Of a stretch of DNA of 64,000 nucleotides, positions 1 to 64,000 are shown one piece after another. The notes below the pieces were generated by a model. The model was not told where the DNA came from. It saw nothing but the letters and a program-made list of their open reading frames with translations, and ran no database searches. The stretch comes from Alphaproteobacteria bacterium (GTDB lineage: Bacteria > Pseudomonadota > Alphaproteobacteria > SP197): NCBI GenBank assembly GCA_965200215.1, contig OZ241369.1, positions 1,027,787-1,091,786 on the forward strand. The letters run 5' to 3'. Each line of letters opens with the position of its first letter. Positions within the stretch are counted from its first letter, which is position 1. The position numbers were made by a program, and so were the translations under genes.

Positions 1-527
1 GCCGTTCTCCATCTTGTCGGTCGCCGTCCCGATGGTCACGCCGCTCTTGACGTCCAGCATGGTCGTGGCGCCGTCCCCGTCGCGCTGAAGGACGAGGATG
101 CCGCGGTTGTTGTACCAGCTGCTGGCCCGCGTGCCGGACTGCGCGATGGCGACGAAGGTGCCCGAGCCGCCGACCGTGAGGTCGATGTTGCGGACCGGGG
201 ATGTGCGGGGCGAGGTCGTGTCATCGTCGGTGCGGATGGTGATGCCGTTGTGCAAGCTGTTGTTGGCGCCGGCCGTTACGGTCGCCGTGGTCGCCGTGCC
301 CGGAACGGTGAGCGTGACGGCGTTCGCCTGATCCCAATAGACGATGCCGGTATAGGCCGCACCCGGGCAGTTTTCGGTGAACGAGTTGCCCGCATTGAGC
401 GCCCCGCAGTCGTTGACCGCCTGCGCCGCCCCCGGCGCCAGCACGAACGCGGTCAGCAGGGCGGCGCCCGCCAGACGGAAACAGCTCTTCACGGACATAT
501 CGCGGATCGCGGAATACAGCATCGGTC
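1..527 (-). CDS. secreted protein, N-terminal part (signal peptide MLYSAIRDMSVKSCFRLAGAALLTAFVLAPGAAQA; T/G/A-rich repetitive sequence; continues beyond window start); possibly a large surface/autotransporter-like protein
   Basis: Own translation of the minus strand from an ATG (revcomp 525-527) preceded by GGAGG. Hydrophobic signal-like N-terminus. Not in the ORF track because it runs off the window edge. Confidence 0.5.
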
Positions 528-625
528 CCCTCCTTCGAACGACCACCGGCGGTGGAAGGGCGGCGTTTATCCCCCCCCCCCCCCGGCGGTGTCAACGGGG
601 GGCGGGCAGTTTTTTCGGGGGTGGG

Positions 626-780
626 GGGTAGTGGCCGGTGGCCGGTGGCCAGTGGCTAGTGGTTAGTGAGAGCGGGGGGTGGGGGCGGTGCCTGGCGGCG
701 GGGGACGGTGCGTCGGCGGGCCTTCGGCCCGTTGCCGGCGGGACGCCGGCGCTCCCAGGGGGGCGCGGTTGGTAGGGGGT
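626..780. repeat. composite GC-rich repeat element (heptamer (A/G)GTGGYN array + GAGAGCGGG...GGTGCCTGGCGG + hairpin core GACGGGCC-n-GGCCCGTT / GCCGGCG-GGA-CGCCGGC)
   Basis: Sequence motif recurs at least 25 times in the window with the same order of modules. Confidence 0.8.
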
Positions 781-801
781 AGTGCCTGGCGGTGGTGCCT
801 T

Positions 802-1092
802 TCAGTTGGCGGCGGTTTCGTCGGCGGGTGCCTGGGCCAGGCGGTCGGGGCGGGCCAGGGCGCCGGCAACCGTGCCTTCGATGCGCGCCATGCGCTCGCG
901 CAACTCCGCCTGCCCCGCCTCGATGCGGACGAGGCGTTCCTCGACGCCGGCAAACCGCGTTTCGATGCGGGTTTCCAGGGCGGCAAAGCGCGCTTCCAGG
1001 GCGGCCATGTCGGCGCGCTGCCAGCCGAACAAGACGACGTTCATGGCCGCGATGGCGAAGAACAGGGTGATGAAGGGGTTGACCTTCGGCAT
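802..1092 (-). CDS. small membrane protein, N-terminal TM helix (PFITLFFAIAAMNVVLFGW) + C-terminal coiled coil with ARFAALETRIE hendecad repeats; paralog 1 of 5
   Basis: ORF track. Five near-identical paralogs (96-115 aa) that differ in hendecad repeat number. Conserved upstream sequence. Confidence 0.7.
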   Translation of the reverse strand: MPKVNPFITLFFAIAAMNVVLFGWQRADMAALEARFAALETRIETRFAGVEERLVRIEAGQAELRERMARIEGTVAGALARPDRLAQAPADETAAN

Positions 1093-1149
1093 GACGGTTT
1101 CCGCCAGGTTCGTTCGTCACCTTAGCGCATGGGGCGCGGGTGGCGGCGA

Positions 1150-1340
1150 GCGGTGCCTGGGTGGGGGGTGGTGCGTTGACCTTGCGGCCCGTTGCCGGCG
1201 GAACGCCGGCGCTTTGGCCAGTGGTCAGTGGCTAGTGGTCAGTGAGAGCGGGTGGTGGGGGCGGTGCCTGGGTGTGGGGCGGTCGGTGCGTTGGCGGCGG
1301 GACGCCGGCGCTCCCAGGGGGCGTGTGGCGGGCAGTGTGC
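1150..1340. repeat. composite GC-rich repeat element (two core copies flanking a heptamer array)
   Basis: Core hairpin motifs ...CGTTGACCTTGCGGCCCGTTGCCGGCGGAACGCCGGCGC... and ...GGCGGCGGGACGCCGGCGCTCCCAGGGGG... Confidence 0.75.
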
Positions 1341-1448
1341 CAGGGGCGCCGGGTGGTGGGTGGCGGGCGAAGCGCTCTTGCTTTTCGGCTTGCTCACGCT
1401 GCTGCCACAGGCTAAGCTGTTGCGACCGTCCCGCATGGAGCCATCGCC

Positions 1449-1712
1449 ATGACCCTTGCCGCCTTCGACACCCTCGCCGCCACCCGCGACCTGGAAGCGG
1501 CCGGCATGGAGCGGCGCCAGGCGGAAGCCGTCGCCGAGGTCACGGCACAGGCGGCCGTCACCGGCCATGGCGAGCTGGCCACCAAGGCGGACCTCGCCAC
1601 CGGTCTCGCCGATCTCAAAACCGCCATGGCGCGGCAGGAAGCGCGTATCTATCTGGCGCTGGTCGGGGTGGTCTTCGCCATCCTCGCCGCCGACAGGTTG
1701 CTGCCTTCGTAG
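1449..1712 (+). CDS. DUF1640-family coiled-coil protein with C-terminal TM helix (FDT...RQAEA...TKADL...LKTAMARQEARIYLALVGVVFAILAA)
   Basis: ORF track. Pattern matches my recollection of the DUF1640 (CCDC90-like) family. Paralog at 2644..2922 and a third copy at 22985..23206. Confidence 0.7.
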   Translation: MTLAAFDTLAATRDLEAAGMERRQAEAVAEVTAQAAVTGHGELATKADLATGLADLKTAMARQEARIYLALVGVVFAILAADRLLPS

Positions 1713-1932
1713 CAGGCTGCACCGGGGCGGCCCGTGGCCGCCGCAATGGAGCCCGCCGCCTTCGATACCCTCGCCGCCAGCCGCGGCCTGGAAGCGCCGG
1801 CATGGGGCGGTGCGTCGGCGGGCCTTGCGGCCCGTTTGCCGGCGGGACGCCGGCGCTCGGGGAAACGGTGCGTGGGCGGGCCTGACGGCCCGCCGGGGGG
1901 CGTGACGCTCGGTCGGTACTGGGGGGCGCCTT

Positions 1933-2280
1933 TCAGTTGGCGGCTTCGGCTTCGTCGGCGGGTGCCTGGGCCAGGCGGTCGGGGCGGGCCAGGGCGCCGG
2001 CAACCGTGCCCTCGATGCGCGCCATGCGCTCGCGCAACTCCGCCTGCCCCGCCTCGATGCGGACGAGGCGTTCCTCGACGCCGGCAAACCGCGTTTCGAT
2101 GCGGGTTTCCAGGGCGGCAAAGCGCGCCTCGATGGCGGCGAAGCGCTCCTCGATGCGGGTTTCCAGGGCGGAGAAGCGCGCTTCCAGGGCGGCCATGTCG
2201 GCCCGCTGCCAGCCGAACAAGACGACGTTCATGGCCGCGATGGCGAAGAACAGGGTGATGAAGGGGTTGACCTTTGGCAT
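1933..2280 (-). CDS. small TM/coiled-coil protein, paralog 2 (115 aa, extra hendecad repeats)
   Basis: ORF track; paralogy to 802..1092. Confidence 0.7.
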   Translation of the reverse strand: MPKVNPFITLFFAIAAMNVVLFGWQRADMAALEARFSALETRIEERFAAIEARFAALETRIETRFAGVEERLVRIEAGQAELRERMARIEGTVAGALARPDRLAQAPADEAEAAN

Positions 2281-2329
2281 GGCGGTTTCCGCCGGACGCG
2301 TTCGCTACCTTAGCGCATGGGGCGCAGGT

Positions 2330-2570
2330 GGCCAAGCGCGGCGGGCGATGGCGAGCAGTGCCTGGGTGGGGGTGGTGCGTTGACCTGGCGGCCCGTTGCC
2401 GGCGGGACGCCGGCGCTTTGGCCGGTGGCCGGTGGCCAGTGAGAGCGGGTGGTGGGGGCGGTGCCTGGGTGGGGCGGTCGGTGCGTTGGCGGCGGGACGC
2501 CGGCGCTCCCAGGGGGCGTGTGGCGGGCGGTGTGCCAGGGGCGCCGGGTGGTGGGTGGCGGGCGAAGTGG
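2330..2570. repeat. composite GC-rich repeat element
   Basis: Same module order as 1150..1340. Region 2300-2650 is a near-duplicate of 1100-1450. Confidence 0.75.
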
Positions 2571-2643
2571 TCTTGCTTCTCGGCTTGCTCACGCCGCTGC
2601 CACAGGCTAAGCTGTCGCGACCGCTCCGCATGGAGCCATCGCC

Positions 2644-2922
2644 ATGACCCTTGCCGCCTTCGACACCCTCGCCGCCACCCGCGACCTGGAAGCGGCCGGC
2701 ATGGAGCGGCGCCAGGCGGAAGCCGTCGCCGAGGTGACGGCACAGGCGGCCGTCACCGGCCATGGCGAACTGGCCACCAAGGCGGACATCAAGGACTTCG
2801 CCACCAAAGCCGACCTCGCCGATCTCAAGGCCGCCATGGCGCGGCAGGAAGCGCGCCTCTATCTGGCGTTGGTCGGGGTGGTCTTCGCCATCCTCGCCGC
2901 CGACAGGTTGCTGCCGTCGTAG
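2644..2922 (+). CDS. DUF1640-family coiled-coil/TM protein (paralog)
   Basis: ORF track; about 90% identical to 1449..1712. Confidence 0.7.
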   Translation: MTLAAFDTLAATRDLEAAGMERRQAEAVAEVTAQAAVTGHGELATKADIKDFATKADLADLKAAMARQEARLYLALVGVVFAILAADRLLPS

Positions 2923-3143
2923 CAGGTCGCGCCGGGGCGGCCCGTGGCCGCCGCAATGGAGCCCGCCGCCTTCGATACCCTCGCCGCCAGCAGCGGCCTG
3001 GAAACGTCGGCGTGGGGCGGTGTGGCAGAGGTGGTGCCTGGCGGCCCGTTGCCGGCGGGACGCCGGCGCTCGGGGAGCGGTGTGTGGGCGGGCCTGGCGG
3101 CCCGCCGGGGGGCGTGACGCTCGGTCGGTACTGGGGGCGCCCT

Positions 3144-3476
3144 TCAGTTGGCGGCGGTTTCGTCGGCGGGTGCCTGGGCCAGGCGGTCGGGGCGGGCCAG
3201 GGCGCCGGCAACCGTGCCTTCGATGCGCGCCATGCGCTCGCGCAACTCCGCCTGACCGGCCTCGATGCGGACGAGGCGTTCCTCGACGCCGGCGAACCGC
3301 GTTTCGATGCGGACCATGCGCTCGCGCAGCTCCACCTGCCCGGCCTCGATGCGGTTGAAGCGCGCCTCGATGCGGGTTTCCAGGGCGGTCATGTCGGCCC
3401 GCTGCCAGCCGAACAGGCCGATGTTCATGGCCGCGATGGCGAGGAACAAGGTGACGAGGGGGTTGATCTTCGGCAT
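3144..3476 (-). CDS. small TM/coiled-coil protein, paralog 3 (divergent: MPKINPLVTLFLAIAAMNIGLFGW)
   Basis: ORF track. Confidence 0.7.
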   Translation of the reverse strand: MPKINPLVTLFLAIAAMNIGLFGWQRADMTALETRIEARFNRIEAGQVELRERMVRIETRFAGVEERLVRIEAGQAELRERMARIEGTVAGALARPDRLAQAPADETAAN

Positions 3477-3688
3477 GACGGTTTCCGCCGGGCGCGTTCG
3501 CTACCTTAGCGCATGGGGCGCGGGTGGCCAAGCGCGGCGGGTGGCGGCGAGCGGTGCCTGGGTGGGGGGTGGTGCGTTGACCTTGCGGCCCGTTGCCGGC
3601 GGGACGCCGGCGCTCGGGGAGCGGTGTGTGGGCGGGCCTGGCGGCCCGCCGGGGAGCGTGACGCTCGGTCGGTACTGGGGGGCGCCCT

Positions 3689-3982
3689 TCAGTTGGCGGC
3701 TTCGGCTTCGTCGGTGGGCGCCTGGGCCAGGCGGTCGGGGCGGGCTAGGGCGCCGGCAACCGTGCCCTCGATGCGCGCCATGCGCTCGCGCAACTCCGCC
3801 TGCCCTGCCTCGATGCGGACGAGGCGTTCCTCGACGCCGGCAAACCTCGTTTCGATGCGGGTTTCCAGGGCAATGAAGCGCGCTTTCAGGGCAGCCATGT
3901 CGGCCCGCTGCCAACCGAACAAGACGACGTTCATGGCCGCGATGGCGAAGAACAGGGTGATGAAGGGGTTGACCTTTGGCAT
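3689..3982 (-). CDS. small TM/coiled-coil protein, paralog 4
   Basis: ORF track. Confidence 0.7.
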   Translation of the reverse strand: MPKVNPFITLFFAIAAMNVVLFGWQRADMAALKARFIALETRIETRFAGVEERLVRIEAGQAELRERMARIEGTVAGALARPDRLAQAPTDEAEAAN

Positions 3983-4242
3983 GACGGTTTCCGCCGGGCG
4001 CGTTCGCTACCTTAGCGCATGGAGCGCGGGTGGCCAAGCGCGGCGGGTGACGGCCGGTGGCTAGTGGCTAGTGGTCGGTGAGAGCGGGAAACGGGGGCGG
4101 TGCCTGACGGCGGGCGTGTGGTGCGTTGGCGGGCCTGGCGGCCCGTTTGCCGGCGGGATGCCGGCGCTCGGGGAGCGGTGTGTGGGCGGGCCTGGCGGCC
4201 CGCCGGGGGGCGTGACGCTCGGTCGGTACTGGGGGGCGCCCT

Positions 4243-4566
4243 TCAGTTGGCGGCGGTTTCGTCGGCGGGTGCCTGGGCTAGGCGGTCGGGGCGGGCCAGG
4301 GCGCCGGCGACCGTGCCTTCGATGCGCGCCATGCGCTCGCGCAGTTCCGCCTGACCGGCCTCGATGCGGACGAGGCGTTCCTCGACGGCGGCAAACCGCG
4401 TTTCGATGCGGGTTTCCAGGGCGGCAAAGCGCGCCTCGATGGCGGCGAAGCGCTCCTCGATGCGGGTTTCCAGGGCGGCCATGTCGGCCCGCTGCCAGCC
4501 GAACAAGACGACGTTCATGGCCGCGATGGCGAAGAACAGGGTGATGAAGGGGTTGACCTTTGGCAT
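4243..4566 (-). CDS. small TM/coiled-coil protein, paralog 5
   Basis: ORF track. Confidence 0.7.
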   Translation of the reverse strand: MPKVNPFITLFFAIAAMNVVLFGWQRADMAALETRIEERFAAIEARFAALETRIETRFAAVEERLVRIEAGQAELRERMARIEGTVAGALARPDRLAQAPADETAAN

Positions 4567-4599
4567 GACGGTTTCCGCCGGGCGCGTTCGCTACCTTAG

Positions 4600-4830
4600 C
4601 GCATGGGGCGCGGGTGGCCAAGGGTGGCGGGTGGCGGCCGGTGGCTAGTGGTTAGTGGTTAGTGGGAGCGGGGGGTGGGGGGTGGGGGCGGTGCCTGGCG
4701 GCGGGATGCTCGGTCGGTGCCTGGAGGCGGGGCGCCGGCGCTCGGGGGGATGGTGTGTGGGCGGGCCGGACGGCCCGCCGGGGGACGTGTGGCTGACGGC
4801 GGTGCCCGGGGGTGCGCTGGGTGGTGGGTG
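4600..4830. repeat. composite GC-rich repeat element
   Basis: Heptamer array + core motifs. Confidence 0.7.
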
Positions 4831-4833
4831 GCT

Positions 4834-5997
4834 TTAGTCCTGGTGGAAATGCCTGGACAGCGCCAGCCCCTGGCCCTGGTAGTGGCTGCCGAGGGCGGCG
4901 CCGTAGAGCAGGTCGGGCCGGGCCAGCAGGCGCTCGTAGCGCAGGCGGCCCATGATCTGGCCGTGTTCCAGGAGGAAGGGCACCTCGTGGCTGCGCACCT
5001 CCAGGACGGCGCGGGAACCGGCGCTGCCGTCGGCGCTCCAGCCGAAGCCGGGGTCGAAAAAGCCGGCGTAGTGGGCGCGGAATTCGCCGACCAGGGTGTC
5101 GTAGGCGGCCATTTCGGCGGCGTGATCGGGCGGCACCTTGACCTGCTCGCGGGTGGCCAGGAGGTAGAACTCGCCGGGATCGAGGATGAGGCGGCCATCG
5201 GCGGGGGGCGGGATGGGGTCCCAGAAGGCCCGCCAGTCCAGCGCCCCCTTACGGTCGATATCGACGATGCCGGCGTGGCGCCGGGCGCGGTAGCCCACCG
5301 GCGCGCCCGGCGCGGCGCCGCGCAGATCGAGCGTGACGGCCAGCGAATCTTCGCGGATGGACGCCTCGCCCTCGGGGGTGTCGACCAGGCGGTGGCGCTG
5401 GTGGAGGCGCGCGAGCGTCACCTCGCCGAAAACCGGCTTGCCGCGCCGGAGCCGCAATTGCGCCAGCCTGGAACCCTGCCTGACGACGGCGCTGAAGGTG
5501 CGCGGCGAGACCTCGGCATAGAGGCGGCCGCGATAGCCGCGCGGCACGCGGTCGAACTCGGTGGCGTAATCGGCGATGACGCGGGTGAAGACGTCGAGCC
5601 GGCCGGTGGAGCTCCTGGGATTGGCGAGGCCGGCGGTCTCGCCCGCGAGCCGCAGCCTTTCCTGCAAGGCCACGACATAGACGCAGCCCTTTTCCAGGAC
5701 GGCGCCGGCGGCCAGGTCGATGCGGTGCATGCCCAGCTGGGAGAGCTTGCGCTCCACCGTGGCGCGCGGTCCCGGCAGAAAGGAGGAGCGCACCCGCCAG
5801 GCGGTCGCGCCCAGGCGGAGATCGATGCTGGCGGGCTGGATCTGGCCGGGAACGAGGGGGCGGTCGGCGAAGATGGCCCTGCCCGCCCCTTCCCGCCCCT
5901 CGCCCACCAGGGCGCGCAGGCGCTGCGAGGGCAGCACGCCGGTGGTGGAGGCGGCGCCGTCGTCGTCGATGAAGCCGAAATGGAACTGTGTCGCCAC
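4834..5997 (-). CDS. dcd: 2'-deoxycytidine 5'-triphosphate deaminase family protein (long two-domain form)
   Basis: ORF track. Motif PASIDLRLG typical of the dCTP deaminase/dUTPase fold. About 387 aa, like the long alphaproteobacterial dCTP deaminase-like proteins. Confidence 0.6.
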   Translation of the reverse strand: MATQFHFGFIDDDGAASTTGVLPSQRLRALVGEGREGAGRAIFADRPLVPGQIQPASIDLRLGATAWRVRSSFLPGPRATVERKLSQLGMHRIDLAAGAVLEKGCVYVVALQERLRLAGETAGLANPRSSTGRLDVFTRVIADYATEFDRVPRGYRGRLYAEVSPRTFSAVVRQGSRLAQLRLRRGKPVFGEVTLARLHQRHRLVDTPEGEASIREDSLAVTLDLRGAAPGAPVGYRARRHAGIVDIDRKGALDWRAFWDPIPPPADGRLILDPGEFYLLATREQVKVPPDHAAEMAAYDTLVGEFRAHYAGFFDPGFGWSADGSAGSRAVLEVRSHEVPFLLEHGQIMGRLRYERLLARPDLLYGAALGSHYQGQGLALSRHFHQD

Positions 5998-6059
5998 GGC
6001 TGCCGCCCCCGACGCCCGGCGGCGAAGCTAGCAGGGTGGGCGGGGGGTGGGCGAGTGGG

Positions 6060-6314
6060 GGGGTAGTGGATAGTGGATAGTGGCCAGTAGCCAGTGGTCG
6101 GTGGCCAGTGGGAGCGGGTGGTGGAGAGGGTGCCCGGCGGTGGGGGGAGTGCGTTGACGGGCCTACGGCCCGTTTGCCGGCGGGACGCCGGCGCTCCCAG
6201 GGGGCGGGACGCCTGGGGGTGGTGGCAAACGGTGCCTGGCCGTTTTCGAACCTAGGCGCTACCGCAAAGATCCAGCGCCACCCGCTCTCACCATCCACTA
6301 ACCACTAGCCACTA
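6060..6314. repeat. composite GC-rich repeat element (heptamer arrays + core + GGCAAACGG...TTCGAACC terminal module), interrupted by IS
   Basis: Motifs as elsewhere. The heptamer array continues at 7165-7200 on the other side of the IS. Confidence 0.7.
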
Positions 6315-7162
6315 GGCTCAGGACCCATAAACGGTCTTGAGTATTGTTGTGAGAAGTGGTTCAAGCTCTTCCAGATATAGAGGAGGCTATCATGTCTGAC
6401 CACCACTTCTGGTTATCGGATGCCCAGTTCGCCCGCATCCAGCCGCTGTTGCCCAACAAGGTGCGCGGTGTGCCCCGGGTCGATGACCGGCGCGTCATCT
6501 CGGGCATCATCCACGTCATTCGCAACGGGCTGAGGTGGCGTGACGCGCCGCCTGAATACGGTCCTCACAAGACCCTCTACAACCGCTTCGTGCGCTGGAG
6601 CAGGGCTGGCGTATTCGGACGCATCTTCGAGGCTCTGGCTGCCGACAGCCGGGCGTCGGGGACGGTGATGATCGACGCCACCTACCTGAAGGCTCACCGG
6701 ACTGCGGCCAGCCTGCTCAAAAAGGGGCTTTTCCGCGATGTATCGGGCGTAGCCGAGGCGGCTTGAACTCGAAGCTGCACGCGGTTTGCGACGGCGATGG
6801 CAAGCCCTTGATCCTGCTGCTGACCGAGGGGCAGGCCAGCGACTACCGGGGTGCCGAGGCCATCTTGCCGGCAGTGCCGGACGCCGATGTCCTGATCGCC
6901 GACAAGGGCTATGACAGCGACCGTTTCCGCCAAGCCCTGGCCGAACGGCGCATCGAGACATGCATCCCCGGACGGGCGAACCGCAAGAGGCCGGTAGAAT
7001 ATGACCCAAAGCTATACCAGCGGCGAAACCTCATCGAACGGATGTTCGGAAGGCTCAAGGACTGGAGGCGCATCGCCACACGATACGACCGATGCGCGCA
7101 CACCTTCTTTAGCGCTATCTGCATCGCCGCCACCGTCATCTTCTGGTTATGAGTCCTGAGCC
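6315..7162 (+). mobile_element. IS5-family insertion sequence (IS427-group-like), about 848 bp, imperfect terminal IRs GGCTCAGGACCCATAAACGG / GGCTCAGGACTCATAACCAG (rc), flanked by TA duplication, inserted into a heptamer array
   Basis: Terminal inverted repeats found by eye. Two overlapping transposase ORFs. Flanks ...CCACTA|IS|TAGCCACTGG. Confidence 0.8.
6392..7152 (+). CDS. IS5-family transposase, orfA (6392..6766) and orfB (to 7152) joined by a programmed -1 frameshift near CTC-AAA-AAG (about 6716-6724)
   Basis: ORF track (6356..6766 and 6763..7152). orfB frame is -1 relative to orfA and open back to the A-run. AGGAGG RBS directly before ATG 6392. DDE_Tnp_1-type sequence in orfB. Confidence 0.8.
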
Positions 7163-7236
7163 TAGCCACTGGCCAGTGGCGACCGGCCACCGGCGACTGT
7201 TGACAGGGCTGGCGGGGGCGGCCTAACCCCGGCGCC

Positions 7237-8595
7237 ATGGTGGAAGCTGTGCGCGTGATCGGCGGCGGGCTGGCCGGGACGGAGGCGGCCTGGCAGATCG
7301 CGCGCGCCGGGCTGCCGGTGGTGCTGGAGGAGATGCGCCCGCAACGCTCCACCCCCGCCCACCGGACCGGGCTGCTGGCGGAGCTGGTCTGTTCCAACTC
7401 CTTCCGTTCCGACGACGGCGACAACAACGCCGTCGGCCTGCTGCACGAGGAGCTGCGGCGGGCCGGTTCCGTCGTGATGGCGGCGGCCGACCGCCACCGG
7501 GTGCCGGCGGGAAGCGCGCTGGCGGTGGACCGGGAGGGCTTCGCGGCGGCGGTGGAGGCGGCGGTGGCGGGCGAGAGGTCGATCGCGGTGGCCCGGCGCG
7601 AGGCGCGGCGCCTGCCCGATGCCGGCCCGGCCATCGTCGCCACCGGGCCGCTGACCTCCGACGCGCTGGCGGCCGACATCCTCCGGGCCACGGGGGCGGA
7701 GGCGCTGGCCTTTTTCGACGCCATCGCGCCCATCGTGCACCGCGACAGCATCGATTTCGACGTCGCCTGGATGCAGTCGCGCTACGACAAGGCGGGGCGC
7801 CCCGGCGACGAGGCGGCCTATATCAATTGCCCGCTTTCGAGGGACGCCTACGACGCTTTCGTGGACGGGCTGGTGGCGGCCGAGGAGGCCGGGTTCCGGG
7901 AGTGGGAGCGGGAGACGCCCTATTTCGAGGGCTGCCTGCCGATCGAGACCATGGCCAGGCGCGGGCGCAACAGCCTGCGTTTCGGCCCCATGAAGCCGGT
8001 GGGCCTCACCGACCCCGGAAGCGGCGAGCGGCCCTTCGCCGTGGTGCAGCTGCGCCAGGACAACGCGCAGGGGACGCTGTTCAACATGGTGGGCTTTCAG
8101 ACCAAGCTGAAGCACGGCGAGCAGCTGCGCCTGTTTCGCACCGTGCCCGGCCTGGGCGAGGCCCGTTTCGCGCGGCTGGGCGGGATGCACCGCAACACCT
8201 TCATCAACAGCCCGGCGCTGCTGGATGGGGCGCTGCGGCTGCGGCGGCGCCCGCATCTGCGCTTCGCCGGCCAGATCGCTGGCGTCGAGGGCTATGTGGA
8301 AAGCGCCGCCATCGGCCTGCTGGCCGGGCGCTTCGCGGCGCTGGAACGGCAGGGGCGCGCCATCCATCCACCGCCGGCGACCACCGCCCTGGGGGCGCTG
8401 CTGAACCACATCACGGTGGGCGCCGACGCCAGCAGCTTTCAGCCCATGAACTGCAATTTCGGGCTGTTCCCGCCGCCGGACCCGCGCCTGCGCGGCAAGC
8501 AGCGGCGCGCCTCCTTCGCCATCCGCGCCCGCGCCGATCTCGGCGCCTGGCTGCAACGGCACGAAGGGCTGTTTGCGGGAGGGGCTGGGGGTTAG
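7237..8595 (+). CDS. trmFO: methylenetetrahydrofolate--tRNA-(uracil54-C5)-methyltransferase TrmFO
   Basis: ORF track. N-terminal FAD motif [12 protein letters not shown]. Conserved [14 protein letters not shown] region. Confidence 0.9.
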
Positions 8596-8599
8596 GGGC

Positions 8600-9135
8600 C
8601 GGTGGCCGGTGGCCAGTGGTTAGTGGTTAGTGGCTAGTGGTCAGTGGCTAGTGGTGCGGGTGGTGTGTGGCGGTGCCTGGCGGTGGGGTGTGGTGCGTTG
8701 ACGGGCCTTGCGGCCCGTTTGCCGGCGGGACGCCGGCGCTCCCAGGGGGCGCGTGTGGCTGACGATGGTGCCTGGGGCAGGTGGCTAGTGGTCAGTGGCC
8801 GGTGGCTAGTGGCCAGTGGTGCGGGTGGTGTGTGGCGGTGCCTGGCGGTGGGGTGTGGTGCGTTGACGGGCCTTGCGGCCCGTTTGCCGGCGGGACGCCG
8901 GCGCTCCCAGGGGGCGCGTGTGGCTGACGATGGTGCCTGGGGCAGGTGGCTAGTGGTCAGTGGCCGGTGGCTAATGGCCAGTGGTGCGGGTGGTGTGTGG
9001 TGGTGCCTGGCGGTGGGGACGGTGCGTGGGCGGGCCTTCGGCCCGTTTGCCGGCGGGACGCCGGCGCTCGGGGAAACGATGTGTGGGCGGGCCTGACGGC
9101 CCGCCGGGGGGCGTGACGCTGGCGGCGGTGCCTGG
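8600..9135. repeat. three tandem copies of the composite repeat element (about 178-bp units duplicated at 8644-8820 and 8822-9000, plus a third core)
   Basis: Near-identical tandem blocks, each ending in heptamer arrays. Confidence 0.75.
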
Positions 9136-9157
9136 GGGCGACGAGGCGGTGGGGCTT

Positions 9158-10123
9158 TCAGGAGGGGGCGGTGGCCAGCAGGCGATCGACGGTGGCCAGG
9201 GGCAGCACGGCCTCGCCCGCCAGCACGGCGCCGTAATCGGCCTCGATGGCTTCGAGCTGGCGGTCGTAGACCTCCGCCAGGGCGGACAGCAGCAGGCCGC
9301 GGCCGGCGGTCTCCCCGGCCAGGCGCGCCAGATCGCCGGCGCCGCGGGCGCGCCGCTCCCTGGCGCGGGCGGCGACGGCCGCCACCAGCGGCGCCAGCGC
9401 CGCCACGGCATCCCTGCCGCCGGCGCGGGCGGCGCGGCGCAGCGCGGCGCGGGTGAGGCCGTGGGCACGCAGCAGATCGGCCGGCAGCGTGAGGTGCTGC
9501 GGCGCCCGCCGGGCGTCGGCGCCGAGATCGCGCAGGATGTGGACCAGATAGCTGAAGACGGCCAGGTGACGCGCATAGTCGCTGCAGGGGCGCGACAGGG
9601 GGGCGGTGCCGTCCGGCCGGCAGGCCAGGATGAAGACGAACAGCGCCGCCGGGGCGACGGCCGCGCCCTCGGCATAGTCCAGGAAGTCGCCCCAGCTGGC
9701 CAGCGGCCGTTCCTCCACGTCGCGGCGCAGGGCCGCCGCCAGGGCGCGGAACGGCGCCGGTCCCATGGCGCTTCTGCCCAGCGTAGCGTCGATGGCGGCG
9801 AATACGGTGTCGTCGTCGCCCGTGGCGCCGCCGCGGTAGCGGCCGCCGGCGGCGGCTTCGGCATGGCGCTGCCAGGCGGCGAGGCGCGCCGCCATGGCCG
9901 GGCGGGCGGCGCGCCGCGCGGCGGCATCGAGGCGCAGGAAGCCCTCGTCGACCGCGTCGTCGATGGAGCGCATGGCGCAATAGGCCGGGAAGAAGAGGGC
10001 ACGGCGGAAGGGCGACAGGCGGGCGGCGAGCCGCGTGACGTTGCTGGGCCTGGCCGCGACGAAGGCGGCACACCAGGCCCCGGCCGCCTCGATGTCCACA
10101 CGCGCCATCGCCCGTCCCCGCAA
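9158..10123 (-). CDS. squalene/phytoene synthase family protein (HpnD/CrtB-like)
   Basis: ORF track. Asp-rich motif YCAMRSIDDAVDE. Size and Ala/Arg-rich helical pattern typical of trans-isoprenyl diphosphate synthase head-to-head enzymes. Confidence 0.6.
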   Translation of the reverse strand: MRGRAMARVDIEAAGAWCAAFVAARPSNVTRLAARLSPFRRALFFPAYCAMRSIDDAVDEGFLRLDAAARRAARPAMAARLAAWQRHAEAAAGGRYRGGATGDDDTVFAAIDATLGRSAMGPAPFRALAAALRRDVEERPLASWGDFLDYAEGAAVAPAALFVFILACRPDGTAPLSRPCSDYARHLAVFSYLVHILRDLGADARRAPQHLTLPADLLRAHGLTRAALRRAARAGGRDAVAALAPLVAAVAARARERRARGAGDLARLAGETAGRGLLLSALAEVYDRQLEAIEADYGAVLAGEAVLPLATVDRLLATAPS

Positions 10124-10194
10124 AGCCGCGCCCGTTTGTAGCCCGGCCGGCGGCGTTCTGGCGAGGGCCGGGCAGGGTTTAGGCGGGGGTGGGG

Positions 10195-10540
10195 GTGGTG
10201 GGGGTGTGCCTGGCGGTGGTTAGTGGCTAGTGGCTAGTGGCTAGTGGCCAGTAGCCAGTGGTCAGTGGCCAGGTGCCAGTGGTGCGAGCGGTGCCTGGCG
10301 GTGGGGGTGGGGCGTTGACGGGCCTTTGGCCCGTTTGCCGGCGGGACGCCGGCGCTCCCAGGGGGCGGGACGCTCGGTCGGTGCCTGGGGGCGGGACGCT
10401 GGCGGGGGTGCCTGGTGGTGGGCGGGGGTGCGTGGGCGGGCCGGACGGCCTGGCGGGGGCTTGTGGCTGGCGGCGGTGCCTGGGGGCGTGTGGCTGGCGA
10501 TGGTGGCTGGGGGTGGGTTTACTTCGCCTTTGGGGGCGGC
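10195..10540. repeat. composite GC-rich repeat element
   Basis: Heptamer array 10200-10290 + core. Confidence 0.7.
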
Positions 10541-10569
10541 GAGGCTGGCGGCCTCCTGGGCGAGCCGCC

Positions 10570-11244
10570 ATGAACGACGCTCCTCGCAGACCGGTCCGTC
10601 CGCGCGATGCCGCCAGCGTCGTGCTGCTGCGCGGCGACGGGCCCGAGGTGCTGATGGGCCGGCGGCGGCGGCGCGCCAGCTTTCTGCCGGAGATCTACGT
10701 CTTCCCCGGCGGCGGGGTGGAGGGCGCGGACCGCCTGGCGCCGGCGGGAATGCGGCCCGGGGCCGGGACCGAAAGGCTGCTGCGCCGCCACGGCGCCAGG
10801 GCGCCGGCGCTGGCGCTGACGCTGGCCGCCCTGCGCGAGACCTACGAGGAGAGCGGCTATCTGCTCGCCCGGCCGGGCGGCGGCCTCGACGGCGCGCCCG
10901 CCACCCCCTTCTGGCAGGCGCTGCGCCGGGCGCGGGCGCTGCCGGACCTGGAGCGGCTGGAGTTCATCGCCCGGGCGCTGACCCCGATCTCCTCGCCCAG
11001 GCGCTTCAACACCCGCTTCTTCCTGGCCGCCGGCGACGATCTGCGGGGAGCGCCGCTGGTCGGCGGCGAGCTGGAAGACCTGTGCTGGCGGCCGCTCGAC
11101 CAGGCCCTGCGGCTGCCGATCATCGACGTCACCCGCTTCGTCCTGGGCGAGGCGCTGCGGCGCCGGCGCCAGGGCGGCGGCCAGCGCCGCAGCGCGCCCT
11201 TCCTGCGCTATGTCGGCGACCGCCTGGTCGTCCGGCCCCTGTAG
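10570..11244 (+). CDS. NUDIX hydrolase
   Basis: ATG at 10570 within ORF 10258..11244. Nudix box ALRETYEESGY. Confidence 0.75.
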   Translation: MNDAPRRPVRPRDAASVVLLRGDGPEVLMGRRRRRASFLPEIYVFPGGGVEGADRLAPAGMRPGAGTERLLRRHGARAPALALTLAALRETYEESGYLLARPGGGLDGAPATPFWQALRRARALPDLERLEFIARALTPISSPRRFNTRFFLAAGDDLRGAPLVGGELEDLCWRPLDQALRLPIIDVTRFVLGEALRRRRQGGGQRRSAPFLRYVGDRLVVRPL

Positions 11245-11259
11245 GCGGCGTGCCCGGAC

Positions 11260-12477
11260 GTGTTCGATCAGGGCGTGACATCGCGCGAGCGGGTGCTGTG
11301 CCTGATCGCCCTGATCGGGGCGCTGTCGGTGGTGGCGACCACCAGCTCGCTGACCTGGCCGATCCTGGCCGAATCGCTGCGCAACCGGGGCTTCGGCGAG
11401 GCCGCCATCAGCCTCAACGCGGCCGCCCAGTTCGCCGGCATGGTGGTGGTGGCGCTGGCCGCCACGGCCGTCATCCCGCGGCTGGGCTTCTTCCGCTCCA
11501 TCGCGCTGGGGTGCGCCCTGGTGGCGGCGATGCTGATCCTGCTGCCGCTGTGGCGCGACTATCAGGCCTGGTTCGCGGTCCGCTTTCTGCTGGGGGTGGG
11601 CAATTCGCTGCTGTTCACCGCCGGCGATACCTGGATCAACCAGATCCTCGACGACCGGGTGCGTGGGCGCTGGCTCGGCATCTACAGCACCGTCGGCATG
11701 GCCGGCTGGGCGGTGGGGCCGATCATCGGCTCGCAGCTCGACCCGGAGACCTTCTGGCCCTTTCTGTGCGGGCTGGGCGCGGTGGCCATGGGCGTGGCGC
11801 TGCTGCTGCCGGCGCGGCGCATCCATGTCGGCTTCGCTGTCGAGGACAAGCGCGGCGCCGGGCCGGGGGCGCTGCTGCCGGTGTTCCTGGCCGCGCCCAC
11901 GGTGCTGCTGTCCTCGGCCATGTTCGGGATCCTGGAAGGGGGGATGCAGTCCTTCGCGCATCTCTACACCATGGACGTGCTGGGCCAGGAGTTCCGCCAG
12001 ACCGGCTATGCCGTCATCTGGGTGGGGTCGCTGGGGGCGGTCTTCTTCCAGTATCCGGCGGGCTGGCTGGCCGACAAGGTGGACCGGGGCTGGCTGCTGG
12101 TGGCCTGCGTGTTCGTGCTGGCGGCCGCCATCGCCGCCTTTCCGGCGCTGCTGGCCGGCGGCACGGGGCCGTGGTGGGCGCCGCAGGGCCTGCTGCTGTG
12201 GGGGCTGGTGTCGCTGTGGGGCGGCACCATGGGGGCGATCTTCACGGTCGGCATCACGCTGCTGGGCGAACGCTTCCGAGCCGTCGAGCTGGTGGCGGCC
12301 AACGCCGTGTTCTCGCTGCTGTTCGGCATCGGCGGCATGGCCGGGCCGGTGGCGGTGGGCACGGCGATGGACGGCTTCGGCCCGGCCGGCTTTCCGGCGA
12401 CGCTGGCAGCCGCCACCCTGCTCTACGGCGCCTTCGCCGCCTGGCGCCAGGCGACGCGGAGGCGGCGGGCTGGGTAG
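11260..12477 (+). CDS. MFS transporter
   Basis: ORF track. About 12 predicted TM segments. Typical MFS loop motif DRVRGRWLG. Confidence 0.8.
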   Translation: MFDQGVTSRERVLCLIALIGALSVVATTSSLTWPILAESLRNRGFGEAAISLNAAAQFAGMVVVALAATAVIPRLGFFRSIALGCALVAAMLILLPLWRDYQAWFAVRFLLGVGNSLLFTAGDTWINQILDDRVRGRWLGIYSTVGMAGWAVGPIIGSQLDPETFWPFLCGLGAVAMGVALLLPARRIHVGFAVEDKRGAGPGALLPVFLAAPTVLLSSAMFGILEGGMQSFAHLYTMDVLGQEFRQTGYAVIWVGSLGAVFFQYPAGWLADKVDRGWLLVACVFVLAAAIAAFPALLAGGTGPWWAPQGLLLWGLVSLWGGTMGAIFTVGITLLGERFRAVELVAANAVFSLLFGIGGMAGPVAVGTAMDGFGPAGFPATLAAATLLYGAFAAWRQATRRRRAG

Positions 12478-12800
12478 TGGGTGGCCGGTGGTCGGTGGTC
12501 AGTGGCTAGTGGTTAGTGAGAGCGGGTGGTGGGGGTGGTGCCTGGCGGTGGGGTGTGGTGCGTCGGCGGGCCTTCGGCCCGTTGCTGGCGGGACGCCGGC
12601 GCTCGGGGAACGGTGTGTGGGCGGGCCTGGCGGCCCGCCGGGGGGCGGGACGCTCGGTCGGTGCCTGGGGGCGATGGGTGGCTGGCGGTGGTGCCTGGGG
12701 GCGATGGGTGGCTGGCGGTGGTGCCTGGGGGCGATGGGTGGCTGGTGGCGGTGCCTGGGGGCGATGGGTGGCTGGTGGCGGTGCCTGGTGGTGAAGGGGG
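12478..12800. repeat. composite repeat element with internal 30-bp tandem repeat (GTGCCTGGGGGCGATGGGTGGCTGGCGGTG x4.3, 12661..12795)
   Basis: Direct inspection. Confidence 0.8.
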
Positions 12801-12813
12801 CGCTTGACAGTTT

Positions 12814-12841
12814 GGGTGGGGGCGCTATCGTTGGCCTTCGG
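12814..12841 (+). promoter_or_regulatory. putative sigma70-type promoter of rpmG (TTGACA-16-TATCGT)
   Basis: Hexamers found by eye about 20 nt upstream of the rpmG start. Confidence 0.4.
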
Positions 12842-12860
12842 GCCCTAGGCGGAGGCGGCT

Positions 12861-13028
12861 ATGGCGAAGCCCAATACCATTCTCATCAAGCTCGAAAGCA
12901 CCGCCGACAGCGGCTATTTCTACGTCACCCGGAAGAATCCGCGCACCCATAGCGGCAAGCTCTCCCTGCGCAAATACGACCCGCGCGCCCGCAAGCACGT
13001 GCTGTTCAAGGAAACGAAGCTGAAATAG
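12861..13028 (+). CDS. rpmG: 50S ribosomal protein L33
   Basis: Own translation [63 protein letters not shown]. Below the 60-aa cutoff of the ORF track. Confidence 0.9.
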
Positions 13029-13077
13029 GGCGGCCTTGACAGGCCGGCGGCGGCGCCCCTAGGGAAGGCCGGCGGGC

Positions 13078-13155
13078 GGTGGCTATAGCTCAGCAGGTTA
13101 GAGCGCCTGGTTGTGGTCCAGGAGGCCGTCGGTTCGAATCCGACTAGCCACCCCA
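13078..13155 (+). tRNA. tRNA-His (anticodon GTG) with encoded G-1 and CCA
   Basis: Cloverleaf by eye: GGTGGCTA / D-arm GCTCAGCAGGTTAGAGC / anticodon stem CCTGG-TTGTGGT-CCAGG / T-arm GTCGGTTCGAATCCGAC / TAGCCACC-CCA. Very similar to E. coli tRNA-His. Confidence 0.9.
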
Positions 13156-13209
13156 GCCCGCGGCGGCACGGCGGTTGCCTTGCGGGCGGCGGTCTGTTGT
13201 CATGGCGCC

Positions 13210-13701
13210 ATGCTGCGCCTCCTCGCCGCCGCCGTTCTCGCCACCCTGCCGCTGGCCGCCGGGCAGGCGGGCTGCACCGATCTGCCGGCGGCGGGCATCG
13301 ACTGGCGCGGCTGCAACCTCTCGGGCCGGGATTTTCCCGACGCCGTCATGGCCGGCGGCAATCTGCGCGGGGCAGCGCTGAGCAACGCCGATCTCTCGGG
13401 CAGCGATTTTTCCGACATCGACGGCTACCGGGTCCGCTTCGTCGAATCCGACCTTTCCCGCAGCCGGTTCGACGGCGCGACGCTGACCGACGCCCGTTTC
13501 GACCGGGCGCGGCTGGCCGGGGCCTCGCTGCGCGGCATCAAGGCGCGGGGCGCCAAATTCCTGTTCGCCGACCTTTCGGGGGTGGATCTGACCGGCGCCA
13601 ATCTGCGCGACGCCGACTTCACCGGCGCCGACCTCTCCGGGGCGCGGTGGACCGACGGCGCCAAGCTGTGCGCCGAAGGCTCGTTCGGCGTCTGCCACTG
13701 A
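13210..13701 (+). CDS. pentapeptide-repeat protein with signal peptide
   Basis: ATG 13210 (MLRLLAAAVLATLPLAAGQAG). Start is after the tRNA rather than the overlapping ORF-track start 13111. Many A(D/N)LSG pentapeptide repeats. Confidence 0.7.
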   Translation: MLRLLAAAVLATLPLAAGQAGCTDLPAAGIDWRGCNLSGRDFPDAVMAGGNLRGAALSNADLSGSDFSDIDGYRVRFVESDLSRSRFDGATLTDARFDRARLAGASLRGIKARGAKFLFADLSGVDLTGANLRDADFTGADLSGARWTDGAKLCAEGSFGVCH

Positions 13702-13756
13702 GGTGGTCGGTAGCCAGTGGTCGGTAGCCAGTGGTCGGTGACGGGAGGAGGGAAGG

Positions 13757-14932
13757 ATGACGCTGGCGGAACTGACGGGCGCGCTTCGCGCCCTGGCCGA
13801 AGGCCCCTTCGAGGAAGCCCGCGCGGCGCCGCCCGGCATCTACAGCTCGCCGCAATTCCTGGACCTGGAGCAGCGCCACATCTTCGCGAAGGAATGGATC
13901 TGCGCCGGGCGGGCCGAGACGCTGGCGAAGGCGGGCGACTATCTCACCATGGAGATCGCCGGGCAGCCGGTGCTGGTCGTCAAGGGGCGCGACGGCACCA
14001 TCCGCGCCTTCTCCAATGTCTGCCTGCACCGCATGAGCGTGCTGCTGGAAGGGCGCGGCAACCGCAGGACCGTCTCCTGCCCCTATCACGCCTGGAGCTA
14101 CGACCTCGACGGGCGGCTGCTGGCCGCCCCTCACATGGAGAAAAGCCCCGCCTTCCGCCGCCGCGACTACCGGCTGCCCCAACTGCGCTGCGAGCTGTGG
14201 GAGGGCTGGATCTACGTCTCGCTCGACCCCGACATCGAGCCGGTGGCAAGGCGCCTGCGGGCGGTGAAGGAGACGGTGACCGGCCGCTACCGTTTCGAGG
14301 ACTACCGGGAGGCGTGGCGCGAGGAGCGCGTCTGGAACGCCAACTGGAAGATCCTGGCCGAGAATTTCATGGAGAGCTACCACCTGTTCCGGCTTCACCG
14401 CGCCACGGTGGGGCCGCAATCGCGGGTGGACGAGATGCGGATGCCGGCCGGCGGGGCCGCCTTCAACCACCACTGGATCACCAAGGAATCGGATTTCACG
14501 CTGGCCAACGCCCATCCCGACTGCGGCTATCTGGAGGGCGAATGGCGGCGCACCACGGCGCTGATCACCATCTATCCCAGCCACATGATCACGCTGACGC
14601 CGGGCTATTTCTGGTATCTGGTGCTGCAACCCGACGGCAGCGAGCGGGTGCGGATCCTCTATGGCGGCGGCATGGCGCCCGACTTCGCCGCCGACGCCAG
14701 GGGCGCCGAGCATATCGGGGCCGCCAGGGCGCTGCTGGACGCGGTCAACGAGGAGGACCGGGTGGGCGTGGAGGCGGTCATGCGCGGCATGAAGGCCAGG
14801 CTCGCCCGCCCCGGCCATCTGAGCCATCTGGAGCGGCCCAATTTCGAGTTCTGGCAATATATCGCCCGCCGGGTGGCCGGCAGCGAGGCTGGGCCGGGGG
14901 CTAGTGGCCAGTGGCCGGGGGCTAGTGGTTAG
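13757..14932 (+). CDS. Rieske (2Fe-2S) ring-hydroxylating oxygenase alpha subunit family protein
   Basis: ORF track. Rieske motif CLHR...CPYHAW. Last approximately 7 codons and stop lie inside a heptamer array. Confidence 0.8.
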   Translation: MTLAELTGALRALAEGPFEEARAAPPGIYSSPQFLDLEQRHIFAKEWICAGRAETLAKAGDYLTMEIAGQPVLVVKGRDGTIRAFSNVCLHRMSVLLEGRGNRRTVSCPYHAWSYDLDGRLLAAPHMEKSPAFRRRDYRLPQLRCELWEGWIYVSLDPDIEPVARRLRAVKETVTGRYRFEDYREAWREERVWNANWKILAENFMESYHLFRLHRATVGPQSRVDEMRMPAGGAAFNHHWITKESDFTLANAHPDCGYLEGEWRRTTALITIYPSHMITLTPGYFWYLVLQPDGSERVRILYGGGMAPDFAADARGAEHIGAARALLDAVNEEDRVGVEAVMRGMKARLARPGHLSHLERPNFEFWQYIARRVAGSEAGPGASGQWPGASG

Positions 14933-15135
14933 TGGTTAGTGGTTAGTGGTTAGTGGTTAGTGGTTAGTGAGAGCGGGGGTGGGGGTGGTGCCTGGCGGTG
15001 GGCGGTGGTGCGTTGACGGGCCTGCGGCCCGTTGCCGGCGGGACGCCGGCGCTCCCAGGGGGCGTGACGCTGGCGGCGGTGCCTGGGGGGCGCGGGTGAC
15101 GGACGGCGGTGGCTGGGGGGCGCGGGTGGCCGGAT
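14880..15135. repeat. composite GC-rich repeat element
   Basis: Heptamer array (GGTTAGT x6) + core. Confidence 0.7.
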
Positions 15136-15157
15136 GGCGCGCTAGCGGTGGGGTGGG

Positions 15158-16126
15158 GTGACGAAGCCGGTGGTGTTCGTCACCCGCCGCCTGCCCGAAG
15201 CGGTGGAAGAGAGGCTGCGGCGCGACTGGCGGGCGCGCCTCAACGGCAGCGACCGCCTGCTGGGCGGCGACGAGATCGTGGCCGGCAGCCGCGGCGCCGA
15301 CGCCATCCTCGCCTGCCCCAGCGAGCGGCTGACGGGCGAGATCGTCCGCCGCCTCGACGCCAGCGTGAAGATCATCGCCACCTTTTCGGTGGGCTTCGAG
15401 CATATCGACATCGCGGCGGCGGGCGAGCGCGGCATCGTCGTCACCAACACCCCCGACGTGCTGACCGACGCCACGGCCGATATCGCCATGCTGCTGATCC
15501 TGGGGGCCGCCAGGCGCGCCCCCGAGGGCCAGGCGATGCTGCGCGAGGGGCGCTGGGGCGTCTGGACGCCCACCGCCCTGCGCGGCGTCCACGTCACCGG
15601 CAGCCGCCTGGGCATCCTGGGCATGGGCAGGATCGGCCAGGCGCTGGCGAGGCGGGCGCGCGGCTTCGCCATGGAGGTGCACTATCACAACCGCCGCCGC
15701 CTGGCGGCGGACCGGGAGGGGGGCGCCCGCTTCCACCCCAGCCTCGACGGCCTGCTGGCGGTCAGCGACATCCTCTCCATCCACTGCCCTTCGACGCCCG
15801 AGACCGCCGGCCTGATCGACCGGCGGCGCATCCGGCAGCTGCCGCAGGGGGCGATCGTGGTCAACACGGCGAGGGGCGACATCGTCTGCGACGAGGCGCT
15901 GATCGCGGCGCTGCGAGGCGGGCGGCTCAGCGCCGCCGGCCTCGACGTCTATGCCGGCGAGCCGGACCTGCATCCCGGCTATCTGGGGCTGGGCAACGCC
16001 TTCCTGCTGCCGCATATGGGCAGCGCCACGATGGCGACCCGCGACGCCATGGGCTTTCGCGCCCTGGACAATCTGGACGCCTTCTTTGCCGGGCGGGAGG
16101 CGTTGGATCGGGTGGGTGGGGGTTAG
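15158..16126 (+). CDS. D-isomer-specific 2-hydroxyacid dehydrogenase (glyoxylate/hydroxypyruvate reductase-like)
   Basis: ORF track (GTG start). NAD motif GILGMGRIGQA and catalytic region. Confidence 0.8.
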   Translation: MTKPVVFVTRRLPEAVEERLRRDWRARLNGSDRLLGGDEIVAGSRGADAILACPSERLTGEIVRRLDASVKIIATFSVGFEHIDIAAAGERGIVVTNTPDVLTDATADIAMLLILGAARRAPEGQAMLREGRWGVWTPTALRGVHVTGSRLGILGMGRIGQALARRARGFAMEVHYHNRRRLAADREGGARFHPSLDGLLAVSDILSIHCPSTPETAGLIDRRRIRQLPQGAIVVNTARGDIVCDEALIAALRGGRLSAAGLDVYAGEPDLHPGYLGLGNAFLLPHMGSATMATRDAMGFRALDNLDAFFAGREALDRVGGG

Positions 16127-16129
16127 TGG

Positions 16130-16460
16130 GTGGGGGTTAGTGGCTAGTGGTTAGTGGCCGGTGGCCGGTGGCTAGTGGTTAGTGGTTAGTGGGAGCGGGT
16201 GGTGGCGGCGGTGCCTGGCGGTGGGGGCGGTGCGTCGGCGGGCCTCCGGCGCTCCCAGGGGGGCGCGGGTGGCACCGGCGGTGCCTGGGGGCGGGCTTCG
16301 CCGGTGGTGCCTGGCGGCGGACGCCGGCGCTCGGGGGAATTTCGTGCGCGGGCGGGCCTTGCGGCCCGCCGGGGGGCGGGACGCTCGGGCGGTGCCTGGC
16401 GGCGGGATGCTGGCGCTCCCAGGGGGCGGTGGCACCGGCGGTGGCCGGGGGTGCCGCTAG
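16130..16460. repeat. composite GC-rich repeat element
   Basis: Heptamers + two cores. Confidence 0.7.
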
Positions 16461-17362
16461 TGTGGCGGTGGGGCGAAGCGGGCCATGGCGGCCGCCATGC
16501 GCTCCAGCAGCGCCTGCCTTTCCAGGTCCACGACCCTGCGGTGCGGCCCCCGGCCGGCGGCGATGACGGTGCGCCCGCGCTCGGCCCCCGTCAGCACCAC
16601 GTCGACGCCGCACGGCTCCAGGGTGAACAGTTCGGGCCACAGCAGCAGCGCCGTCACCACCGGGTCGTGGAGGGGAAGCGGCGCGGCGCGCCACATGGCG
16701 GCCAGCGCCCTGCCCGGCGCGCCGAAGGAAGCCATGGCCTCGAACCAGCCGGGCGCGGGCAGAAGGCTGCGGGTGACGTCGAGGGTGACGAGGGTGACGG
16801 GCGCGACGGACGCGAACACCCGCGCCGCGGCCTCGGGGTCGGCATGGATGTTGAACTCGGCATGGGGGGTGACGTTGCCCCGCCCGGCGGCGCCGCCCAT
16901 GGCGACCAGGCGGGCGATGGCGCCGGCGATGGCGGGGCTGCGCTCCAGGGCCGCGGCGAGGTTGGTGAGCGGCCCCAGCGCCGCCACGGCAAGCGGCGCC
17001 CCGGCGGCCGGCAGCAGGCGCGTCAGGGCCGCCACCGCATGGGGCGGCTGCGGCGGGCGGCGGGGCGCGGGAAGGCCCGAGGCGCCCAGCCCGTCGGCGC
17101 CGTGGACGTGCTCGGCCGTGACGGCGGCGCCCGCCAGCGGCCGCGCGCAGCCGGCATGGACCGGGATGTCGCCGCGCCCGGCCGCCTCGACGATGCGCCT
17201 GGCGTTGCGGGCGGTCTGCGCCACCGCCACATTGCCGGCGACGGCGGTGACGGCGAGAAGGCGCAGCGACTCCGGCATGGCCAGGGCCAGGAAGAGGGCG
17301 AAGGCGTCGTCCTTGCCGGGATCGCAGTCGAAGATGATTGGGAGGGGCGGGGTGGGCGGCAT
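16457..17362 (-). CDS. inosine-uridine preferring nucleoside hydrolase family protein
   Basis: ORF track. N-terminal DCDPGKDD motif. Confidence 0.8.
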   Translation of the reverse strand: MPPTPPLPIIFDCDPGKDDAFALFLALAMPESLRLLAVTAVAGNVAVAQTARNARRIVEAAGRGDIPVHAGCARPLAGAAVTAEHVHGADGLGASGLPAPRRPPQPPHAVAALTRLLPAAGAPLAVAALGPLTNLAAALERSPAIAGAIARLVAMGGAAGRGNVTPHAEFNIHADPEAAARVFASVAPVTLVTLDVTRSLLPAPGWFEAMASFGAPGRALAAMWRAAPLPLHDPVVTALLLWPELFTLEPCGVDVVLTGAERGRTVIAAGRGPHRRVVDLERQALLERMAAAMARFAPPPH

Positions 17363-17374
17363 GGGTGGTGGTTA

Positions 17375-17625
17375 GTGGATAGTGGGCGGTGGTCGGTGGC
17401 TAGTGGCCGGTGGCCGGTGGCTAGTGGTTAGTGGGAGCGGGTGGTGGCGGTGGTGCCTGGCGGTGGGCTTGTGGTGCGTTGACGGGCCTTCGGCCCGTTT
17501 GCCGGCGGGACGCCGGCGCTCCCAGGGGGCGGGACGCTCGGCCGGTGCTTGGGGGGTGGCGGGTGGCTGATGGTGGTGCCTGGCGGTGGGGGCGTTGGTG
17601 GTGCCGGGGGGTGGGGCGCTGAAAA
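17375..17625. repeat. composite GC-rich repeat element
   Basis: Motifs. Confidence 0.7.
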
Positions 17626-17668
17626 CCTTGGACGTGCTTCTCCCTGCTCGCCATCGTATGTCATTGCG

Positions 17669-18196
17669 ATGAGGCGCGCGATCATCGGTTTTCATCGCGA
17701 CGAGGACGGCGACTGGGTCGCGGAGCTCGATTGCGGTCACGGCCGGCACGCACGCCATCGGCCGCCCTTCGCGAACCGCCCGTGGGCCGTGGGCGATGCC
17801 GGGCGGGAGGCGATGCTCGGCGTCGAACTCGACTGCGGGCGCTGCGACCGGATGGAGTGGCCGGACGGGTATGCCGCCTATCGCCGGACGCCGGAGTTCG
17901 ACGAGACGACGGTGCCGGCCGGACTCACATCCGAACACGCCACGAAGCGCGGCATATGGGCGCGGATCCACGTGCTGTCCGGGGCGGTGCTCTATCACGC
18001 CGGCCCGCCGATCGGCCGCTCGTTGCGGGTCGATCCGGCGTCGAGCGCGGTCATCGTCCCGGAAGTGCGGCATCGGGTGGAGCCGGAAGGCCCGGTCCGG
18101 TTCTTCGTCGAGTTCTGGCGGGCGAAACGGGGGGCGGGGGGGGGGGGTGGCCGGTGGCCAGTAGCCGGTGGCCAGTGGTCGGTGGTTAGTGGTTAG
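17669..18196 (+). CDS. DUF3565 + DUF1971 (YeaR/TehB-N-terminal-like) fusion protein
   Basis: ATG 17669 in frame of ORF 17549..18196. GHGRHARHRPPF and TSEHATKRGIWARIHVLSGAVLYH resemble those DUF families (from memory). C-terminus runs into a heptamer array. Confidence 0.5.
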   Translation: MRRAIIGFHRDEDGDWVAELDCGHGRHARHRPPFANRPWAVGDAGREAMLGVELDCGRCDRMEWPDGYAAYRRTPEFDETTVPAGLTSEHATKRGIWARIHVLSGAVLYHAGPPIGRSLRVDPASSAVIVPEVRHRVEPEGPVRFFVEFWRAKRGAGGGGGRWPVAGGQWSVVSG

Positions 18197-18320
18197 TGAG
18201 AGCGGGGGGTGGGGGCGGTGCCTGGCGGTGGTGGGAGTGCGTTGACGGGCCTGCGGCCCGTTTGCCGGCGTGACGCCGGCGCTCCCAGGGGGCGCGGGTG
18301 CCTGGCGGTCTGTGGGCGGC

Positions 18321-19331
18321 TTACTTCCACACCGCTTCGGCTACGCGCATGAAGTTGCCGCCCATGACGCCGGCCACGTCGCCTTCGTCCCAGCCGCGCC
18401 GGATGAGCTCGGCGGCCAGTTCGATCAGCTGCGAGGGATGGGCGCAATCGACCCTGGGCCAGTCGTACTGGTCGGGCGGCCAGTATGCCGGGTTGCGCTG
18501 CGTCACCTGGGTCAGGTCGCCGCCGCCCTCGGTCTCGAAGGCGTAATCGAGGCCGATGCCGACATGGCGCGGCCCGATCAGATCGGCGTAGTAGGCGACG
18601 TGATCGGCCAGGGTGGCGGTGCGGATGTCGTTGGCGCCCAGGAAGATGCCGATGCCGACCACGCCCACCACGCCGCCGGTGGCGGCGCAGGCCCTGGCCT
18701 GGTCGTCGCGGATGTTGCGCTGGTGGTCGCACAGGGCGCGCGGGTTGGAATGGGAGAAGATGCAGGGGGCGCTGGAGAGTTCCATCGCCTCCATGGTGGT
18801 GGTGTAGGCGCTGTGCGAGCAATCGACGATCATGCCCAGCCGGTTCATCTCGCCGATGACGGCGCGCCCGAAATCGGTGAGGCCGGTATCCTGGTCGTGG
18901 CAGCCGCCGCCGGCCAGGTTGTTGCGGTTGTAGGCGAACAGCATCTGGCGGACGCCCAGCGCGTGATAGAGGGCGACCATATCGAGGGAGCCGTCGAGCG
19001 CGTTCATGCCCTCCAGGTCGAAGGTGACGGCGAGTTCGCCCGCCGCCTTCGCCCGGCGCACCCCGGCGACGCTGGAGACCAGCCGGTAGCCTTCGGCGGC
19101 GACGATCCAGCGTCGGAAGGCGGCCAGCGATTTGAGGGTGTCGCGCCAGTCCATGACGTCGTAGCCGACATCGACGCTGAGATAGTTCACGCCCGCCCGT
19201 TTCCAGATGGCGAGCTGCGAGAGATCGAGCGAGGGGTCGGGGCCGAAGCCGGCGTGGTCGTCCCAGATCACCTGCTGCTCGAAGAGCCGCCCGGCGGCGG
19301 CGCGCGCTTCGTCCGCTTTTTGCGCCATCAT
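18321..19331 (-). CDS. membrane dipeptidase (peptidase M19 family)
   Basis: ORF track; characteristic length and conserved His/Asp-containing blocks. Confidence 0.75.
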   Translation of the reverse strand: MMAQKADEARAAAGRLFEQQVIWDDHAGFGPDPSLDLSQLAIWKRAGVNYLSVDVGYDVMDWRDTLKSLAAFRRWIVAAEGYRLVSSVAGVRRAKAAGELAVTFDLEGMNALDGSLDMVALYHALGVRQMLFAYNRNNLAGGGCHDQDTGLTDFGRAVIGEMNRLGMIVDCSHSAYTTTMEAMELSSAPCIFSHSNPRALCDHQRNIRDDQARACAATGGVVGVVGIGIFLGANDIRTATLADHVAYYADLIGPRHVGIGLDYAFETEGGGDLTQVTQRNPAYWPPDQYDWPRVDCAHPSQLIELAAELIRRGWDEGDVAGVMGGNFMRVAEAVWK

Positions 19332-19384
19332 GCCCCCCTCCCCTGCGGCGGCCGGTGAGGATACGCATGGCGGCGGTGGGGCGC

Positions 19385-19560
19385 CAGGGTGGGGGTGGCC
19401 GGTGGCTAGTGGCTAGTGGCTAGTGGTTAGTGAGAGCGGGGGGTGGGGGTGGTGCCTGGCGGTGGGCGTGTGGTGCGTTGACAGGCCTTTGGCCCGTTTG
19501 CCGGCGGGACGCCGGCGCTCCCAGGGGGCAGGACGCTGGCGGCGGTGCCTGGGGCGTGGA
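19385..19560. repeat. composite GC-rich repeat element
   Basis: Motifs. Confidence 0.7.
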
Positions 19561-19629
19561 GCGCCGGATGGGGGCGTGTTAGCCTTGCCGGGCGCTGCCC
19601 AGTGGCGGCGGGAGAGCGGCGGTGGGGCG

Positions 19630-22600
19630 ATGAGTGGACGATTTTTCGAGCGCCCGATCCTGAACTCGCCCTATGAGCGTCCGCAGCGCTACTGGAAGCT
19701 GGACGAGCACGGCCAGCCCAGCGACCTGGTCGTGCCTTGCCGCCGGGAGGTCGATTTCATCACCCCGATCCCCCAACCCAGGAAGCGCAGGGGCGGCAGG
19801 GGGCAGCCGACGCTGGCCCTGGAAAACGAGGCGGCGCGGCGGCTGTCCAGCGAAGGGCAGCGATACGATCTGGCCACCGCCATCAACGCCATCCGCCAGC
19901 GGGTGGACCGCTGGCGGGCGCTGCCGGAGGCGCAATGGCGGGTGACGCCGGAAACCGCCCGTCTGCTCCGCCACTGGCGTGGCCATCGCTTCGCCGATTT
20001 CCGGCCCTTCTTCTGCCAGGTCGAGGCGGTGGAGACCGCAATCTGGCTGACCGAGGTCGCGCCGGCCATCGGCGGTACCGGGCGGGTGTTTCTCGACCAT
20101 CTGGCGACGGTCAACGACGAGGCCAATCCCGGCCTCGCCCGGCTGGCCCTGAAGCTGGCCACCGGGGCCGGCAAGACCACGGTGATGGCGATGCTGATCG
20201 CCTGGCAGACGGTCAACGCGGTGCGCCACCCGGGCAGCCGGCGCTTCACGCGCGGTTTTCTGGTGACGACGCCCGGCATCACCATCCGCGACCGGTTGCG
20301 CGTGCTCCAGCCCAACGACCCCGACAGCTACTATCGCAGCCGCGAACTGGTGCCCGCCGACATGCTGGCCGATCTGGAGCGGGCGAAGATCGTCATCACC
20401 AACTTCCACGCCTTCGGGCGGCGCGAGACGATGACGGTCTCCAAGGGCGGGCGGGCCCTGCTCCAGGGCCGCGGCGGGGCGCTGCCGTCGCTGGAGAGCG
20501 AAGGGCAGATGCTGCGGCGCGTCATGCCGGAACTGATGGGCATGAAGGGCGTCATGGCGCTGAACGACGAAGCCCATCACTGCTATCGGGAAAAGCCGGG
20601 CGAGGCGGACGAGGGCGAGCTGGCCGGCGACGAGCGCCGGGAAGCCGAAGACAACCGCGAGGCGGCCAGGCTCTGGATCTCCGGCCTGGAAGCGGTGGGG
20701 CGCAAGCTGGGGCTGGCCCGCGTCGTCGACCTTTCGGCGACGCCGTTCTTCCTGCGCGGTTCCGGCTATGCCGAAGGGACGCTGTTTCCCTGGACGGTGA
20801 GCGATTTCTCGCTGATGGACGCCATCGAATGCGGCATCGTCAAGCTGCCGCGGGTGCCGGTGGCCGACAACGACCCAAGCGCCGACGTCCCCAAATTCCG
20901 CAATCTGTGGGAGCATGTCGGCAAGCGGATGCCGAAGAAGGGCGCCGCCGGGGCGGGAAGCCTCGATCCCCTGAAGATCCCCGTCGAGCTGCAGACGGCG
21001 CTGGAAGCCCTCTATGGGCATTACGAGAGGACCTTCGAGCTGTGGCAGCAGGCCGGCATCGACGTGCCGCCCTGTTTCATCGTCGTGTGCAACAACACCG
21101 CCACCTCGAAGCTGCTGTTCGACTACATCGCCGGCTTCGAGCGCCGCCAGGGCGACGGCTCCACCGCGCCGGTGCCCGGGCGCCTGTCCCTGTTCCGCAA
21201 TTGGGACGAGAACGGCGTGCGCCTGGGGCGGCCCCGCACCGTCCTCATCGACAGCCGCCAGCTGGAGTCCGGCGAGGCCCTGGATCCGCGCTTCCGCGCC
21301 CTGGCCGCCGGCGAGATCGAACGCTTCCGCCGCGAGATCGTCGAACGCACCGGCGACCGCCGCCAGGCCGACAACCTTTCCGACCAGGAGCTGCTGCGCG
21401 AGGTTCTCAACACCGTCGGCAAGGCGGGGCGGCTGGGCGGCGACATTCGCTGCGTGGTCTCCGTCTCCATGCTGACCGAGGGCTGGGACGCCAACACCGT
21501 CACCCACATCCTGGGCGTGCGCGCCTTCGGGACGCAGCTTCTGTGCGAGCAGGTGGTGGGCCGCGCCCTGCGCCGCCATTGCTACGAGCTCAACGAAGAC
21601 GGCCTCTTCGACGCCGAATATGCCGACGTGTTCGGCATCCCCTTCGACTTCACGGCCAGGCCGGTGGCGGTGGCCCCGCAACCGCCGCGCAAGGTGGTGC
21701 AGGTGAAGGCCATCGCCGAGCGCGCCAGGCTGGAGATCCGCTTCCCGCGCGTCGCCGGCTACCGGGTGGAACTGCCCGAAGAACGCCTGGAAGCCCGTTT
21801 CGACGCCGATTCCACCCTGGTGCTGACGCCCGAATGTGTCGGCCCCTCCGTCACCCACAACGAGGGCATCGTCGGCGAAGGCGTGGACCTGCACATCAAG
21901 CACCTCGACGGCGTGCGCCGGGCCACCCTGCTCTTCCATCTCGCCAAGTATCTGCTGGAGACGAAATATCACGACGCCGACGAAGCGCCCAAGCAGCACC
22001 TGTTCGGCCAGCTGAAGTCGATCGCCGGCCAGTGGCTGGACCGCCATCTGGTCTGCAAAGGCGGCACCCGCCAGGCGCAGCTTCTCTACCGGCAGCTGGC
22101 CGACTTGGCCTGCGAGCGCATCGCGCGGGCCATCACCGTCCGCTATGCCGACCAGCGCCCGGTGACGGCGGTGCTCGACCCCTACAACCCGGAAGGCTCC
22201 ACCGCCTGGGTCCATTTCGCCACCTCAAAGGCCACCTGGCGCACCCATCCCGCCCGCTGCCACATCGACCACGTGGTCTGCGACAGCAATTGGGAGGCGG
22301 AGTTCTGCCGCGTCGCCGAGGGGCATCCGGCCGTCCTCGCCTATGCCAAGAACCAGGGCCTGGGACTGGAGATCCCCTGGAGCCAGGGGGCGGAGCCGCG
22401 CATCTATCTGCCCGATTTCGTGCTGCGCCTGGACGACGGGCGCGGAGCCGACGATCCGCTGCATCTGATCGTCGAGATCAAGGGCTGGCAAGGCGAGGAG
22501 GCCAAGGACAAGAAGGCGACGGTGGAGACCTACTGGATCCCCGGCGTCAACCGGCTGGCCCGCTTCGGGCGCTGGGCCTTCGCCGAGTTTCGCGACGTCT

Positions 22601-22665
22601 GGGAGATCGAGGACGGCTTTGCGCGGCTGGTGGCGGGGCTGCGGGGTGGGGGCGTTAGTGGATAG
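19630..22665 (+). CDS. type III restriction enzyme Res-like subunit (SF2 helicase with DEAH box LNDEAHHC + C-terminal endonuclease region)
   Basis: ATG 19630 within ORF 19423..22665. Walker A LATGAGKT. DEAH motif. 1011 aa. C-terminal stop inside a heptamer array. Confidence 0.75.
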   Translation: MSGRFFERPILNSPYERPQRYWKLDEHGQPSDLVVPCRREVDFITPIPQPRKRRGGRGQPTLALENEAARRLSSEGQRYDLATAINAIRQRVDRWRALPEAQWRVTPETARLLRHWRGHRFADFRPFFCQVEAVETAIWLTEVAPAIGGTGRVFLDHLATVNDEANPGLARLALKLATGAGKTTVMAMLIAWQTVNAVRHPGSRRFTRGFLVTTPGITIRDRLRVLQPNDPDSYYRSRELVPADMLADLERAKIVITNFHAFGRRETMTVSKGGRALLQGRGGALPSLESEGQMLRRVMPELMGMKGVMALNDEAHHCYREKPGEADEGELAGDERREAEDNREAARLWISGLEAVGRKLGLARVVDLSATPFFLRGSGYAEGTLFPWTVSDFSLMDAIECGIVKLPRVPVADNDPSADVPKFRNLWEHVGKRMPKKGAAGAGSLDPLKIPVELQTALEALYGHYERTFELWQQAGIDVPPCFIVVCNNTATSKLLFDYIAGFERRQGDGSTAPVPGRLSLFRNWDENGVRLGRPRTVLIDSRQLESGEALDPRFRALAAGEIERFRREIVERTGDRRQADNLSDQELLREVLNTVGKAGRLGGDIRCVVSVSMLTEGWDANTVTHILGVRAFGTQLLCEQVVGRALRRHCYELNEDGLFDAEYADVFGIPFDFTARPVAVAPQPPRKVVQVKAIAERARLEIRFPRVAGYRVELPEERLEARFDADSTLVLTPECVGPSVTHNEGIVGEGVDLHIKHLDGVRRATLLFHLAKYLLETKYHDADEAPKQHLFGQLKSIAGQWLDRHLVCKGGTRQAQLLYRQLADLACERIARAITVRYADQRPVTAVLDPYNPEGSTAWVHFATSKATWRTHPARCHIDHVVCDSNWEAEFCRVAEGHPAVLAYAKNQGLGLEIPWSQGAEPRIYLPDFVLRLDDGRGADDPLHLIVEIKGWQGEEAKDKKATVETYWIPGVNRLARFGRWAFAEFRDVWEIEDGFARLVAGLRGGGVSG

Positions 22666-22870
22666 TGGATAGTGGATAGTGGATAGTGGTTAGTGGCCGG
22701 TGGCCAGTAGCCAGTGGTCGGTGGGAGTGGGTGGCTGGTGGTGGTGCCTGGCGGCTGGGGGGTGGTGCGTTGACGGGCCTTTGGGCCGGTAGCCGGTGGC
22801 CGGTGGTCGGTGAGAGTGGGTGGCTGGCGGTGGTGCCTGGGGGTGGCTGACGGCGGCTGCCTGTTTTCAC
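22655..22870. repeat. composite GC-rich repeat element (heptamer arrays GGATAGT/GGTTAGT...)
   Basis: Motifs. Confidence 0.7.
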
Positions 22871-22984
22871 GCCGGGCGCTACCCTCTCGAGCGTTTCTTG
22901 ACGTATGCTGGAGCCCTGTCGGACGATGATTGCGATTTTGTCCGCTCTCATGGGCATGGACAGGGATTCGGGGAGGTTCTCTGG

Positions 22985-23206
22985 ATGTCCGATCCCGTCG
23001 TATTCGACACGCTCGCCTATGCGCGCCGCCTGAAAGAGGCGGGGGTCGACGACAAGCAGGCCGAAGCTCATGCGGAGGCGGCCCGCGACTCCATGATGGG
23101 GAGCGTCGCCACCAGAAGCGACCTTCTCAAGATGGAGAACAGCTTGACCTGGAAACTGCTTGGCGTCGCGGGCCTGCTGTTTGCCGCGCTCAAGCTTGTT
23201 CCTTGA
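22985..23206 (+). CDS. DUF1640-family coiled-coil/TM protein (third copy in window)
   Basis: ATG 22985 (MSDPVVFDTLAYARRLKEAG...TRSDL...WKLLGVAGLLFAALKLVP). Confidence 0.65.
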   Translation: MSDPVVFDTLAYARRLKEAGVDDKQAEAHAEAARDSMMGSVATRSDLLKMENSLTWKLLGVAGLLFAALKLVP

Positions 23207-23408
23207 GTGTCCCTGGATAGTGGCCGGTGGCCGGTGGCCAGTGGTCGGTGGGAGTGGGTGGCTGGCGGTGGTGCCTGGCGGCTGGGGAGTGGGGCGTTGA
23301 CGGGCCTTTGGGCCGTTTGCCGGTGGGGTGGCGGTGCTCCCAGGGGGCGGTGGCACCGGCGGTGCCTGCCTGTTTTCATGCCGGGGCGCTGCCCGATGAA
23401 AACACGTG

Positions 23409-23437
23409 TTGACGACGCCTGCCGCGCGTGGGACAAT
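23409..23437 (+). promoter_or_regulatory. putative sigma70-type promoter (TTGACG-17-GACAAT) in an AT-richer stretch upstream of the hypothetical/protease genes
   Basis: By eye; about 190 nt upstream of ATG 23627. Confidence 0.3.
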
Positions 23438-23626
23438 GCGATGTGTTGGCATCCGCCCCAAGCGAGTGGCCCGCTTACCTGCCGGGGGCGTGCGCCGAGA
23501 GCTTGGGGCTTCGTTTGTTCCTTTTTGCAACCCATATCCGGAGGGATCTTTCCTGAAGAGATCGCACCCCACCTGGGCCAAACGACATTTGACACCATGG
23601 AACAACCGCAAACGGGGAGGACGGAC

Positions 23627-23908
23627 ATGAGACCACAGAAGACGGCGGCAGCCGACAGCCAGCAGCAGGAGGTCGACCGCAATTACAAGGCCTTCAAGAC
23701 GATGCTTCCCGAACTCATCAAGAGCGACGCCGGCAGAACGGCCCTGATGCGCGACGGAAAGGTCGTGGCCTGCTTCGATACGGATCGCGACGCCATCCAG
23801 GCCGGCCGCACGATGTTCGAGGATCAGCGCTTCTCGATTCAGGAAGTCACCAATCGCGCCGTCGATCTTGGGTATTTCTCCCGTGTCGGCGTTCTCGGGG
23901 CGGTTTGA
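23627..23908 (+). CDS. hypothetical protein (93 aa)
   Basis: ORF with GGGGAGGA RBS 7 nt upstream; no recognisable family. Confidence 0.45.
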   Translation: MRPQKTAAADSQQQEVDRNYKAFKTMLPELIKSDAGRTALMRDGKVVACFDTDRDAIQAGRTMFEDQRFSIQEVTNRAVDLGYFSRVGVLGAV

Positions 23909-24332
23909 CTGGAACGCCGGCCTGATCTGGCAGGTCGGCTTCGTTTCTGGAGCCACCCCAGTGGCGGCTGCGGGCACTCCCGGCGCGCTTCATGTCTGCC
24001 CAGCACTCGTCGACACCGGTGCGACACGGACTTGTATTGCAAAATCCGTTGTCGAAGCCCTTGGCCTGCACTCCATCGGAAGAACAAGCATGGACACTGC
24101 TGGAGGAGCGGCCAATGCCAATATCTACGACACGCATATCGTTCTATTGACGGATCATGCGCAGAACCCAGACGGGACCGTCGATGTACAAGCTCAATTA
24201 TTTCATAATATCAGGGTGCTGGAATTCGTCGCCGATGGGAATACGCCCTATCAGGCCTTGATCGGGCGTGACATTCTGCGCATCGGTATGCTCACGATGT
24301 CGCGGGATGGCTATTTTTCCTTTGCGTTTTGA
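23868..24332 (+). CDS. retropepsin-like (clan AA) aspartic protease family protein; start uncertain (TTG 23868 or GTG about 23883, or frameshift fusion with the upstream ORF)
   Basis: Motifs ALVDTGATRTCI (D-T/S-G-A active site) and ALIGRDIL flap/helix region. Confidence 0.55.
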   Translation: MGISPVSAFSGRFDWNAGLIWQVGFVSGATPVAAAGTPGALHVCPALVDTGATRTCIAKSVVEALGLHSIGRTSMDTAGGAANANIYDTHIVLLTDHAQNPDGTVDVQAQLFHNIRVLEFVADGNTPYQALIGRDILRIGMLTMSRDGYFSFAF

Positions 24333-24389
24333 GCTACGACACGAACAGGGGACTCCCGCTCCTGAGCGCCGTCGAGCCAGGCTGAGCCT

Positions 24390-25208
24390 ATGGCGAAGAA
24401 GCCCGGTGGAAAGGGCGAGAGCATCGCAACCCTCGATCCCGACGCGCTCCAGAAGCTCCTGTGCGAGCGTCTGTGCGAGGACGTAAGGGTCGAACGCCGT
24501 CCCGACGGCGCGCTGATGCTGCGCGCCCATTTCCGCTTCCCGGACGGCGATGGCTACCCCATCCATCTTTGCCAGGCGCCCGCCGGCGGGCTGCGGCTGT
24601 CGGATCGCGGCCACACCCTCATGCATCTGAGCTATGAGCACGACGTCGACATGTTCATGGACGGCACCCGCGCCATGCTGCTCGAACGCATCCTGACGGA
24701 GAGCGGTTTGCAGTGGGAGGGCGGCGCCTTGTGCCTGGACACCGCCCCGGAACGGCTGCCGGAGGCGCTGTTCCGCTTCGGCCAGGCGCTCACCAGGGTA
24801 TACGACCTGACCTTCCTCTCCCGTTCCAATGTCGGTTCCACCTTTTACGACGATCTCGCCGACCTTCTCCGCCAGCTGGTGGACGAGGACAAGATGCAGC
24901 GCGATTACCGGCCGGACGTGCCCAATGCCGACGCCTATCCGGTGGATTACCGCATCGAGGGCAAGGACGGCGTGCCGCTGTTCCTCTACGGCGTGCCCAA
25001 TCGCGACAAGGCGCGGCTAACGACCGTCATGTTGTCGCACTTCCATCGCCACGCGCTCGATTTCGAGTCCATCGTCGTGTTCGAGGACCAGGCCGAGATG
25101 CCCAGGATGGACCTGGCCCGCCTTTCGGACGTCGGCGGGGAGATGGTCGCATCGCTGGAATCGCGGGAGGATCTCGCACGCAAGCTGCGGTGGCGGATTG
25201 CGGCGTGA
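24390..25208 (+). CDS. hypothetical protein (DUF1828/DUF1829-like two-domain protein; assignment tentative)
   Basis: ORF track; codon usage typical of the host GC. Confidence 0.5.
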   Translation: MAKKPGGKGESIATLDPDALQKLLCERLCEDVRVERRPDGALMLRAHFRFPDGDGYPIHLCQAPAGGLRLSDRGHTLMHLSYEHDVDMFMDGTRAMLLERILTESGLQWEGGALCLDTAPERLPEALFRFGQALTRVYDLTFLSRSNVGSTFYDDLADLLRQLVDEDKMQRDYRPDVPNADAYPVDYRIEGKDGVPLFLYGVPNRDKARLTTVMLSHFHRHALDFESIVVFEDQAEMPRMDLARLSDVGGEMVASLESREDLARKLRWRIAA

Positions 25209-25214
25209 TGGCGC

Positions 25215-25600
25215 GGTGGGGGGTAGTGGCTGGTGGGTAGTGGATAGTGGATAGTGGATAGTGGTTAGTGGCCGGTAGCCAGTGGCCGGTGGTCGGTGGG
25301 AGTGGGTGGCTGGTGGCGGTGCCTAGCGGCTGGGGGGTGGTGTGTCGACGGGGCTTTGGGCCGTTTGCCGGTGGGGTGGCGGCGCTCGGGGGAATTTCGT
25401 GCGCGGGCGGGCCGGACGGCCCGCCGGGGGGCGGGACGCTGGCGGCGGTGCCTGGGGGTGGTGGCTGGCGGTGGCTGCCTGTTTTCATGCCGGGGCGCTG
25501 CCCCTCTCCTCCAGGTGCGCCCGTTCCCACTGGCCACTGGCCACCGGCCACCGGCTACTGGCCACCGGCCACTAACCACTAACCACTAGCCACTGGCCCC
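25215..25600. repeat. composite GC-rich repeat element (two heptamer arrays in inverted orientation flanking core)
   Basis: Motifs. Confidence 0.7.
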
Positions 25601-25665
25601 GCCCGGCGTATCGACGGTTTGGCTTTTCCGGGCCACACTGCGGGTGTGGCGTGGGGGTGGATTTC

Positions 25666-28600
25666 ATGGTGGGGAAGCGCAGGGGGGCGAAGAGCAAGGG
25701 GGTTGCCGCCTTTACCCATGAGGGGGCGCGGCGGGCGAACATTCCCACCGCCGAGCTCGACGCGGTGATGGCCGAGGGCGAGAAGGCGGCGGTTCGCATC
25801 GCCTATGAGCGCCGCAACCGAGATCTGGACCCGCAGCTGGTCTGGCGCGGCAAGGACGAGCAGGACCAGGCCGATCTGGTGGTCCAGGCGCCGCCGCTCT
25901 ACATCCAGGAGAAGGTGCACCCCAAGGCGCTGATCGACGACCTGCTGCGCCAGTCGAAGCGGCGGCGCGACGAGGCGGCCGAAGAGGCCCCGGACCTGTT
26001 CGCCGATTTCAACGGCCTGCCCGAAGGCGCCGCCCGAACCGAGTTCTACCGCCACGACGCCAACTGGTCGAACCGCATGATCCTGGGCGACGCGCTGCGG
26101 GTGATGGCCTCGCTGGCCGAGCGCGAGGGCCTGCGCGGCAAGGTGCAGGCGATCTATATCGACCCGCCCTACGGCATCCGCTTCAACTCCAACTTCCAGT
26201 GGTCCACCGGCAGCCGCGACGTGAAGGACGGCAAGGCGGCGCATATCACCCGCGAGCCGGAGCAGGTGAAGGCCTTTCGCGACACCTGGCGCGACGGCAT
26301 CCATTCCTATCTCTCCTATCTGCGCGACCGGCTGACGGTGGCCCGCGAGCTGCTGGCCCCGAGCGGCTCGGTATTCGTGCAGATCGGCGACGAGAACGTC
26401 CACCGGGTGCGGGCGGTGATGGACGAGGTGTTCGGGGAGGGGAATTTCGTCAACCAGATCAACTGCCGCACGAATAGCGGAACCACAAGAGGCGACTCAC
26501 TCAAGCGAACGAACGACTACCTGCTTTGGTACGCAAAGAATATCGAAAGCAAGAAGTTTCGGCGATTGCTGGTTGAGCGAGACGTCGAAACAAACATGTA
26601 TAGTCAGCTCCTTTTTGAGGATTTGTCAGTTCGTCCCATGACTCAGGAAGAGAAGAAAAAGCCAACGCTAATTCCCGACACGGCTAGAGCATATAGGAAA
26701 TTACCACTCCACTCGATGAACGCCGGAGACCATACACCGCGGAAAGCATTCGGAAGGTATTGGAAAATACCATCTAACCGCAGTTGGCGCCATTCCCTGG
26801 CCGGTTTCGACCGGCTCTTGCGGTCATCTCGAATACAAGCAGACCTGAGTGCTCTTAGCAGCCGCTATTTCCACAGCGACTATATCGCCTCCGAGCTAAC
26901 CGAGACTTGGGTGGATACAGGCCCCGAAGTGGACAAGTCCTACGTAGTCCAGACGTCCGAGCGGATTGTCCAACGCTGCCTGCTGATGACCACCGACCCC
27001 GGCGACCTGGTGCTGGACCCGACCTGCGGTTCCGGCACCACCGCCTATGTCGCCGAGCAATGGGGCCGGCGCTGGATCACCATCGACACCTCGCGGGTGG
27101 CGCTGGCGCTGGCCCGGGCGCGGATCATGGGCGCGCGCTATCCCTGGTATATCCTGGCCGACAGCCCGGAAGGGCAGAGGAAGGAAGCGGAACTGGACCG
27201 GCGCGCGCCTTCCGAGGCGGCGACCGGCGGCGATGTCCGCCAGGGCTTCGTCTATCGGCGGGTGCCGCATGTGACGCTGAAATCGATCGCCAACAATGCG
27301 GAGATCGATGCGATCTGGGAGAGGTGGGAGGGGGTGTTGGGGGCGTTGCGGAGTCAACTATCAGTTGCCAGTGGCCAGTCGCCAGTGGCCAGTGACCGGC
27401 AACCGGCGACTGGCGACCGGCCACCGGCCACCGGCAACCGGCCACTGGAGGAATGGCAGATTCCCCGCGAGGCTGGCGCCGGCTGGCCCGACGAGGCGAA
27501 GGCGGCGCATGCCGAGTTCTGGCAGGCGCGCATCGGACGGCAGAAGGAGATCGACGCCTCCATCGCCGCCAGGGCCGACAGCGAATATCTCTACGACAAG
27601 CCCTATGAGGACAGGGAGCGCATCCGCGTCGCCGGCCCGTTCACGGTGGAAAGCCTGGCGCCGCACCGCACCGTGGCCAGCGAGGGGGAAGGCGCCGCCG
27701 AAGACGGCCACGGATACCACGGCGGCGGGGCCTTCCCGGAACGCGATTTCACCGCCCTGGTGCTGGAGCAGCTGCGGGCTGCCGGCGTGCAGCAGGCCCG
27801 CAAGGACGACCGCATCGACATCGCCTCCATCGAGGGCTGGCCGGGGCGTTCCATCTGCGCCACGGGGCGCTTTCGCGAAGGCGGGGCCGAACGCCGGGCC
27901 GGCATCCTGATCGGCCCCGAATTCGGCACCGTTTCCAAGCCCGACCTGACCGCCGCCGCCCGCGAGGCGGCCGAGGCCGGTTTCGACGCGCTGATCGCCT
28001 GCGCCTTCAGCTACGACGCCCATGCCAGCGAGTTCGACCGCCTGGGCCGGGTGCCGGTGCTGAAGGCGCGCATGAACGCCGATCTGCACATGGCCGGCGA
28101 GCTGAAGAACACCGGCAAGGGGAACCTGTTCGTGGTGTTCGGGGAGCCTGATATAGAAGTGGCCGGTGGCCGGTGGCTAGTGGCCAGAAACGGGAAGATG
28201 ATCGCGCGTTATGAGCACGTCAAAGAGCTATCAGGACTTGGAAGTCTGGAAGAAATCAATGGAGCTGGCGGAAGAGGTCTATCGGCTCTCTGCCGGGTGG
28301 CCGGCGGAGGAGCGATTCGGTCTGACCGGTCAGATGCGCCGCGCGACGGTGTCCATCCCGGCGAACATCGCGGAGGGAGCGGAGCGGCACGGAACGCGGG
28401 AGTTTCTCCACTTTCTGGGGATAGCGAGCGGCTCCCTGGCGGAAACGGAGACCCTTCTGATTCTGGCCCGGAGGCTGGGGATGTCTCCGCCCGAACGGAT
28501 TTCACCGCTTCTGGAACGAGCCGGGGAGATCGGACGGATGCTCAACGGCCTCAAGCGATCGCTGCGATCGAGGCATTGAACGACGGCGACTTCCCGCTTT

Positions 28601-28944
28601 CACTGACCACCGGCCACTGGCTACAGGTCGCCATTCGCGGTATCGACATTTATCGCCCCGACACGGGTCAGATTCACAGCGACGGTCCCGACGGCATCGC
28701 GCTGTGGTTCGTGGACAGCGACTACAACGAGGAGAGCTTTTTCGTTCGCCAGGCCTATTTCCTGGGCGCCAACGACCCCTACAAGGCGCTGAAGACGACG
28801 CTGAAGGCCGAGATCGACCCGCAGGCCTGGGCGAGCCTGAACAGCGACACCTCCCGCCCCTTCCCCGCCCCCGCCTCGGGCCGCATCGCCGTCAAGGTCA
28901 TCAACCACCTGGGCGACGAGGCGATGAAGGTGTTCCGGGTGTGA
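25666..28944 (+). CDS. type III-like Mod DNA methyltransferase (beta-class N6A/N4C MTase: motif IV IYIDPPYG precedes motif I DPTCGSGTT), mosaic ORF with AT-richer TRD (about 26460-26900) and two repeat-associated insertions; integrity uncertain
   Basis: ORF track 25651..28944 (ATG 25666 alternative). MTase motifs. Conserved C-terminal module ...RIAVKVINHLGDEAMKVFRV. Confidence 0.65.
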   Translation: MVGKRRGAKSKGVAAFTHEGARRANIPTAELDAVMAEGEKAAVRIAYERRNRDLDPQLVWRGKDEQDQADLVVQAPPLYIQEKVHPKALIDDLLRQSKRRRDEAAEEAPDLFADFNGLPEGAARTEFYRHDANWSNRMILGDALRVMASLAEREGLRGKVQAIYIDPPYGIRFNSNFQWSTGSRDVKDGKAAHITREPEQVKAFRDTWRDGIHSYLSYLRDRLTVARELLAPSGSVFVQIGDENVHRVRAVMDEVFGEGNFVNQINCRTNSGTTRGDSLKRTNDYLLWYAKNIESKKFRRLLVERDVETNMYSQLLFEDLSVRPMTQEEKKKPTLIPDTARAYRKLPLHSMNAGDHTPRKAFGRYWKIPSNRSWRHSLAGFDRLLRSSRIQADLSALSSRYFHSDYIASELTETWVDTGPEVDKSYVVQTSERIVQRCLLMTTDPGDLVLDPTCGSGTTAYVAEQWGRRWITIDTSRVALALARARIMGARYPWYILADSPEGQRKEAELDRRAPSEAATGGDVRQGFVYRRVPHVTLKSIANNAEIDAIWERWEGVLGALRSQLSVASGQSPVASDRQPATGDRPPATGNRPLEEWQIPREAGAGWPDEAKAAHAEFWQARIGRQKEIDASIAARADSEYLYDKPYEDRERIRVAGPFTVESLAPHRTVASEGEGAAEDGHGYHGGGAFPERDFTALVLEQLRAAGVQQARKDDRIDIASIEGWPGRSICATGRFREGGAERRAGILIGPEFGTVSKPDLTAAAREAAEAGFDALIACAFSYDAHASEFDRLGRVPVLKARMNADLHMAGELKNTGKGNLFVVFGEPDIEVAGGRWLVARNGKMIARYEHVKELSGLGSLEEINGAGGRGLSALCRVAGGGAIRSDRSDAPRDGVHPGEHRGGSGAARNAGVSPLSGDSERLPGGNGDPSDSGPEAGDVSARTDFTASGTSRGDRTDAQRPQAIAAIEALNDGDFPLSLTTGHWLQVAIRGIDIYRPDTGQIHSDGPDGIALWFVDSDYNEESFFVRQAYFLGANDPYKALKTTLKAEIDPQAWASLNSDTSRPFPAPASGRIAVKVINHLGDEAMKVFRV
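27355..27450. repeat. palindromic heptamer-repeat array inserted in-frame inside the Mod coding region
   Basis: GCCAGTG/GCCAGTC units followed by their inverse (CCGGCAA/CCGGCGA...); translates as VASGQSPVASDRQPATGDRPPATGNRP. Confidence 0.75.
28211..28579 (+). CDS. four-helix-bundle protein (23S rRNA intervening-sequence protein family-like), nested inside the Mod ORF in a different frame
   Basis: ORF track. Sequence MSTSKSYQDLEVWKKSMELAEEVYRLS...IPANIAEG...ETETLLILARRLG matches my recollection of that family. Flanked by heptamer repeats at about 28160-28195 and 28595-28625. Confidence 0.6.
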   Translation: MSTSKSYQDLEVWKKSMELAEEVYRLSAGWPAEERFGLTGQMRRATVSIPANIAEGAERHGTREFLHFLGIASGSLAETETLLILARRLGMSPPERISPLLERAGEIGRMLNGLKRSLRSRH

Positions 28945-28948
28945 GGCC

Positions 28949-30079
28949 ATGGCGGGGCTGGACTGGATCACCATCGAGGGTTTCAAGAGCATCGCCTCCA
29001 TCGAGAGGCTGCCGCTGCGCCCGATCAACGTGCTGATCGGCGCCAACGGTTCGGGGAAGTCGAATTTCGTCGAGGCCTTTTCGTTTCTGCACGCGATACG
29101 GTCCAGGAAGCATCACGACCATGTCATGCGCGCGGGGGGCGGCGACAGGATTCTTCATTTCGGCGCGCGAACGACGCCCCAGTTGAAGCTTCACATCTCT
29201 TTCGAAGAACAAGTGTATCAATATGAGATAGCACTGGCGCCGGACGATGGAGATCACCTCTTTCCGTCGGGGGAATGTACCTATTTCTGGAACAAACATG
29301 TGTATGAACCTTACATCGAGCCCCTTATGGGAAGCCATGGCCATGCGGGCATCAGCCGCCCGTATTTCAAGCCAACAACACCCACAGCGAATTATGTCCA
29401 GAAGCACCTGGACAGCTGGCGCCTGTATCACTTCCCGGATACCGGCGCCGCATCGCCGCTGAAGAAGACGGGCGACGTAAACGACAACCGCTTTCTGCGG
29501 CCCGACGGCTCCAACCTGGCGGCGTTCCTGTATCGGCTGCGCGAGACGGAGCAGGACCGCTACCGGCTGATACGGGACACGGTGCGCCTGGCGGCGCCGT
29601 TCTTCGAGGATTTCGCGCTCGAACCCCTGGTCCTGCACGAGGACAAGATCCCCCTGGAGTGGAAGCACCGGGGGAAAGACGCCTATTTCGACGCCTCCTC
29701 CCTTTCGGACGGCACCCTGCGCTTCATGGCGCTGGCGACGCTGCTGCTTCAGCCGCAGACGCTGCGGCCCTCGGCCATCCTCCTGGACGAGCCGGAACTG
29801 GGCCTGCACCCCTATGCCATCGCGCTTCTCGCCTCGCTGATCGGGCAGGCTTCGGCCGAGACCCAGGTGATTCTGGCCACCCAGTCCTCGCTGCTGCTGG
29901 ACCATTTCAGCCCCGAAGACGTGCTGGTGGCGGAGCGGGCGCGCGGGGCCACCACGCTGACCCGGCTGAAGCCCGAAGAGCTGAAGGAATGGCTGGACGA
30001 CTACAGCCTGGGCCAGCTGTGGGAGAAGAACGAGTTCGGCGGGCGCCCCTCACCCGAAGAGGCGGGCGAGAGGGGATGA
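28949..30079 (+). CDS. AAA_21/ABC-type ATPase (OLD/abortive-infection-like ATPase; Walker A GANGSGKSN, Walker B LLDEPELGLHP)
   Basis: ORF track; start immediately after the Mod stop. Confidence 0.7.
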   Translation: MAGLDWITIEGFKSIASIERLPLRPINVLIGANGSGKSNFVEAFSFLHAIRSRKHHDHVMRAGGGDRILHFGARTTPQLKLHISFEEQVYQYEIALAPDDGDHLFPSGECTYFWNKHVYEPYIEPLMGSHGHAGISRPYFKPTTPTANYVQKHLDSWRLYHFPDTGAASPLKKTGDVNDNRFLRPDGSNLAAFLYRLRETEQDRYRLIRDTVRLAAPFFEDFALEPLVLHEDKIPLEWKHRGKDAYFDASSLSDGTLRFMALATLLLQPQTLRPSAILLDEPELGLHPYAIALLASLIGQASAETQVILATQSSLLLDHFSPEDVLVAERARGATTLTRLKPEELKEWLDDYSLGQLWEKNEFGGRPSPEEAGERG

Positions 30080-30321
30080 CGCGCCTGCTCGTGCATGTGG
30101 AAGGCCAGACGGAGGAGAGTTTCGTCGACCGGATTCTGGCGCCTCACCTTTACCGGCGCGGCTTTTCTTCGATCGGCGCCCGCCTGCTCGGCAACGCCCG
30201 CCAGCGCGAGCGGCGCGGCGGCATCAAGCCCTGGCACGCGGCCCGCAGGGACATCCTGGGCCATCTGCGGCAGGACCGCGAGGCCGTGGCCAGTGGCCGG
30301 TGGCTAGTGGTTAGTGGCTAG
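30076..30321 (+). pseudogene. DUF4276-like gene remnant (N-terminal about 80 aa: MTRLLVHVEGQTEESFVDRILAPHLY...), truncated by insertion of a repeat element
   Basis: ATGA start/stop overlap with the ATPase. Family members are about 200 aa (from memory). ORF ends inside a long heptamer array. Confidence 0.5.
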
Positions 30322-30560
30322 TGGTTAGTGGCTAGTGGTTAGTGGCTAGTGGTTAGTGGCTAGTGGTTAGTGGTCGGTGGGCGGTGGCCAGTAGCCGGTG
30401 GCTAGTGGTTAGTGGTTAGTGGGAGCGGGTGGTGGGGGTGGTGCCTGGCGGTGGGGTGTGGTGCGTTGACGGGCCTGCGGCCCGTTTGCCGGCGGGACGC
30501 CGGCGCTCCCAGGGGGGCGCCGGGTGGCGGGGGCGCGGTAAGGGCGGCAACCATGGCGAG
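30290..30560. repeat. composite GC-rich repeat element with long heptamer array ((GGCTAGT GGTTAGT) x7)
   Basis: Direct inspection. Confidence 0.8.
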
Positions 30561-30640
30561 GAGGCGATGCGAGGTGTTTCGGGTGTGACGGCGACTCCAA
30601 CATCCAGTATCGTATGCGACACGGCTTGGGGGGATTGAGC

Positions 30641-32116
30641 ATGAGCGGACCTGCCAGCGATTCTTCGCCCAATCGGTCGCCGAAGGCTCCCGATGTGCGC
30701 ATCTCCGTCAGCAATTTCGGCCCCATCGCGAAGGGAAGCATCGACCTTCGGCCCATGAACATCTTCGTCGGGCCGAGCAACACGGGCAAGACCTATTTTG
30801 CCACCTTGATCTATGCAATTCATCGAATCACGAGGGGTTTTCCGCGACTCCCTCCAACTATGAGCTACATTTTCAACGATGTTGAAAATTTTGCGGGGGT
30901 GATTTACCAGATTGTTAAGAATTTTGACTCTGGACAAAGAAATCATCCTGGATCCGGGCGCGACCGGATTCAGCCCACGCTTATCGATCACAATCCCGTG
31001 GCCCATGACTGGGAAATTGAATTAGAGCGTTGCTTCGATGTCGGTGCTCTTTCCGAACTGATTCAGACTCAAAGCGAATCAACCGGAGCAAAGATCGATC
31101 TGTCAATCGAGGATAAAAAGAGCCTCCTTTGGAATTTTCATGTAAAGGTGCCGACTCACGGTATTCGGGGCGATGGAAAGATAGGGAATTTCAAAATTGA
31201 GCACATATTTCCTGATTTCGAAAAGAAAGCTGAAAAAGTATTCTCGGCCAATTCAATAATAGAGGCTATAACCAACCTACAGAAACTGTTCGAATTCGAG
31301 AAATCAAACGAATCCGACGTGTACTACCTGCCATCCGACAGAGGCGGTCTCATACATAGCCACCCCGCTATCGCAATATCTTTGCTTAAACGTGCAACTC
31401 GACTGAACACCAAGCGCCATTCGGAGATCCCCACTTTCTCCGGGGTTATGACCGATTTCATGCGGCATATCATCGCCTATGAGGATTCCGAACTGCGTGA
31501 CGAAAAGCCGGAGAACGAGTTGGCGAAAATCGCGAGCGAATTGGAAAGCCGGGTGCTCGATGGAAGGATCGAGACTGTCCGGGCAGCGTCCCGCGGCTAT
31601 CCTGACGTGGTGTATCGGCCGGAGGGAATGGAAAAGGGCATGCGGTTGAATCGCGCCTCGTCCATGGTATCCGAACTCGCGCCGGTGGTCCTCTTCATCC
31701 GTGGCCATGTTCGCGTCGGCGACACCGTAATCATCGACGAGCCGGAAGCCCATCTTCATCCCGCCGCGCAGACCGAGATGGCGACGGCGCTGGCGCGTCT
31801 GGTGCGGGCCGGCGTTCGGGTGGTGATGACCACGCACAGCGAATGGCTGCTCCAGGAGATCGGCAACCTGATGCGGGAGGGGGAGTTGGGGGAAGGGAAT
31901 GGCGACTCTCCGAGTCTTCATCCTCGCGACGTCGGCGCCTGGCTATTCAAGAAGAAAGGATCGGAGGGCTCCAACGTGGAGGAGATTCGATTCGACCGCA
32001 TCGAAGGCATCGGGCCGCCGGATTACGAAGACGTCGCCGAAAGCCTCTATAACCGCTCGGCAGAGCTGCAGAACCGCCTCGCAGAGACGGACGGCGGCGG
32101 CGAGTCGGGGGCATGA
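30641..32116 (+). CDS. AAA-type ATPase (AAA_15/21-like; Walker A VGPSNTGKTYF, Walker B VIIDEPEAHLHP), AT-richer gene
   Basis: ATG 30641 (GGGGGA RBS) within ORF 30614..32116. Confidence 0.7.
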   Translation: MSGPASDSSPNRSPKAPDVRISVSNFGPIAKGSIDLRPMNIFVGPSNTGKTYFATLIYAIHRITRGFPRLPPTMSYIFNDVENFAGVIYQIVKNFDSGQRNHPGSGRDRIQPTLIDHNPVAHDWEIELERCFDVGALSELIQTQSESTGAKIDLSIEDKKSLLWNFHVKVPTHGIRGDGKIGNFKIEHIFPDFEKKAEKVFSANSIIEAITNLQKLFEFEKSNESDVYYLPSDRGGLIHSHPAIAISLLKRATRLNTKRHSEIPTFSGVMTDFMRHIIAYEDSELRDEKPENELAKIASELESRVLDGRIETVRAASRGYPDVVYRPEGMEKGMRLNRASSMVSELAPVVLFIRGHVRVGDTVIIDEPEAHLHPAAQTEMATALARLVRAGVRVVMTTHSEWLLQEIGNLMREGELGEGNGDSPSLHPRDVGAWLFKKKGSEGSNVEEIRFDRIEGIGPPDYEDVAESLYNRSAELQNRLAETDGGGESGA

Positions 32117-32589
32117 GCGCCGCCCTTGCGCGCATCCGCTCGAAGGTGGGGGAAAACAGTCTCTCCAAGTCGTGCGGGCGGGATGGTTGCCGCGCGTATA
32201 TGAAGGGCATACCGGCTTGCAGGGTCATCGTCGATATGGATAAAGCCCCCGCCGCCCGACATGCGGGAGGTAAGCGATGCGATTTCGTTCTTTTCTTTAT
32301 CCAGGAAAGCGGAAAGCTCATCGTGGCGCCTATCGAGCTCAAGAGCGGCCATGTCGACGGCTCCGAGGCGGCGGAACAATTGCGCAATGGAACGGGGTTT
32401 GCAGACCGCGCCTCGCCGGCAAAGCCCGAGCCTCATTGCCGTCCGATTCTGTTCCACGGCAAGGGCATACATCCACAACAACGCAAGGCGCTCAACCGCA
32501 GCAAGATCACCTTTCGCGGCAGCAAGCTTACCATAATGACGGCCCGCTGCAACCGGCCGCGCAATCTGGCTGGCGTTCTGGGCATGTGA
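32113..32589 (+). CDS. small protein with putative PD-(D/E)xK nuclease-like motif (D in CDFVLFF ... IELKSG), translationally coupled (ATGA) to the upstream ATPase
   Basis: ORF track; motif spotted by eye, not verified by profile search. Confidence 0.5.
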   Translation: MSAALARIRSKVGENSLSKSCGRDGCRAYMKGIPACRVIVDMDKAPAARHAGGKRCDFVLFFIQESGKLIVAPIELKSGHVDGSEAAEQLRNGTGFADRASPAKPEPHCRPILFHGKGIHPQQRKALNRSKITFRGSKLTIMTARCNRPRNLAGVLGM

Positions 32590-32619
32590 TCGGCCGAAGC
32601 GGCGTGCGCGCGGATCCGC

Positions 32620-32990
32620 AGGCCGGGGGCGGCGGTGGCCAGTGGTCAGTCGCGGGTGGTGGGGGTGGTGCCTGGCGGTGGGGTCGGTGCGTTGACGGGC
32701 CTTTGGCCCGTTTGCCGGCGGGACGCCGGCGCTCCCAGGGGGCGGGACGCTCGGTCAGTGGTTAGTGGCTAGTGGTCAGTGGCCGGGCGCCAGTGGTGCG
32801 GGTGGTGTGTGGCGGTGCCTGGCGGTGGGGACGGTGCGTTGACGGGCCTTTGGCCCGCTTGCCGGCGGGACGCCGGCGCTCGGGGGATGGTGTATGGGCG
32901 GGCCTGACGGCCCGCCGGGGGGCGTGACGCTGGCGGCGGTGGCTGGGGGCGCGGGTGGTAGGGGCGGTACCTGAAGGTGGGGGGTGGCTT
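32620..32990. repeat. composite GC-rich repeat element (two cores)
   Basis: Motifs. Confidence 0.7.
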
Positions 32991-33012
32991 GGTGGGGGGT
33001 GCTGGTTTTGAG

Positions 33013-34917
33013 ATGAGGGGGGTGGCGCCTGCGGATGTTGCTCTCTGGCCGGCCTGGCGGGAGGGGTTGCGGCGCTGGCGGGCGGGCATGGGCGAGAGGC
33101 TGGGGGACGCGCCTGCCGACCCGGCCCAGGACTGGGCGGCCGAGTGCGTCACCGGCCACAAGATCCTGCTCTGGGACCAGCGCTTCTTCGACCGCCGGCG
33201 CCATCGCTGGCGGGTGGATGCCTATGTCGATGCCTTCACGGCCCGCTTCGGCCCCATGGACGCCGCCATCCTGTGGCACGCCTATCCCAATCTGGGCTTC
33301 GACCGGCGCAACCAGTTCGACTTCTATCGCCGGATGCCCGGCGGGCTGGCCGGCCTGGCCGAAGCGGTGGGCGGCCTGCGCGAGCGCGGCGTGCGCGTCT
33401 TTCTGGCGCTCCACCCCTGGGACCGGGCGACGCGCCCGGAAGCGCAGCACGAGGCCATCGCCGAGCTGGTGGCGGTTCTGGACGCCGACGGCCTCTATCT
33501 CGACACCCTGGCGGAAGGCGCCGGCGAGCTGCGGGCGGCGCTGGACCGGGCCCGGGCGGGCGTGGCGTTGCAATCGCAGATGCCGCCGCCGGCGGGGCGC
33601 CTGCGCGAGCACGCCATGAGCTGGACCGAGCTGTGGCCGGACGGAGAGGCGCCGGCGGTGCTGCCCCATCGCTGGCTGCACCGCCGCCACATGACGCATG
33701 TCGTCCGCCGCTGGGCGGCCGACCGGCGCCCGGCCCTGCAGCTGGCCTGGATGAACGGCGCCGGCGTGGCGGTGTGGGAGAACGTGTTCGGCTCCTGGAA
33801 CGGCTGCTGCCCGCGCGACGCCTGCTGGCTGCGCCTTACGAGCGCGGCGCGGCGCCGCTTCCGGCGCCATTTCAGCGACGGCGCATGGCTGCCGCTGGCG
33901 GCCGCGCCGGGCGACGGCGTCTTCGCCTCGCGCTGGACGTGGCGGGGCACGGCGCTGTGGACGCTGGTCAACCGCCGCGACGCCTGGCGCCGCGCGGTGC
34001 CGCTGGCCGTGGCCGCGCCGACGGCCGCCAGCCTGCTGGAAGGGCGGGCGCTGGAGGTCCGCGGCGGGCGGGTCCGCCTCGACCTGCCGCCGCTGGGCAT
34101 GGCGGCCGTGCTGGAAGGCGAGGCGCCGGCCTCCTTCCTGTCCGCCCAGAGGGAGGCGTGGCAGGCGCTGGTGCACGCCGCCGACGACGCGCCGGCGCGG
34201 GCCGTCAGGGCCGCCAGGCCGCCGGCCGCCAAGCCACCCGCCGGGGCCGGCGAGCCGCCCGACGGCATGGCGGCGATCGCCGGCGGGCGGGCGCGGCGGC
34301 GGGTCGCCTGGCGGCGGCGGGAATGCGGCCTGTATCGATCCGAGCGGGCGCCGCAATGGGCCGGCAACGCGCTGCCGGGCCTGCACGCCATGGCCCGGGC
34401 CGAGATCGCCGAACGGCTGGCGCCCTTCGCCATCGACCGGCGCCCGGTCTCCAACGGCGACTTCGCCCGCTTTCTGGCGGCCAGCGGCTGGCGCCCGCGC
34501 CACGGCGCGGCCTTTCTGGAGCACTGGCGCGGCGGATGCCCGCCGGCGGGCGAGGAGGAGGCGCCGGCGGTGTGGCTGGATCTCGACGACGCCCGCGCCT
34601 ATGCCGCCTGGCTGGGGCGGCGTCTGCCGCGGGAAGGCGAATGGCAGCGGGCGGCGGAGCTGGGGCTGCTGGAAGGCGGCGGGGTGTGGAACTGGACCGA
34701 GCCGGTGCGCAGCGACGGGGCGACCCGCTTCTGCATCCTCAAGGGCGGCTGCGACTTCGCCGCCGGCGGGACGCCCTGGTATGCGGATGGCGGGCGCCGG
34801 GGGCCGGACTTCGCCGCCCGGTATCTGCTGCTGTGGGCGGGGCTGGACCGCTGCGGCACCATCGGTTTTCGCACCGCCGTGGATGTGGAGGGGAGTGGGG
34901 GAGTGGATAGTGGATAG
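33013..34917 (+). CDS. formylglycine-generating enzyme (SUMF1/FGE) domain protein with uncharacterised N-terminal about 400-aa domain
   Basis: ATG 33013 in ORF 32977..34917. C-terminal RLPREGEWQRAAELG...GGVWNWTEP typical of the FGE-sulfatase domain. Confidence 0.65.
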   Translation: MRGVAPADVALWPAWREGLRRWRAGMGERLGDAPADPAQDWAAECVTGHKILLWDQRFFDRRRHRWRVDAYVDAFTARFGPMDAAILWHAYPNLGFDRRNQFDFYRRMPGGLAGLAEAVGGLRERGVRVFLALHPWDRATRPEAQHEAIAELVAVLDADGLYLDTLAEGAGELRAALDRARAGVALQSQMPPPAGRLREHAMSWTELWPDGEAPAVLPHRWLHRRHMTHVVRRWAADRRPALQLAWMNGAGVAVWENVFGSWNGCCPRDACWLRLTSAARRRFRRHFSDGAWLPLAAAPGDGVFASRWTWRGTALWTLVNRRDAWRRAVPLAVAAPTAASLLEGRALEVRGGRVRLDLPPLGMAAVLEGEAPASFLSAQREAWQALVHAADDAPARAVRAARPPAAKPPAGAGEPPDGMAAIAGGRARRRVAWRRRECGLYRSERAPQWAGNALPGLHAMARAEIAERLAPFAIDRRPVSNGDFARFLAASGWRPRHGAAFLEHWRGGCPPAGEEEAPAVWLDLDDARAYAAWLGRRLPREGEWQRAAELGLLEGGGVWNWTEPVRSDGATRFCILKGGCDFAAGGTPWYADGGRRGPDFAARYLLLWAGLDRCGTIGFRTAVDVEGSGGVDSG

Positions 34918-35180
34918 TGGCCGGTGGCCGGTGGTCAGTGATCAGTGTAGAGCGGGAAATGGTGGCGGTGCCTGACGGCGGGAAGCGGTGCGTTGACGGG
35001 CCTTTGGCCCGTTTGCCGGCGGGACGCCGGCGCTCCCAGGGGGCGTGTGGCGGCGAGCGGTGCCTGGGGGCGGGGGAGTGGTTAGTGGATAGTGGCCGGT
35101 GGCCGGTCACCGGGAGCGGTGCCGGGGGGCGGGGCGCCTGGGGTGGTGGCTGGGGGCGGGTGACACGGGAGAGGGGCGCC
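34895..35180. repeat. composite GC-rich repeat element
   Basis: Motifs. Confidence 0.7.
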
Positions 35181-35183
35181 CCT

Positions 35184-36035
35184 TCAGGCGTGGGCGTCGG
35201 CGTGGTCGGCCATGTGGTCGGCGATCATGGGGCCCAGGGCGCCTTCCAGATCGTGCCCCATGCCTTCGATCTCGACCAGGCGGGCGGCGGGGATGCGGGC
35301 GGCGGTGTCGCGCCCGTGCTCGACCGACAGCAGGGGGTCGTCGCGGCCGTGGACGACCAGGGTGGGGGCGGAGACGGTCTCCAGCAGCCCCGCCCGCGAG
35401 CCGCTGGCCAGGATGGCGGCATATTGCCGTTTGACGCCCTGCGGCGCCCAGCAGCGATCGTAGGCGCGGGCGATCAGCCGGGCGCGGCGGGCCTCGTCGA
35501 AGGGGAAGCCGGGGCTCCCCCAGGCGCGATCGCAGCGCAGCGTGAAGGCGATGGCCCGGCGGCGCCCGGTGGGCGGGTCCGCCAGCAGCAGCCGGCGCAG
35601 GCGGGGCGCGGCCCGGGGCAGGCCCGGCGCGCCCGACGACGACATCACCGAGGCCAGGGTGAGCACGCGGCCGGGCCAGCGGGCCGCCACGATCTGCGCC
35701 ACCATGCCGCCCATGGAGATGCCCAGCACATGGGCCCGCGCGATGCCCAGGGCATCGAGCACGCCGACATGGTCGCGGGCGAGGTCCTCGAGGCGATAGG
35801 GCGCGGCGCCCTCGCCCCCGCCCTCGAACTTCTGGGAGAGGCCGGCGTCGCGGTTGTCGGGCGTGACCACGAAGAAGCCCCGCTCGACCAGGCGGTCCAG
35901 CAGCGGCGGCGGCCAGTGGACGATCTGGCTGCCCAGGCCGCGCAGCAGCAGCAGCGGGCGGGCGGCCTTATCGCCGCGGGTCTCGACGTAGATGTCGACG
36001 CCGCCGGCGTTGACGTGGGGCATGGCGGGGGCCAT
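35184..36035 (-). CDS. alpha/beta hydrolase fold protein
   Basis: ORF track; nucleophile elbow GISMGG. Confidence 0.8.
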   Translation of the reverse strand: MAPAMPHVNAGGVDIYVETRGDKAARPLLLLRGLGSQIVHWPPPLLDRLVERGFFVVTPDNRDAGLSQKFEGGGEGAAPYRLEDLARDHVGVLDALGIARAHVLGISMGGMVAQIVAARWPGRVLTLASVMSSSGAPGLPRAAPRLRRLLLADPPTGRRRAIAFTLRCDRAWGSPGFPFDEARRARLIARAYDRCWAPQGVKRQYAAILASGSRAGLLETVSAPTLVVHGRDDPLLSVEHGRDTAARIPAARLVEIEGMGHDLEGALGPMIADHMADHADAHA

Positions 36036-36088
36036 CCTGTGCCATGGGCGGCGCGGCCGCCGGCAACATTCCCGGAGACGGCAGCGCC

Positions 36089-36724
36089 ATGTATCGCCTC
36101 TACGGCAAGCCCTACACGATGTCGATGGTGCCGGAAGGCACGCTGGACGAGATCGGCGCCGAGTACGAAGCCATCGAGCTGCCGGACGGGCGTTCCACCG
36201 ACCCCGATTACCTGAAGCTGCGCCCCGACGGGCTGGTGCCCACCCTGGTCGATGGCGAGCTGGTGGTGATCGAAGGCTCGGCCATCGCCATGCACCTGGC
36301 CGACCGCCACCCGGAGGCCGGCCTGGCGCCGGCGCCGGGAAGCCCGGAGCGGGGCCTCTGGTATCAGTGGATGCTGTACCTGAACTCCATGGTGCACCCG
36401 GCCGTCGCCAACGAATACCACGCCGACTGGTTCACGGACGAGGAGAGCGGCGTCGAAGGCGTCCGCCGCCAGGCGCGGCGCAATCTGGAAGGCCTGTGGG
36501 CCGGCATCGACGGCCTGGTCGCCGGACGGACATGGCTGGTCGGCGAGCGCTTCGGGACGGCCGACATCCTGTTCCTGGCCGAGGCCTATATGCCGGACGA
36601 CCACGCCGCCCTGCTCGCCCGCCACCGCCATGTGGCGGCCCTGGTGGCGCGCATCCAGGCGCGGCCGAAGATGGCGGCGCTGCTCGAACGCCACGGCGTT
36701 CGGCCCCTGGAGCTGGGCTGCTGA
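36089..36724 (+). CDS. glutathione S-transferase
   Basis: ATG 36089 (MYRLYGKPYTMS...). GST N-terminal thioredoxin-like and C-terminal helical pattern. Confidence 0.75.
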   Translation: MYRLYGKPYTMSMVPEGTLDEIGAEYEAIELPDGRSTDPDYLKLRPDGLVPTLVDGELVVIEGSAIAMHLADRHPEAGLAPAPGSPERGLWYQWMLYLNSMVHPAVANEYHADWFTDEESGVEGVRRQARRNLEGLWAGIDGLVAGRTWLVGERFGTADILFLAEAYMPDDHAALLARHRHVAALVARIQARPKMAALLERHGVRPLELGC

Positions 36725-36729
36725 TGGGG

Positions 36730-36850
36730 CTTTGGCCAGTGGCTGGTGGCCGGTGGCCAGTGGCTAGTGGTCAGTGAGAGCGGGTGGTGGCGGAGGTGCC
36801 TGGCGGCAGGGGGGTGGCGGCGAGCGGGGGCTGGCCATTTTCAAACCGGG
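36730..36850. repeat. partial composite repeat element (heptamers + GAGAGCGGG module + TTTTCAAACCGGGGTG terminal module, no hairpin core)
   Basis: Motifs. Confidence 0.6.
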
Positions 36851-36961
36851 GTGGCGGCAACTTTTCGCTTGCCAGCGGGCGCGATTGAGTCACGATGGCG
36901 AGCGAGTCACGATGCCGGGGTGCCCGGCCCCGGGCGCGCATCGCATGGAGTCTGCTGCCGA

Positions 36962-37522
36962 ATGTCCGACGAGCATCAGCCGGCGCCGACCGGCGAACGC
37001 ACCCATATCACCGCCAGGGTCAAGTGGTTCAACCCCATCAAGGGTTTCGGGTTCATCCAGATCACGCCCGAGGAACCCGACGTCTTCATCCACGTCTCGG
37101 CGCTGGCCCGGCCCGACATTCCGGGCCTGCCCAACGGCGCCCAGGGCGGCCTGCCCAACGGCGCCACCGTCGAATGCGACATCGCCAGGGCCGAACGCGG
37201 CCTTCAGGTCTCGCATGTGCACCGGGTGGACCTTTCGACGGCGGAACAGCCCTCCTTCGCCGGCGGCCAGCGCGGCACGCAGCGGCCGCCGCGCGAGCAG
37301 CCGACGGGCGAGGAGCACGGGGCGGAAGGGCAGGTGAAGTTCTTCGACAGCAACAAGGGCTTCGGCTTCATCCTGCCCGACGACGGCGGGCGCGACATCT
37401 TCCTGCCCGGGCGCGTGCTGTCGAAGACCGCCATCGTCCGCCTGGAACCCGGCCAGCGCGTGCGCGTGCGCTGGCGCGAGGGCGACCGCGGGCCGCTGGC
37501 GGTGTGGGTGGAGCTGGCCTGA
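36962..37522 (+). CDS. cold-shock DNA-binding protein with two tandem CSD domains
   Basis: ATG 36962. KWFNPIKGFGFI and KFFDSNKGFGFI RNP-1-like motifs. Confidence 0.85.
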   Translation: MSDEHQPAPTGERTHITARVKWFNPIKGFGFIQITPEEPDVFIHVSALARPDIPGLPNGAQGGLPNGATVECDIARAERGLQVSHVHRVDLSTAEQPSFAGGQRGTQRPPREQPTGEEHGAEGQVKFFDSNKGFGFILPDDGGRDIFLPGRVLSKTAIVRLEPGQRVRVRWREGDRGPLAVWVELA

Positions 37523-37610
37523 CGGCGCGGGTGGCGGGCGCGGCCGGGGCCTCTATACTCGCCCCACAACGCCGCTCCCTCGAAGGGGCGTCAACCAAGG
37601 GAGGCAGACC

Positions 37611-38735
37611 ATGCACGTTCTCAGACAACCCAATGTGGAGAAGCTGCACAACCGGCTGATCCACGGCCATATCGACCGGCGGCAGTTCATGCGGGCCACC
37701 GCCGCCGCCGGCCTGGTGCCGGTGGCGACCGCCATGGCGCCCGGCTCCGTCCGCGCGGCGGCCGAAGACCTCAGCTATTTCACCTGGTCGGGCTACGAGG
37801 TGCCGGAGCTCTACCAGCCCTATATCGAAAAGTATGGCGGCGAGCCTTCCTGGTCGGTGTTCGCCTCGGCCGAGGACGGGTTGCAGAAGGTGCGGGCCGG
37901 CTTCTCGCCGGACCTGATGCACCCCTGCGTGGACAACGCGCCGAAGTGGAAGGAGGCCGGGGTTCTGCAGCCACTGGACACCTCGCGCATCTCCAACTGG
38001 GACGACATGTTCCCTGCGCTCCACAGCATGACCGGGGCGGTGATCGACGGCGACGTCTATATGGCGATCACCGATTTCGGCCTGTCTTCGATCATCTACC
38101 GCACCGATCTCTACGAGGGCGAGGAAAGCTGGATGATGCTGTTCGACGAGCGCTTCGCCGGCCGCATCTGCGCGCGCGGAACCGTCGCCAACATCTTCAT
38201 CGCCCTCAAGATCCTGGGCTACGACCCCATGAACCCGACCATGGAGCAGATCGAGGAGGCCGGCGCGCTGGCGCGCGAGCAGCGCCCGCTGGTGCGCTTC
38301 TACTGGGACAGCCAGACCGACATGGAACAGGCCATCGCCTCGGGCGAATGCGTCGCCGGCTATGCCTGGAACGAGGCGCTGGTGAACCTCACCGAACAGG
38401 GCGTGCCGGTGGCCTTCGCGGCGCCCAAGGAAGGCGCCTTCGGCTGGGCCTGCGGCCTGGTGCGGGGCGCCAACTCCACGGCCGACGACCAGATGGCCCA
38501 CGACTTCATCGACGCCTGGCTGTCGCCGGAAGCGGGCAAGTTCCTGATCGAGGCCTATGGCTACGGCCACGGCAACCAGAAATCCTTCGACCTGGTGGAC
38601 CCGGCGACGCTGGAAGCGCTGGGCTACGGGGACCCGGTGGCGCTGATGGACGGCACCAACTTCTGGGTGCCGATGTCGCCGGAGATCGACGCCGCCATGC
38701 TGGAGCTGTGGGAAGACATCCAGGCCGGGCTGTGA
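37611..38735 (+). CDS. ABC transporter substrate-binding protein (polyamine PotD/PotF-like), Tat-type signal RRQFMRATAAAGL
   Basis: ORF track. Confidence 0.75.
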   Translation: MHVLRQPNVEKLHNRLIHGHIDRRQFMRATAAAGLVPVATAMAPGSVRAAAEDLSYFTWSGYEVPELYQPYIEKYGGEPSWSVFASAEDGLQKVRAGFSPDLMHPCVDNAPKWKEAGVLQPLDTSRISNWDDMFPALHSMTGAVIDGDVYMAITDFGLSSIIYRTDLYEGEESWMMLFDERFAGRICARGTVANIFIALKILGYDPMNPTMEQIEEAGALAREQRPLVRFYWDSQTDMEQAIASGECVAGYAWNEALVNLTEQGVPVAFAAPKEGAFGWACGLVRGANSTADDQMAHDFIDAWLSPEAGKFLIEAYGYGHGNQKSFDLVDPATLEALGYGDPVALMDGTNFWVPMSPEIDAAMLELWEDIQAGL

Positions 38736-38790
38736 CGGGGCGCGACGGAAAACGGGGCCGCAGCGCCCCGAAGCCAAGGGAGGCACGACC

Positions 38791-39912
38791 ATGCACGTTC
38801 TCAGACGACCCAGTGTGGAGAAGCTGCACAACCGGCTGATCCACGGCCGCATCGACCGGCGGCAGTTCATGCGGGCCACCGCCGCCGCCGGCCTGGTGCC
38901 GGTGGCGATGGCGCCCGGTGCCGCCCGCGCGGCGGCCGAAGACCTCACCTACTTCACCTGGTCGGGCTACGAGGTGCCGGACCTCTACCAGTCCTATGTC
39001 GACAAATATGGCGGCGAGCCTTCCTGGTCGGTGTTCGCATCGGCCGAGGACGGGTTGCAGAAGGTGCGCGCCGGCTTCAACCCGGACCTCTCCCATCCCT
39101 GCGTGGACAACGTGCCGAGATGGCAGGAAGCGGGCGTGATCCAGCCGCTGGACACCTCGCGCATCGCCGCCTGGGACGACATGTTCCCCTCGCTCCACAG
39201 CATGACCGGGGCGGTGATCGACGGCGACGTCTATATGGCGATCGCCGATTTCGGCCTGTCTTCGATCATCTACCGCACCGACATCTACGAGGGCGAGGAA
39301 AGCTGGAAGATGCTGTTCGACGAACGCTACGAAGGGCGCATCTGCCCGCGCGGCGGCGACGCGATCCCCATCTACATCGCCCTCAAGATCCTGGGCTACG
39401 ACCCCATGGGGCCGACCAGCGAGCAGATCGCCGAGGCGGCCGACATGGTGCGCAAGCAACGCCCGCTGGCCCGTTTCTACTGGGAAAGCCAGACCGACAT
39501 GGAACAGGCCATCGCCTCGGGCGAATGCGTGGTGGGCTATGCCTGGAACGAGGCGCTGGTGAACCTCACCGAACAGGGCGTGCCGGTGGCCTTCGCCGCG
39601 CCCAAGGAAGGCGCCTTCGGCTGGGCCTGCGGCCTAGTGTGGGGGGCCAACTCCACGGCCGACGAGGCCATGATCTACGACTTCATCGACGCCTGGCTGG
39701 CGCCGGAGACCGGCAAGTTCCTGATCGAGGAATACGGTTACGGCCACGGCAACCAGAAATCCTTCGACCTGGTGGACCCGGCGAGGCTGGCGGCGCTGGG
39801 CTACGAGGATCCGGTGGCGCTGATGGACGGCACCAGCTTCTGGGTGCCGCTGACGCCGCAGATCGAAGAGGAGATGATGCGGACCTGGGACGAGGTGCAG
39901 ATGGGCCTCTGA
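38791..39912 (+). CDS. ABC transporter substrate-binding protein (paralog of 37611..38735)
   Basis: ORF track. About 80% identical, with conserved 5' leader AAGGGAGGCAGACCATGCACGTTCTCAGAC. Confidence 0.75.
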   Translation: MHVLRRPSVEKLHNRLIHGRIDRRQFMRATAAAGLVPVAMAPGAARAAAEDLTYFTWSGYEVPDLYQSYVDKYGGEPSWSVFASAEDGLQKVRAGFNPDLSHPCVDNVPRWQEAGVIQPLDTSRIAAWDDMFPSLHSMTGAVIDGDVYMAIADFGLSSIIYRTDIYEGEESWKMLFDERYEGRICPRGGDAIPIYIALKILGYDPMGPTSEQIAEAADMVRKQRPLARFYWESQTDMEQAIASGECVVGYAWNEALVNLTEQGVPVAFAAPKEGAFGWACGLVWGANSTADEAMIYDFIDAWLAPETGKFLIEEYGYGHGNQKSFDLVDPARLAALGYEDPVALMDGTSFWVPLTPQIEEEMMRTWDEVQMGL

Positions 39913-39932
39913 CCTCCGGGGCCGGTCGTTCG

Positions 39933-39964
39933 AAAAGGGCGCGGGTTCCCCCCGCGCCCTTTTT
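39933..39964 (+). terminator. intrinsic terminator (stem GGGCGCGGG/CCCGCGCCC, loop TTCCC, then TTTTT; AAAA upstream makes it potentially bidirectional)
   Basis: Hairpin by eye between convergent genes. Confidence 0.6.
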
Positions 39965-40001
39965 GCGCCCGGCGCCCGTCGATGCGAAGCGCCGCCGCCC
40001 C

Positions 40002-41126
40002 CTAGCGCTCGCCCATGGCCGCCAGCCATTTGCGCTGGAAGTCGTGGACGGCGTGCTCGCTGATCTCGCTGCGATCGGCATCGACCACGAAGCGGCCCTG
40101 GCGATAGCCCAGGCTGTGGAGGCCCTTCTGCACGCTCTCGCACAGCGGGATGTCCTCCAGCCTCACCGCGTGCACGAAGTCGATCACCTCGCGCTCCCCG
40201 GCGGTGGGCGCCTCGTGGTGGAAGTACCATTCGCAGCGCTGCACGGTGCGCTCCGGCGCGACGGCGTCGTGGTGGAAGACGGTCAGATTGCCGCCGGGAT
40301 AGGCCTCCAGCACCCAATTGGGCCACAGCAGCCAGCTGGCGAAGCTTTCCGGGCGGGCGGCGCCTTCGGTGGCGGTGGCATAGGAGACGTTCCTGCCGCT
40401 GCTGTAATGGGCGTGGTGGTGCTCATGGGTGTGGATGCGGTAGCTCTGCCAGTCGAGCGCCTCCTCGATCAGCGTGCGGTGGCGGTTGGGGCAGTGGAAA
40501 CATTCGTCGTAGTTCTCGACCGAGTTCTTCCAGTTGGCCTCGAGCGCATATTCGCTGCGATCGGCGCATTTCAGCGCCGCGGCATGGGGCGAGAAGGCGG
40601 CGACTTCCTCCTTCAGCGCCCCGGAGACCCGCTCGAACGGCGGCGCCCGCCCGTCCAGATTCACGAACAGGAAGCCCAGCATCTCGCCCAGCCGCACGCT
40701 CTCCAGGCCGTAGCGGGAGGCGTCGAAGCCGCTCATGCGCTCGCTGCCCCTGGCCGTGCGCAGCCCCCCATCGAGGCCATAGGCCCAGCTGTGATAGGGG
40801 CAGACCACGACCGGCCCCAGCCGGCCCTCGCCTTCCAGCAGCCGGTGGGCGCGATGCTGGCAGACGTTGAAGAAGGCCCTGACGGTGCCGCCGCCGTCGC
40901 GCAGCAGCAGCACGCTCTGGTCCAGGATGTCGCGCACGATGTAGGAGCCAGCCTGCGGCAGCATGGAGACGTGGCCGGCATATTGCCAGCTGTTGTAGAA
41001 GACGGCGGCCTTCTCGCGCTCGAAGACCGCCGGGTCCCAATAGAAGGACGCGTTCATGGTCTGCGAGCGCTCGGGGTCGTCGTGGAAGCCGGCACGGGGC
41101 AGGGTGGCGATGCGGGCCATGGCCAT
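40002..41126 (-). CDS. Rieske (2Fe-2S) oxygenase alpha subunit family protein
   Basis: ATG at 41124-41126 (MAMARIATLPRAG...) within long ORF 40002..41990. Rieske motif CQHRAHR...CPYHSW. Confidence 0.8.
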   Translation of the reverse strand: MAMARIATLPRAGFHDDPERSQTMNASFYWDPAVFEREKAAVFYNSWQYAGHVSMLPQAGSYIVRDILDQSVLLLRDGGGTVRAFFNVCQHRAHRLLEGEGRLGPVVVCPYHSWAYGLDGGLRTARGSERMSGFDASRYGLESVRLGEMLGFLFVNLDGRAPPFERVSGALKEEVAAFSPHAAALKCADRSEYALEANWKNSVENYDECFHCPNRHRTLIEEALDWQSYRIHTHEHHHAHYSSGRNVSYATATEGAARPESFASWLLWPNWVLEAYPGGNLTVFHHDAVAPERTVQRCEWYFHHEAPTAGEREVIDFVHAVRLEDIPLCESVQKGLHSLGYRQGRFVVDADRSEISEHAVHDFQRKWLAAMGER

Positions 41127-41187
41127 ATCCTCATTGCGGGACGACGGAATGGGCGAACAGACTACCCGCGGCGCCGGCGGCGGCACA

Positions 41188-42567
41188 ATGGCGACGGGGG
41201 CGGCGGGGGCGGCGGCGGGGCGCATGGCGGCGTCGATGCCGACCGCCGCCACGGCGCCGCGTTTTTGCGACCGGCTGCCGGCGGCAGTCGATGTGGCGGT
41301 GATCGGCGCCGGCATCGCGGGCACCGCCACCGCCTGGTTCCTGGCCCGCCGCGGCTGGAAGGTGCTGCTGGCCGAGAAGGGCCGGGTGGCGGGCGAGCAA
41401 TCGAGCCGCAATTGGGGCTGGGTGCGCCAGCAGGGCCGCGACGCGGCCGAGCTGCCCATCGCCATGGAAGCCAACCGCATCTGGCGCCGCCTGGCGCGGG
41501 AGACCGGCGAAGCGGGGCTGGCCTTCACCGCCTCGGCCTGCATCAAGCTGGCCGGCGACGCGCGCGCCCTGGCGGCGATGGAAGGCTGGCGCCAGCTGGC
41601 CGCGGCCTGCCAGCTCGACACCCGGATGCTGTCGCCGGGCGAGATCGCCGACCTGCTGCCGGCGCTTCGCGGCCGCTTCGCCGGCGGCATGACCACCGCC
41701 TCCGACGGGCGCGCCGAACCCTGGGAGGCGGTGCCGGCGCTGGCCCGCGCCGCGCAGGCGGAGGGCGCGGCCGTGATCGAGGACTGCGCCGTCCGCTGCC
41801 TGGACCTGGCGGGCGGGCGCATCGCCGGCGCGGTGACGGAACGCGGGCGCGTGGCCTGCGAGCGGGCGGTGCTGGCGGGCGGCGCCTGGTCTGGCCTTTT
41901 CGCCGCCAATGCCGGCATCCGGCTGCCGCAGCTGGCCGTGCGCTCGACGGCGGCGGCGACCGGGCCGGCGGAAGGCGAGGTGGCGTTCAACCTGTCGCTG
42001 CCGGGGCTGGCGGTGCGCCGCCGCGACGACGGCCGCTATACGGTCTCCACCGGCGACATCGCCGAGCATTACCTGGCGCCCGAATCCCTGCGCCACGCCC
42101 GCCGCTTCGTGCCGCTGATCCGCCGCTCGGCGCGCGACCTGCGCCTGAAGCCGGCGGCCCCGACCGGCTATCCCGGCAGCTGGCGCATCGCGCGGCGCTG
42201 GCACGGGGACGAGGAGAGCCCTTTCGAGCGGCTGCGCGTCCTCCACCCGGCGCCTTCGCCGACGGTGCTGCGGCGGCTGCGGCGGCGCCTGCCCCGCCAC
42301 CTGCCCTTCCTGAAGGGCGCCGGACTGGCCGAGGCCTGGGCGGGCATGATCGACGTGACCCCCGACGCCGTGCCCATGCTGGGCGAGATCGGGCCGCCGG
42401 GCCTGTTGGTCGCCACCGGCTTCTCCGGCCACGGTTTCGGCATCGGCCCGGCGATCGGGCGCATCCTGGCCGACCTGATCGCCGGCCGCGACCCGGGCCA
42501 CGACCTCGCCCGCTTCCGCCCGCAGCGCTTCCACGACGGCACGCCCATCGTGCCGGGACCCTATTGA
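41188..42567 (+). CDS. FAD-dependent oxidoreductase (DAO family); start uncertain (41188 or 41224)
   Basis: ORF 41056..42567. FAD motif DVAVIGAGIAGTATAW. Confidence 0.7.
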   Translation: MATGAAGAAAGRMAASMPTAATAPRFCDRLPAAVDVAVIGAGIAGTATAWFLARRGWKVLLAEKGRVAGEQSSRNWGWVRQQGRDAAELPIAMEANRIWRRLARETGEAGLAFTASACIKLAGDARALAAMEGWRQLAAACQLDTRMLSPGEIADLLPALRGRFAGGMTTASDGRAEPWEAVPALARAAQAEGAAVIEDCAVRCLDLAGGRIAGAVTERGRVACERAVLAGGAWSGLFAANAGIRLPQLAVRSTAAATGPAEGEVAFNLSLPGLAVRRRDDGRYTVSTGDIAEHYLAPESLRHARRFVPLIRRSARDLRLKPAAPTGYPGSWRIARRWHGDEESPFERLRVLHPAPSPTVLRRLRRRLPRHLPFLKGAGLAEAWAGMIDVTPDAVPMLGEIGPPGLLVATGFSGHGFGIGPAIGRILADLIAGRDPGHDLARFRPQRFHDGTPIVPGPY

Positions 42568-42599
42568 GCGCCGCCCGGAGCCCTGGACGGGACGCCGCT

Positions 42600-44108
42600 A
42601 TGCCCGACCGCCCCAACATCCTGATTTTCTGCACCGACCAGCAGCGGGCCGACAGCCTGGGCTGCTACGGCAACGCCCTGGCGCGCACCCCGCATCTGGA
42701 CGCCCTGGCGGCGCGCGGCATGCGCTTCGACGACCACCTCACGCCCAACCAGATCTGCAGCCCCAGCCGCGCCACCGCGATCACCGGCCTGTATCCGCGC
42801 CACCACGGCATGACCACCAACGGGCGCCGCATGAAGGACGGCCTGGCCACCCTGCCCGGCCGGCTGGCGGCGGCCGGCTACGACACCCACGCCGTGGGCA
42901 AGCTGCATTTGCAACCGATCATGGCCGGCGAGCGCTTCGGCTGCCCCGAATCGGTGCCGTTCTGGCAGGCGGGGCGCGGGGATGGCTGGAACGGCCCCTA
43001 TTGCGGCTATCGCAGCGTCGATCTGGTCATCGGCGAGTCGCTGCTGGCGACGGAAGGCGGCCATTACGCCCGCTGGCTGCGCGAGAGGCGGCCGCAGGCG
43101 GTGCCGCTCTACCGGCCCGAAGCGGCGCTGGAAGGGCCGGTGGACGGCCTCGACGAGGCCTGGACCTCGGCCGTGCCGGAAAGCCTGCACTACAACAGCT
43201 GGATCGCCGAGCGGGCCATGGCCTTCCTGGAACGGGCGGGCGAACCCTTCATGCTGTTCGTCTCGACGCCCGACCCCCACCATCCCTTCAGCCCGCCCCG
43301 CCCCTGGGCCGACCTGTTCGACGCCGCCGCCATGCCGGTGCCGAAGGCGGTGGCGGGCGAGCTCGACCTCATGCCGGACTATGTGCGCGCCCGCCTGGGC
43401 ACGGGCTGGATCGACAACCACGCGCCGGCCGTCGAACAGGGCGGCATGACCACCACCGCCCACATCCCGCGCGGGGCCCTGGCGCGCGCCATCGCCCTGA
43501 CGCGGGGCATGGAGGCGCAGATCGACTTCTGCTTCGGGCGCGTGCTGGCGAAGCTGGAGGCGCTCGCCATGGACGGGCGCACGGTGGTCGTCTTCACCTC
43601 CGACCACGGCGAGTTCCTGGGCCATCACGGCCTGCTGCACAAGGGGCCGCCGCCCTATCGCGACCTCACGCGCGTGGGCTTCGTGATGGCCGGCCCCGGC
43701 GTGCCGCAGGGCCGGGCGAGCGGGGCCGCCAGCAGCCATCTCGACCTCATGCCGACCCTGTTGGATATGGCCGGCTTCGACGCCGACGGGCTGGACGGCG
43801 AAAGCCTGCGCCCGCTGCTGGCGGGCGGCACCCCGAAGCGCCGCGCCCGTTTCCTGGAGTTTCACCCGCGCCTCGACCGGCGCCTCTACAACCACTCCAT
43901 CGTCGCCGGGCGCTGGCGCCTCACCCTTTATCCCGAAGGCGAGGAGGGCTGGGGCGAGCTCTTCGACCTCGGCAGCGAGGCGGGCGAGCATCGCAACCTC
44001 TTCCACGAACCCGGTTTTCGGGCGCAGCGCGACCGCCTGGCCGCCGCGCTGCAGGAGGCCTTCCCCGCCCGCCCCGACGCCGGCACCGAACTGATCGCCA
44101 AATGGTAG
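42600..44108 (+). CDS. sulfatase (arylsulfatase/choline-sulfatase family; Cys-type C-S-P-S-R formylglycine site)
   Basis: ATG 42600 inside spurious 1662-aa ORF. Motif FCTDQQRADSLGCYGN...CSPSRATAITG. Confidence 0.85.
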   Translation: MPDRPNILIFCTDQQRADSLGCYGNALARTPHLDALAARGMRFDDHLTPNQICSPSRATAITGLYPRHHGMTTNGRRMKDGLATLPGRLAAAGYDTHAVGKLHLQPIMAGERFGCPESVPFWQAGRGDGWNGPYCGYRSVDLVIGESLLATEGGHYARWLRERRPQAVPLYRPEAALEGPVDGLDEAWTSAVPESLHYNSWIAERAMAFLERAGEPFMLFVSTPDPHHPFSPPRPWADLFDAAAMPVPKAVAGELDLMPDYVRARLGTGWIDNHAPAVEQGGMTTTAHIPRGALARAIALTRGMEAQIDFCFGRVLAKLEALAMDGRTVVVFTSDHGEFLGHHGLLHKGPPPYRDLTRVGFVMAGPGVPQGRASGAASSHLDLMPTLLDMAGFDADGLDGESLRPLLAGGTPKRRARFLEFHPRLDRRLYNHSIVAGRWRLTLYPEGEEGWGELFDLGSEAGEHRNLFHEPGFRAQRDRLAAALQEAFPARPDAGTELIAKW

Positions 44109-44373
44109 CGGGCGCGGCGCCCGCGGCGGCACTCGTCCCGGCGCGGCGCCAGGCTGGCGCCGACGACGCGGGGGCGGGGCTTCGACACGCCGGCCTTTGC
44201 GCGGCACCTGGAAGCGGCCGGCGTGGAACGGGCGCAAGCCGAGGCGCGTGCGGGCGCAGTGCGCGATGCGGTGGCGGCGGCGACCGGGGCGGCGTTGGCG
44301 GCCGGCGTCGGCGAAATGCGGGCGGCGCTGGCGGCGCCATAGCCTTTCGCCCGCCCCCGTCGCCTGCGGGCGC

Positions 44374-45558
44374 TCAGCCGGCGGCAGGCGGCGCCGTTCG
44401 CTCCAGAAAGGCGTCGAACATCGGCACGGTAAAGGCCGTGTCGCCGTGCGCCGGACCGTAGATCATGCCCTTCGCGATCAGCTGGTTGCGCAGGGGAGCG
44501 ACGCTGGTGACGCCGCGGCCGAGGGCGCAGGCGATATCGCCCGACCGGTGCGGGCCCGGCCCCAGCTGCGCCATGGCGCGCAGATAGCCCCTTTCCCTCG
44601 GCGTGCAGCGGTCGTAGCGGACCCGGAAGAACCCGGCATCCAGCGTTGCCAGGGTGAGTTCCGTCGCCCGCTCCACATCCGCGACGGTGATCGGCGAGGC
44701 CGCCGCCGCCTCCCACGCATGGGAGCCCCATTCCTGAAGGAAATAGGGGTAGCCTTCGGTGCGATCCAGGATCCGTTCGAGCGCCGCCGCATCGAAGCGA
44801 ACGCCCGCCCGTTCCGCCGGTGCCTGGATGGCGCGCCAGGCGGCTTCCCGGTCGAGCCTCCCGATCTCCAGGAACTCGAAGAGCCGTTCCGCATAGGATT
44901 TCGCCCGCCCGCTCCTGCCGACCAGCTGCGGCAGCCCGGCCCCGACCAGCGCCACGGGGAGCTGGCGCTGCTGGCAGCCGTGCAGGGCCACGATCAGCGC
45001 GGCGAACTCCTCCTTTCCCACATATTGGAGTTCGTCGACGAACAGCGCGACCGCCCGGCCCCTCTCCCGCGCCGCCTCGCCGACGATGCGGAACAGGTCG
45101 GCCAGGTCGGCTTCGAGATCGCCCGTATCGGCGAGGCCGGGTTCGGGCTCCGCATCGATGCGGATTTCCACGTCCCGGTATCGGAGCCGGATCGCGGCGA
45201 CGAAACCCGCCAGACCGCGCCACGCCCGATGCAGGCGCTCCTTCGCCGCCTCGATGCGGTCGAGCCGGAGCAGGGCGCGGTGGAGCGCCGGCACCAGCAG
45301 CACCGGCAGCGAGCGGCGCTCGGGCTCCTCGATCCGCAGGCAGACGAGGCCGCGCCCTTCGGCGCCATCGGCGACGCGGTTGAGAAGCACGGTCTTGCCG
45401 ACGCCGCGCAGGCCGACGAACAGGATGCTCTTGCCGTGCAGCCCGCCCGCGATACGGTCGAGATGGACGGCGGCGGATTCCAGGATGTCGTTGCGGCCCG
45501 CCAATTCCGGGGGAGGGCTGCCGGCGCCGGGTGCGTAGGGGTTTTGTCGCGGGTCCAT
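44374..45558 (-). CDS. ATP-binding protein (AAA/ORC-type ATPase with C-terminal wHTH-like region)
   Basis: ORF track. Walker A GLRGVGKT, Walker B LFVDELQ. Confidence 0.65.
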   Translation of the reverse strand: MDPRQNPYAPGAGSPPPELAGRNDILESAAVHLDRIAGGLHGKSILFVGLRGVGKTVLLNRVADGAEGRGLVCLRIEEPERRSLPVLLVPALHRALLRLDRIEAAKERLHRAWRGLAGFVAAIRLRYRDVEIRIDAEPEPGLADTGDLEADLADLFRIVGEAARERGRAVALFVDELQYVGKEEFAALIVALHGCQQRQLPVALVGAGLPQLVGRSGRAKSYAERLFEFLEIGRLDREAAWRAIQAPAERAGVRFDAAALERILDRTEGYPYFLQEWGSHAWEAAAASPITVADVERATELTLATLDAGFFRVRYDRCTPRERGYLRAMAQLGPGPHRSGDIACALGRGVTSVAPLRNQLIAKGMIYGPAHGDTAFTVPMFDAFLERTAPPAAG

Positions 45559-45915
45559 GTATAGGGATCTTATCTGGGTTTATGGGGTTTCGATAAGGTG
45601 GAGTAAACTTGCTATAGATGATGGCGGGCTTCAAGACGCCCCCTGCCCATGCCGGAGGAAGGATCGCCGGCACGGGGTGCACAGGGGTTTCGCCGCGGGT
45701 CCATGTATAGGGATCTTATCCGGGTTTATGGGGTTTCGATAAGGCGGGGTAAACTTGCTATAGATGATGGTGGGCTTCAAGACGCCCCCCTGCCCGTGCC
45801 GGGGGAGGATCGCCGGCACGGGGTGCACAGGGGTTTCGCCGCGGGTCCATGTATAGGGATCTTATCTGGGTTTATGGGGTTTCGATAAGGCGGGATAAAC
45901 TTGCTAGGATCGTGT
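45551..45915. repeat. 146-bp tandem repeat, about 2.4 copies (units start 45551, 45697, 45843), each containing the ATG and first codons of the upstream-reading ATPase gene plus an AT-richer segment
   Basis: Direct comparison of the units (about 90% identity). Confidence 0.85.
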
Positions 45916-46080
45916 TGCCGGCCCCTGCCGGGGGTGTGGCGCTGGCCGCCGACCTCGCCTGCCCCGATGCCGTGAACCCGTGCGCTGCGAAGGGTATTGA
46001 TTTCGCGCCATGGCGGGCGTTGTGTTTTCCTTCGGCTTCGCGCCGGCCCCGGCCGGGCGCCGGACATGGGAGGGCAGACG

Positions 46081-46926
46081 ATGGCCGCACAGGCTCCGGC
46101 AAACGGCGGCACCCTCGCCGAACGCTTCCAGCGCGACGGTTACGTCTTTCCGCTCCAGGTCATGCCGGCGGCGGAGGCGCTCGCCTGGCGCGCCCATTTC
46201 GAGACGCTGAGCGAGCGCATCGCCGCCCGCAGGCTGGGCAACAAGGGCCAGATCAACCTGGCGCACGTCGTCTTCCCCTTCGTCGCCGGGATCGCGCGCC
46301 TGCCGACCGTCCTCGATGCCGTCGAAGCCGTCCTGGGGCCCGACATCCTGCTCTGGGACTCGACCTTCTTCACCAAGGAAGCGGGCACGGCGTCCTATGT
46401 CAGCTGGCACCAGGACCTGCGCTATTGGGGGCTTTCCGGCGACGCCGAGGTCGCCGTCTGGGTGGCGCTGGGGCCGGCGCGCGAAGAGCATGGCTGCATG
46501 CGCTTCCTCCCCGGCTCCCACAAGCAGGGGCTGCTGGCCCATCGCGACACCTTCGAGGCCGACAACTTCCTTACCCGCGGCCAGGAGGCGGAAGCCGCCA
46601 TCGACGAAGCGAGCGCGGTGGCGGTGGAGCTGGAGCCGGGCCAGGCTTCGCTGCATCACGGGCATCTGCTGCACGCCTCGAGCCCCAACCGCTCGCGGGT
46701 CCGGCGCGTCGGCCTGGTCATCAACTACATCGCACCTTCCATGCGCCAGACGGTGGCGGCCGAAAGCTTCGCCGTGCCGGTGAGGGGCGAGGACCGCCGC
46801 GGGCATTTCCAGCGCGTGCCGCTGCCCGAAGACGACATGAGCGAGGCCGCCATGGCCTGGCACCGGCGCATCCTGGCGGCCCGCAACGAGGCGCTCTACG
46901 CGGGCGCCGGCGTCCGGGAAACCTGA
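46081..46926 (+). CDS. phytanoyl-CoA dioxygenase (PhyH) family protein
   Basis: ATG 46081 within ORF 45997..46926. 2OG-Fe(II) oxygenase motifs WHQD...H. Confidence 0.75.
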   Translation: MAAQAPANGGTLAERFQRDGYVFPLQVMPAAEALAWRAHFETLSERIAARRLGNKGQINLAHVVFPFVAGIARLPTVLDAVEAVLGPDILLWDSTFFTKEAGTASYVSWHQDLRYWGLSGDAEVAVWVALGPAREEHGCMRFLPGSHKQGLLAHRDTFEADNFLTRGQEAEAAIDEASAVAVELEPGQASLHHGHLLHASSPNRSRVRRVGLVINYIAPSMRQTVAAESFAVPVRGEDRRGHFQRVPLPEDDMSEAAMAWHRRILAARNEALYAGAGVRET

Positions 46927-46969
46927 AGGGCGGCGGGCCCCCGCCGGCGGGAGCGCCGCCGCCCGGCGA

Positions 46970-48565
46970 TCAGGCCTGGTCGTCGCTCCAGCGGAAGTGC
47001 TGGACCTGCCAGATATAGCCGTTGGGGGTGATCACCGGCTCCAGCCCCTGGCGATAGATGACGCCGTTGGGCGGGAACACCAGCCAGACATAGGCGCCGG
47101 TGTCCTCCATGATCTCCTGCATGCGGATATAGATGGCGTGGCGCTTGTCCGGGTCGGTCTCGCCCAGGCCGGCCGCGAACAGCTGGTCGAATTCGGGGTC
47201 GGACCAGCGCTCCCAATTCCACACGCCCACCTGGTCGGAGACGTACCACTGGGTCATCTGGCTGGGATCGGGCGAGTCGAGATAGGAGATGATCCACAAC
47301 TCCAGATCCTTCCAGTCGTCGCCCTCCGATTCCAGGCCCAGGTTCCAGAACGGGCCGGCATCCATCGGCACCACCTCCACCTCGATGCCGACATCGGCGA
47401 GATTGGCCTGGACGATGGTCGCCGCCGCCATGCGGTCGGCCTGGTTCTCGGTCTTCAGGGTGAGCTTCAGGCCCTCCGCGCCCGCCTCGGCGAGCAGGGC
47501 GCGGGCGGCATCCGGGTCCGGGCGGGCGTATTTGCCTTCGGTGCGATGGCCGATCAGCCCCGGCGGCACGATGCCGTGGGCGCGGGTGCCGACGCCGGCG
47601 AAGGCGCCGGCGATCACCGTCTCGACATCGACGGCATGCTGGATGGCCCTGCGCACCCGGATGTCCTGCAGATTGGGATGATCGACGTTCATGCCCATCC
47701 AGAACCACTGGGTGCCGGCATATTCCTTCACGATGCCCCCTTCCGGCGGGCTGGCCAGCAGGCGCGGGATCGATTCGGTGGAGATGTGGGTGATGTCGAC
47801 CTCGCCGGCCTCGAAGGCGATCTCGGCCGTCTTGTGGTCGTCGATGACGATGAACTTCACGTCGGCGATGCCGGGCGGCGTGCCCGGCCACCGGGGGTTG
47901 GGTTCCAGCGTATAGCTCTGCTTCTGCACCCACTCCCTGACGCGGTAATAGCCGCAGTAGAAGTCGAAGATGCCGTCGAATTTGCCGCCGGCCGCCTCCA
48001 CCGCCTTCTTCGAAAGAATGGTGCCGGTGCCGTCGCAGAGCCAGGTGAGCCAGACCGGCGCGAAGGGCTGGTTCAGGCGGATGACGCCGGAATGGCTGCC
48101 GGTGACGTCGACGCGATCGAGCGCCACGGCCTTGTCCTTCCACTCGGAGACCTTCATGCGCTCCAGCGAATACTTCACGTCTTCGGCGTCGAGCTCGCCG
48201 ATGGCCTCGCCGCTGCTGGAGCCATACCACATGATCCCCTTCTTCAGCTCGAAGGAGATGGTCTGCGCGTCCGTCTGCTCCAGCGACTCCACGAACTCGC
48301 TGGGCTCCCAGTCCCAGGAATCGGAGCTGTTGGTGTATTTCGCCAGCCTGGCCAGGCAGGCATATTGCAGCACCATCTCGAAGCCGCCGATCATGTAGCC
48401 CGGATCGGTGGAGATGATGGAGCGGTTGGCGCGCACCCGCAGCGGCTTGCCGGATTGCGCCCAGGCGCTCGACGCATCCAGCAGGCCGTCGACGAAGCCG
48501 GCAGCGGCGGCCGCCGCGGCGGAAGCCTGTAACACGGTCCGCCTGGTCAATTTCGCATGTGTCAT
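46970..48565 (-). CDS. ABC transporter substrate-binding protein, family 5 (peptide/nickel type), Tat signal
   Basis: ORF track. Confidence 0.8.
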   Translation of the reverse strand: MTHAKLTRRTVLQASAAAAAAAGFVDGLLDASSAWAQSGKPLRVRANRSIISTDPGYMIGGFEMVLQYACLARLAKYTNSSDSWDWEPSEFVESLEQTDAQTISFELKKGIMWYGSSSGEAIGELDAEDVKYSLERMKVSEWKDKAVALDRVDVTGSHSGVIRLNQPFAPVWLTWLCDGTGTILSKKAVEAAGGKFDGIFDFYCGYYRVREWVQKQSYTLEPNPRWPGTPPGIADVKFIVIDDHKTAEIAFEAGEVDITHISTESIPRLLASPPEGGIVKEYAGTQWFWMGMNVDHPNLQDIRVRRAIQHAVDVETVIAGAFAGVGTRAHGIVPPGLIGHRTEGKYARPDPDAARALLAEAGAEGLKLTLKTENQADRMAAATIVQANLADVGIEVEVVPMDAGPFWNLGLESEGDDWKDLELWIISYLDSPDPSQMTQWYVSDQVGVWNWERWSDPEFDQLFAAGLGETDPDKRHAIYIRMQEIMEDTGAYVWLVFPPNGVIYRQGLEPVITPNGYIWQVQHFRWSDDQA

Positions 48566-48578
48566 GGCGATGTCCCCC

Positions 48579-50114
48579 TCATCGTTCCCTGTCGCCGTCT
48601 CGTGCGACGGCCGTCATTATCGCCGCCGGGCGCGGGCGGGTCAACCGCCGCAGCACGCGGCCCGGGCGGGCGCCGGTGGGGCCGCCGCGCGGCGCGCAAG
48701 GCGCCGTCCTGGCGCCGGTCCACACCTCGACGCCGTTCACCAGCACCCGCTCGATGCCGGTGGCGGGGCGCTCCGGACAGGCGAAGGTGGCGGCATCGGC
48801 GACGGTGGCGGGGTCGAAGACCACCAGATCGGCGGCCTGGCCCGGCGCCACCAGGCCCCGGCCGCCCTCTCCGGCCAGGCCGAAGGTCGCGGCCGGGGCC
48901 GCCGTCATGCGATGGATGGCGGCTTCCATCGTCATCAGGCCCAGCTCGCGGACATAGCGGCCCAGCACGCGCGCAAAGGTGCCCCACAGGCGCGGGTGGG
49001 GATGGCGGCAGAGCGGGATGCCGTCGGAACCGATCAGGATGGCGGGATGCGCCATCAGCCGCTCCACGTTCTCCTCCGGGCGCCCGAAATAGATGGCCCC
49101 GCCCGGGGCCAGCCTCGCGGCCGCCGCCAGCCGGTCGATCCCCCATTCGGCGGCGACGTCGTCGAGAAAGCGCCCGCCGGCCTGCGGATGGGGCTTCGAC
49201 CAGGCGATCAGCACCCGGGCCCGGCGCTCGATGAACTGCGGCAGGATCGCGGTGCTGGACGCCGCATAGGGATAGGCGTCGGCGGCGATCTCCAGGCCGG
49301 CGGCCCGCGCCGCCTCCAGCCAGGCCAGCGCCTCGCCGCAGAGCGCCGGGCGGGAGGCCTCGTGGCAGTGGAAATGGGAGATCACCACCGCCAGGCCCGC
49401 CTCGCGCCCGATGCGGCAGGCCTCGTCGAAGGCGCTGCGGGCGCCAGCGCCATAGCTCCTCATATGGGTGGCATAGATGCCCCCAGCAGCGGCCGCGGCC
49501 GCCGCCAACTCCACCACCTCGCCGGTCTCGGCCCGGGCGCCCTGGGGATATTCCAGGCCGGTGGAAAGCCCGATGGCGCCGGCCGCCATCGCCTCCGCCA
49601 CGGCCGCCCGCATGGCCTGCCTCTCCCGCGCCGTCGCCGGGCGGTCGACATCGCCCATGGCGGCGAGCCGCAAGGTGCCGTGGCCCACCAGCAGCGCGGC
49701 GTTGCAGGCGGGCGGGGCGCGCTCCAGCTCGGCGACATAGGCGGCGAAGGTGGCATAGCGGAAATCCCCTTCCTCCCCCACCAGGTCCAGGGGCGGCGGC
49801 GGGCGTTCCCGCGCCACCAGAGGGGCGAGGCTGATGCCGCAATTGCCGGCCACCACGGTGGTCACCCCCTGGCTGGCCTTGGGCGCCATGTCGCCGCCGT
49901 CGCGCAGCAGGCGGTCGTCGTGGGTGTGGGCGTCGATGAACCCCGGACAGACGATGCGCCCGCCGGCCTCGATCTCCCGTTCGGCGCGCGCCCCCGCCAG
50001 CCGGCCCACGGCCGCGATGCGGTCGTCGTCGATCGCCACATCGGCCCGGAAGCGCGGGCGCCCGCTGCCGTCGATCACCTCGCCACCGCGGATGACGATG
50101 CCGTGTTCCGCCAT
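48579..50114 (-). CDS. N-acyl-D-amino-acid deacylase (D-aminoacylase) family amidohydrolase
   Basis: ORF track. Metal-binding motifs PGFIDAHTHDD and HxH. Confidence 0.75.
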   Translation of the reverse strand: MAEHGIVIRGGEVIDGSGRPRFRADVAIDDDRIAAVGRLAGARAEREIEAGGRIVCPGFIDAHTHDDRLLRDGGDMAPKASQGVTTVVAGNCGISLAPLVARERPPPPLDLVGEEGDFRYATFAAYVAELERAPPACNAALLVGHGTLRLAAMGDVDRPATARERQAMRAAVAEAMAAGAIGLSTGLEYPQGARAETGEVVELAAAAAAAGGIYATHMRSYGAGARSAFDEACRIGREAGLAVVISHFHCHEASRPALCGEALAWLEAARAAGLEIAADAYPYAASSTAILPQFIERRARVLIAWSKPHPQAGGRFLDDVAAEWGIDRLAAAARLAPGGAIYFGRPEENVERLMAHPAILIGSDGIPLCRHPHPRLWGTFARVLGRYVRELGLMTMEAAIHRMTAAPAATFGLAGEGGRGLVAPGQAADLVVFDPATVADAATFACPERPATGIERVLVNGVEVWTGARTAPCAPRGGPTGARPGRVLRRLTRPRPAAIMTAVARDGDRER

Positions 50115-50255
50115 GCCCGCCGCCCTTCCCGGCTGCCGGCGGCAGGGTAGGGCAGTCCCGTGCCCGCTGTCACCGCGCCCTGCCCCGCGCTATGGTTCGC
50201 GCCGCCCGCCGCTGCGCGGAACGACGGCGCTGCGCGGGCCGCCCGAGGAGGCGCC

Positions 50256-52658
50256 ATGTCGCAGCAGGGCCCCGGCGCGCGGGTCGCCAGAAGGGAAGAC
50301 CGGCGCTTCGTCACCGGCAAGGGCCGCTATGTCGGCGACCTGGTGGCCGCCGATGCCCTGCGCGCCGTCTTCCTGCGCTCGCCCCACGCCCATGCCGGCC
50401 TGGGCGGCGTGGACGGGCGGGCGGCGGAACGGCTGCCGGGCGTGGTGGCCGTGCTGACCGGCCGCGACATGGCGGCGGACGGCCTCGCCCCCATGCCGCT
50501 GCAATGGGAGATCCCGAACGCCGACGGCAGCCCGCTCTTCAAGCCGCCCATGCCGGCCCTGGCGGCGGACGCGCTGCGCTTCGTCGGCCAGCCCTACGCC
50601 ATGGTGATCGCCGAAAGCGAGGCCCGCGCCCGCGACGGCGCCGAGCTGGTGGAGGCCGAATTCGAGGAACGCCCGGCGGCGGCGACGCTGGCCGACGCGA
50701 TGCGCCCCGGCGCCCCGGCGGTCTGGCCCCGCGGCCCCGGCACACCGCCGCAGGCCGCCAACCTCTGCCTGCACTGGACCCTCGGCGACCGCGAGGCCTG
50801 CGAGGCCGCCTTCGCCGGCGCCCGCCACGTCGTGGAGCTGGAGCTGGTCAATCAGCGGCTGGCCGCCATGCCCATCGAGCCGCGCCTGGCGGCCGCCCGC
50901 TACGACGAGGGCGCCGACCGCCTGCTGCTGCTGACCGCCAATCAATGCCCCCACGAGCTGCAACGACTGCTGTGCCAGGTGTTCGGTCTGCCGGAGACCC
51001 GGCTCGAGGTGGTGGCGCCCGACATCGGCGGCGGCTTCGGCATGAAGGCCTATGCCTATCCCGAGGAGGTGGCGCTGCTGTGGGCGGCGCGGCGCCTGGG
51101 CGGCCAGATCGCCTGGACGGGCGACCGCTCCGAGGGCTTCCTGGCCGACAGCGGCGGGCGCGACCAGGCCGCCGGCGTTCGCCTGGCGCTGGACGGCGAC
51201 GGCTGCTTCCTGGCGCTGGCGGTGGAGATCGCGGCCAATATGGGCGCCTATCTCAGCCAGCACGCGCCGGCGGTGCCGACCGTCTATTGCACCTATTCGC
51301 TGCCCGGCCCCTATCGCTTCGGCGCCGTCTTCGCCGAGGTGCGCTGCTTCTTCTCCCATTCGGCGCCCATCGACGCCTATCGCGGCGCCGGGCGCTCGGA
51401 GGCGGTCTTCGTCACCGAACGGGCGATCGACGAAGCCGCCCGCCGGCTCGGCATCGACGCCGCCACCCTGCGGCGGCGCAATCTGGTCGCCGCCGCCGAC
51501 CTGCCCTACACCACCGCCACCGGCAGCGTGCTGGAGAGCGGCGACGCGCCGGGCCTGCTGCAACGGGCGCTGCGGCGCGCCGATGCGGCGGGCTTCGCGG
51601 CCAGGCGCCGCCGGGCGCGAGGCGAAGGCCAGCTGCGCGGGCTGGGCATCGCCATGTATGCGGCCGCCTGCGGCGGCTGCGCATCGGGCAGCGCCATGGC
51701 GGCCGGGGCCACCGGCGGCAGCTGGGAGAGCGCCCGGCTGCAGGTGCACCCCTCCGGGGCGGCGACGCTGTTCATCGGCAGCCACAACCACGGCCAGGGC
51801 CACGAGACGGTCTTCGCCCAGGTGGTCGCCGGGCGGACCGGCATCGCCCTCGAGCGCATCGAGGTGGCGTTCGGCGACACCAGGCGCGGGCCGCGCGGCA
51901 TGGGCAGCTTCGCCTCGCGCTCGGCCGCCATCTGCGGCCCGGCCGTAGCGCTGGCCTGCCAGCGGGTGGTGGCGCGGGCCAGGCGCATCGCCGCCCATCT
52001 GCTGGACGCGGAGGAAGGCGAGGTGGAGTTCCGCGACGGCATCTTCACGGTCGCCGGCAGCAACCGCCACGCCGCCTTCGACCAGGTGGCGCTGGCCGCC
52101 CACACCGCCGGCGGCTTCGGCAGGCAGGGCCGCGAGCCGGGCCTCGACGAGACCGGCTTCTACGATCCGCAGGACTTCACCTGGCCCTTCGGCGCCCACA
52201 TCGCCGAAGTGGAGATCGACCCGGAGACGGGCGCCGCGCGGCTGCTGCGCTATGTGGCGGTGGACGATTTCGGCGCCGAGATCAACCCCATGATCGTCGA
52301 CGGCCAGCTCCACGGCGGCATCGCGCAGGGCGCCGGCCAGGCGCTGATGGAAGCCGTCCGCTACGATCCGGCCTCGGGCCAGCTTCTGACCGGCAGCTTC
52401 ATGGACTACGCCATGCCGCGCGCGGCCGCCCTGTGCGCCTTCGAGACCGAGCGCCTCGCCAGCCCCTGTTCCACCAATCCGCTGGGCGCCAAAGGGGCGG
52501 GCGAGGCCGGCACCTTCGCCGCCCCGGCCGCCATCGCCAACGCCTGCGCCGACGCCCTGGCCCAGGCCGGCGGCGGCCGTTTCGACATGCCCGCCTCGCC
52601 GCTCGCCCTGTGGCAGGCGCTGCGGCGGGCGGCGCGCCCGCCCGCTCAGGGGCGCTGA
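50256..52658 (+). CDS. xanthine dehydrogenase family molybdopterin-binding subunit (CoxL/form-II-like large subunit), orphan (no adjacent M/S subunits in window)
   Basis: ATG 50256 (GAGGAGG RBS). Conserved GGGFG and molybdopterin-binding blocks. Confidence 0.8.
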   Translation: MSQQGPGARVARREDRRFVTGKGRYVGDLVAADALRAVFLRSPHAHAGLGGVDGRAAERLPGVVAVLTGRDMAADGLAPMPLQWEIPNADGSPLFKPPMPALAADALRFVGQPYAMVIAESEARARDGAELVEAEFEERPAAATLADAMRPGAPAVWPRGPGTPPQAANLCLHWTLGDREACEAAFAGARHVVELELVNQRLAAMPIEPRLAAARYDEGADRLLLLTANQCPHELQRLLCQVFGLPETRLEVVAPDIGGGFGMKAYAYPEEVALLWAARRLGGQIAWTGDRSEGFLADSGGRDQAAGVRLALDGDGCFLALAVEIAANMGAYLSQHAPAVPTVYCTYSLPGPYRFGAVFAEVRCFFSHSAPIDAYRGAGRSEAVFVTERAIDEAARRLGIDAATLRRRNLVAAADLPYTTATGSVLESGDAPGLLQRALRRADAAGFAARRRRARGEGQLRGLGIAMYAAACGGCASGSAMAAGATGGSWESARLQVHPSGAATLFIGSHNHGQGHETVFAQVVAGRTGIALERIEVAFGDTRRGPRGMGSFASRSAAICGPAVALACQRVVARARRIAAHLLDAEEGEVEFRDGIFTVAGSNRHAAFDQVALAAHTAGGFGRQGREPGLDETGFYDPQDFTWPFGAHIAEVEIDPETGAARLLRYVAVDDFGAEINPMIVDGQLHGGIAQGAGQALMEAVRYDPASGQLLTGSFMDYAMPRAAALCAFETERLASPCSTNPLGAKGAGEAGTFAAPAAIANACADALAQAGGGRFDMPASPLALWQALRRAARPPAQGR

Positions 52659-53146
52659 GCGAGCAGGCGGCGAAGGCAGGCGGCGCGCCAGGCGGCATCG
52701 TCGCCGTGGATTTCCACATGGCCCACGCGCCCGTCGTGGAGGAAGGCGAACAAGGCGCAGCGCGCGCCGTCATAGCGCCACATGGCGGCGCCGGACTGCT
52801 CCCAGGCGAAGTCGGGCCGGCCCATCAGCGCCCGCAGCGCCGCCGCGTCGAGGCCCATGAGGTCCGGCGGCGCCTGCTCGTCCGGCGGCGCTTCCCGCTC
52901 CCCGGCATCGGGCGCCAGAGCGGCCATGGCGGCATCCTCCGGCCGGCCCCCGGCGGCGGCCGCCGCCGGCGGGCGCCTCGTGCCGCCGTCCGTGGCCGCG
53001 CCGGCCGGCGCCGCGCCCTGCTCTACGATCGCCGCCGGCGGCGGGGCGTCTTCGGCGGCGCAGGCCGCCAGCGCCAGGGCGCAGGCCAGCAGGGCCGCGC
53101 CCCTGGCCGCCCGCTCAGCCCTGCCGCTGGCTGCCATGGCAGACAT
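52646..53146 (-). CDS. putative lipoprotein (signal/lipobox LLACALALAAC)
   Basis: ORF track. Ala/Pro-rich; could be partly an artefact. Confidence 0.35.
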   Translation of the reverse strand: MSAMAASGRAERAARGAALLACALALAACAAEDAPPPAAIVEQGAAPAGAATDGGTRRPPAAAAAGGRPEDAAMAALAPDAGEREAPPDEQAPPDLMGLDAAALRALMGRPDFAWEQSGAAMWRYDGARCALFAFLHDGRVGHVEIHGDDAAWRAACLRRLLAQRP

Positions 53147-53846
53147 GGGTCATGAAGACGGCGGCGGCCACCGGCCCCAGCAGGTTGAGGACCGGCAGCG
53201 TCATGGCGAAGGCGATCGCCGCCCCGGCGAGCCACAGGCGCCCGCGCCGCGCGCGCCGCCAGGCGGCCGCCTCGGCCGGCGGCAGGCGGCGCCCGATCAC
53301 GGCATCGGCATATTCGCGCCCGAACAGATAGCCGTTCACCAGATAGAAGGCCGCGACGGCGACCGGGGGCAGCGCCAGCCCCACCAGATAGAACGGCAGC
53401 GCGGCGGCGTTGAGCGCCAGCAGCAGGACGAAAAAGCGCAGCGCCGCCACCGCCTCCCGCAGCGGACCGCCGCCCCGCCCCGGCCCCAGCTGCGGATAGT
53501 GGCGCCGCTCCACGCAGGCGACGACGGCATCAAGATGGAAGGAGGCCACGGCCTGCGCCACGGCCGCGAAGGCGAGCCAGGCCAGGGCCACGAAGACGGC
53601 GGCCGCGAGCACCAGGGCCAGCGCATCGGCCAGCCAGGCGGGCGCCCAGGCCAGCCGGGCCGCCGCCCAGGCGCCGGGGGCGGCAAAGCCGGCGAACAGC
53701 GCCACGGCGGCGAGCGCGAAGAGGCCACCGCTCCAGCCCGCGACCGCCAGCAGCACGGGCCGCAGCTGCGGATCCAGCAGGTCGCGCGGCGTCCTGATCA
53801 GCGCGTCGAGCACGCTTCCCCGCCGCCGGCCCGCCTCAGCGGCCAT
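53115..53846 (-). CDS. CysZ/EI24-like inner membrane protein
   Basis: Internal ATG (53844-53846) of ORF 53115..54089; multiple TM helices. Confidence 0.55.
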   Translation of the reverse strand: MAAEAGRRRGSVLDALIRTPRDLLDPQLRPVLLAVAGWSGGLFALAAVALFAGFAAPGAWAAARLAWAPAWLADALALVLAAAVFVALAWLAFAAVAQAVASFHLDAVVACVERRHYPQLGPGRGGGPLREAVAALRFFVLLLALNAAALPFYLVGLALPPVAVAAFYLVNGYLFGREYADAVIGRRLPPAEAAAWRRARRGRLWLAGAAIAFAMTLPVLNLLGPVAAAVFMTHVCHGSQRQG

Positions 53847-55311
53847 GCGGAACCGGTTCCGGGCCGGGGGCGCGGCCGGGCGCGCCCCTGGGCTCGATGG
53901 GCAGCCTGTCGGCGATGGCGAACAGCCTTTCGGCGCAGGCCGCCCAGGCCAGCAGCTCGCCGTCGCCATGGGAGGGCGCGACCAGCTGCAGGCCCACCGG
54001 CAGCCCGGAGGCGGTGAAGCCGCAGGGAATCGAGATCGCCGGGCAGGAGGTGAGCGTGACCAGGGCGGTGACGAGCATCCAGTCCACATAGTTGCCGAAG
54101 CGGTGGCCGGCGAGCTCCTTCGGATAGCGCTCGTGCATGGGGAAGGCGGGCAGGACGGTCGCCGGCAGGGCCAGCAGGTCGCATTCGGCGAAGAAGGCGC
54201 ACAGCCTGCGATAGAGCGCCGCCCGCCGGCGCCGGGCGCGCAGCACGTCGGCCACCGACAGCCGCAACCCCCGCTCGATGTTCCACACGCATTCGGGCTT
54301 CAGCAGGTCGCGATGGCGGCGCAGATCGTCCTCGTGGCTCTCGGCGAAGCCCAGCGCGCGCAGGGTGTGGAAGGCCTCCACGCCGTCGGAGAGATCCAGC
54401 CCCGCCTCGCGCAGCTCGCCGCCCTCGCCGGCCAGGCGGCGGCAGGCGTCGCGGCAGATGCGGTCCGTCTCCGCGTCCACCGGCGGCACCCCGAGATGGG
54501 AGGAATAGCCGATCGTAAGCGGCGGCGGGCCGTCTTCGAGGGCGCGCAGCACGCGGTCGAGGCAGGGGCGCGCGGGGCGCGAGAGGGGATCGCGGCGGTC
54601 GCTGCCGGCCATGGCGTCCAGCATCAGGGCCGCGTCCGGCACGTTGCGCGCCATCGGCCCCCTGACCGAAAGGTCGTCGAAGCAGGTGTCGTCCGGCCCC
54701 CTGGCGACCGCGCCGGGGCTGGGGCGCAGGCCCACCACGGCGCAGAAGCTGGCCGGGATGCGCAGGCTGCCGCCGAGATCGGAGCCGGTCGCCAGCGGCA
54801 CCTGGCCGGCCGCCAGCGCCGCCGCCGACCCGCCCGAGGAACCGCCGGGGCTCCTCTGCCGGTCCCATGGATTGGCGCTGGCGCCCAGCACCTCGTTGAA
54901 GCTGTGGCCGCCGGCCCCGAACTCGGGCGTGTTCGATTTGCCCATGACGATGGCGCCTCGCGCCTCCAGCCGCTCCACCGCGATGTCGGAGCGTTGCGGC
55001 ACGTGGTCGGCCCAGATGGGCGAGCCGTAGGTGGTGCGCACGCCGGCTACGTCCTCCAGGTCCTTCACCGCCAGCGGCAGGCCGTGGAGCGCCCCCGGCC
55101 CCCGGTAGCGGCGGTCGGGGGCGGCCATCAGGCGGCGCGCATGGGCGCGGGCGCGCTCGAAGCAGCGCGTCGGCATGGCGTTGAGGCCGCCGTCGGTCGC
55201 CTCGATTCGCGCCGCCGAGGCCTCGACCATCTCCAGCGGCGAGACCTCGCCCCTGCGCAACAGATCGACCGCCTGGCGCGCCGTAAGCCGCCACAGTTCC
55301 GTCATCGCCAC
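53836..55311 (-). CDS. amidase (amidase signature family)
   Basis: ORF track. Signature GGSSGGSAAALAAG and catalytic Ser/Lys blocks. Confidence 0.85.
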   Translation of the reverse strand: MAMTELWRLTARQAVDLLRRGEVSPLEMVEASAARIEATDGGLNAMPTRCFERARAHARRLMAAPDRRYRGPGALHGLPLAVKDLEDVAGVRTTYGSPIWADHVPQRSDIAVERLEARGAIVMGKSNTPEFGAGGHSFNEVLGASANPWDRQRSPGGSSGGSAAALAAGQVPLATGSDLGGSLRIPASFCAVVGLRPSPGAVARGPDDTCFDDLSVRGPMARNVPDAALMLDAMAGSDRRDPLSRPARPCLDRVLRALEDGPPPLTIGYSSHLGVPPVDAETDRICRDACRRLAGEGGELREAGLDLSDGVEAFHTLRALGFAESHEDDLRRHRDLLKPECVWNIERGLRLSVADVLRARRRRAALYRRLCAFFAECDLLALPATVLPAFPMHERYPKELAGHRFGNYVDWMLVTALVTLTSCPAISIPCGFTASGLPVGLQLVAPSHGDGELLAWAACAERLFAIADRLPIEPRGAPGRAPGPEPVPHGR

Positions 55312-55439
55312 CGCCCGTCGCCCCCGGCAGTATGGCGCCGCCGCCGGACGGACGGCAAGGCGGGCGCGGCATGGGAAAGCCCGGCGGGCGGCGCCGGTCG
55401 AGGATGTGGCAGTGCCTGGCGACGAGGGGCGGTGCGTCG

Positions 55440-55640
55440 ACCTTCGGCCCGTTTGCCGGCGGGACGCCGGCGCTTTGACTAGTGGCCAGTGGTTAGTGGC
55501 TAGTGGTCAGTGAGAGCGGGAAACAGGGGGTGGTGCCTGGCGGCGGGCGTGTGGTGCGTTGGCGGGCCTGCGGCCCGCCGGGGGCGTGTGGCTGGCGATG
55601 GTGCCCGGGGGTGGCGGCGAACGGCACCTGCCCATCCTCG
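55440..55640. repeat. composite GC-rich repeat element
   Basis: Motifs. Confidence 0.7.
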
Positions 55641-55764
55641 AACCGAGACACCGCCCGCTCCTGCGGCGGCTTGCCGGGCGGGCGGGGCCTGCCTATGCTT
55701 GCGGGCGCGGAGGCCGCGGTGCGGCAGCCGCCGTCTTCCCATGCCATCAGCTCCCAACCGGCCC

Positions 55765-56832
55765 ATGACCGAAACCCGCTTCGACGTCCTCGCCATCGGC
55801 CATGCCCTCGTCGATGTCACCGTCCGCTGCGACGATGCCTTCCTCGCCGAACGGGGCATCGCCAAGGGCGCCATGCGCCTGGTCGACGAAGAGGAGGCCG
55901 AGGCGCTGCGGCAGGCTACAGCGACTCCCGCGAAGCGTTGCAGTCGCCACGGAGAGTCGACTCCCGCGCAGCGTGGCAGTCGCCACGGAGAGTCGACTCC
56001 CGCCGAGGCCTCCGGCGGTTCGGCCGCCAACACCGCCGTCGGCATCGCCGCCCTGGGCGGGCGCGCCTGCTTCGTGGGCATGGTGGCCGACGACGCCCTG
56101 GGGCGCGCCTTCGCCCGCGACATCCGCGCCCGGGGCGTGGCCTTCGCGACGCCTGCCGCCGCCGCCGGGCCGGCGACCGGCCGCTCGCTGGTGCTGGTGA
56201 CGCCCGACGGCGAGCGCAGCATGAGCACCTATCTGGGCGCGGCGGCCCATCTGATCGGCGACGATCTCGACCCCGCCGATGTCGCCGCCGCCAGCGCCCT
56301 CTATCTGGAGGGCTATCTGTGGGACGCGCCCGGCGGCCCGGCGCTGTTCGAGGCGGCGAGGCGGGCGGCGCGGCGCGCCTCGCGCGATGTGGCGATGACG
56401 CTCTCCGATCCCCTGTGCGTCGAGCGCCACCGCGACGCCTTCCTCTCCTTCATCCGCTCGGGCGTCGACATCGTCTTCGCCAACGAGGAGGAGGCCGCCG
56501 CCCTCTATCGCACCGGCAGCCTCGCCGCCACCGCCAGGGCCATGGCGGGCGATGTCCGCCTCGCCGTGCTCACCCGCGGCGAGAAGGGCTGCCTGATCGC
56601 GCGCGGCAGCGAGCGCATCGCCATCGAGGCCACCGCCGCTCCCGTCGACGTGGTGGACACCACCGGCGCCGGCGACCTGCACGCCGCCGGCTTCCTCTAC
56701 GGCTGGACCCAGGGCACCAGCCTGGAGCGGGCGGGCCGCATCGCCGCCATCTGCGCCGGCGAGGTGGTCTGCCATACCGGCACCCGCCCCCGGACCGCCC
56801 TGCGCACCCTGGTGGCGGACAAGCTGGGCTGA
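55765..56832 (+). CDS. PfkB-family carbohydrate/nucleoside kinase (adenosine kinase-like) carrying an in-frame 30-bp tandem duplication (55915-55990)
   Basis: ATG 55765 in ORF 55510..56832. Motifs DTTGAGD and NxxE. Confidence 0.75.
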   Translation: MTETRFDVLAIGHALVDVTVRCDDAFLAERGIAKGAMRLVDEEEAEALRQATATPAKRCSRHGESTPAQRGSRHGESTPAEASGGSAANTAVGIAALGGRACFVGMVADDALGRAFARDIRARGVAFATPAAAAGPATGRSLVLVTPDGERSMSTYLGAAAHLIGDDLDPADVAAASALYLEGYLWDAPGGPALFEAARRAARRASRDVAMTLSDPLCVERHRDAFLSFIRSGVDIVFANEEEAAALYRTGSLAATARAMAGDVRLAVLTRGEKGCLIARGSERIAIEATAAPVDVVDTTGAGDLHAAGFLYGWTQGTSLERAGRIAAICAGEVVCHTGTRPRTALRTLVADKLG

Positions 56833-56958
56833 GCCCCCGCCGGCACCGGCCCTGCGAGTTGATTTCGGCCCTGCGACGTGGTTTCTAGCCCCCGATCCCC
56901 CGATGGCGGGGGATCGTCATCCGGCGACGGGCCAAAGCGCCGCGTGGGGGGATTGGCA

Positions 56959-58071
56959 ATGCTTCTCGGCGTTCCCAGGGAAATCAAGAACCACGAATAT
57001 CGCGTCGGCATGACGCCCGCCGCCGTCCACGAGCTGACGGATGCCGGCCACCGCGTCCTCGTGCAGCGGGGGGCGGGGCGCGCCATCGGCCTCGACGACC
57101 GCATGTATGCCAGGGCCGGAGCCGAGATCGTCGAAGAGGCGGCGGAGATCTACGCCCGCGCCGAGACGATCGTGAAGGTGAAGGAACCGCAGCCGGAAGA
57201 ATGCCGCATGCTGCACCCGGGCCAGGTGCTGTTCACCTATCTGCACCTGGCGCCCGACCCGGAGCAGACCCGGCTGCTGGTCGCCTCCGGCTGCACCGCC
57301 ATCGCCTACGAGACCGTCACCGCCCCCGGCGGCGGCCTGCCGCTGCTGGCGCCGATGAGCGAGGTGGCCGGGCGCATGTCGATCCAGGCGGCCGCCCATT
57401 GCCTGGAGAAGGCGCAGCACGGCTCCGGCGTGCTGCTGGGCGGCGTGCCGGGGGTGGCCCCCGGCAAGGTGGTGGTGATCGGCGGCGGCGTGGTCGGCAC
57501 CCATGCCGCGCGCATGGCGGTCGGCCTGGGGGCGGAGGTGACGGTCTTCGACCGCTCCATCCCGCGCCTGCGCCAGCTGGACGAGCTGTTCCAGGGCCGG
57601 GCGCGCCTGCTCTATGCCACCGGCGACGCGCTGCAGGAGCAGGTCGAGGACGCCGACGCGGTGATCGGCGCCGTGCTGATCCCCGGCGCCGCCGCGCCCA
57701 AGCTGGTGAGCGAGGCGCAGGTGCGGCGGATGCGGCGCGGCTCGGTGCTGGTGGACGTGGCCATCGACCAGGGCGGCTGCTTCGAGACCAGCCGCGCCAC
57801 CACCCACGCCAGGCCGACCTACCGGGTGGGCGGCGTGGTGCATTACTGCGTGGCCAACATGCCCGGCGCCGTGGCCCGCACCTCCACCTTCGCGCTGGGC
57901 GAGGCGACCCTGCCCTTCATCGCCACCCTGGCCGACAAGGGCTGGCGCCAGGCCTGCCGCGACGATCCCCACTTCCTCCAGGGCCTCAACGTCCACGACG
58001 GCAGGATCGTCTACAAGGCGGTGGCCGACGCCCTGGGCTACGACCGCACGGAGCCCGAAGATGTGCTCTAG
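56959..58071 (+). CDS. ald: alanine dehydrogenase
   Basis: ATG 56959. [20 protein letters not shown]... and NAD motif VIGGGVVG. Confidence 0.9.
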
Positions 58072-59065
58072 CGCCCTGCGCCGCACGGCGGCGCTGCTGG
58101 CGGCGCTGGCCCTTCCCGCCTGCGAGGCGGCGCCGCCGGCCGCCGGGTGCGCCCGGGCGGATTTCGGGGCGGCCATCGTCTACGACGGCGACAAGTTCGA
58201 CGAATCCTTCAACCAGGCCGCCTGGGACGGGGCCGAGCGCTTCCGCCGCGAGACCGGCAACGGCTATCTGGAGATCGAGGTCGCCGCCGCCGACCGGCGC
58301 GAGGAGGCGGTTCGCGCCATGGCCGAAGCCGGGGCGACGATGATCGCCGCCCTGGGCATCGCCCAGAGCGAGGCGGTGGCGGCCGTCGCCCGCGAGCGGC
58401 CGGGCGTGGACTTCGTGCTGATCGACGGCGCGCTCGACCTGCCCAATGTGCGCTCGGTGGCCTTCAAGGAGCATGAGGGCGCCTTTCTGGCCGGGATGGC
58501 GGCGGCGATGGCCTCGCAGAGCGGCAGGCTGGGCTTCATCGGCGGCATGGACGTGCCGGCGGTGCGCAACTTCGCGGCCGGCTATCGCCAGGGCGCGCGC
58601 CATGTGAACCCGGAGATCGAGGTGGCGGACGCCATGGTGGGCACGACCCCCGCCGCCTGGCACGACCCCGGCGCCGCCGCCACCCTGGCCCGCGAGCAGT
58701 TCGCCGCCGGGGCCGATGTGGTGTTCGCGGCGGCCGGCGGCAGCGGCCTGGGCGTCTATCGGGCGGCAGCGGCGGCCGGCCGGCTGGCCATCGGCGTCGA
58801 CTCCAACCAGAACCGGCTCCATCCGGGCACCATGCTGACCTCGGCGGTCAAGCGGGTGGATGTGGCCGTCCATCGCGCCTTCATGGACGCCTGCGAAGGC
58901 CGCTTCACCGCCGGGCGCCAGCTGCTGGGCCTCGCCGAGGGCGGCGTCGACTGGGCGCTCGACGAGCACAACCGCCCGCTGATCGACGCCGCCATGGAGG
59001 CCCGGATCGAGCGGGCGCGTGCCGACATCGTCGCCGGCCGCCTCATCGTCGAGGACGGCGGCTAG
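58061..59065 (+). CDS. BMP-family ABC transporter substrate-binding lipoprotein (PnrA/Med-like)
   Basis: ORF track. Confidence 0.75.
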
Positions 59066-59115
59066 CGGCAGCGCGCCGTGAACGGCCCGCCCGGCCGTGA
59101 ACGATCCGGCGCGGC

Positions 59116-60030
59116 TCAGTCCTGCGGCGGCGGCTTCAGGCCATCCAGCAGCACCGCCAGGTTTTCGTCGCGCCAGCGTTCCAGCTCGTCCATGGTCAGA
59201 TGGCCGTACATGGCCTCCACCTCGCCGATCAGCCGCTGCCGGGCCTCCTCGCCGCGCCGCCAGCCGAAATGGTCGATCATGTGGCGGATGCCGCCCTTGC
59301 CGCCGCCCAGATGGTAGCAGGTCGCCGGCCCGGCGAAGGCCCAGCGCAGGCCGGGGCCGCTGGCGATGGCGGTGTCGATGTCGCGCCAGTCGCAGATGCC
59401 GCCCGCGACCAGGGCGGCCGCCTCCTCGAAAACGACGTGCTGCAGGCGGTTGGCGACATAGGATTCGATCTCCTTCTTCAGGCGCAGCACCCGGCGCCCC
59501 AGGCTCTCGTAGAAGGCGCAGGTCCAGTCCAGGACCGCGGGATCGGTGGCCTCGCCGCCCACCACCTCGACCAGCGGCAGCAGATAGCTGGGCGCGAAGG
59601 GATGGCCGATCGCCACCCGCTCGGGATGGCGGCAGCCGGATTGCAGGCGCGACGGCAGGAAGGTGGACGACGAGCTGGCCAGCACGGTGTCGGCGGGGCA
59701 GGCGGCGTCCAGGCGGGCGAACAGCTCGATCTTCAGCTCCTCCCTGTCGGGCGCGCTCTCCTGCACGAACTGGGCGCCCGCCACCGCCTCCTCCGGGCCG
59801 GCGGCAAAGCGCAGGCGCCGGCGGCTGGCGCCGGGGGCCAGCCCCAGCCTTTGCAGCCACGGCCAGGCCTGGTCGACGATGGCGCGCGCCTGCCGCTCGG
59901 CGTCGGGGGCGGGGTCGCTGATCGCCACCTCCTTGCCCGCCGCCAGGAACACCGCCGCCCAGCCGGCGCCGATGGTGCCGCCGCCCACGCAGGCGACGCG
60001 CTCAACCTCGTCCGCTCGCGGTCTCGCCAT
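59116..60030 (-). CDS. 3-hydroxyacyl-CoA dehydrogenase family protein (L-carnitine dehydrogenase-like)
   Basis: Internal ATG (60028-60030) of ORF 59116..60075. NAD motif VGGGTIGAGWA. Confidence 0.7.
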   Translation of the reverse strand: MARPRADEVERVACVGGGTIGAGWAAVFLAAGKEVAISDPAPDAERQARAIVDQAWPWLQRLGLAPGASRRRLRFAAGPEEAVAGAQFVQESAPDREELKIELFARLDAACPADTVLASSSSTFLPSRLQSGCRHPERVAIGHPFAPSYLLPLVEVVGGEATDPAVLDWTCAFYESLGRRVLRLKKEIESYVANRLQHVVFEEAAALVAGGICDWRDIDTAIASGPGLRWAFAGPATCYHLGGGKGGIRHMIDHFGWRRGEEARQRLIGEVEAMYGHLTMDELERWRDENLAVLLDGLKPPPQD

Positions 60031-61015
60031 GGCTCTCCTCCTCCGCCAGCCGCCGCAGCAGATGGCCCTGAACATAATCCGCCACGCCCTCTTCCAGGCC
60101 GGTGAAGGGCCGCCGGTAGCCCGCGCGGCGCAGGCGCGCCATCCCGGCCTGGGTGAAATACTGATAGCGCCCCTTCAGCGCCGCCGGCATGTCGATGAAG
60201 TCGATGGCGGGCGGGCGGCCCAGGGCGGCGAAGACGGCATGGGCCAGCTCCAGCCAGCTGCGGGCGCGGCCGGTGCCCAGGTTGAAGATGCCGGCGACAT
60301 CCGGGCGCCCCAGCAGCCACAGCACGGCGGCGACGCAATCTTCGACGTGGACGAAATCGCGCTTCTGCCCGCCATCGGCGATCCCGGGCCGTTCCGAGCG
60401 GAACAGCCGCAGCGCCCCGCCCGCCCGCAGCGCCGGAACGCTCTTGGCGATGACGCTGCGCATCTCGCCCTTGTGGTCCTCCCAGGGGCCGTAGACGTTG
60501 AAGAAGCGCAGCCCGGCCCAGTGCGGCGGGGTGGGGCGGCCGGCGTCGCGCTCGCGCACCGCCAGGCGGTCGAACAGCAGCTTGCCGGCGCCGTAGGGCG
60601 TGATGGGGCGCAGCCTGGCCATGGCCTGCTGCGAGGGGTCGTCATCGAAGCCCTGGCCGCCGTCGCCATAGACCTGGGCCGAGGAGGCCCAGATCAGCGG
60701 CACGCCGGCCCCGGCGCACCAGTCCCACAGCATCAGCGGCAGCCAGACATTGGTGCGCAGGACCAGGTCGACATCGGTCTCGGAGGTGGAGGTGACGGCG
60801 CCCATGTGGATCACCGCCTCCAGGCCCCGCCGGCCCCGCAGCCAGGCCATGAGCTCTTCGGCCGGCAGCCGGTGGGCGATGGCCGCCGGTGGGATCGGGG
60901 CGCCCCGCGCGGCCTCGGGATGGCGGTCGCACAGGGCGAGGCGGGCGCCCCGGCGGGCCAGGGCGGCGGCGATGTTGGAGCCGATGAAGCCGCCGGCGCC
61001 GGTCACCAGGATCAA
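60002..61015 (-). CDS. hldD: ADP-L-glycero-D-manno-heptose-6-epimerase
   Basis: Strong similarity to E. coli HldD blocks (RFFNVYGPWEDHKG, GIFNLGTGRARSW, LKGRYQYFTQA). Proposed TTG start overlapping the gmhA stop (TTGA) with GGAGG RBS. The ORF-track GTG start at 61063 is the alternative. Confidence 0.8.
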   Translation of the reverse strand: MILVTGAGGFIGSNIAAALARRGARLALCDRHPEAARGAPIPPAAIAHRLPAEELMAWLRGRRGLEAVIHMGAVTSTSETDVDLVLRTNVWLPLMLWDWCAGAGVPLIWASSAQVYGDGGQGFDDDPSQQAMARLRPITPYGAGKLLFDRLAVRERDAGRPTPPHWAGLRFFNVYGPWEDHKGEMRSVIAKSVPALRAGGALRLFRSERPGIADGGQKRDFVHVEDCVAAVLWLLGRPDVAGIFNLGTGRARSWLELAHAVFAALGRPPAIDFIDMPAALKGRYQYFTQAGMARLRRAGYRRPFTGLEEGVADYVQGHLLRRLAEEESHGETASGRG

Positions 61016-61605
61016 GGCGCGGCCTCCGCCACCAGGCCCAGCTCGATCTCGATGGCGGCGCACAGCATCTGCCCCAGCAGCAGGTGCATCTCCTGGATGC
61101 GGGCGGTGGCGTGGTCGGGGACGATCAGCAGCGGCCGGGCGAGGCCAGTCAAGGCGCCACCATCGCGCCCGGCCAGCGCCGCCGCCACCATGCCGTTCTC
61201 GCGGGCGAAGCGCAGGGCGGCCAGCACGTTGGCGCTTCTGCCGGAGGTGGTGAGGCCCAGGGCCACATCGCCCGGCCGCCCCAGCGCCTCCAGCTGGCGG
61301 GCGAAGACGCGCTCGAAGCCCAGGTCGTTGCCCGCCGCCGTCAGGGCCGAGGCGTCGGCGGTCAGCGCCAGGGCGGCGATGGCCCGCCGGTCGCGGGCGT
61401 AGCGCACGCTGAGCTCGCTCGCCAGGTGCTGGGCGTCGCCGGCGCTGCCGCCATTGCCGAAGAAGAACAGCCGCCCGCCCGCCTTCAGGCTGCCGACGCA
61501 GACCTCGACCAGGCGGCAGAACGGCGCCAGCAGCGCCTGCCTGGTGGCCCGCAGCGCCGCCTCGTGGCGGTCGAACTCGGCGGCGTAGAAACGGGCGAGG
61601 TCCAT
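61012..61605 (-). CDS. gmhA: D-sedoheptulose 7-phosphate isomerase (SIS domain)
   Basis: Internal ATG (61603-61605) of ORF 61012..62493; GNGGSAGDAQH and SGRSANV blocks like E. coli GmhA. Confidence 0.85.
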   Translation of the reverse strand: MDLARFYAAEFDRHEAALRATRQALLAPFCRLVEVCVGSLKAGGRLFFFGNGGSAGDAQHLASELSVRYARDRRAIAALALTADASALTAAGNDLGFERVFARQLEALGRPGDVALGLTTSGRSANVLAALRFARENGMVAAALAGRDGGALTGLARPLLIVPDHATARIQEMHLLLGQMLCAAIEIELGLVAEAAP

Positions 61606-61689
61606 GGCGCTTCCCGGCGGCGTCCCCGCATAGCCCGCGCGCCGGGACCGTTCAAGCCGGGAAGGGGCAGTGTCCCGGTTTGAAGTTTC

Positions 61690-61960
61690 GAGGCTGCGGG
61701 CCGGCGCTTTGGCTTGTGGCCGGTGGTCAGTGGTCGGTAGCCAGTGGCCAGTAGTCGGTGGTCGGTGGGAGCGGGAAATGGCGGTGGTGCCTGGCGGTGG
61801 GGGGCGGTGCGTCGGCGGGCCTTGCGGCCCGTTGCCGGCGGGACGCCGGCGCTCGGGGAACGGTGTGTGGGCGGGCCGGACGGCCCGCCGGGGGCGGGAC
61901 GCTCGGTCGGTGCCTGGTGGCGGCAAACGGCACCTGCCCATGTTCAAACCGGGGTGCCGG
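61690..61960. repeat. composite GC-rich repeat element (most complete copy: heptamers + GAGCGGG module + three stem-loops + GGCAAACGGCACCTGCCCATGTTCAAACC terminal module)
   Basis: Motifs. Confidence 0.75.
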
Positions 61961-62573
61961 CCAGGAAGGGCAGCAGGCGGCGCGCCGCGCCCGGCGTGGC
62001 GGCCCGCAGCACCCGGAAGCCCGCGCCCGCCTGCGCCAGGGCGGCGGCCACGTCGTCGCTGCCGCAGCCTTCGCCGACCAGGATGCCGCCCTGGGCGCCG
62101 GCGCGCCGGGCCGCCTCCATGTCGGAGGCGCGGTCGCCCAGCATCCAGGAGGCGGCGACGTCCAGCGCCAGGGCCTGGGCGGCGGCCAGCAGCATCCCCG
62201 GGGCCGGCTTGCGCATCCGCTCCTCGCCCGGCGCGAAGGGGGCGGCGAGGACGGCATCCCAGCGCGCCGGCGCCAGTTCGGCGGCGATGGCGCGCTGGAC
62301 GGCATCGAACTGCCGCCAGCCGAAGAGGCCGCGCCCGATGCCCGACTGGTTGGTGACCACCGCCACCGCCACGCCCGCCCGGTTGGCGGCGGCGATCAGG
62401 GCGGCGATGCCGGGCAGCAGGCGCACATCCTCCGCCCGCCGCAGCCAGCCCACCTCCTCCACCACCACGCCGTCGCGGTCGAGGAACAGGCACGGCCGGC
62501 CCGGCAGCGGCGGCGAGGCGATCTGGCGCCAGAGGCCGTCGCCGTCCAGCGGCCAGCGGGCCCCGGCGCTCAC
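61944..62573 (-). CDS. gmhB: D,D-heptose 1,7-bisphosphate phosphatase (HAD-IIIA)
   Basis: HAD motif CLFLDRDGVVVEE. Proposed GTG start overlapping upstream stop (GTGA). Start uncertain. Confidence 0.65.
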   Translation of the reverse strand: MSAGARWPLDGDGLWRQIASPPLPGRPCLFLDRDGVVVEEVGWLRRAEDVRLLPGIAALIAAANRAGVAVAVVTNQSGIGRGLFGWRQFDAVQRAIAAELAPARWDAVLAAPFAPGEERMRKPAPGMLLAAAQALALDVAASWMLGDRASDMEAARRAGAQGGILVGEGCGSDDVAAALAQAGAGFRVLRAATPGAARRLLPFLAGTPV

Positions 62574-63316
62574 CGGGCCTGGAGGAAGCGGCGCGAGGCC
62601 CCGGCCAGCGCCAGGCAGGTCAGGGTGCCGAAATGCCAGGCGCCGGTATCGATGCCGATGCGGTGGCGGCGCACCGCCGGGCGGGGGTGGATGGAATGGC
62701 CGTGCACCACCGTTCTGGGCAGGGCGCCCTGCCAGTCCAGGAACTCGTGGCGGATCCACATCATGTCTTCGGCCGTCTGGCTGGCCAGCGCCACGCCGGG
62801 GCGGATGCCGGCATGGACGAACAGATAATCGCCCTCCTCGTGGCAGAGCGCCAGGTTCTCCAGGAAGGCGCGGTGGGCGCCGGGCAGGCGCCGGCAGAGT
62901 TCGCCATGGACGCGGGCGGCTGGCTGGGCGGTATCGACGCCGTAGGAGGCCAGAGTGGCGGCCCCGCCCATATCGGGGCCGATCCACCAGCGCCCGGCCT
63001 GCCCATCCTCCAGGAAGCGCAGCATGGCGTCCTCGTGGTTGCCCTTCAGATGCACGCGCTCGAAGCCGTCGCCGGGCGGAGCGGTCAGCAGGTCGAGGAC
63101 GCGGCGCGAATCGGGGCCCCGGTCGACATAGTCGCCCAGGAAGACCAACAGCCGGCGCGGTTCGGGGCGGGAGGCGGCATCGGCGCGGATCGAGGCCAGC
63201 AGCCGGGCCAGCAGATCGGCCCGCCCGTGGACGTCGCCGACGGCATAGACCAGCCTGCCCTCGCCGACGTGCGCTGCCTGCGATCCGTTCCGCGCCACGG
63301 CCCCCTCCCCGGCCAT
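62570..63316 (-). CDS. serine/threonine protein phosphatase (calcineurin-like metallophosphoesterase, ApaH-like)
   Basis: ORF track. GDVHG...GDYVDRG...GNHE motifs. Confidence 0.8.
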   Translation of the reverse strand: MAGEGAVARNGSQAAHVGEGRLVYAVGDVHGRADLLARLLASIRADAASRPEPRRLLVFLGDYVDRGPDSRRVLDLLTAPPGDGFERVHLKGNHEDAMLRFLEDGQAGRWWIGPDMGGAATLASYGVDTAQPAARVHGELCRRLPGAHRAFLENLALCHEEGDYLFVHAGIRPGVALASQTAEDMMWIRHEFLDWQGALPRTVVHGHSIHPRPAVRRHRIGIDTGAWHFGTLTCLALAGASRRFLQAR

Positions 63317-63776
63317 AGACGTGAGTCAAGGTGCTTCGCAGCACTATAGACGTGAACGACAACGACACTAAGAGATTCACGAGAAAGTGAGAGATCGCTC
63401 AACAATGCTGAAAATGCCACCCAAACCAAGAACTGTAAATGAAGCAGTTAGTCAATATATTTGGCATTACTAACGTTCTAGGAAAACAAGAACTGTAAAT
63501 ATGGAGTAATGAAATATGACTGAATTTGAAATTTCTAGTATTGCTCTTCAGAGAAAAAATTTATGGGCTATCATTATCACAATTATTGCCACTATCTCAA
63601 TAGAAGTTTGGCAATGCCCTTGTCTTTTGAGTGGCTCCGGTGTCGATGGGGGCTGCTCCCGCCAAGCATCGCACGGAGCGCACCCTACCGCCACCCACAT
63701 GGAGGCGAAGCAGGCCGCCGACAGCGTGGGGGCGGCAGAGGTCCCGCGTCAAGCCGGCCCGATGGGGCGGCGGCCG

Positions 63777-63804
63777 TTGACAGCCCCGCTTCGCCGCCTA
63801 TAGT
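63777..63804 (+). promoter_or_regulatory. near-consensus sigma70-type promoter for rplU (TTGACA-16-TATAGT)
   Basis: By eye, about 50 nt upstream of the rplU start. Confidence 0.5.
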
Positions 63805-63856
63805 CGCCGTCCCTCGTGGCCGCCCCGGCGGCGGGGGCAGAGGGGAGCGTTGGGCG

Positions 63857-64000
63857 GTGTTCGCAGTCATCCAGACCGGCGGCAAGCAGTATCGGGTGGC
63901 CCAGGGCGACATCCTGGCCGTGGAGCGGCTGGCGGGCGAGGTGGGCGAACGCATCGCCTTCGAGCGCGTGCTGATGGTCGCCGACGGCGGCGATCTCGGC
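63857..64000 (+). CDS. rplU: 50S ribosomal protein L21 (5' part; continues beyond window)
   Basis: GTG 63857: (M)[30 protein letters not shown]... Confidence 0.85.

Follow-up and report, generated by a model that had tools for sequence, protein, structure and literature searches.

How can a DNA methyltransferase gene (Mod) contain a complete second gene in another frame while the methyltransferase frame stays open through it? The locus was found in a 64,000-nt stretch of contig OZ241369.1 (GCA_965200215.1, Alphaproteobacteria bacterium, positions 1,027,787-1,091,786, forward strand), and this whole stretch is called the window. A preliminary description, made from the sequence of the window, had proposed that a gene of the type found in 23S rRNA intervening sequences (IVSs) was inserted into Mod, and that either the frame was preserved by coincidence or Mod had become a fusion or pseudogene. 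The locus and its homologs were analyzed here by profile searches, alignments and RNA structure prediction.

The methyltransferase gene and its nested gene

The features of the locus are listed in Table 1. The database protein P0001 (1092 aa) corresponds to the Mod ORF begun at the ATG at 25666. Mod matched MTase_III of PADLOC (PDLC03632) with 1233 bits in two stretches, and the first stretch stops at residue 855, near the cassette. The motifs IDPPYG and DPTCGSGTT are visible in the translation, i.e., both N6/N4 methylase and AdoMet-binding motifs are there. At least 120 Mod homologs were among the matches listed. When all 1097 residues of the Mod ORF were scanned against Pfam, PF01555 was found, plus PF01170 below its cut-off, and no Hint or intein domain was found. 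The neighboring ORFs scanned (19.4 to 32.6 kb) form a restriction-modification and defense island, and no reverse transcriptase was found among them. A candidate Res partner is the ORF at 19423-22665, which scored 22.3 bits against ResIII (cut-off 22.5) and had no PADLOC match. ResIII-annotated genes of approximately 1010 aa are placed upstream of Mod at the syntenic locus L084 and at locus L001.

The nested ORF lies wholly within the Mod ORF on the same strand. It is a full-length, single-domain member of the PF05635/TIGR02436 family, as its early assignment to the four-helix-bundle (4HB) proteins of 23S rRNA IVSs had suggested. The match to PF05635 (E 7.7e-39, 132.6 bits, cut-off 33.8) joins residues 8-113 to positions 1-106 of the 106 in the profile, and TIGR02436 was matched with 128.6 bits (E 1.1e-37, cut-off 24). 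The closest solved relative in a phmmer search against PDB was XCC0516 (2gsc, E 5.6e-26, residues 3-121), followed by 2rld (E 8e-4). The family motif is GxxRxxxSxxxNxxE (PMC3936711). Residues 40-55, GQMRRATVSIPANIAE, contain R44-x3-S48-x3-N52-x2-E55 after G40-x2-R43, i.e., the motif with a one-residue offset at the G, and S48, N52, and E55 were invariant across three nested copies (alignment A2). Profile scans of the 122-aa helical bundle detected no nuclease, recombinase, or transposase domains. Close relatives of the gene also occur as free-standing genes.

The preliminary description had proposed aligning Mod with homologs to delimit the insert. The bounds of the 462-nt cassette (28162-28623) were assigned from protein alignment A1, DNA comparison with the insertion-free L084, and the gap-free alignment A3 of 61 sequences. 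Insertion-free homologs (P0006, P0027, P0040, and P0081), with identity up to 82%, have an 8-residue loop at the cassette site, and the segment was thus rightly described as an insert relative to a basic Mod. The site may be a permissive surface loop, a claim for which the alignment is the basis; the AlphaFold model of the whole Mod was poor (mean pLDDT 54). The conserved C-terminal module resumes at 28624, directly after the insert, in agreement with the preliminary description. The cassette consists, in order, of an inverted heptamer arm, a putative ribosome-binding site (RBS), the 122-codon 4HB ORF, a segment complementary to the RBS, and a second arm. It is single-copy within the window, and no target-site duplication was evident at its junctions. 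In the Rfam search of the 64-kb window, one tRNA was the only hit, i.e., neither rRNA nor intron structure was found.

Table 1. Coordinates of the methyltransferase gene, the cassette, and their parts in the window
Feature	Position	Strand	Remark
Mod ORF, Type III-type DNA methyltransferase, 1097 codons	25651..28944	+	PF01555, E 2.8e-32; continuous through the cassette
Cargo-less heptamer hairpin, in frame in the Mod gene	27364..27448	+	Arms 27368-27399 and 27417-27448 inverted, 84% complementary
Left arm of terminal inverted repeat, GTGGCYR heptamers	28156..28188	+	A3 columns 21-53
Cassette of 23S-IVS type, 462 nt (154 Mod-frame codons)	28162..28623	+	Absent from insertion-free Mod homologs
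GGGAAG, putative RBS of the nested gene (family consensus GGGAGG)	28192..28197	+	13 nt upstream of the ATG; putative function
Nested 4HB protein gene, 122 aa	28211..28579	+	+1 frame relative to Mod; ATG start, TGA stop
CTTCC, candidate anti-SD	28590..28594	+	Predicted to pair with GGGAG of the putative RBS
Right arm of terminal inverted repeat, reverse-complement heptamers	28602..28634	+	A3 columns 467-499; extends into the first post-cassette Mod codons
Conserved Mod C-terminal module, 3' of the cassette	28624..28944	+	Approximately 74% amino-acid identity across carriers

Selection on the two reading frames

The search for further copies was made with the 4HB protein alone, hence it was unbiased as to Mod integrity, and gave 80 loci. 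Among them were 71 distinct Mod-nested copies at the same codon with identical geometry in more than 10 phyla, although these counts are not independent, being of sequences related by descent. The junctions were identical to the nucleotide in all 71 copies, and the DNA alignment of 61 copies (A3, 516 columns) contains no indels. The mean pairwise DNA distance within the insert was 0.27, i.e., the carriers are not near-clonal.

As the preliminary description had it, the gene is entirely within the Mod ORF in the +1 frame and the Mod frame is open: from 28150 to 28640 it contains no stop, versus five in the third frame. Across the insert (G+C 50-66%), the Mod frame was stop-free in 70 of 71 copies, against means of 7.9 stops in the third frame and 4.9 in the minus-strand frames, and the equivalent frame of nine free-standing relatives had 1-6 stops. 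At 4HB wobble sites where T makes a Mod-frame stop, T was found once in 1210 cases, compared with 19.6% at other T-synonymous wobble sites and 9.6% at the risky sites in free copies.

The codon-position entropies of the 4HB frame were 0.56/0.42/1.12, and the start ATG was kept in 60 of 61 copies in A3. Amino-acid entropy across the cassette was 0.88 in the 4HB frame, whereas the Mod frame (1.57) equaled the third frame (1.57). The variable codon position in the cassette is the third of the 4HB frame, i.e., the first of the Mod frame. In the C-terminal module, codon-position entropies were 0.52/0.43/1.15 in the Mod frame, and because of this pattern the module is considered to be translated in frame. 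These substitution patterns show that the 4HB frame is under selection within the cassette, and that the Mod frame is under selection downstream of it. Judged from the same alignments, the Mod-frame peptide over the cassette is unconstrained apart from staying open, i.e., having no stop and no indel. In P0014, P0015, and P0025, in-frame internal deletions destroyed the 4HB gene and left Mod still open.

A conserved dual-coding arrangement, in which one DNA stretch encodes two proteins, is inferred, and translation of either frame is deduced from substitution patterns. Homologous Mod proteins carrying the segment in the Mod frame had been named in the preliminary description as evidence against its reading. 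Such proteins were found, but they do not refute the nested gene and point to conserved dual coding instead.

Inverted arms and predicted RNA structure

The preliminary description had placed heptamer-repeat remnants on both sides of the gene. The repeats are real, but their coordinates were slightly off. Tandem Repeats Finder reported GTGGCCG repeated 3.9 times at 28159-28185, and the arms at 28159-28182 and 28601-28624 are inverted repeats with 83% complementarity. The inverted orientation of the flanking repeats, and the conserved stem that they form, were missed there. Heptamer arrays were found 29 times in forward and three times in reverse orientation in the 64 kb, versus none in shuffles.

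In the 33-pair arm register of A3, 79% of cells were paired, versus 24-46% in slid registers. Changes on both sides were found in 11 arm pairs, and the compensatory pairs include 42/478 (UA 21, CG 20) and 44/476 (GC 18, AU 15). At pair 42/478, one strand of the stem carries a synonymous Leu change and the opposite strand a matching Gly/Asp change. The arm stem, together with a helix pairing the RBS, was recovered independently by RNAalifold, and the stem is also present in the minimum-free-energy fold of the window sequence. By covariation, the arms are shown to make a conserved long-range stem, predicted at approximately 30 bp.

The inner RNAalifold helix joins columns 57-61 with 455-459, and in the window 28188-28197 pairs with 28590-28599. 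Pair 57/459 was GC in 61 of 61 sequences. The other pairs of this helix survive via G-C/G-U changes, with almost no two-sided compensatory changes. G57 and G58 of the putative RBS were invariant in A3, though they are outside the 4HB ORF, in an otherwise free Mod-frame spacer. The 13-nt spacing from GGGAGG to the ATG is long for a Shine-Dalgarno sequence. We infer that the inner helix pairs the putative RBS of the 4HB gene.

Proposed mechanism, alternatives, and related systems

It is probable that an IVS-type 4HB cassette sits in a permissive loop of Mod, that the region is dual-coding, and that the following mechanism operates. From comparative sequence analysis, Mod ribosomes would read straight on through the cassette in frame 0, yielding a spacer of approximately 154 residues whose sequence may vary as long as it gains no stop or indel, and would then proceed into the conserved C-terminal module. 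The 4HB protein would be a separate product of the mod transcript, with translation starting in frame +1 at a conserved ATG of its own. The stem, extended by the RBS pairing, may hold 4HB translation low until it is opened, and opening could come from passing Mod ribosomes or from RNase III cleavage, as in rRNA. The arrangement would be old and would have spread horizontally along with the restriction-modification genes. The 4HB cassettes in methylases are stop-free and in frame likely because only such insertions leave the protective methylase working. As a best guess, the 4HB protein is a nucleic-acid-binding factor whose target is either the hairpin RNA of the cassette that encodes it or the restriction-modification system of the host.

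A recent insertion with the frame kept by chance in a G+C-rich genome, or a Mod that is a pseudogene or fusion, is very improbable. The window has a G+C content of 71% and contains many long spurious open frames, and the Mod ORF is interrupted elsewhere at 13 of 71 carrier loci, which could be pseudogenes or assembly errors. However, the open frame was retained even at 49-55% G+C (L001, L010, and L046), and nearly all copies of this divergent set are stop-free where the third frame has approximately eight stops. The arrangement recurs in 71 Mod genes of many phyla with selection against Mod-frame stops, i.e., T is shunned at the risky wobble sites, and the downstream C-terminal module, with its protein-coding substitution pattern, is under purifying selection. 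The two readings of the preliminary description, i.e., coincidence and pseudogene or fusion, were therefore abandoned. It is hardly credible that the 122-codon ORF exists by accident in an alternate frame of a genuine Mod domain and encodes no second protein. Gene finders do not call the ORF, and five of six nested 4HB sequences were missing from a collection of 15 billion proteins; an accident would, however, sit poorly with the full-profile PF05635 match, the concentration of variation at the third position of the 4HB frame, the kept ATG, the Mod homologs without the segment, and the close free-standing relatives.

The cassette might be removed or skipped before or during translation, by RNase III excision and ligation or by stem-guided ribosomal bypassing, giving a Mod without insert. 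The covarying terminal stem would bring the two junctions together, and RNase III excises 23S rRNA IVSs of like architecture (PMC4990558). Nevertheless, this is quite improbable, as a Mod frame without stops and indels over 462 nt would not be needed if the cassette were removed or bypassed, and this constraint is the strongest signal in the data. Also, we know of no bacterial ligation step of the excision-then-ligation kind. RNase III cleavage of the cassette RNA may still occur as a regulatory or degradative side reaction. Unlikely, but less so, is an actively homing element whose 4HB protein promotes site-specific insertion, with the Mod copies as repeated independent insertions. On the Mod tree, the distribution of the cassette calls for 11 or more gains or losses, insert and flank distances are weakly correlated (Spearman 0.31-0.36), and related cassettes occur at other sites, as described below. 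A mobility role for the IVS ORF was proposed by Ralph and McClelland, as cited in PMC4990558. However, the 4HB protein has no nuclease, recombinase, or transposase domain, no target-site duplication was seen, the junctions are identical in all Mod copies of a cassette that is single-copy in the window, and homologous recombination between Mod alleles accounts for the patchy distribution equally well. The sequence data are compatible both with a single origin plus recombination and with repeated insertion.

The dual-coding Mod cassette would be one example of a general pattern, i.e., out-of-frame 4HB cassettes within DNA methyltransferase genes. The profile of the read-through peptide matched at least 230 representative protein clusters, mostly DNA methyltransferases, and the domains in the 62 longest hosts were MmeI_Mtase (23), Eco57I (22), and PF01555 (8). 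At the DNA level, an intact +1-frame 4HB ORF with an open host frame was found in unrelated Eco57I/MmeI-type genes, L085 (58% G+C) and L086 (49% G+C), and the same arrangement was found within an unrelated giant, non-methylase protein (L012). Related cassettes are also intergenic and at several different Eco57I/MmeI-type positions, always between inverted heptamer arms. A wider reading is possible, and it is held only tentatively: 4HB IVS cassettes would be widespread stealth elements within genes where disruption would kill or burden the host, mainly restriction-modification methyltransferase genes and rRNA. They would be neutralized by stop-free alternate-frame translation or by RNase III excision, and the 4HB product would tune expression via the hairpin RNA or the restriction-modification system. 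Methyltransferase genes would be costly targets because loss of methylation means self-restriction. If so, cassettes riding an addictive gene would become very hard to lose, and a whole layer of dual-coding defense-island genes would be missing from protein databases because gene finders skip the inner genes.

To our knowledge, hardly any long nested gene pairs that share a strand and are conserved across phyla have been described in bacteria. Here, dual coding is predicted for 369 nt of the 462-nt cassette in more than 70 lineages, and selection against outer-frame stops is measurable. Protein databases contain hardly any of the nested genes, which marks a blind spot of annotation. The locus also offers a testable system for translational coupling via a long-range stem, for permissive sites in large methyltransferases, and for selfish cassettes exploiting addictive genes.

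In Bacillus subtilis, comS is nested out of frame inside srfA. GndA, nested inside gnd of E. coli, is a similar case (PMC11230408). In both pairs, as here, the second protein is out of frame, on the same strand, and wholly within the larger gene. Theirs, however, have 36-46 codons, are lineage-restricted, and arose by overprinting, whereas here a pre-existing 122-codon family gene was probably imported as a cassette, more than 10 phyla have kept the pair, and the one constraint on the outer frame is that it stays open. Like inteins and self-splicing mobile introns, the cassette would be a selfish insert persisting in an important gene since host function is preserved. Unlike them, it would be neutralized by read-through as a spacer and not by splicing, and unlike an intein, the insert as read in the Mod frame changes in the way of a non-coding frame.

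The 23S rRNA IVSs with an S23p/PF05635 ORF are found in Leptospira and Coxiella burnetii, with sizes of 428-444 nt (PMC4990558). The cassette resembles them in size (462 nt), in terminal inverted repeats forming a stem of approximately 28-33 bp around the whole element, in a single ORF of approximately 120 aa of the PF05635 family, and in a patchy, horizontally spread distribution. However, IVSs sit in a helix of the 23S rRNA gene and the cassette in a protein-coding methyltransferase ORF, whose frame is open through the element and evidently translated. RNase III excision would not be needed. Purifying selection on the ORF is clear here, whereas the ORF of Coxiella was reported as decaying and unexpressed (PMC4990558). 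The same protein family is embedded in defense-gene operons of CRISPR-Cas loci, but between cas genes and not inside one, and dual coding was not described there (PMC3936711). The finding connects the unexplained ORF-bearing 23S rRNA IVSs with the frequent 4HB genes of restriction-modification and CRISPR loci, hitherto treated separately, and suggests a single type of element that can spare its host in either of two ways.

Avd of diversity-generating retroelements has a distantly related four-helix-bundle fold with weak profile matches. The 4HB protein was not assigned as Avd, as its scores were far below the cut-offs, i.e., 23.8 vs. 80 for NF033474 and 22.8 vs. 40 for PF22296. The scanned neighbors here are also those of a restriction-modification and defense island, not of a retroelement.

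Rickettsia palindromic elements and intragenic MITEs (PMC10969869) are, like the cassette, palindromic, in frame, and stop-free, at places where an extra peptide is tolerated. Theirs have approximately 100-150 bp and no gene of their own, whereas the cassette has a complete, conserved second-frame gene and arms that are arrays of 7-nt units. Their direct analog here is the cargo-less hairpin of the Mod gene. The hairpin is absent from L084, relative to which it adds 63 nt (21 codons). It is present in some homologs and absent in others, a distribution that takes 14 or more changes on the Mod tree.

The nested gene and its host methyltransferase ORF

A four-helix-bundle protein gene (4HB) was found inside the ORF of a Type III-type methyltransferase (Mod), in the frame claimed by the preliminary description. 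In profile search, PF05635, i.e., 23S rRNA intervening-sequence protein, was aligned with 4HB at full length (E 7.7e-39) and TIGR02436, i.e., four helix bundle protein, gave E 1.1e-37. The closest solved structure was XCC0516 (PDB 2gsc, E 5.6e-26). The outer ORF contains the PF01555 methylase domain, and the PADLOC Type III methyltransferase model PDLC03632 matched it with 1233 bits in two stretches; one of these, the first, extends to residue 855, close to the insert start. Across the cassette region, no stop was found in the Mod frame and five in the third frame. No promoter-like sites were found in a scan of the Mod gene, and no terminator-like sites within it; the only one lies upstream, at 25460-25479.

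Flanking of the gene by heptamer repeats was also borne out, with slightly corrected coordinates. GTGGCCG is repeated 3.9 times at 28159-28185, and the two arms (28159-28182 and 28601-28624) are mutually inverted and 83% complementary. The best-matching cassette elsewhere was that of L004, a locus of an alphaproteobacterial MAG (93%). From the sequence comparisons made here, the feature is regarded as real.

Features of the nested gene, its host ORF and the in-frame heptamer elements
Feature	Position	Strand	Description
Mod ORF	25651-28944	+	1097 codons; encloses all of 4HB, frame offset +1
Cargo-less heptamer hairpin	27364-27448		Within Mod, in frame; arms 84% complementary
Cassette	28162-28623		462 nt; heptamer arm, putative ribosome-binding site, 4HB ORF, second arm
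4HB ORF	28211-28579	+	ATG start, 122 codons, TGA stop

The best 120 Mod homologues fell into two length classes, i.e., approximately 925 aa and 1080 aa. In the protein alignment, the shorter class (including P0006, P0027, P0040, and P0081) has an 8-residue loop between FGEPDIDI and (Q/R)VxIxGVD, and the longer class has a common segment of approximately 154 residues read in the Mod frame. The insertion-free P0006 shares 82% identity with the window protein, and the longer class reaches down to 61-66% identity, e.g., P0016, P0022, and P0059. Alignment of homologues, as suggested in the preliminary description, thus delimited the insert by the loop of the short class, but the insert is not private to the window, as the long class carries it in the Mod frame. 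L084 is a syntenic locus lacking the insertion, and its genes are arranged as Res, 157-aa gene, DUF1828 gene, 93-aa gene, Mod, AAA_15 ATPase gene, and 158-aa gene. Its Mod DNA is 83% identical to that of the window, and the sole large gaps are 27379-27448 and 28158-28618. The L084 alignment hinted that LNDGDF, after the 4HB stop, is a native Mod loop. This was rejected and the segment assigned to the cassette, because the cassette of a non-Mod host (L012) contains the same segment.

The full Mod was modelled with AlphaFold2 using a 91-sequence alignment (mean pLDDT 54, pTM 0.34), and the insertion was not placed in the fold because the model was too poor. In P0037, the same loop, between FGEPDIEI and QVRVRGVD, holds an unrelated 63-residue acidic low-complexity insertion, which is consistent with a loop that tolerates insertions in general. 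Outside alignment columns 275-440 (window 26430-26930, residues approximately 260-430), P0002 hardly differs from the window Mod; inside this block, the two are unrelated. Such a block difference is the pattern expected for target-recognition domain swapping between alleles.

Selection on the two frames and the conserved stem

Over the 460-nt insert, 70 of 71 Mod-nested copies have no stop in the Mod frame (insert G+C 50-66%). The mean number of stops is 7.9 in the third frame and 4.9 in the minus-strand frames, and the 4HB frame is intact in approximately 66 of the 71. The Mod-equivalent frame of nine free-standing relatives contains 1-6 stops. Wobble sites were called risky where T is synonymous in 4HB but creates a Mod-frame stop (TAA, TAG or TGA). 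At such sites, T was found 1 time in 1210, compared with 19.6% at other T-synonymous wobble sites and 9.6% at the risky sites of free copies. These counts strongly argue for dual coding in the region and for selection that keeps the Mod frame open.

Codon-position entropies inside the 4HB ORF were 0.56/0.42/1.12 in the 4HB frame, and those of the Mod C-terminal module past the cassette were 0.52/0.43/1.15 in the Mod frame. Amino-acid entropy across the cassette was 1.57 in the Mod frame, equal to the third frame, versus 0.88 in the 4HB frame. Together with the wobble and stop data, these values clearly support purifying selection on the 4HB protein and indicate a Mod C-terminal module translated in frame. 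They also point to a Mod-frame peptide of the cassette that serves as a free spacer, in which the sole constraints would be the absence of stops and indels. Internal in-frame deletions in P0014, P0015, and P0025 abolish 4HB, and Mod stays open.

Several other explanations of the arrangement were weighed. The preliminary description offered either coincidental preservation of the frame or a fusion or pseudogene. Its description was largely correct; this either/or interpretation is incorrect, given the Mod frame open in 70 of 71 copies and the avoidance of T at risky wobble sites. A fusion made by programmed frameshift was rejected by conserved 4HB-frame stops 12-33 nt upstream of the 4HB ATG. 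An intein was rejected as no Hint domain was found, and the Avd protein of diversity-generating retroelements (DGRs) as the Avd profile scored under the cut-off.

Besides the two proteins, an RNA or single-strand structure appears to be constrained. In the gap-free DNA alignment of 61 cassette copies, columns 21-53 pair with columns 467-499 by the rule that the two column numbers sum to 520. Paired cells amounted to 79%, versus 24-46% when the partner was slid by 1-3 columns, and two-sided changes were seen in 89 cells versus 53 ± 9 in shuffles. Compensatory pairs were found at 42/478 (UA 21, CG 20) and 44/476 (GC 18, AU 15), and also at 23/497, 28/492, 29/491, 36/484, and 50/470. At 42/478, the left change is synonymous in Leu (CTG/TTA) and is matched by a Gly/Asp change in the right partner, which speaks for a constraint on the nucleic acid and not on the protein. 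The same stem was recovered unguided by RNAalifold, and in the predicted fold of the window transcript it is closed (z-score -2.9). The covariation strongly supports a conserved terminal stem.

RNAalifold also predicted an inner helix, in which GGGAG (columns 57-61; 28192-28196) pairs with CUUCC (columns 455-459; 28590-28594) just past the 4HB stop. GGGAG is the sole conserved purine block upstream of the 4HB ATG. The helix is conserved, and its supporting changes are of the G-C/G-U kind only; for this reason we infer no more than that it may sequester the ribosome-binding site.

By the mechanism proposed here, Mod would be made with a spacer of approximately 154 residues in a permissive loop, and 4HB would be synthesized from the mod mRNA by initiation at its own start codon. 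The stem and the pairing of the ribosome-binding site would restrict 4HB translation until opened by Mod ribosomes or RNase III. Methylase genes may be favoured as hosts because only non-disruptive insertions survive and the host gene is hard to lose.

Occurrence in other lineages and hosts

Relatives were searched with the 4HB protein alone in one genome per species, a query independent of Mod integrity. The search found 362 relatives, of which the best 80 loci were examined. These belong to Dehalococcoidia, other Chloroflexota, Poribacteria, Latescibacterota, Nitrospirota, Desulfobacterota, Planctomycetota, Verrucomicrobiota, Acidobacteriota, Alphaproteobacteria, Gammaproteobacteria, and others. 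Among these 80 loci, at least 71 distinct copies lie inside Mod homologues with identical geometry, i.e., the N flank stops 50 nt 5' of the 4HB ATG and the C flank begins 45 nt past the stop. The 516-column DNA alignment of 61 Mod-nested copies contains no indels. The Mod ORF is uninterrupted with at least 950 codons at approximately 45 loci, cut by a contig end at approximately 13, and interrupted outside the cassette at 13.

The insert was present in 89 and absent in 31 of the best 120 homologues. A neighbour-joining tree built on 604 core columns requires at least 11 changes for this distribution, versus 27.7 for random labels. Insert and flank distances were weakly correlated, which is ambiguous on one versus repeated origin; L008 was left out of this comparison for an indel in its flank. 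By these data, one old insertion with recombination between alleles and repeated site-specific insertion are indistinguishable here.

Some loci have been rearranged. In L056 (approximately 3900-4000), Mod jumps from the first heptamer site (…LEPLSVVSGQWLV) straight into the cassette, which indicates a probable deletion of approximately 270 codons via recombination between heptamer arrays. L018 (approximately 3880-4000) has a separate internal deletion joining the motif ARYP to the cassette. In L027, the Mod-nested 4HB ends prematurely, with a stop at codon 29. The same genome contains L053, where free-standing cassettes stand in tandem at 3880-4560, and the upstream arm and a second 4HB start recur after the stop.

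Other hosts were sought among 1.84 billion representative proteins, using as query a profile of the read-through peptide in the Mod frame. The profile matched 230 clusters at E ≤ 1e-3, of which 61 reached E ≤ 1e-10; both the position of the match and the length of the protein varied widely. A word-indexed search with this profile gave 10 fragments only and was superseded by the exhaustive representative search. The 62 longest hosts contained the domains MmeI_Mtase (23), Eco57I (22), N6_Mtase (19), and PF01555 (8). Other restriction-related domains gave single matches, and a few of the hosts were unrelated proteins. The first eight large hosts scanned were all Eco57I/MmeI-type enzymes, and their cassette sites differ. 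At the DNA level, L085 (58% G+C) and L086 (49% G+C) have an intact 4HB ORF in frame +1 and repeat arms, the host frame being open and the third frame rich in stops; their 4HB proteins are 52% and 46% identical to that of the window. These cases strongly support recurrence of the arrangement in unrelated methyltransferases.

In L012 (1501-8351, a Poribacteria MAG), the cassette is contained in frame in a membrane-associated host protein with a minimum length of 2283 aa, the frame of which is open. This host has a signal peptide, LysM, M28 peptidase, and transmembrane segments. Its cassette is embedded in longer heptamer-coded stretches, the 4HB start is ACG, not ATG, and another patch coded by heptamers (LTTSHRPLTT) is found around residue 2200. 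The 230 clusters, the DNA of L085 and L086, and L012 together indicate that the window is probably one instance of a general cassette habit, strongly biased toward DNA methyltransferase genes.

Searched as exact sequences, five of six nested 4HB proteins (those of window 28211-28576, L001, L003, L004, and L006) are absent from 15 billion predicted proteins, and the sixth is known solely from a 598-nt contig. Gene callers systematically miss nested genes of this kind. In the literature, the 4HB family is placed in rRNA intervening sequences, DGRs, and cas loci (PMC3936711). The full-text literature search gave no account of a 4HB gene nested in a methyltransferase, and no link between heptamer repeats and the 4HB family. 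In the literature searched, we could not find a description of the combination of an IVS cassette, an in-frame palindromic element, and a nested gene.

Element type and heptamer repeats

The cassette architecture matches that of ORF-bearing 23S rRNA intervening sequences. The Coxiella element is 428-444 nt long, with a 28-bp terminal stem, an S23p ORF, and RNase III excision (PMC4990558). Inverted heptamer arrays also bracket the free-standing relatives L045, L053, L058, L061, L069, L071, L077, L079, and L083. Directly upstream of the cassette-bearing Mod of L001, a distant second PF05635 gene (5566-5922, within 5517-5977) lies between inverted arrays built from another heptamer (GAAGTTA/GAAGAGT), whose arms are 81-89% complementary. 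Inverted heptamer arms are thus not confined to this 4HB subfamily.

The cargo-less hairpin adds 63 nt, i.e., nine heptamers or 21 codons, compared with L084. Among the best 120 homologues, its site has 5-42 residues, and the tree requires at least 14 changes. The hairpin is similar to the Rickettsia palindromic elements, which reside within genes in frame (PMC10969869). In the Mod N flank of L006 (approximately 3440-3530) and in P0016 (protein alignment columns 781-800), a third insertion coded by heptamers was seen in frame, e.g., GRFDSGQWPVVSGQKKNAQATGHRPRATEH versus GRFREGGAERRAG in the window. At least three loops of the Mod methylase seem to accept heptamer hairpins.

Elsewhere in the window, GTGGYYR-type arrays of at least three tandem heptamers number 29 on the + strand and 3 in reverse, and 0 in shuffles. 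Nearly all are within the first 37 kb (600-37000), every 1-2 kb at apparent gene boundaries, e.g., 8601-8656, 10215-10270, 22657-22719, and 30292-30417; the GGTGCCTGG motif recurs close to many of them. Just upstream of Mod, 25217-25598 contains, in this order, forward heptamer arrays, G-rich 13/26-nt repeats (GGGGCGGGACGCTGGCGGCGGCTGCCT), and 10 reverse heptamers (CCACTGG). This composite repeat is an element bounded by a hairpin; it contains no 4HB gene and encloses the terminator-like site. Between Mod and the AAA_15 ATPase gene, at 28949-30422, the window has two additions compared with L084, i.e., an AAA_21 ATPase gene (PADLOC HEC-01A, E 2e-132) and a DUF4276 ORF. The latter matches no more than positions 1-53 of its 192-position profile, continues into a heptamer array of 19.6 copies (30286-30422), and appears truncated.

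Longer repeats were also found. A 165-nt unit (heptamers and GGTGCCTGGCGG motif) is repeated 2.8 times at 8616-9069 with 94% identity, and a 30-nt unit 4.4 times at 12655-12788 with 97% identity. An identical 21-nt tandem repeat (GGCGGCAAAGCGCGCCTCGAT, two copies) occurs at 2113-2155 and 4420-4462, 2.3 kb apart, and an 84-nt tandem repeat (3203-3370) lies between the two sites. The repeats of 2113-4462 suggest a duplicated or repeat-rich coding region.

Follow-up and report, generated by a model that had tools for sequence, protein, structure and literature searches.

The window, by which we mean the whole stretch of 64,000 nucleotides of alphaproteobacterial DNA that was analysed, contains on its + strand two adjacent genes whose ORFs together span 1,949 nt. 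The first (30641..32116) encodes an ABC-type ATPase of 491 amino acids that resembles OLD and PD-T4-4_A, and the second (32113..32589) a small PD-(D/E)xK nuclease of 158 amino acids that resembles WonB and the proteins termed 'novel REase'. Both ORFs, and the ATGA stop/start overlap read from the sequence at 32113..32116 (+ strand), a sign of translational coupling, are as the sequence-only reading of this DNA had described them. The frame of the ATPase can be opened at 30614 or at 30641; the latter start is favoured by a Shine-Dalgarno-like GGGGGA run located upstream, and the public gene call (P0044, 491 amino acids) agrees with it. An N-terminal truncation, conceivable given that some homologues have 534-544 amino acids, was ruled out, since the nearest ones measure 493-509 amino acids, in agreement with the length found here; hence, the ATPase gene is not truncated. 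A scan for promoter and terminator consensus sequences found none at the pair, a result that is uninformative in an organism with 71% GC.

The GC content is 54.8% in the ATPase gene and 60.6% in the small gene, as against 71% in the window and 71-76% in the downstream genes, which bears out the AT-richness originally claimed. Within the ATPase gene the value falls to 42-47% between 30841 and 31441 (+ strand), a stretch that lies inside the codons for amino acids 1-320 and is a candidate for a swapped sensor module. The pair is flanked by copies of a 48-nt REP-like element, found ten times in the window, always on the + strand, with zero copies expected by chance. The upstream boundary (30286..30508, + strand) consists of an array of 7-nt units, GGCTAGT/GGTTAGT at about 30286-30423, followed by one 48-nt copy at 30461; the array cuts off the HEC-01B/DUF4276 gene that precedes the pair. 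The downstream boundary (32631..32881, + strand) holds two REP-like copies (32664-32734 and 32811-32881, with the 48-nt element at 32687 and 32834) accompanied by short 7-nt arrays. The neighbours located upstream are a HEC-01-like system, a Type III-like methyltransferase and a DUF1828/PDC-M24B-like gene; thus, the placement of the pair between repeats and within a defence island, both asserted beforehand, holds. Neither Pfam nor PADLOC matched any of the ORFs located at 19.4-24 kb. The same hotspot in the genome of a close relative holds TIR/ThsB genes as well as an AAA_21+DUF3226 pair.

The ATPase displays the P-loop motifs and the large helical insert that had been ascribed to it. Walker A (GPSNTGKT, with Lys50) is encoded at 30770..30793, Walker B with the D-loop (IIDEPEAHLHP, with Asp366 and Glu367) at 31730..31762, and the H-loop His399 at 31835..31837, all on the + strand. 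Together with Arg234 and the signature at residues 338-345, Lys50, Asp366/Glu367 and His399 form the catalytic set, and every ABC catalytic motif is invariant among the homologues of the ATPase. The variable helical insert extends from about residue 65 to 320, and a C-terminal extension from about residue 415 to 491. The structural neighbours of the predicted fold are PtuA, AriA, OLD and GajA. In Pfam the protein matches AAA_21, labelled 'putative AbiEii toxin', and NCBIfam holds no equivalog for it; in the PDB no close solved structure was found for the ATPase or for its partner.

The small protein was modelled confidently (pLDDT 93) as a PD-(D/E)xK nuclease, with an alpha-beta-beta-beta-alpha-beta core in which the Asp opens strand 2 and the (D/E)xK motif lies in strand 3; the catalytic core thus fits what had been suggested from its motifs. 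It runs from Asp57 (32281-32283) to Glu75-Leu-Lys77 (32335-32343), that is, 32281..32343 on the + strand. Asp57, Glu75 and Lys77 are invariant or nearly so among 25 close and 49 diverse homologues, and the core residues comprise Asp43, Cys56-Asp57, Glu75-x-Lys77 and Gln89. Conserved cysteines are located at positions 21, 26, 56 and 146, and the four may constitute a structural metal site. The family is large, comprising about 1,270 clusters when grouped at 50% identity, and most of the members encountered here are from uncultured lineages; no Pfam or NCBIfam model matches the protein. A sequence search of the PDB with the family profile returned chance matches only (E ≥ 0.017), and Foldseek with the model retrieved weak PDB matches of the correct fold, the best with an E-value of 7.7e-3.

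Comparison with the copy present in a closely related genome (L047) revealed a mosaic structure of the ATPase, whose putative sensor region is low in GC and hypervariable. Amino acids 1-320 are only 20-60% identical between both copies, while the C-terminal third of the ATPase is 80-92% and the nuclease 75% identical. Retention of the C-terminal third and the nuclease, with the N-terminal two thirds swapped, fits docking of the nuclease on the C-terminal part of the ATPase. The replacement of the N-terminal region plus insert in L047 is therefore a pointer to which regions would serve in sensing and which in effector docking.

The two genes travel together. In 45 of 45 related loci examined an ATPase homologue is placed immediately upstream of the small gene and ends within about 50 nt of it, a co-occurrence far beyond chance that substantiates the proposed pairing. 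The loci span at least eight phyla, with unrelated neighbourhoods and a patchy, horizontal distribution, and the linkage, together with this spread, marks the pair as a mobile autonomous module. The names of the MAGs alone suggest that the hosts are marine-sponge symbionts. Searches by tblastn with the nuclease in plasmid and phage collections, and with the ATPase in plasmids, gave no match. This distribution bears on whether the pair could instead serve the cell in DNA repair or recombination, as a RecF/SbcC/Rad50-like ABC ATPase coupled to a structure-specific nuclease. A housekeeping function of this kind is at odds with patchy occurrence across many phyla in variable neighbourhoods, with the foreign composition of the genes and with an ATPase region that is hypervariable between near-identical genomes; moreover, the ATPase lacks a coiled coil, an Mre11-like partner and an NCBIfam equivalog. 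We regard such a role as extremely improbable.

In the related loci a Type III-like methyltransferase often precedes the pair. In two of them, L048 and L012, the cassette is flanked by copies of the methyltransferase 3′ end: L048 shows a 218-nt direct repeat with 93.6% identity, and L012 has the order methyltransferase, pair, methyltransferase 3′ fragment, pair. The frequency of this neighbour makes a role in DNA restriction conceivable, with the pair as the restriction arm of an RM-like system. Self DNA would be marked by the Type III-like N6/N4 methyltransferase, which a DUF1828 gene often accompanies, and incoming DNA that lacks the modification would be cut by the ATPase and nuclease. Such an arrangement is unlikely for several reasons: (i) about 60% of the loci have no such methyltransferase in the approximately 4.4 kb upstream; (ii) the pairs of L001/L004, L002, L049 and L050 are set among housekeeping genes; (iii) the duplicated methyltransferase 3′ ends in L048 and L012 are the mark of an inserted cassette and not of a co-evolved operon; (iv) L048 already has a Type III Res gene of its own, and (v) WonAB and PD-T4-4, the described systems closest to the pair, function without a methyltransferase.

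A further, speculative reading joins these observations: the methyltransferase 3′ end could be a site dedicated to the insertion of defence cassettes, and/or the pair could be a methylation-aware ATPase-nuclease coupled to the methyltransferase. We consider it rather doubtful. If the 3′ end were such a site, each insertion would regenerate or duplicate the last 70-110 codons or so of the methyltransferase, and ATPase-nuclease pairs would be inserted or stacked there; in the window the same would apply to a HEC-01 pair and to a 23S-rRNA-IVP gene. With either the insertion site or the methyltransferase coupling, the low-GC insert would give the ATPase a specificity module that can be swapped.

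The sequence-only reading had held that the pair matches no system that could be named, and this did not stand. Among 5,027 PADLOC models, PD-T4-4_A and PDC-M47A came top for all 41 ATPase homologues, PD-T4-4_A being the best family in every case. The ATPase of the window matches PD-T4-4_A best (3e-34, 117 bits), with partial coverage limited to residues 293-411, and PDC-M47A with 1.4e-24. The nuclease is matched less well. PD-T4-4_B is marginal (E 0.027, 12.2 bits) and hits only 3/25 close and 3/49 diverse members of its family, at 1e-2 to 1e-3. PDC-M47B (E 0.0045, 14.7 bits for the window protein) is the best model for the family, matching 22 of the 25 close and 28 of the 49 diverse members, the best at 4.7e-10; the B models miss 21 of these 49. 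Both proteins are thus remote homologues of the components of described systems, and the nuclease also aligns by profile with WonB. As a match to a system already described had been named in advance among the refuting outcomes, the claim of novelty is largely refuted.

PD-T4-4 was described in E. coli ECOR58 as 'ATPase, nuclease', with two ORFs that together take up 1,973 nt (Vassallo et al. 2022, PMC9519451), and is classed as a PD-(D/E)xK nuclease system with an ABC ATPase; its length is close to the 1,949 nt of the window pair, the likeness being one of models and description. After purification, EcPD-T4-4 assembled into higher-order complexes, and it left all of 11 DNA substrates uncut. 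PDC-M47 is a PADLOC candidate only, one of the cassettes detected inside BREX, DISARM or RM systems (Payne et al., bioRxiv 2024.01.29.577857), and it shares with the window pair an RM-embedded or RM-adjacent setting.

Phage defence by WonAB, carried by the WASA-1 prophage of Vibrio cholerae, has been shown experimentally (Adams et al. 2025, PMC12137116). Neither gene suffices for defence; WonB exerts its toxicity only alongside a catalytically active WonA; under WonAB translation stops while the DNA remains intact, and an RNA target of WonB is put forward in that work as an inference only. The substitution K71A in WonB abolishes defence and toxicity alike, Lys34, Arg182, Glu300 and His333 are essential in WonA, and WonB is predicted to dock on the C-terminal part of WonA (PMC12137116). 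These findings count against the possibility that the window pair is a toxin-antitoxin or addiction module, with the nuclease as toxin and the ATPase as antitoxin, stabilizing the island and having no anti-phage function. The small size and overlap of the two genes, a nuclease that looks toxic, a mobile setting and the AAA_21 match would suit such a module. Nevertheless, the dependence of WonB toxicity on an active ATPase excludes simple sequestration, the window ATPase has the complete set of invariant catalytic motifs of an ABC enzyme, and the PADLOC families nearest to it are defence systems, either validated or candidate. An addiction function is therefore very unlikely.

From the sequence comparisons we propose, with a probability of about 0.78, that the pair is an intact two-gene anti-phage module of the abortive-infection type, a diverged relative of WonAB, PD-T4-4 and PDC-M47. 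By homology, the ATPase would form a head-to-head dimer of the ABC type, with composite ATP sites built from Lys50, Arg234, the signature, Glu367 and His399; the variable helical insert (residues 65-320, approximately) would be the sensor of a phage cue, and the nuclease would be bound by the conserved C-terminal part of the ATPase. Once infection is sensed, ATP binding or hydrolysis would license the nuclease, acting through Asp57, Glu75 and Lys77 together with Asp43 and Gln89. The licensed enzyme would cleave nucleic acid, halting development of the phage while sacrificing the cell. WonB and PD-T4-4 suggest, by analogy, that its target could be RNA of the translational machinery and not bulk DNA.

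The likeness to WonAB extends from gene order to single residues. In both, two adjacent and co-oriented genes encode an ABC ATPase and then a nuclease of about 140-180 amino acids. Lys34, Arg182, Glu300 and His333 of WonA correspond to the invariant Lys50, Arg234, Glu367 and His399 of the window ATPase, and both ATPases have the motifs (E/D)EPEAHL(F/H)P, ASS..(Q/S)E and THS. By BLASTP the window ATPase aligns with WonA at 4e-10 and, collinearly, with a Nostoc 'OLD-ABC ATPase' at 2e-18; the operon family 'OLD-ABC ATPase + novel REase' goes back to an ABC ATPase survey of 2020 that is cited in PMC12137116. The window nuclease carries the CD...ELK...Q core of the 'novel REase' variant of the PD-(D/E)xK fold, its Lys77 aligning with Lys71 of WonB, and the signature D..(K/R)CD(F/Y/W)...(I/V)ELK(G/S)...Q(I/L) is common to both families. 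Alignment of the family profile with that of WonB/'novel REase' by hhalign gave 95% probability and an E-value of 3e-8, at about 26% identity over some 61 core columns only, and HMM matches between the two families were reciprocal, with no background matches. The window nuclease itself scored 16.6 bits (E 1.4e-4 among 459 sequences) with a proxy HMM of 14 published WonB/novel REase sequences, a value probably below a genome-scale threshold.

The two systems also differ. Many WonB homologues have an N-terminal CxxC or CxxxC, while the window nuclease has a Cx4C hairpin; this hairpin, Cys146 and additional C-terminal strands set it apart from V. cholerae WonB. The window ATPase is longer than the compared part of WonA by about 90 amino acids or more and contains other inserts. 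WonAB is borne by a prophage, whereas the window pair is not, is often adjacent to a methyltransferase and belongs to uncultured hosts.

The logic of an ATPase sensor and a nuclease effector is shared with Gabija, PARIS, OLD and HEC-01, which combine an ABC ATPase with TOPRIM, and with Septu (PtuA plus the HNH protein PtuB), from all of which the pair differs in inserts and C-terminal extensions. Membership in the first four was rejected, as the partner is a PD-(D/E)xK protein that matches neither TOPRIM nor DUF4276, a domain that the separate HEC-01-like pair next to it does carry, though in truncated form; membership in Septu was likewise rejected, with no HNH partner and PtuA merely a structural neighbour of the ATPase. 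The combination of an ABC ATPase with a small stand-alone PD-(D/E)xK nuclease is an already published architecture, shared by PD-T4-4, WonAB, the 'OLD-ABC ATPase + novel REase' operon and PDC-M47, and not a new kind of system. The pair would represent a large unannotated branch of the WonAB/PD-T4-4 class, one with marginal PADLOC coverage and no Pfam or NCBIfam model, and its natural variation, the ATPase swap of L047 and the four cysteines, offers the class as a whole two leads that can be tested.

The ATPase gene can be read on the + strand from 30614 or 30641 to 32116 and the small gene, on the same strand, from 32113 to 32589, the stop of the first overlapping the start of the second in ATGA at 32113-32116, as the sequence-only reading had described. 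The start at 30641, with a GGGGGA run in front of it, is preferred and gives 491 amino acids. Since this start signal, the public gene call (P0044, also 491 amino acids) and the lengths of the nearest homologues (493-509 amino acids at 66-83% identity; remoter relatives have 520-545) agree, the ATPase gene is not truncated. The same reading had noticed that both genes are AT-rich, and this is borne out: GC content is 54.8% in the ATPase gene, with a dip to 42-47% at 30841-31441, and 60.6% in the small gene, against a window mean of 71% and 71-76% in the housekeeping genes directly 3' of the pair.

The ATPase matches the Pfam families AAA_15 (6.9e-21) and AAA_21. Invariant in its family are a Walker A GPSNTGKT (K50), YLPxxR (R234), the signature RASSMVSE (338-345), the Walker B/D-loop (I/E)EPEAHLHP (E367) and TTHS (H399). 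In the alignment with WonA, the ATPase of the V. cholerae system WonAB, residues K50, R234, E367 and H399 correspond to K34, R182, E300 and H333, and mutating any of these abolishes WonAB defence (PMC12137116). Among 5,027 PADLOC models the best for the ATPase is PD-T4-4_A (3e-34), followed by PDC-M47A (1.4e-24), with NsnB, AriA, HEC-02A, Old, GajA and PtuA ranking below, and the ranking is identical in 41 of 41 ATPase homologues. Direct comparison gave 4e-10 with WonA and 2e-18, collinear, with a Nostoc 'OLD-ABC ATPase'.

The small protein has no Pfam or NCBIfam match. It belongs to a family of proteins mostly 150-165 amino acids long, of which a word-indexed search recovered 43 clusters. An exhaustive search with the profile, covering 1.84 billion representatives, yielded 1,270 members at E<=1e-3, or 750 if E<=1e-10 is required. 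Residues C26, C56, D57 and E75 are invariant among 49 diverse members, while D41, D43, K77, G79, Q89, L90, P111 and C146 are conserved in at least 90% of them. The PD-(D/E)xK nuclease core already proposed from the sequence alone was correctly predicted. The conserved cysteine set (C21, C26, C56 and C146) may form a structural metal site, Zn or Fe-S, the fourth ligand of which has possibly moved; many WonB homologues carry, in place of these cysteines, CxxC or CxxxC together with VDGC and (K/R)CD. C21 and C26 form a Cx4C motif within an N-terminal beta-hairpin, C56 precedes the catalytic D57 and C146 is C-terminal.

In 45 of 45 related loci, which comprise 43 distinct places in one-genome-per-species contigs plus metagenome contigs, the small gene is preceded by an ATPase homologue (40-48% identity; 33% at one locus) whose end lies no more than ~50 nt away. 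The surroundings of the pair vary widely among loci, often being plain housekeeping genes, and the pair therefore behaves as an autonomous, horizontally moving module; tblastn did not find it in plasmid and phage collections (nuclease against both, ATPase against plasmids). The host MAGs belong to Vicinamibacterales/Acidobacteriota, Alpha- and Gammaproteobacteria, Caldilineaceae, Latescibacterota, Poribacteria, Entotheonella, Nitrospirales, Opitutales and Defluviicoccus. This list and bin names such as RHO2_, IRC1_ and SB0661 presumably reflect marine-sponge symbiont consortia, which they resemble; Poribacteria, Entotheonella, Latescibacterota, Caldilineaceae and Vicinamibacterales, which we take to be lineages typical of marine-sponge microbiomes, account for nearly all hosts (loci L003-L045). 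Within the subfamily, protein identities across phyla are 45-62% in the same loci. These cross-phylum identities suggest exchange inside one habitat, the habitat being read from names alone.

The sequence-only reading had also placed the pair between repeats in a defence island, and both points stand. Upstream lie a DUF1828/PDC-M24B-like gene (24390-25208), a Type III-like methyltransferase (25651-28944) and the HEC-01 pair region (28949-30318), formed by a HEC-01A-like ABC ATPase (28949-30079; PADLOC 2e-132) and a HEC-01B/DUF4276 (TOPRIM-like) gene that overlaps it by ATGA; the pair, repeats and an FGE-sulfatase follow in this order. Of the HEC-01B/DUF4276 gene the first ~72 codons are left, the ORF then entering a GGCTAGT/GGTTAGT array at ~30290, and the HEC-01-like system appears inactivated. 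The repeats are copies of a lineage-specific 48-nt REP-like element (GTGCGTTGACGGGCC..GGCCCGTTTGCCGGCGGGACGCCGGCGCTC, two hairpins) present ten times in the window, against 0 expected by chance, always on the + strand (6149, 9022, 10310, 17474, 18237, 19473, 30461, 32687, 32834 and 34988); those at 30461, 32687 and 32834 bound the pair. Arrays of 7-nt units adjoin most copies, including the bounding ones.

In L047, a closely related genome, the place upstream of the FGE-sulfatase also holds the ATPase-nuclease pair and has no window-type methyltransferase or HEC-01 genes; since gene content differs, the site is a variable defence hotspot. L047 carries TIR_2, LD_cluster2 and ThsB_TIR genes and an AAA_21+DUF3226 pair (1126-3875 and 7712-9474), with related REP-like copies at cassette boundaries. 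Nucleotide identity between L047 and the window is 90% across the housekeeping genes downstream (6.2 kb) and 82% across the last third of the ATPase gene plus the nuclease gene. At the protein level, identity is as low as 20-60% in ATPase residues 1-320, whereas it is 80-92% in residues 361-480 and 75% in the nuclease. The diverged part (window 30641-31600, L047 5545-6585), which includes the 42-47% GC stretch, looks like a recombinational swap of a putative sensor part, and the mosaic fits a swappable sensor on a co-evolving docking-plus-effector unit.

Of 47 other loci, 16 carry a homologue of the window methyltransferase (52-73% identical) upstream and in the same orientation, and in six of the 16 it adjoins the ATPase gene directly, as would be the case if the pair acted in an RM-like system as its restriction arm. 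However, most loci lack the methyltransferase, several have housekeeping genes on their flanks, and the related locus L048 has a Res gene of its own. Moreover, the 3' end of the methyltransferase gene recurs in L048 immediately after the nuclease gene as a direct repeat of 218 nt (93.6% identity), the two copies flanking the cassette at 5959-6276 and 8488-8700, and another locus, L012, has the tandem order methyltransferase, pair, methyltransferase 3' fragment, pair (2-1792, 1796-3888, 3884-4351, 4413-6501). These copies look like cassette insertion scars and not like an operon, and a restriction arm is unlikely. They suggest that the 3' end of the methyltransferase gene receives cassettes and is duplicated as they insert, which agrees with the 'embedding' described in the literature for defence cassettes at RM, BREX and Hma loci; a dedicated insertion site there and/or a coupling to methylation, combined with a swappable sensor module, seems rather unlikely. 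Methyltransferase 3' fragments (last ~70-110 codons) also occur in L006, L008, L018, L021, L041 and L044. The 16 homologues align only to amino acids 10-837 and 991-1097 of the 1,097-aa window ORF, the intervening 153 codons (28162-28620) being an insertion. The frame remains open across these codons, which carry, in another frame, an intact 23S-rRNA-IVP four-helix-bundle ORF (28211-28579; Pfam 7.7e-39), and a translated 7-nt repeat array lies within the methyltransferase ORF at ~27300-27450.

We consider the pair a defence module of the WonAB-like class, with a probability of about 0.78; a toxin-antitoxin module is a weak and very improbable alternative, and a DNA-repair function, equally called weak, is hardly credible. 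WonAB, from the V. cholerae WASA-1 prophage, consists of an OLD-type ABC ATPase and a 16-kDa 'variant PD-(D/E)xK' nuclease, and it defends only if both genes are present and the motifs of the ATPase and K71 of WonB are intact; over-production of WonB is toxic only with active WonA, DNA stays intact, translation is halted and Lon degrades WonB (PMC12137116). PD-T4-4 of E. coli ECOR58, entered as 'ATPase, nuclease' with a length of 1,973 nt (PMC9519451), has an ABC ATPase and a nuclease classed as PD-(D/E)xK, and its purified complex formed higher-order assemblies but cut 0 of 11 DNA substrates. In the window pair, the ABC ATPase dimer would act as sensor through its variable insert and hold the nuclease on its conserved C-terminal part; infection would lead to ATP-dependent licensing of the nuclease, and cleavage of nucleic acid to abortive infection. 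RNA of the translation apparatus is, by analogy, a possible though tentative target, to which the WonB phenotype and the failure of PD-T4-4 to cut DNA point.

The WonAB paper links this system to an 'OLD-ABC ATPase + novel REase' operon from an earlier ABC-ATPase survey, found in 0.96% of complete genomes (PMC12137116). The window nuclease (KRCDFVLF...PIELKSG...EQL) shares the core (K/R)CD(F/Y/W)...(I/V)ELK(G/S)...Q(I/L) with WonB and the novel REases, whose sequences were taken from Supplementary Tables 4-5 of that paper. Profile-profile comparison of the 49-member family with 14 of these sequences gave 95.2% probability (E 2.7e-8, 61 columns), pairing D43 with WonB D40, C56-D57 with C52-D53 and E75/K77 with E69/K71. 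The HMM of the nuclease family ranks 13 of the 14, V. cholerae WonB (7e-7) among them, above all 396 background ORFs, and the reverse HMM matches the window nuclease at 1.4e-4 with 0 background matches. In the nuclease family, PDC-M47B models of PADLOC match 22 of the 25 close members and 28 of the 49 diverse ones, at best with 4.7e-10, and PD-T4-4_B models just three; the subfamily sits at or past the edge of existing detection models. The two-gene architecture is identical to that of WonAB, novel REase, PDC-M47 and PD-T4-4, of whose components both window proteins are remote but specific homologues. The ATPase-plus-nuclease defence logic first proposed is probably right, whereas the pairing is not the unnamed, novel kind it had been taken for, its architecture having been published as PD-T4-4, WonAB and the 'OLD-ABC ATPase + novel REase' operon: the pair is a new, diverged member of an already described class, with a function predicted by homology.

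Follow-up and report, generated by a model that had tools for sequence, protein, structure and literature searches.

The AT-rich islet located between a phosphatase/heptose operon and the rplU promoter, in the 64,000-nucleotide stretch of alphaproteobacterial DNA analyzed here (the window), is best explained as a decaying and strain-variable remnant of imported DNA carrying a small orphan gene, orfB, that looks maintained; the probability attached to this reading is roughly 55%. According to this scheme, AT-rich DNA would have been acquired horizontally at this site by the ancestor of one shallow alphaproteobacterial clade, as an insert of at least two tandem small ORFs, orfA followed by orfB. 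The upstream orfA (39 aa) would have been dispensable and is already broken in the window. The downstream orfB would have kept its frame, together with a Shine-Dalgarno (SD) sequence and an ATG that are both invariant and, at the N-terminus, a dodecapeptide subject to purifying selection. Its C-terminal end would be undefined, the frame entering native GC-rich DNA and stopping where the hexamers of the rplU promoter provide a stop. The slot itself appears prone to recombination, with alleles that are mosaic relative to the flanks and, in distant relatives, a whole spacer swapped for another foreign gene. The best guess for the role of orfB is a small membrane-associated peptide, accessory and non-essential.

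Composition, setting and distribution of the islet

A preliminary description of the window had reported an abrupt drop in GC over about 300 bp upstream of rplU, and the windowed scan that it called for reveals exactly such a trough. In 100-nt windows, the GC fraction falls from 0.69–0.77 in the flanks to 0.54 at 63300–63399, reaches a minimum of 0.26 at 63488 and is back to 0.74 by 63650. The trough below 0.52 extends from 63305 to 63674 and is the deepest of the window (mean 0.710, sd 0.076), the islet proper having 26–45% GC against 71.0% for the window as a whole (Table 1). Elsewhere in the window, a lower-GC, defence-like island (23500–32100) contains AT-rich troughs at 24067–24298, 26441–26798, 29136–29382 and 30731–31548, with GC as low as 0.33. 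Its genes code for a DUF1828 protein, a 1097-aa N6_N4 DNA methylase and two ATPases of the AAA_21/AAA_15 (AbiEii/OLD-like) type.

On the left, the islet is adjacent to the 5′ end of a metallophosphatase gene. The annotated ATG (63316) is not preceded by an SD sequence, while GTG 63298 has GGGGAGG 5 nt upstream and is probably the true start; members of the phosphatase cluster are called either as 248-aa or as 242-aa proteins, half of them in the 242-aa form. On the right, rplU starts at GTG 63857, and its relatives match PF00829. The TTGACA-16-TATAGT promoter announced for rplU was recovered by a consensus scan. The islet lies upstream of this promoter, outside the 5′ UTR of rplU, and is separated from it by a GC-rich spacer with 9–17% divergence, in which tandem duplications and deletions vary by haplotype.

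Table 1. Coordinates of the islet, its ORFs, its repeats and the adjoining genes and promoters
Feature	Position	Strand	Basis or remark
Metallophosphatase (PF00149), first gene of a gmhB-gmhA-hldD-like heptose operon	62570–63316	-	left neighbour; likelier start GTG 63298
10-nt direct repeat ATAGACGTGA (two copies) flanking a small hairpin, GTGCTTCGCAGCAC (63332–63345)	63315–63355		copies at 63315–63324 and 63346–63355
AT-rich islet, 26–45% GC	63330–63625		composition profile, 100-nt scan; homologous islet in L081, L085, L087–L092
orfA remnant, 3′ two-thirds, ending at TGA 63440–63442	63372–63442	+	5′-truncated; frameshift by 1-nt deletion
Haplotype-specific insertion or duplication bounded by 18-nt repeat	63423–63500	+	repeat finder; ~42 nt inside; window and L087 only
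GGAG Shine-Dalgarno of orfB, in invariant ATGGAGTA block (63501–63508)	63503–63506	+	alignment, all haplotypes
orfB, orphan small ORF, 95 codons in the window	63516–63803	+	ORF list; core ~codons 1–57 (63516–63686)
Sigma-70-like site TTGAGA-16-(TG)GATAAT, antisense to orfB	63573–63600	-	consensus scan; points toward phosphatase operon
GC-rich imperfect 13-bp hairpin at AT/GC boundary	63634–63679		RNAalifold helix 7
GC-rich, indel-rich lineage-specific spacer, islet to rplU promoter	63640–63768		L082/L083 homology stops at 63768
rplU promoter TTGACA-16-TATAGT	63777–63804	+	consensus scan; kept in every haplotype and in L082/L083

The islet is not confined to the window. A phosphatase identical to that of the window (P0127) is found on a 2.76-Mb contig at NCBI, and close relatives are available as metagenome contigs from separate samples (L081, L085–L092), with flanking genes 95–98% identical to those of the window. 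The same islet occupies the same slot in eight contigs (L081, L085, L087, L088, L089, L090, L091 and L092), all with a phosphatase at least 90% identical; L086, which ends inside the conserved ATGGAGT block just upstream of orfB, is not counted among these carriers. Since the islet recurs in eight independent assemblies, it is heritable DNA and not an assembly artefact.

The next relatives, L082 and L083 (phosphatase ~80% identical), tell a different story: from the rplU −35 to the phosphatase ATG, their entire spacer is unlike that of the window and not homologous to it, and similarity picks up only at these two points. Their slot houses a gene of 259–267 aa with ~50% GC (L082:839–1642, L083:542–1321). 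Its product has a Cro/C1-type HTH at the N-terminus and, at the C-terminus, a weak resemblance to GIY-YIG/T5orf172. Of the Pfam matches, HTH_3 in L083 (E=3e-6) alone reaches the gathering score; a weak match to PADLOC PDC-S14 and a PHROG ‘endonuclease’ match are also seen. A homing-type nuclease of the free-standing kind is one possible identity, a defence gene another. Like the islet, this gene is lower-GC foreign DNA inserted between the rplU promoter and the phosphatase ATG, but it shares no sequence similarity with the islet, has the opposite orientation and, with 260 aa and ~50% GC, differs in size and composition. The distribution at this conserved syntenic position is thus patchy, with the islet in the clade defined by ≥90% phosphatase identity and an unrelated gene in L082/L083, and the slot therefore takes different foreign DNA in different lineages. 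Further away, rplU is found near the phosphatase in none of the 80 loci among the matches listed from GTDB representatives, the best match listed being 56% identical.

The foreign origin suggested in the preliminary description, or its alternative of a remnant of an integrated element, is upheld by the alien composition, the restriction to one shallow clade, the refilling of the slot in the next relatives, the decay of orfA and the lineage-specific deletions and duplications. The word ‘foreign’ itself refers to composition and distribution only, no donor lineage having been found. Silencing by MucR of foreign DNA rich in AT is documented in alpha-proteobacteria (PMC9410896), and the islet, as DNA of this kind, is a plausible, putative target of a MucR-type silencer. 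It resembles the xenogeneic AT-rich targets of MucR/Ros (PMC9410896) in a GC content ~40 points below background, clade restriction, orphan ORFs, decay and a replaceable slot. It differs from typical xenogeneic islands in being only ~300 bp long and in having no integrase, tRNA, att site, terminal inverted repeats (TIRs) or identifiable donor; binding of a silencer is putative.

Searches at the DNA and protein levels, together with a repeat finder, identified neither a donor nor mobility machinery (integrase, att site, TIR or flanking target site duplication). No inverted repeats bracket the islet, and its direct repeats fall inside it. A MITE or IS remnant was considered and discarded, there being no TIRs and no second copy in the window or in loci L001–L091. 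The BLAST search proposed in the preliminary description came back empty-handed, blastn of the islet against plasmids and phages returning nothing meaningful. Islet-specific 20–29-mers had no exact match in GTDB representatives, JGI metagenomes or IMG/VR; the 29-mer used for GTDB is drawn from sequence present in the window and L087 only, which makes the GTDB negative a weak one. With a 19-mer from the GC-rich boundary, 14 metagenome matches were obtained, all of 19–22 nt and all attributable to chance.

At the protein level, orfB (95 aa) has no word-sharing homolog among 5.8 billion proteins. An exhaustive phmmer search with its first 59 residues against 1.84 billion representatives gave one true match, P0136, encoded at this very locus in a relative. 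Neither orfB nor orfA has a homolog away from the rplU–phosphatase locus in these collections of 1.84 and 5.8 billion proteins, and no family of Pfam, PADLOC or PHROGs matches the islet ORFs.

The proximity of rplU raises the question of a leader, and the preliminary description had named as refuting its reading a known leader or regulatory element conserved at this place in related species. Half of this is observed: the islet is conserved upstream of rplU in close relatives, but it corresponds to no known leader. A ribosomal-protein L21 leader or autoregulatory RNA has practically no probability: its position beside rplU speaks for it and nothing else does, while Rfam at E≤10 returned chance matches alone over 62800–64000, the islet is located upstream of the conserved rplU promoter (−35 at 63777) and not in the 5′ UTR, and it is absent from L082 and L083, which retain promoter and rplU. 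The defining features of such a leader, a covariance-model match and a 5′ UTR location, are both missing, and this candidate was rejected. At the Rfam gathering score, the whole window yields tRNA-His (GTG, 13079–13155) alone, which is also its only ARAGORN match.

RNA structure provides little more. No intrinsic terminator was detected by a scan of either strand, and single-sequence folds are not better than those of shuffled sequences on either strand (z −1.14 and −1.76). RNAalifold proposes one 5-bp helix with three compensatory pairs, overall support being weak. At the AT/GC boundary, the 13-bp hairpin has four broken pairs and not one compensatory change; it was dismissed as a terminator, having no T-run.

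Decay, duplication and probable recombination in the slot

Both direct repeats mentioned in the preliminary description are present where it placed them. At the junction marked by ATAGACGTGA, L081, L085 and L086 carry a duplicated and degenerate phosphatase 5′ end, comprising approximately the first 26 nt (TCTATGGCTGGGGAGGCGG(G/A)CCGTGG) and situated ~45 nt upstream of the real start, and alignment makes this degenerate copy evidence of a partial duplication at the junction. In L081, the two copies of the 10-mer co-vary and both read TTAGGTCTAT on the phosphatase strand; among haplotypes, the 10-mer pair differs in step with the local duplications. The second repeat extends over 18 nt (AAACCAAGAACTGTAAAT and AAAACAAGAACTGTAAAT, i.e. 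AAA(C/A)CAAGAACTGTAAAT), with copies at 63423–63440 and 63483–63500, 60 nt apart. The motif noted earlier within it, AAGAACTGTAAAT, is paired only in the window and in L087, and is present as a single copy in every other haplotype. Since the second repeat is restricted to two haplotypes and the first varies in step with duplications, both are to be read as scars of local duplication or illegitimate recombination, and not as conserved functional units.

Comparison of haplotypes reveals successive states of the insert. The most complete version is that of L090, where a 39-aa orfA equipped with its own SD is followed, after a gap of 25 nt, by orfB. An intact orfA is found in L090 (MPKIPKYEIIPNNVPHEIHEKVRDSSNNAENATQTKNCI) and in P0142, and in L092, where the contig ends within it, its 3′ part is present. 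The copies of the window, L087 and L088 have lost the 5′ part of orfA and are shifted in frame by a 1-nt deletion; in the window, the remnant translates as ...EIHEKVRD before the frame changes. The 5′ part is also deleted in L089 and L091, and in L085 orfA is wholly absent.

The intergenic region evolves rapidly. In the flanking genes, pS is 0.02–0.05 within the group formed by the window, L085, L087 and L088, and 0.07–0.10 against L089/L090; in orfB, pS is 0.08–0.28 and pN 0.08–0.17, and the intergenic region as a whole is 3–7 times more diverged than the flanking synonymous sites. Mismatches of 10–30% and many indels are found at 63300–63800, which are the limits of the divergence peak; outside, mismatches are mostly 0–5%, with isolated 100-nt bins of up to 14% and a decay toward rplU. 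Amelioration was discarded as the cause of this fast divergence, polarized singleton changes showing no trend (17 S>W versus 12 W>S), a lack that also tells against the preferred reading.

The alleles of the slot are mosaic relative to their flanks. L085 and L087 have identical phosphatase genes (729/729 nt), yet the islet of L085 is ~20% diverged from that of the window and the islet of L087 is 93% identical to it; their rplU 5′ UTRs differ as well. Because identical phosphatase genes coexist with divergent islets, the pattern is best accounted for by homologous recombination that brought in alleles of more diverged relatives, in addition to weak constraint. The locus also marks a replaceable recombination slot adjoining a core ribosomal operon.

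orfB as a candidate gene

The reading frame of orfB conforms to the preliminary description, with a GGAG-preceded ATG at 63516 and the peptide as it was quoted, and the frame does run on beyond the AT-rich part, for a total of 95 codons to TAG 63801–63803. The chief rival explanation, judged possible but clearly the less probable one, is that of a wholly non-functional foreign remnant. In this reading, orfB would be no more than the 5′ part of a lost gene, joined to native DNA, and short divergence time, hitch-hiking and chance would account for the open frame and for the conservation of the 5′ end.

Evidence for maintenance is concentrated at the 5′ end. The SD block ATGGAGTA and the ATG are invariant in all haplotypes, amid a hypervariable region, which argues against an inert remnant. 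The same is true of codons 2–12, where all four variable sites are third-position and synonymous (P=0.002) and where variable sites are three-fold fewer than over the remaining codons (P=0.0015). The three indels of orfB (21, 3 and 6 nt) are all in frame, as opposed to the 1-nt indel a little way upstream, in the orfA remnant. None of the six distinct haplotypes interrupts the frame despite 49 variable sites, although a permutation test gives only P=0.067 for the absence of stops, a value that also suits the non-functional reading.

Several other properties are those expected of debris. Over codons 1–57, pN/pS is 0.48–0.96 and differences are spread evenly across codon positions, the variable core is equally free of stops in the antisense frame, and the sister orfA is visibly decaying. 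The Ile-richness that makes orfB hydrophobic is a default of ATT/ATC/ATA-rich DNA. In favour of a gene, variable residues lean to one face of a helix (P=0.06), which is suggestive only.

The 3′ end offers a further argument for the non-functional reading, as the stop is not conserved. The frame exits AT-rich DNA after ~38 codons and conservation is lost after approximately codon 55. In the window (95 aa) and in L087 (102 aa), the stop is the TAG at the centre of the rplU −10 hexamer TATAGT; in L089–L091, it is the TGA of the rplU −35 (72 aa). L085, L088 and L092 have no stop before or within rplU, and in the latter two the frame fuses to rplU. This in-frame fusion is an annotation artefact to watch for: P0136 (L092:124–750) is a false 208-aa ‘L21’ gene call with the islet peptide as an N-terminal extension, and gene callers predict orfB in no relative except as such a fusion.

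Weighing both sides, the 5′ end of orfB is concluded to be under constraint, arising most simply from translation, with the remainder evolving almost freely. The conserved 5′ block could instead be a regulatory site in DNA or RNA, and a weak hairpin at the start codon fits the same variable sites. In the preferred reading, orfB is probably still translated, and its product would be a small peptide whose Ile-rich helix is amphipathic or hydrophobic. Such a gene would be comparable to lineage-specific ORFan small protein genes, which like orfB have no homolog, are short and fast-evolving with a conserved N-terminus, and are missed by gene callers. It would differ from them in that unrelated native DNA supplies its C-terminus, in frames that vary from strain to strain, and in that its expression is putative.

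The consequences depend on expression. If expressed, orfB would neatly illustrate the survival of a tiny orphan gene in a decaying foreign insert of a very GC-rich genome, with selection visible only at the translation start and over the first 12 residues. If not, the islet would be ordinary genomic debris. A bolder proposal, considered doubtful, makes orfB the first member of a new family of small membrane-active peptides restricted to the clade, which would be toxin-like or would interact with the envelope or with phages. The N-terminus is conserved, and diversifying or balancing selection would act on one helix face, recombination maintaining its polymorphism. Positions 15, 19, 23, 26 and 30 have three to four alleles each among the six haplotypes, and the slot adjoins LPS-core heptose genes.

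Toxin-like and regulatory readings

Type-I toxin–antitoxin loci are of the Hok/Sok, Ibs/Sib, Ldr/Rdl and TisB/IstR types. The preliminary description had seen in orfB a single transmembrane helix reminiscent of small type-I toxins and had listed a small toxin or sRNA locus among its alternatives. In its full form, this reading proposes a type-I toxin–antitoxin-like module, in which the product of orfB would be a small toxin of the membrane, kept in check by an antisense RNA originating from the sigma-70-like site on the opposite strand (63600–63573). The islet shares with the known loci a small SD-preceded ORF, a hydrophobic helix in several haplotypes (19-residue Kyte–Doolittle maximum of 1.8–2.3 in four of six), a promoter-like site (TTGAGA-16-TGnGATAAT) on the opposite strand overlapping orfB, and an accessory, foreign character; the weak start-codon hairpin, able to sequester the initiation codon, would also suit such a module.

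The same comparison brings out what separates them. The hydrophobic stretch of L089 (LWADIITRIAAISIAVW) reaches 1.34 and that of L085 (LWTNFIRDIVAISILVW) 1.47, both with Asp/Arg inside, below the usual Kyte–Doolittle threshold for transmembrane segments, so that the stretch is not conserved in two of the six haplotypes. Type-I toxin ORFs have fewer than ~60 aa and a conserved stop, and orfB was rejected as one, with its 95, 72 or 102 codons or no stop at all (72 to >117 codons). Neither putative RNA has a terminator, the folds are not significant and hence no stable structure is seen, and no toxin or sRNA family of Rfam, Pfam, PADLOC or PHROG is matched. Homologs elsewhere are lacking, whereas type-I toxins usually form multi-copy families. 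Because the stop is undefined, terminators, family matches and paralogs are absent and the hydrophobic stretch is not kept in two haplotypes, the features that define type-I toxins are wanting and there is no good evidence for orfB as a toxin. A toxin–antitoxin module is thus regarded as improbable, and the earlier suggestion of a single-helix type-I toxin is not supported as it was put, the overall pN/pS of orfB (0.5–1.0) pointing the same way.

The antisense site also has a place in a regulatory reading, according to which the islet would mainly be a promoter and long 5′ UTR for the phosphatase/heptose operon, and/or a nucleation site for a MucR-like silencer, its conserved blocks being protein-binding sites rather than coding sequence. 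From its sequence, the site could be the promoter of an antisense RNA or that of the phosphatase operon, and could equally be a product of chance in 30% GC DNA, where promoter-like hexamers are expected. Its −10 is retained by the window, L089 and L092, has weakened in L085 and in L087, and has a changed spacing in L088 (by eye); neither the −35 nor the −10 is strictly conserved.

The case for regulation draws on a second promoter-like element, TTGGCA-17-TATCTA, located directly on the phosphatase start in L084, L089, L090 and L091. This element has been removed by rearrangement in the window, L087 and L088, where homology begins at TCTATGG, and the islet site is then the only sigma-70-like site on the phosphatase strand over 63100–64000. 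The silencing of AT-rich foreign DNA by MucR in alpha-proteobacteria (PMC9410896) is consistent with the second half of the proposal. Yet TATCTA does not have the conserved final T, which makes the ‘native promoter’ itself uncertain, and the islet, at 130–450 nt upstream of the rplU −35, is too far away to act as an UP element. Synonymous-only variation in the orfB frame would moreover be left unexplained, and a mainly regulatory role is considered unlikely.

Further along the heptose operon, the gmhA–gmhB intergenic segment (61716–61768) contains a degenerate tandem repeat of the heptamer GTGGTCG, with ~7.6 copies and additional scores at periods 14 and 21. The repeat region has a strong GC skew of +0.4 and a strong AT skew of −0.4, and it carries indels of 43–49 nt in L089 and L090.
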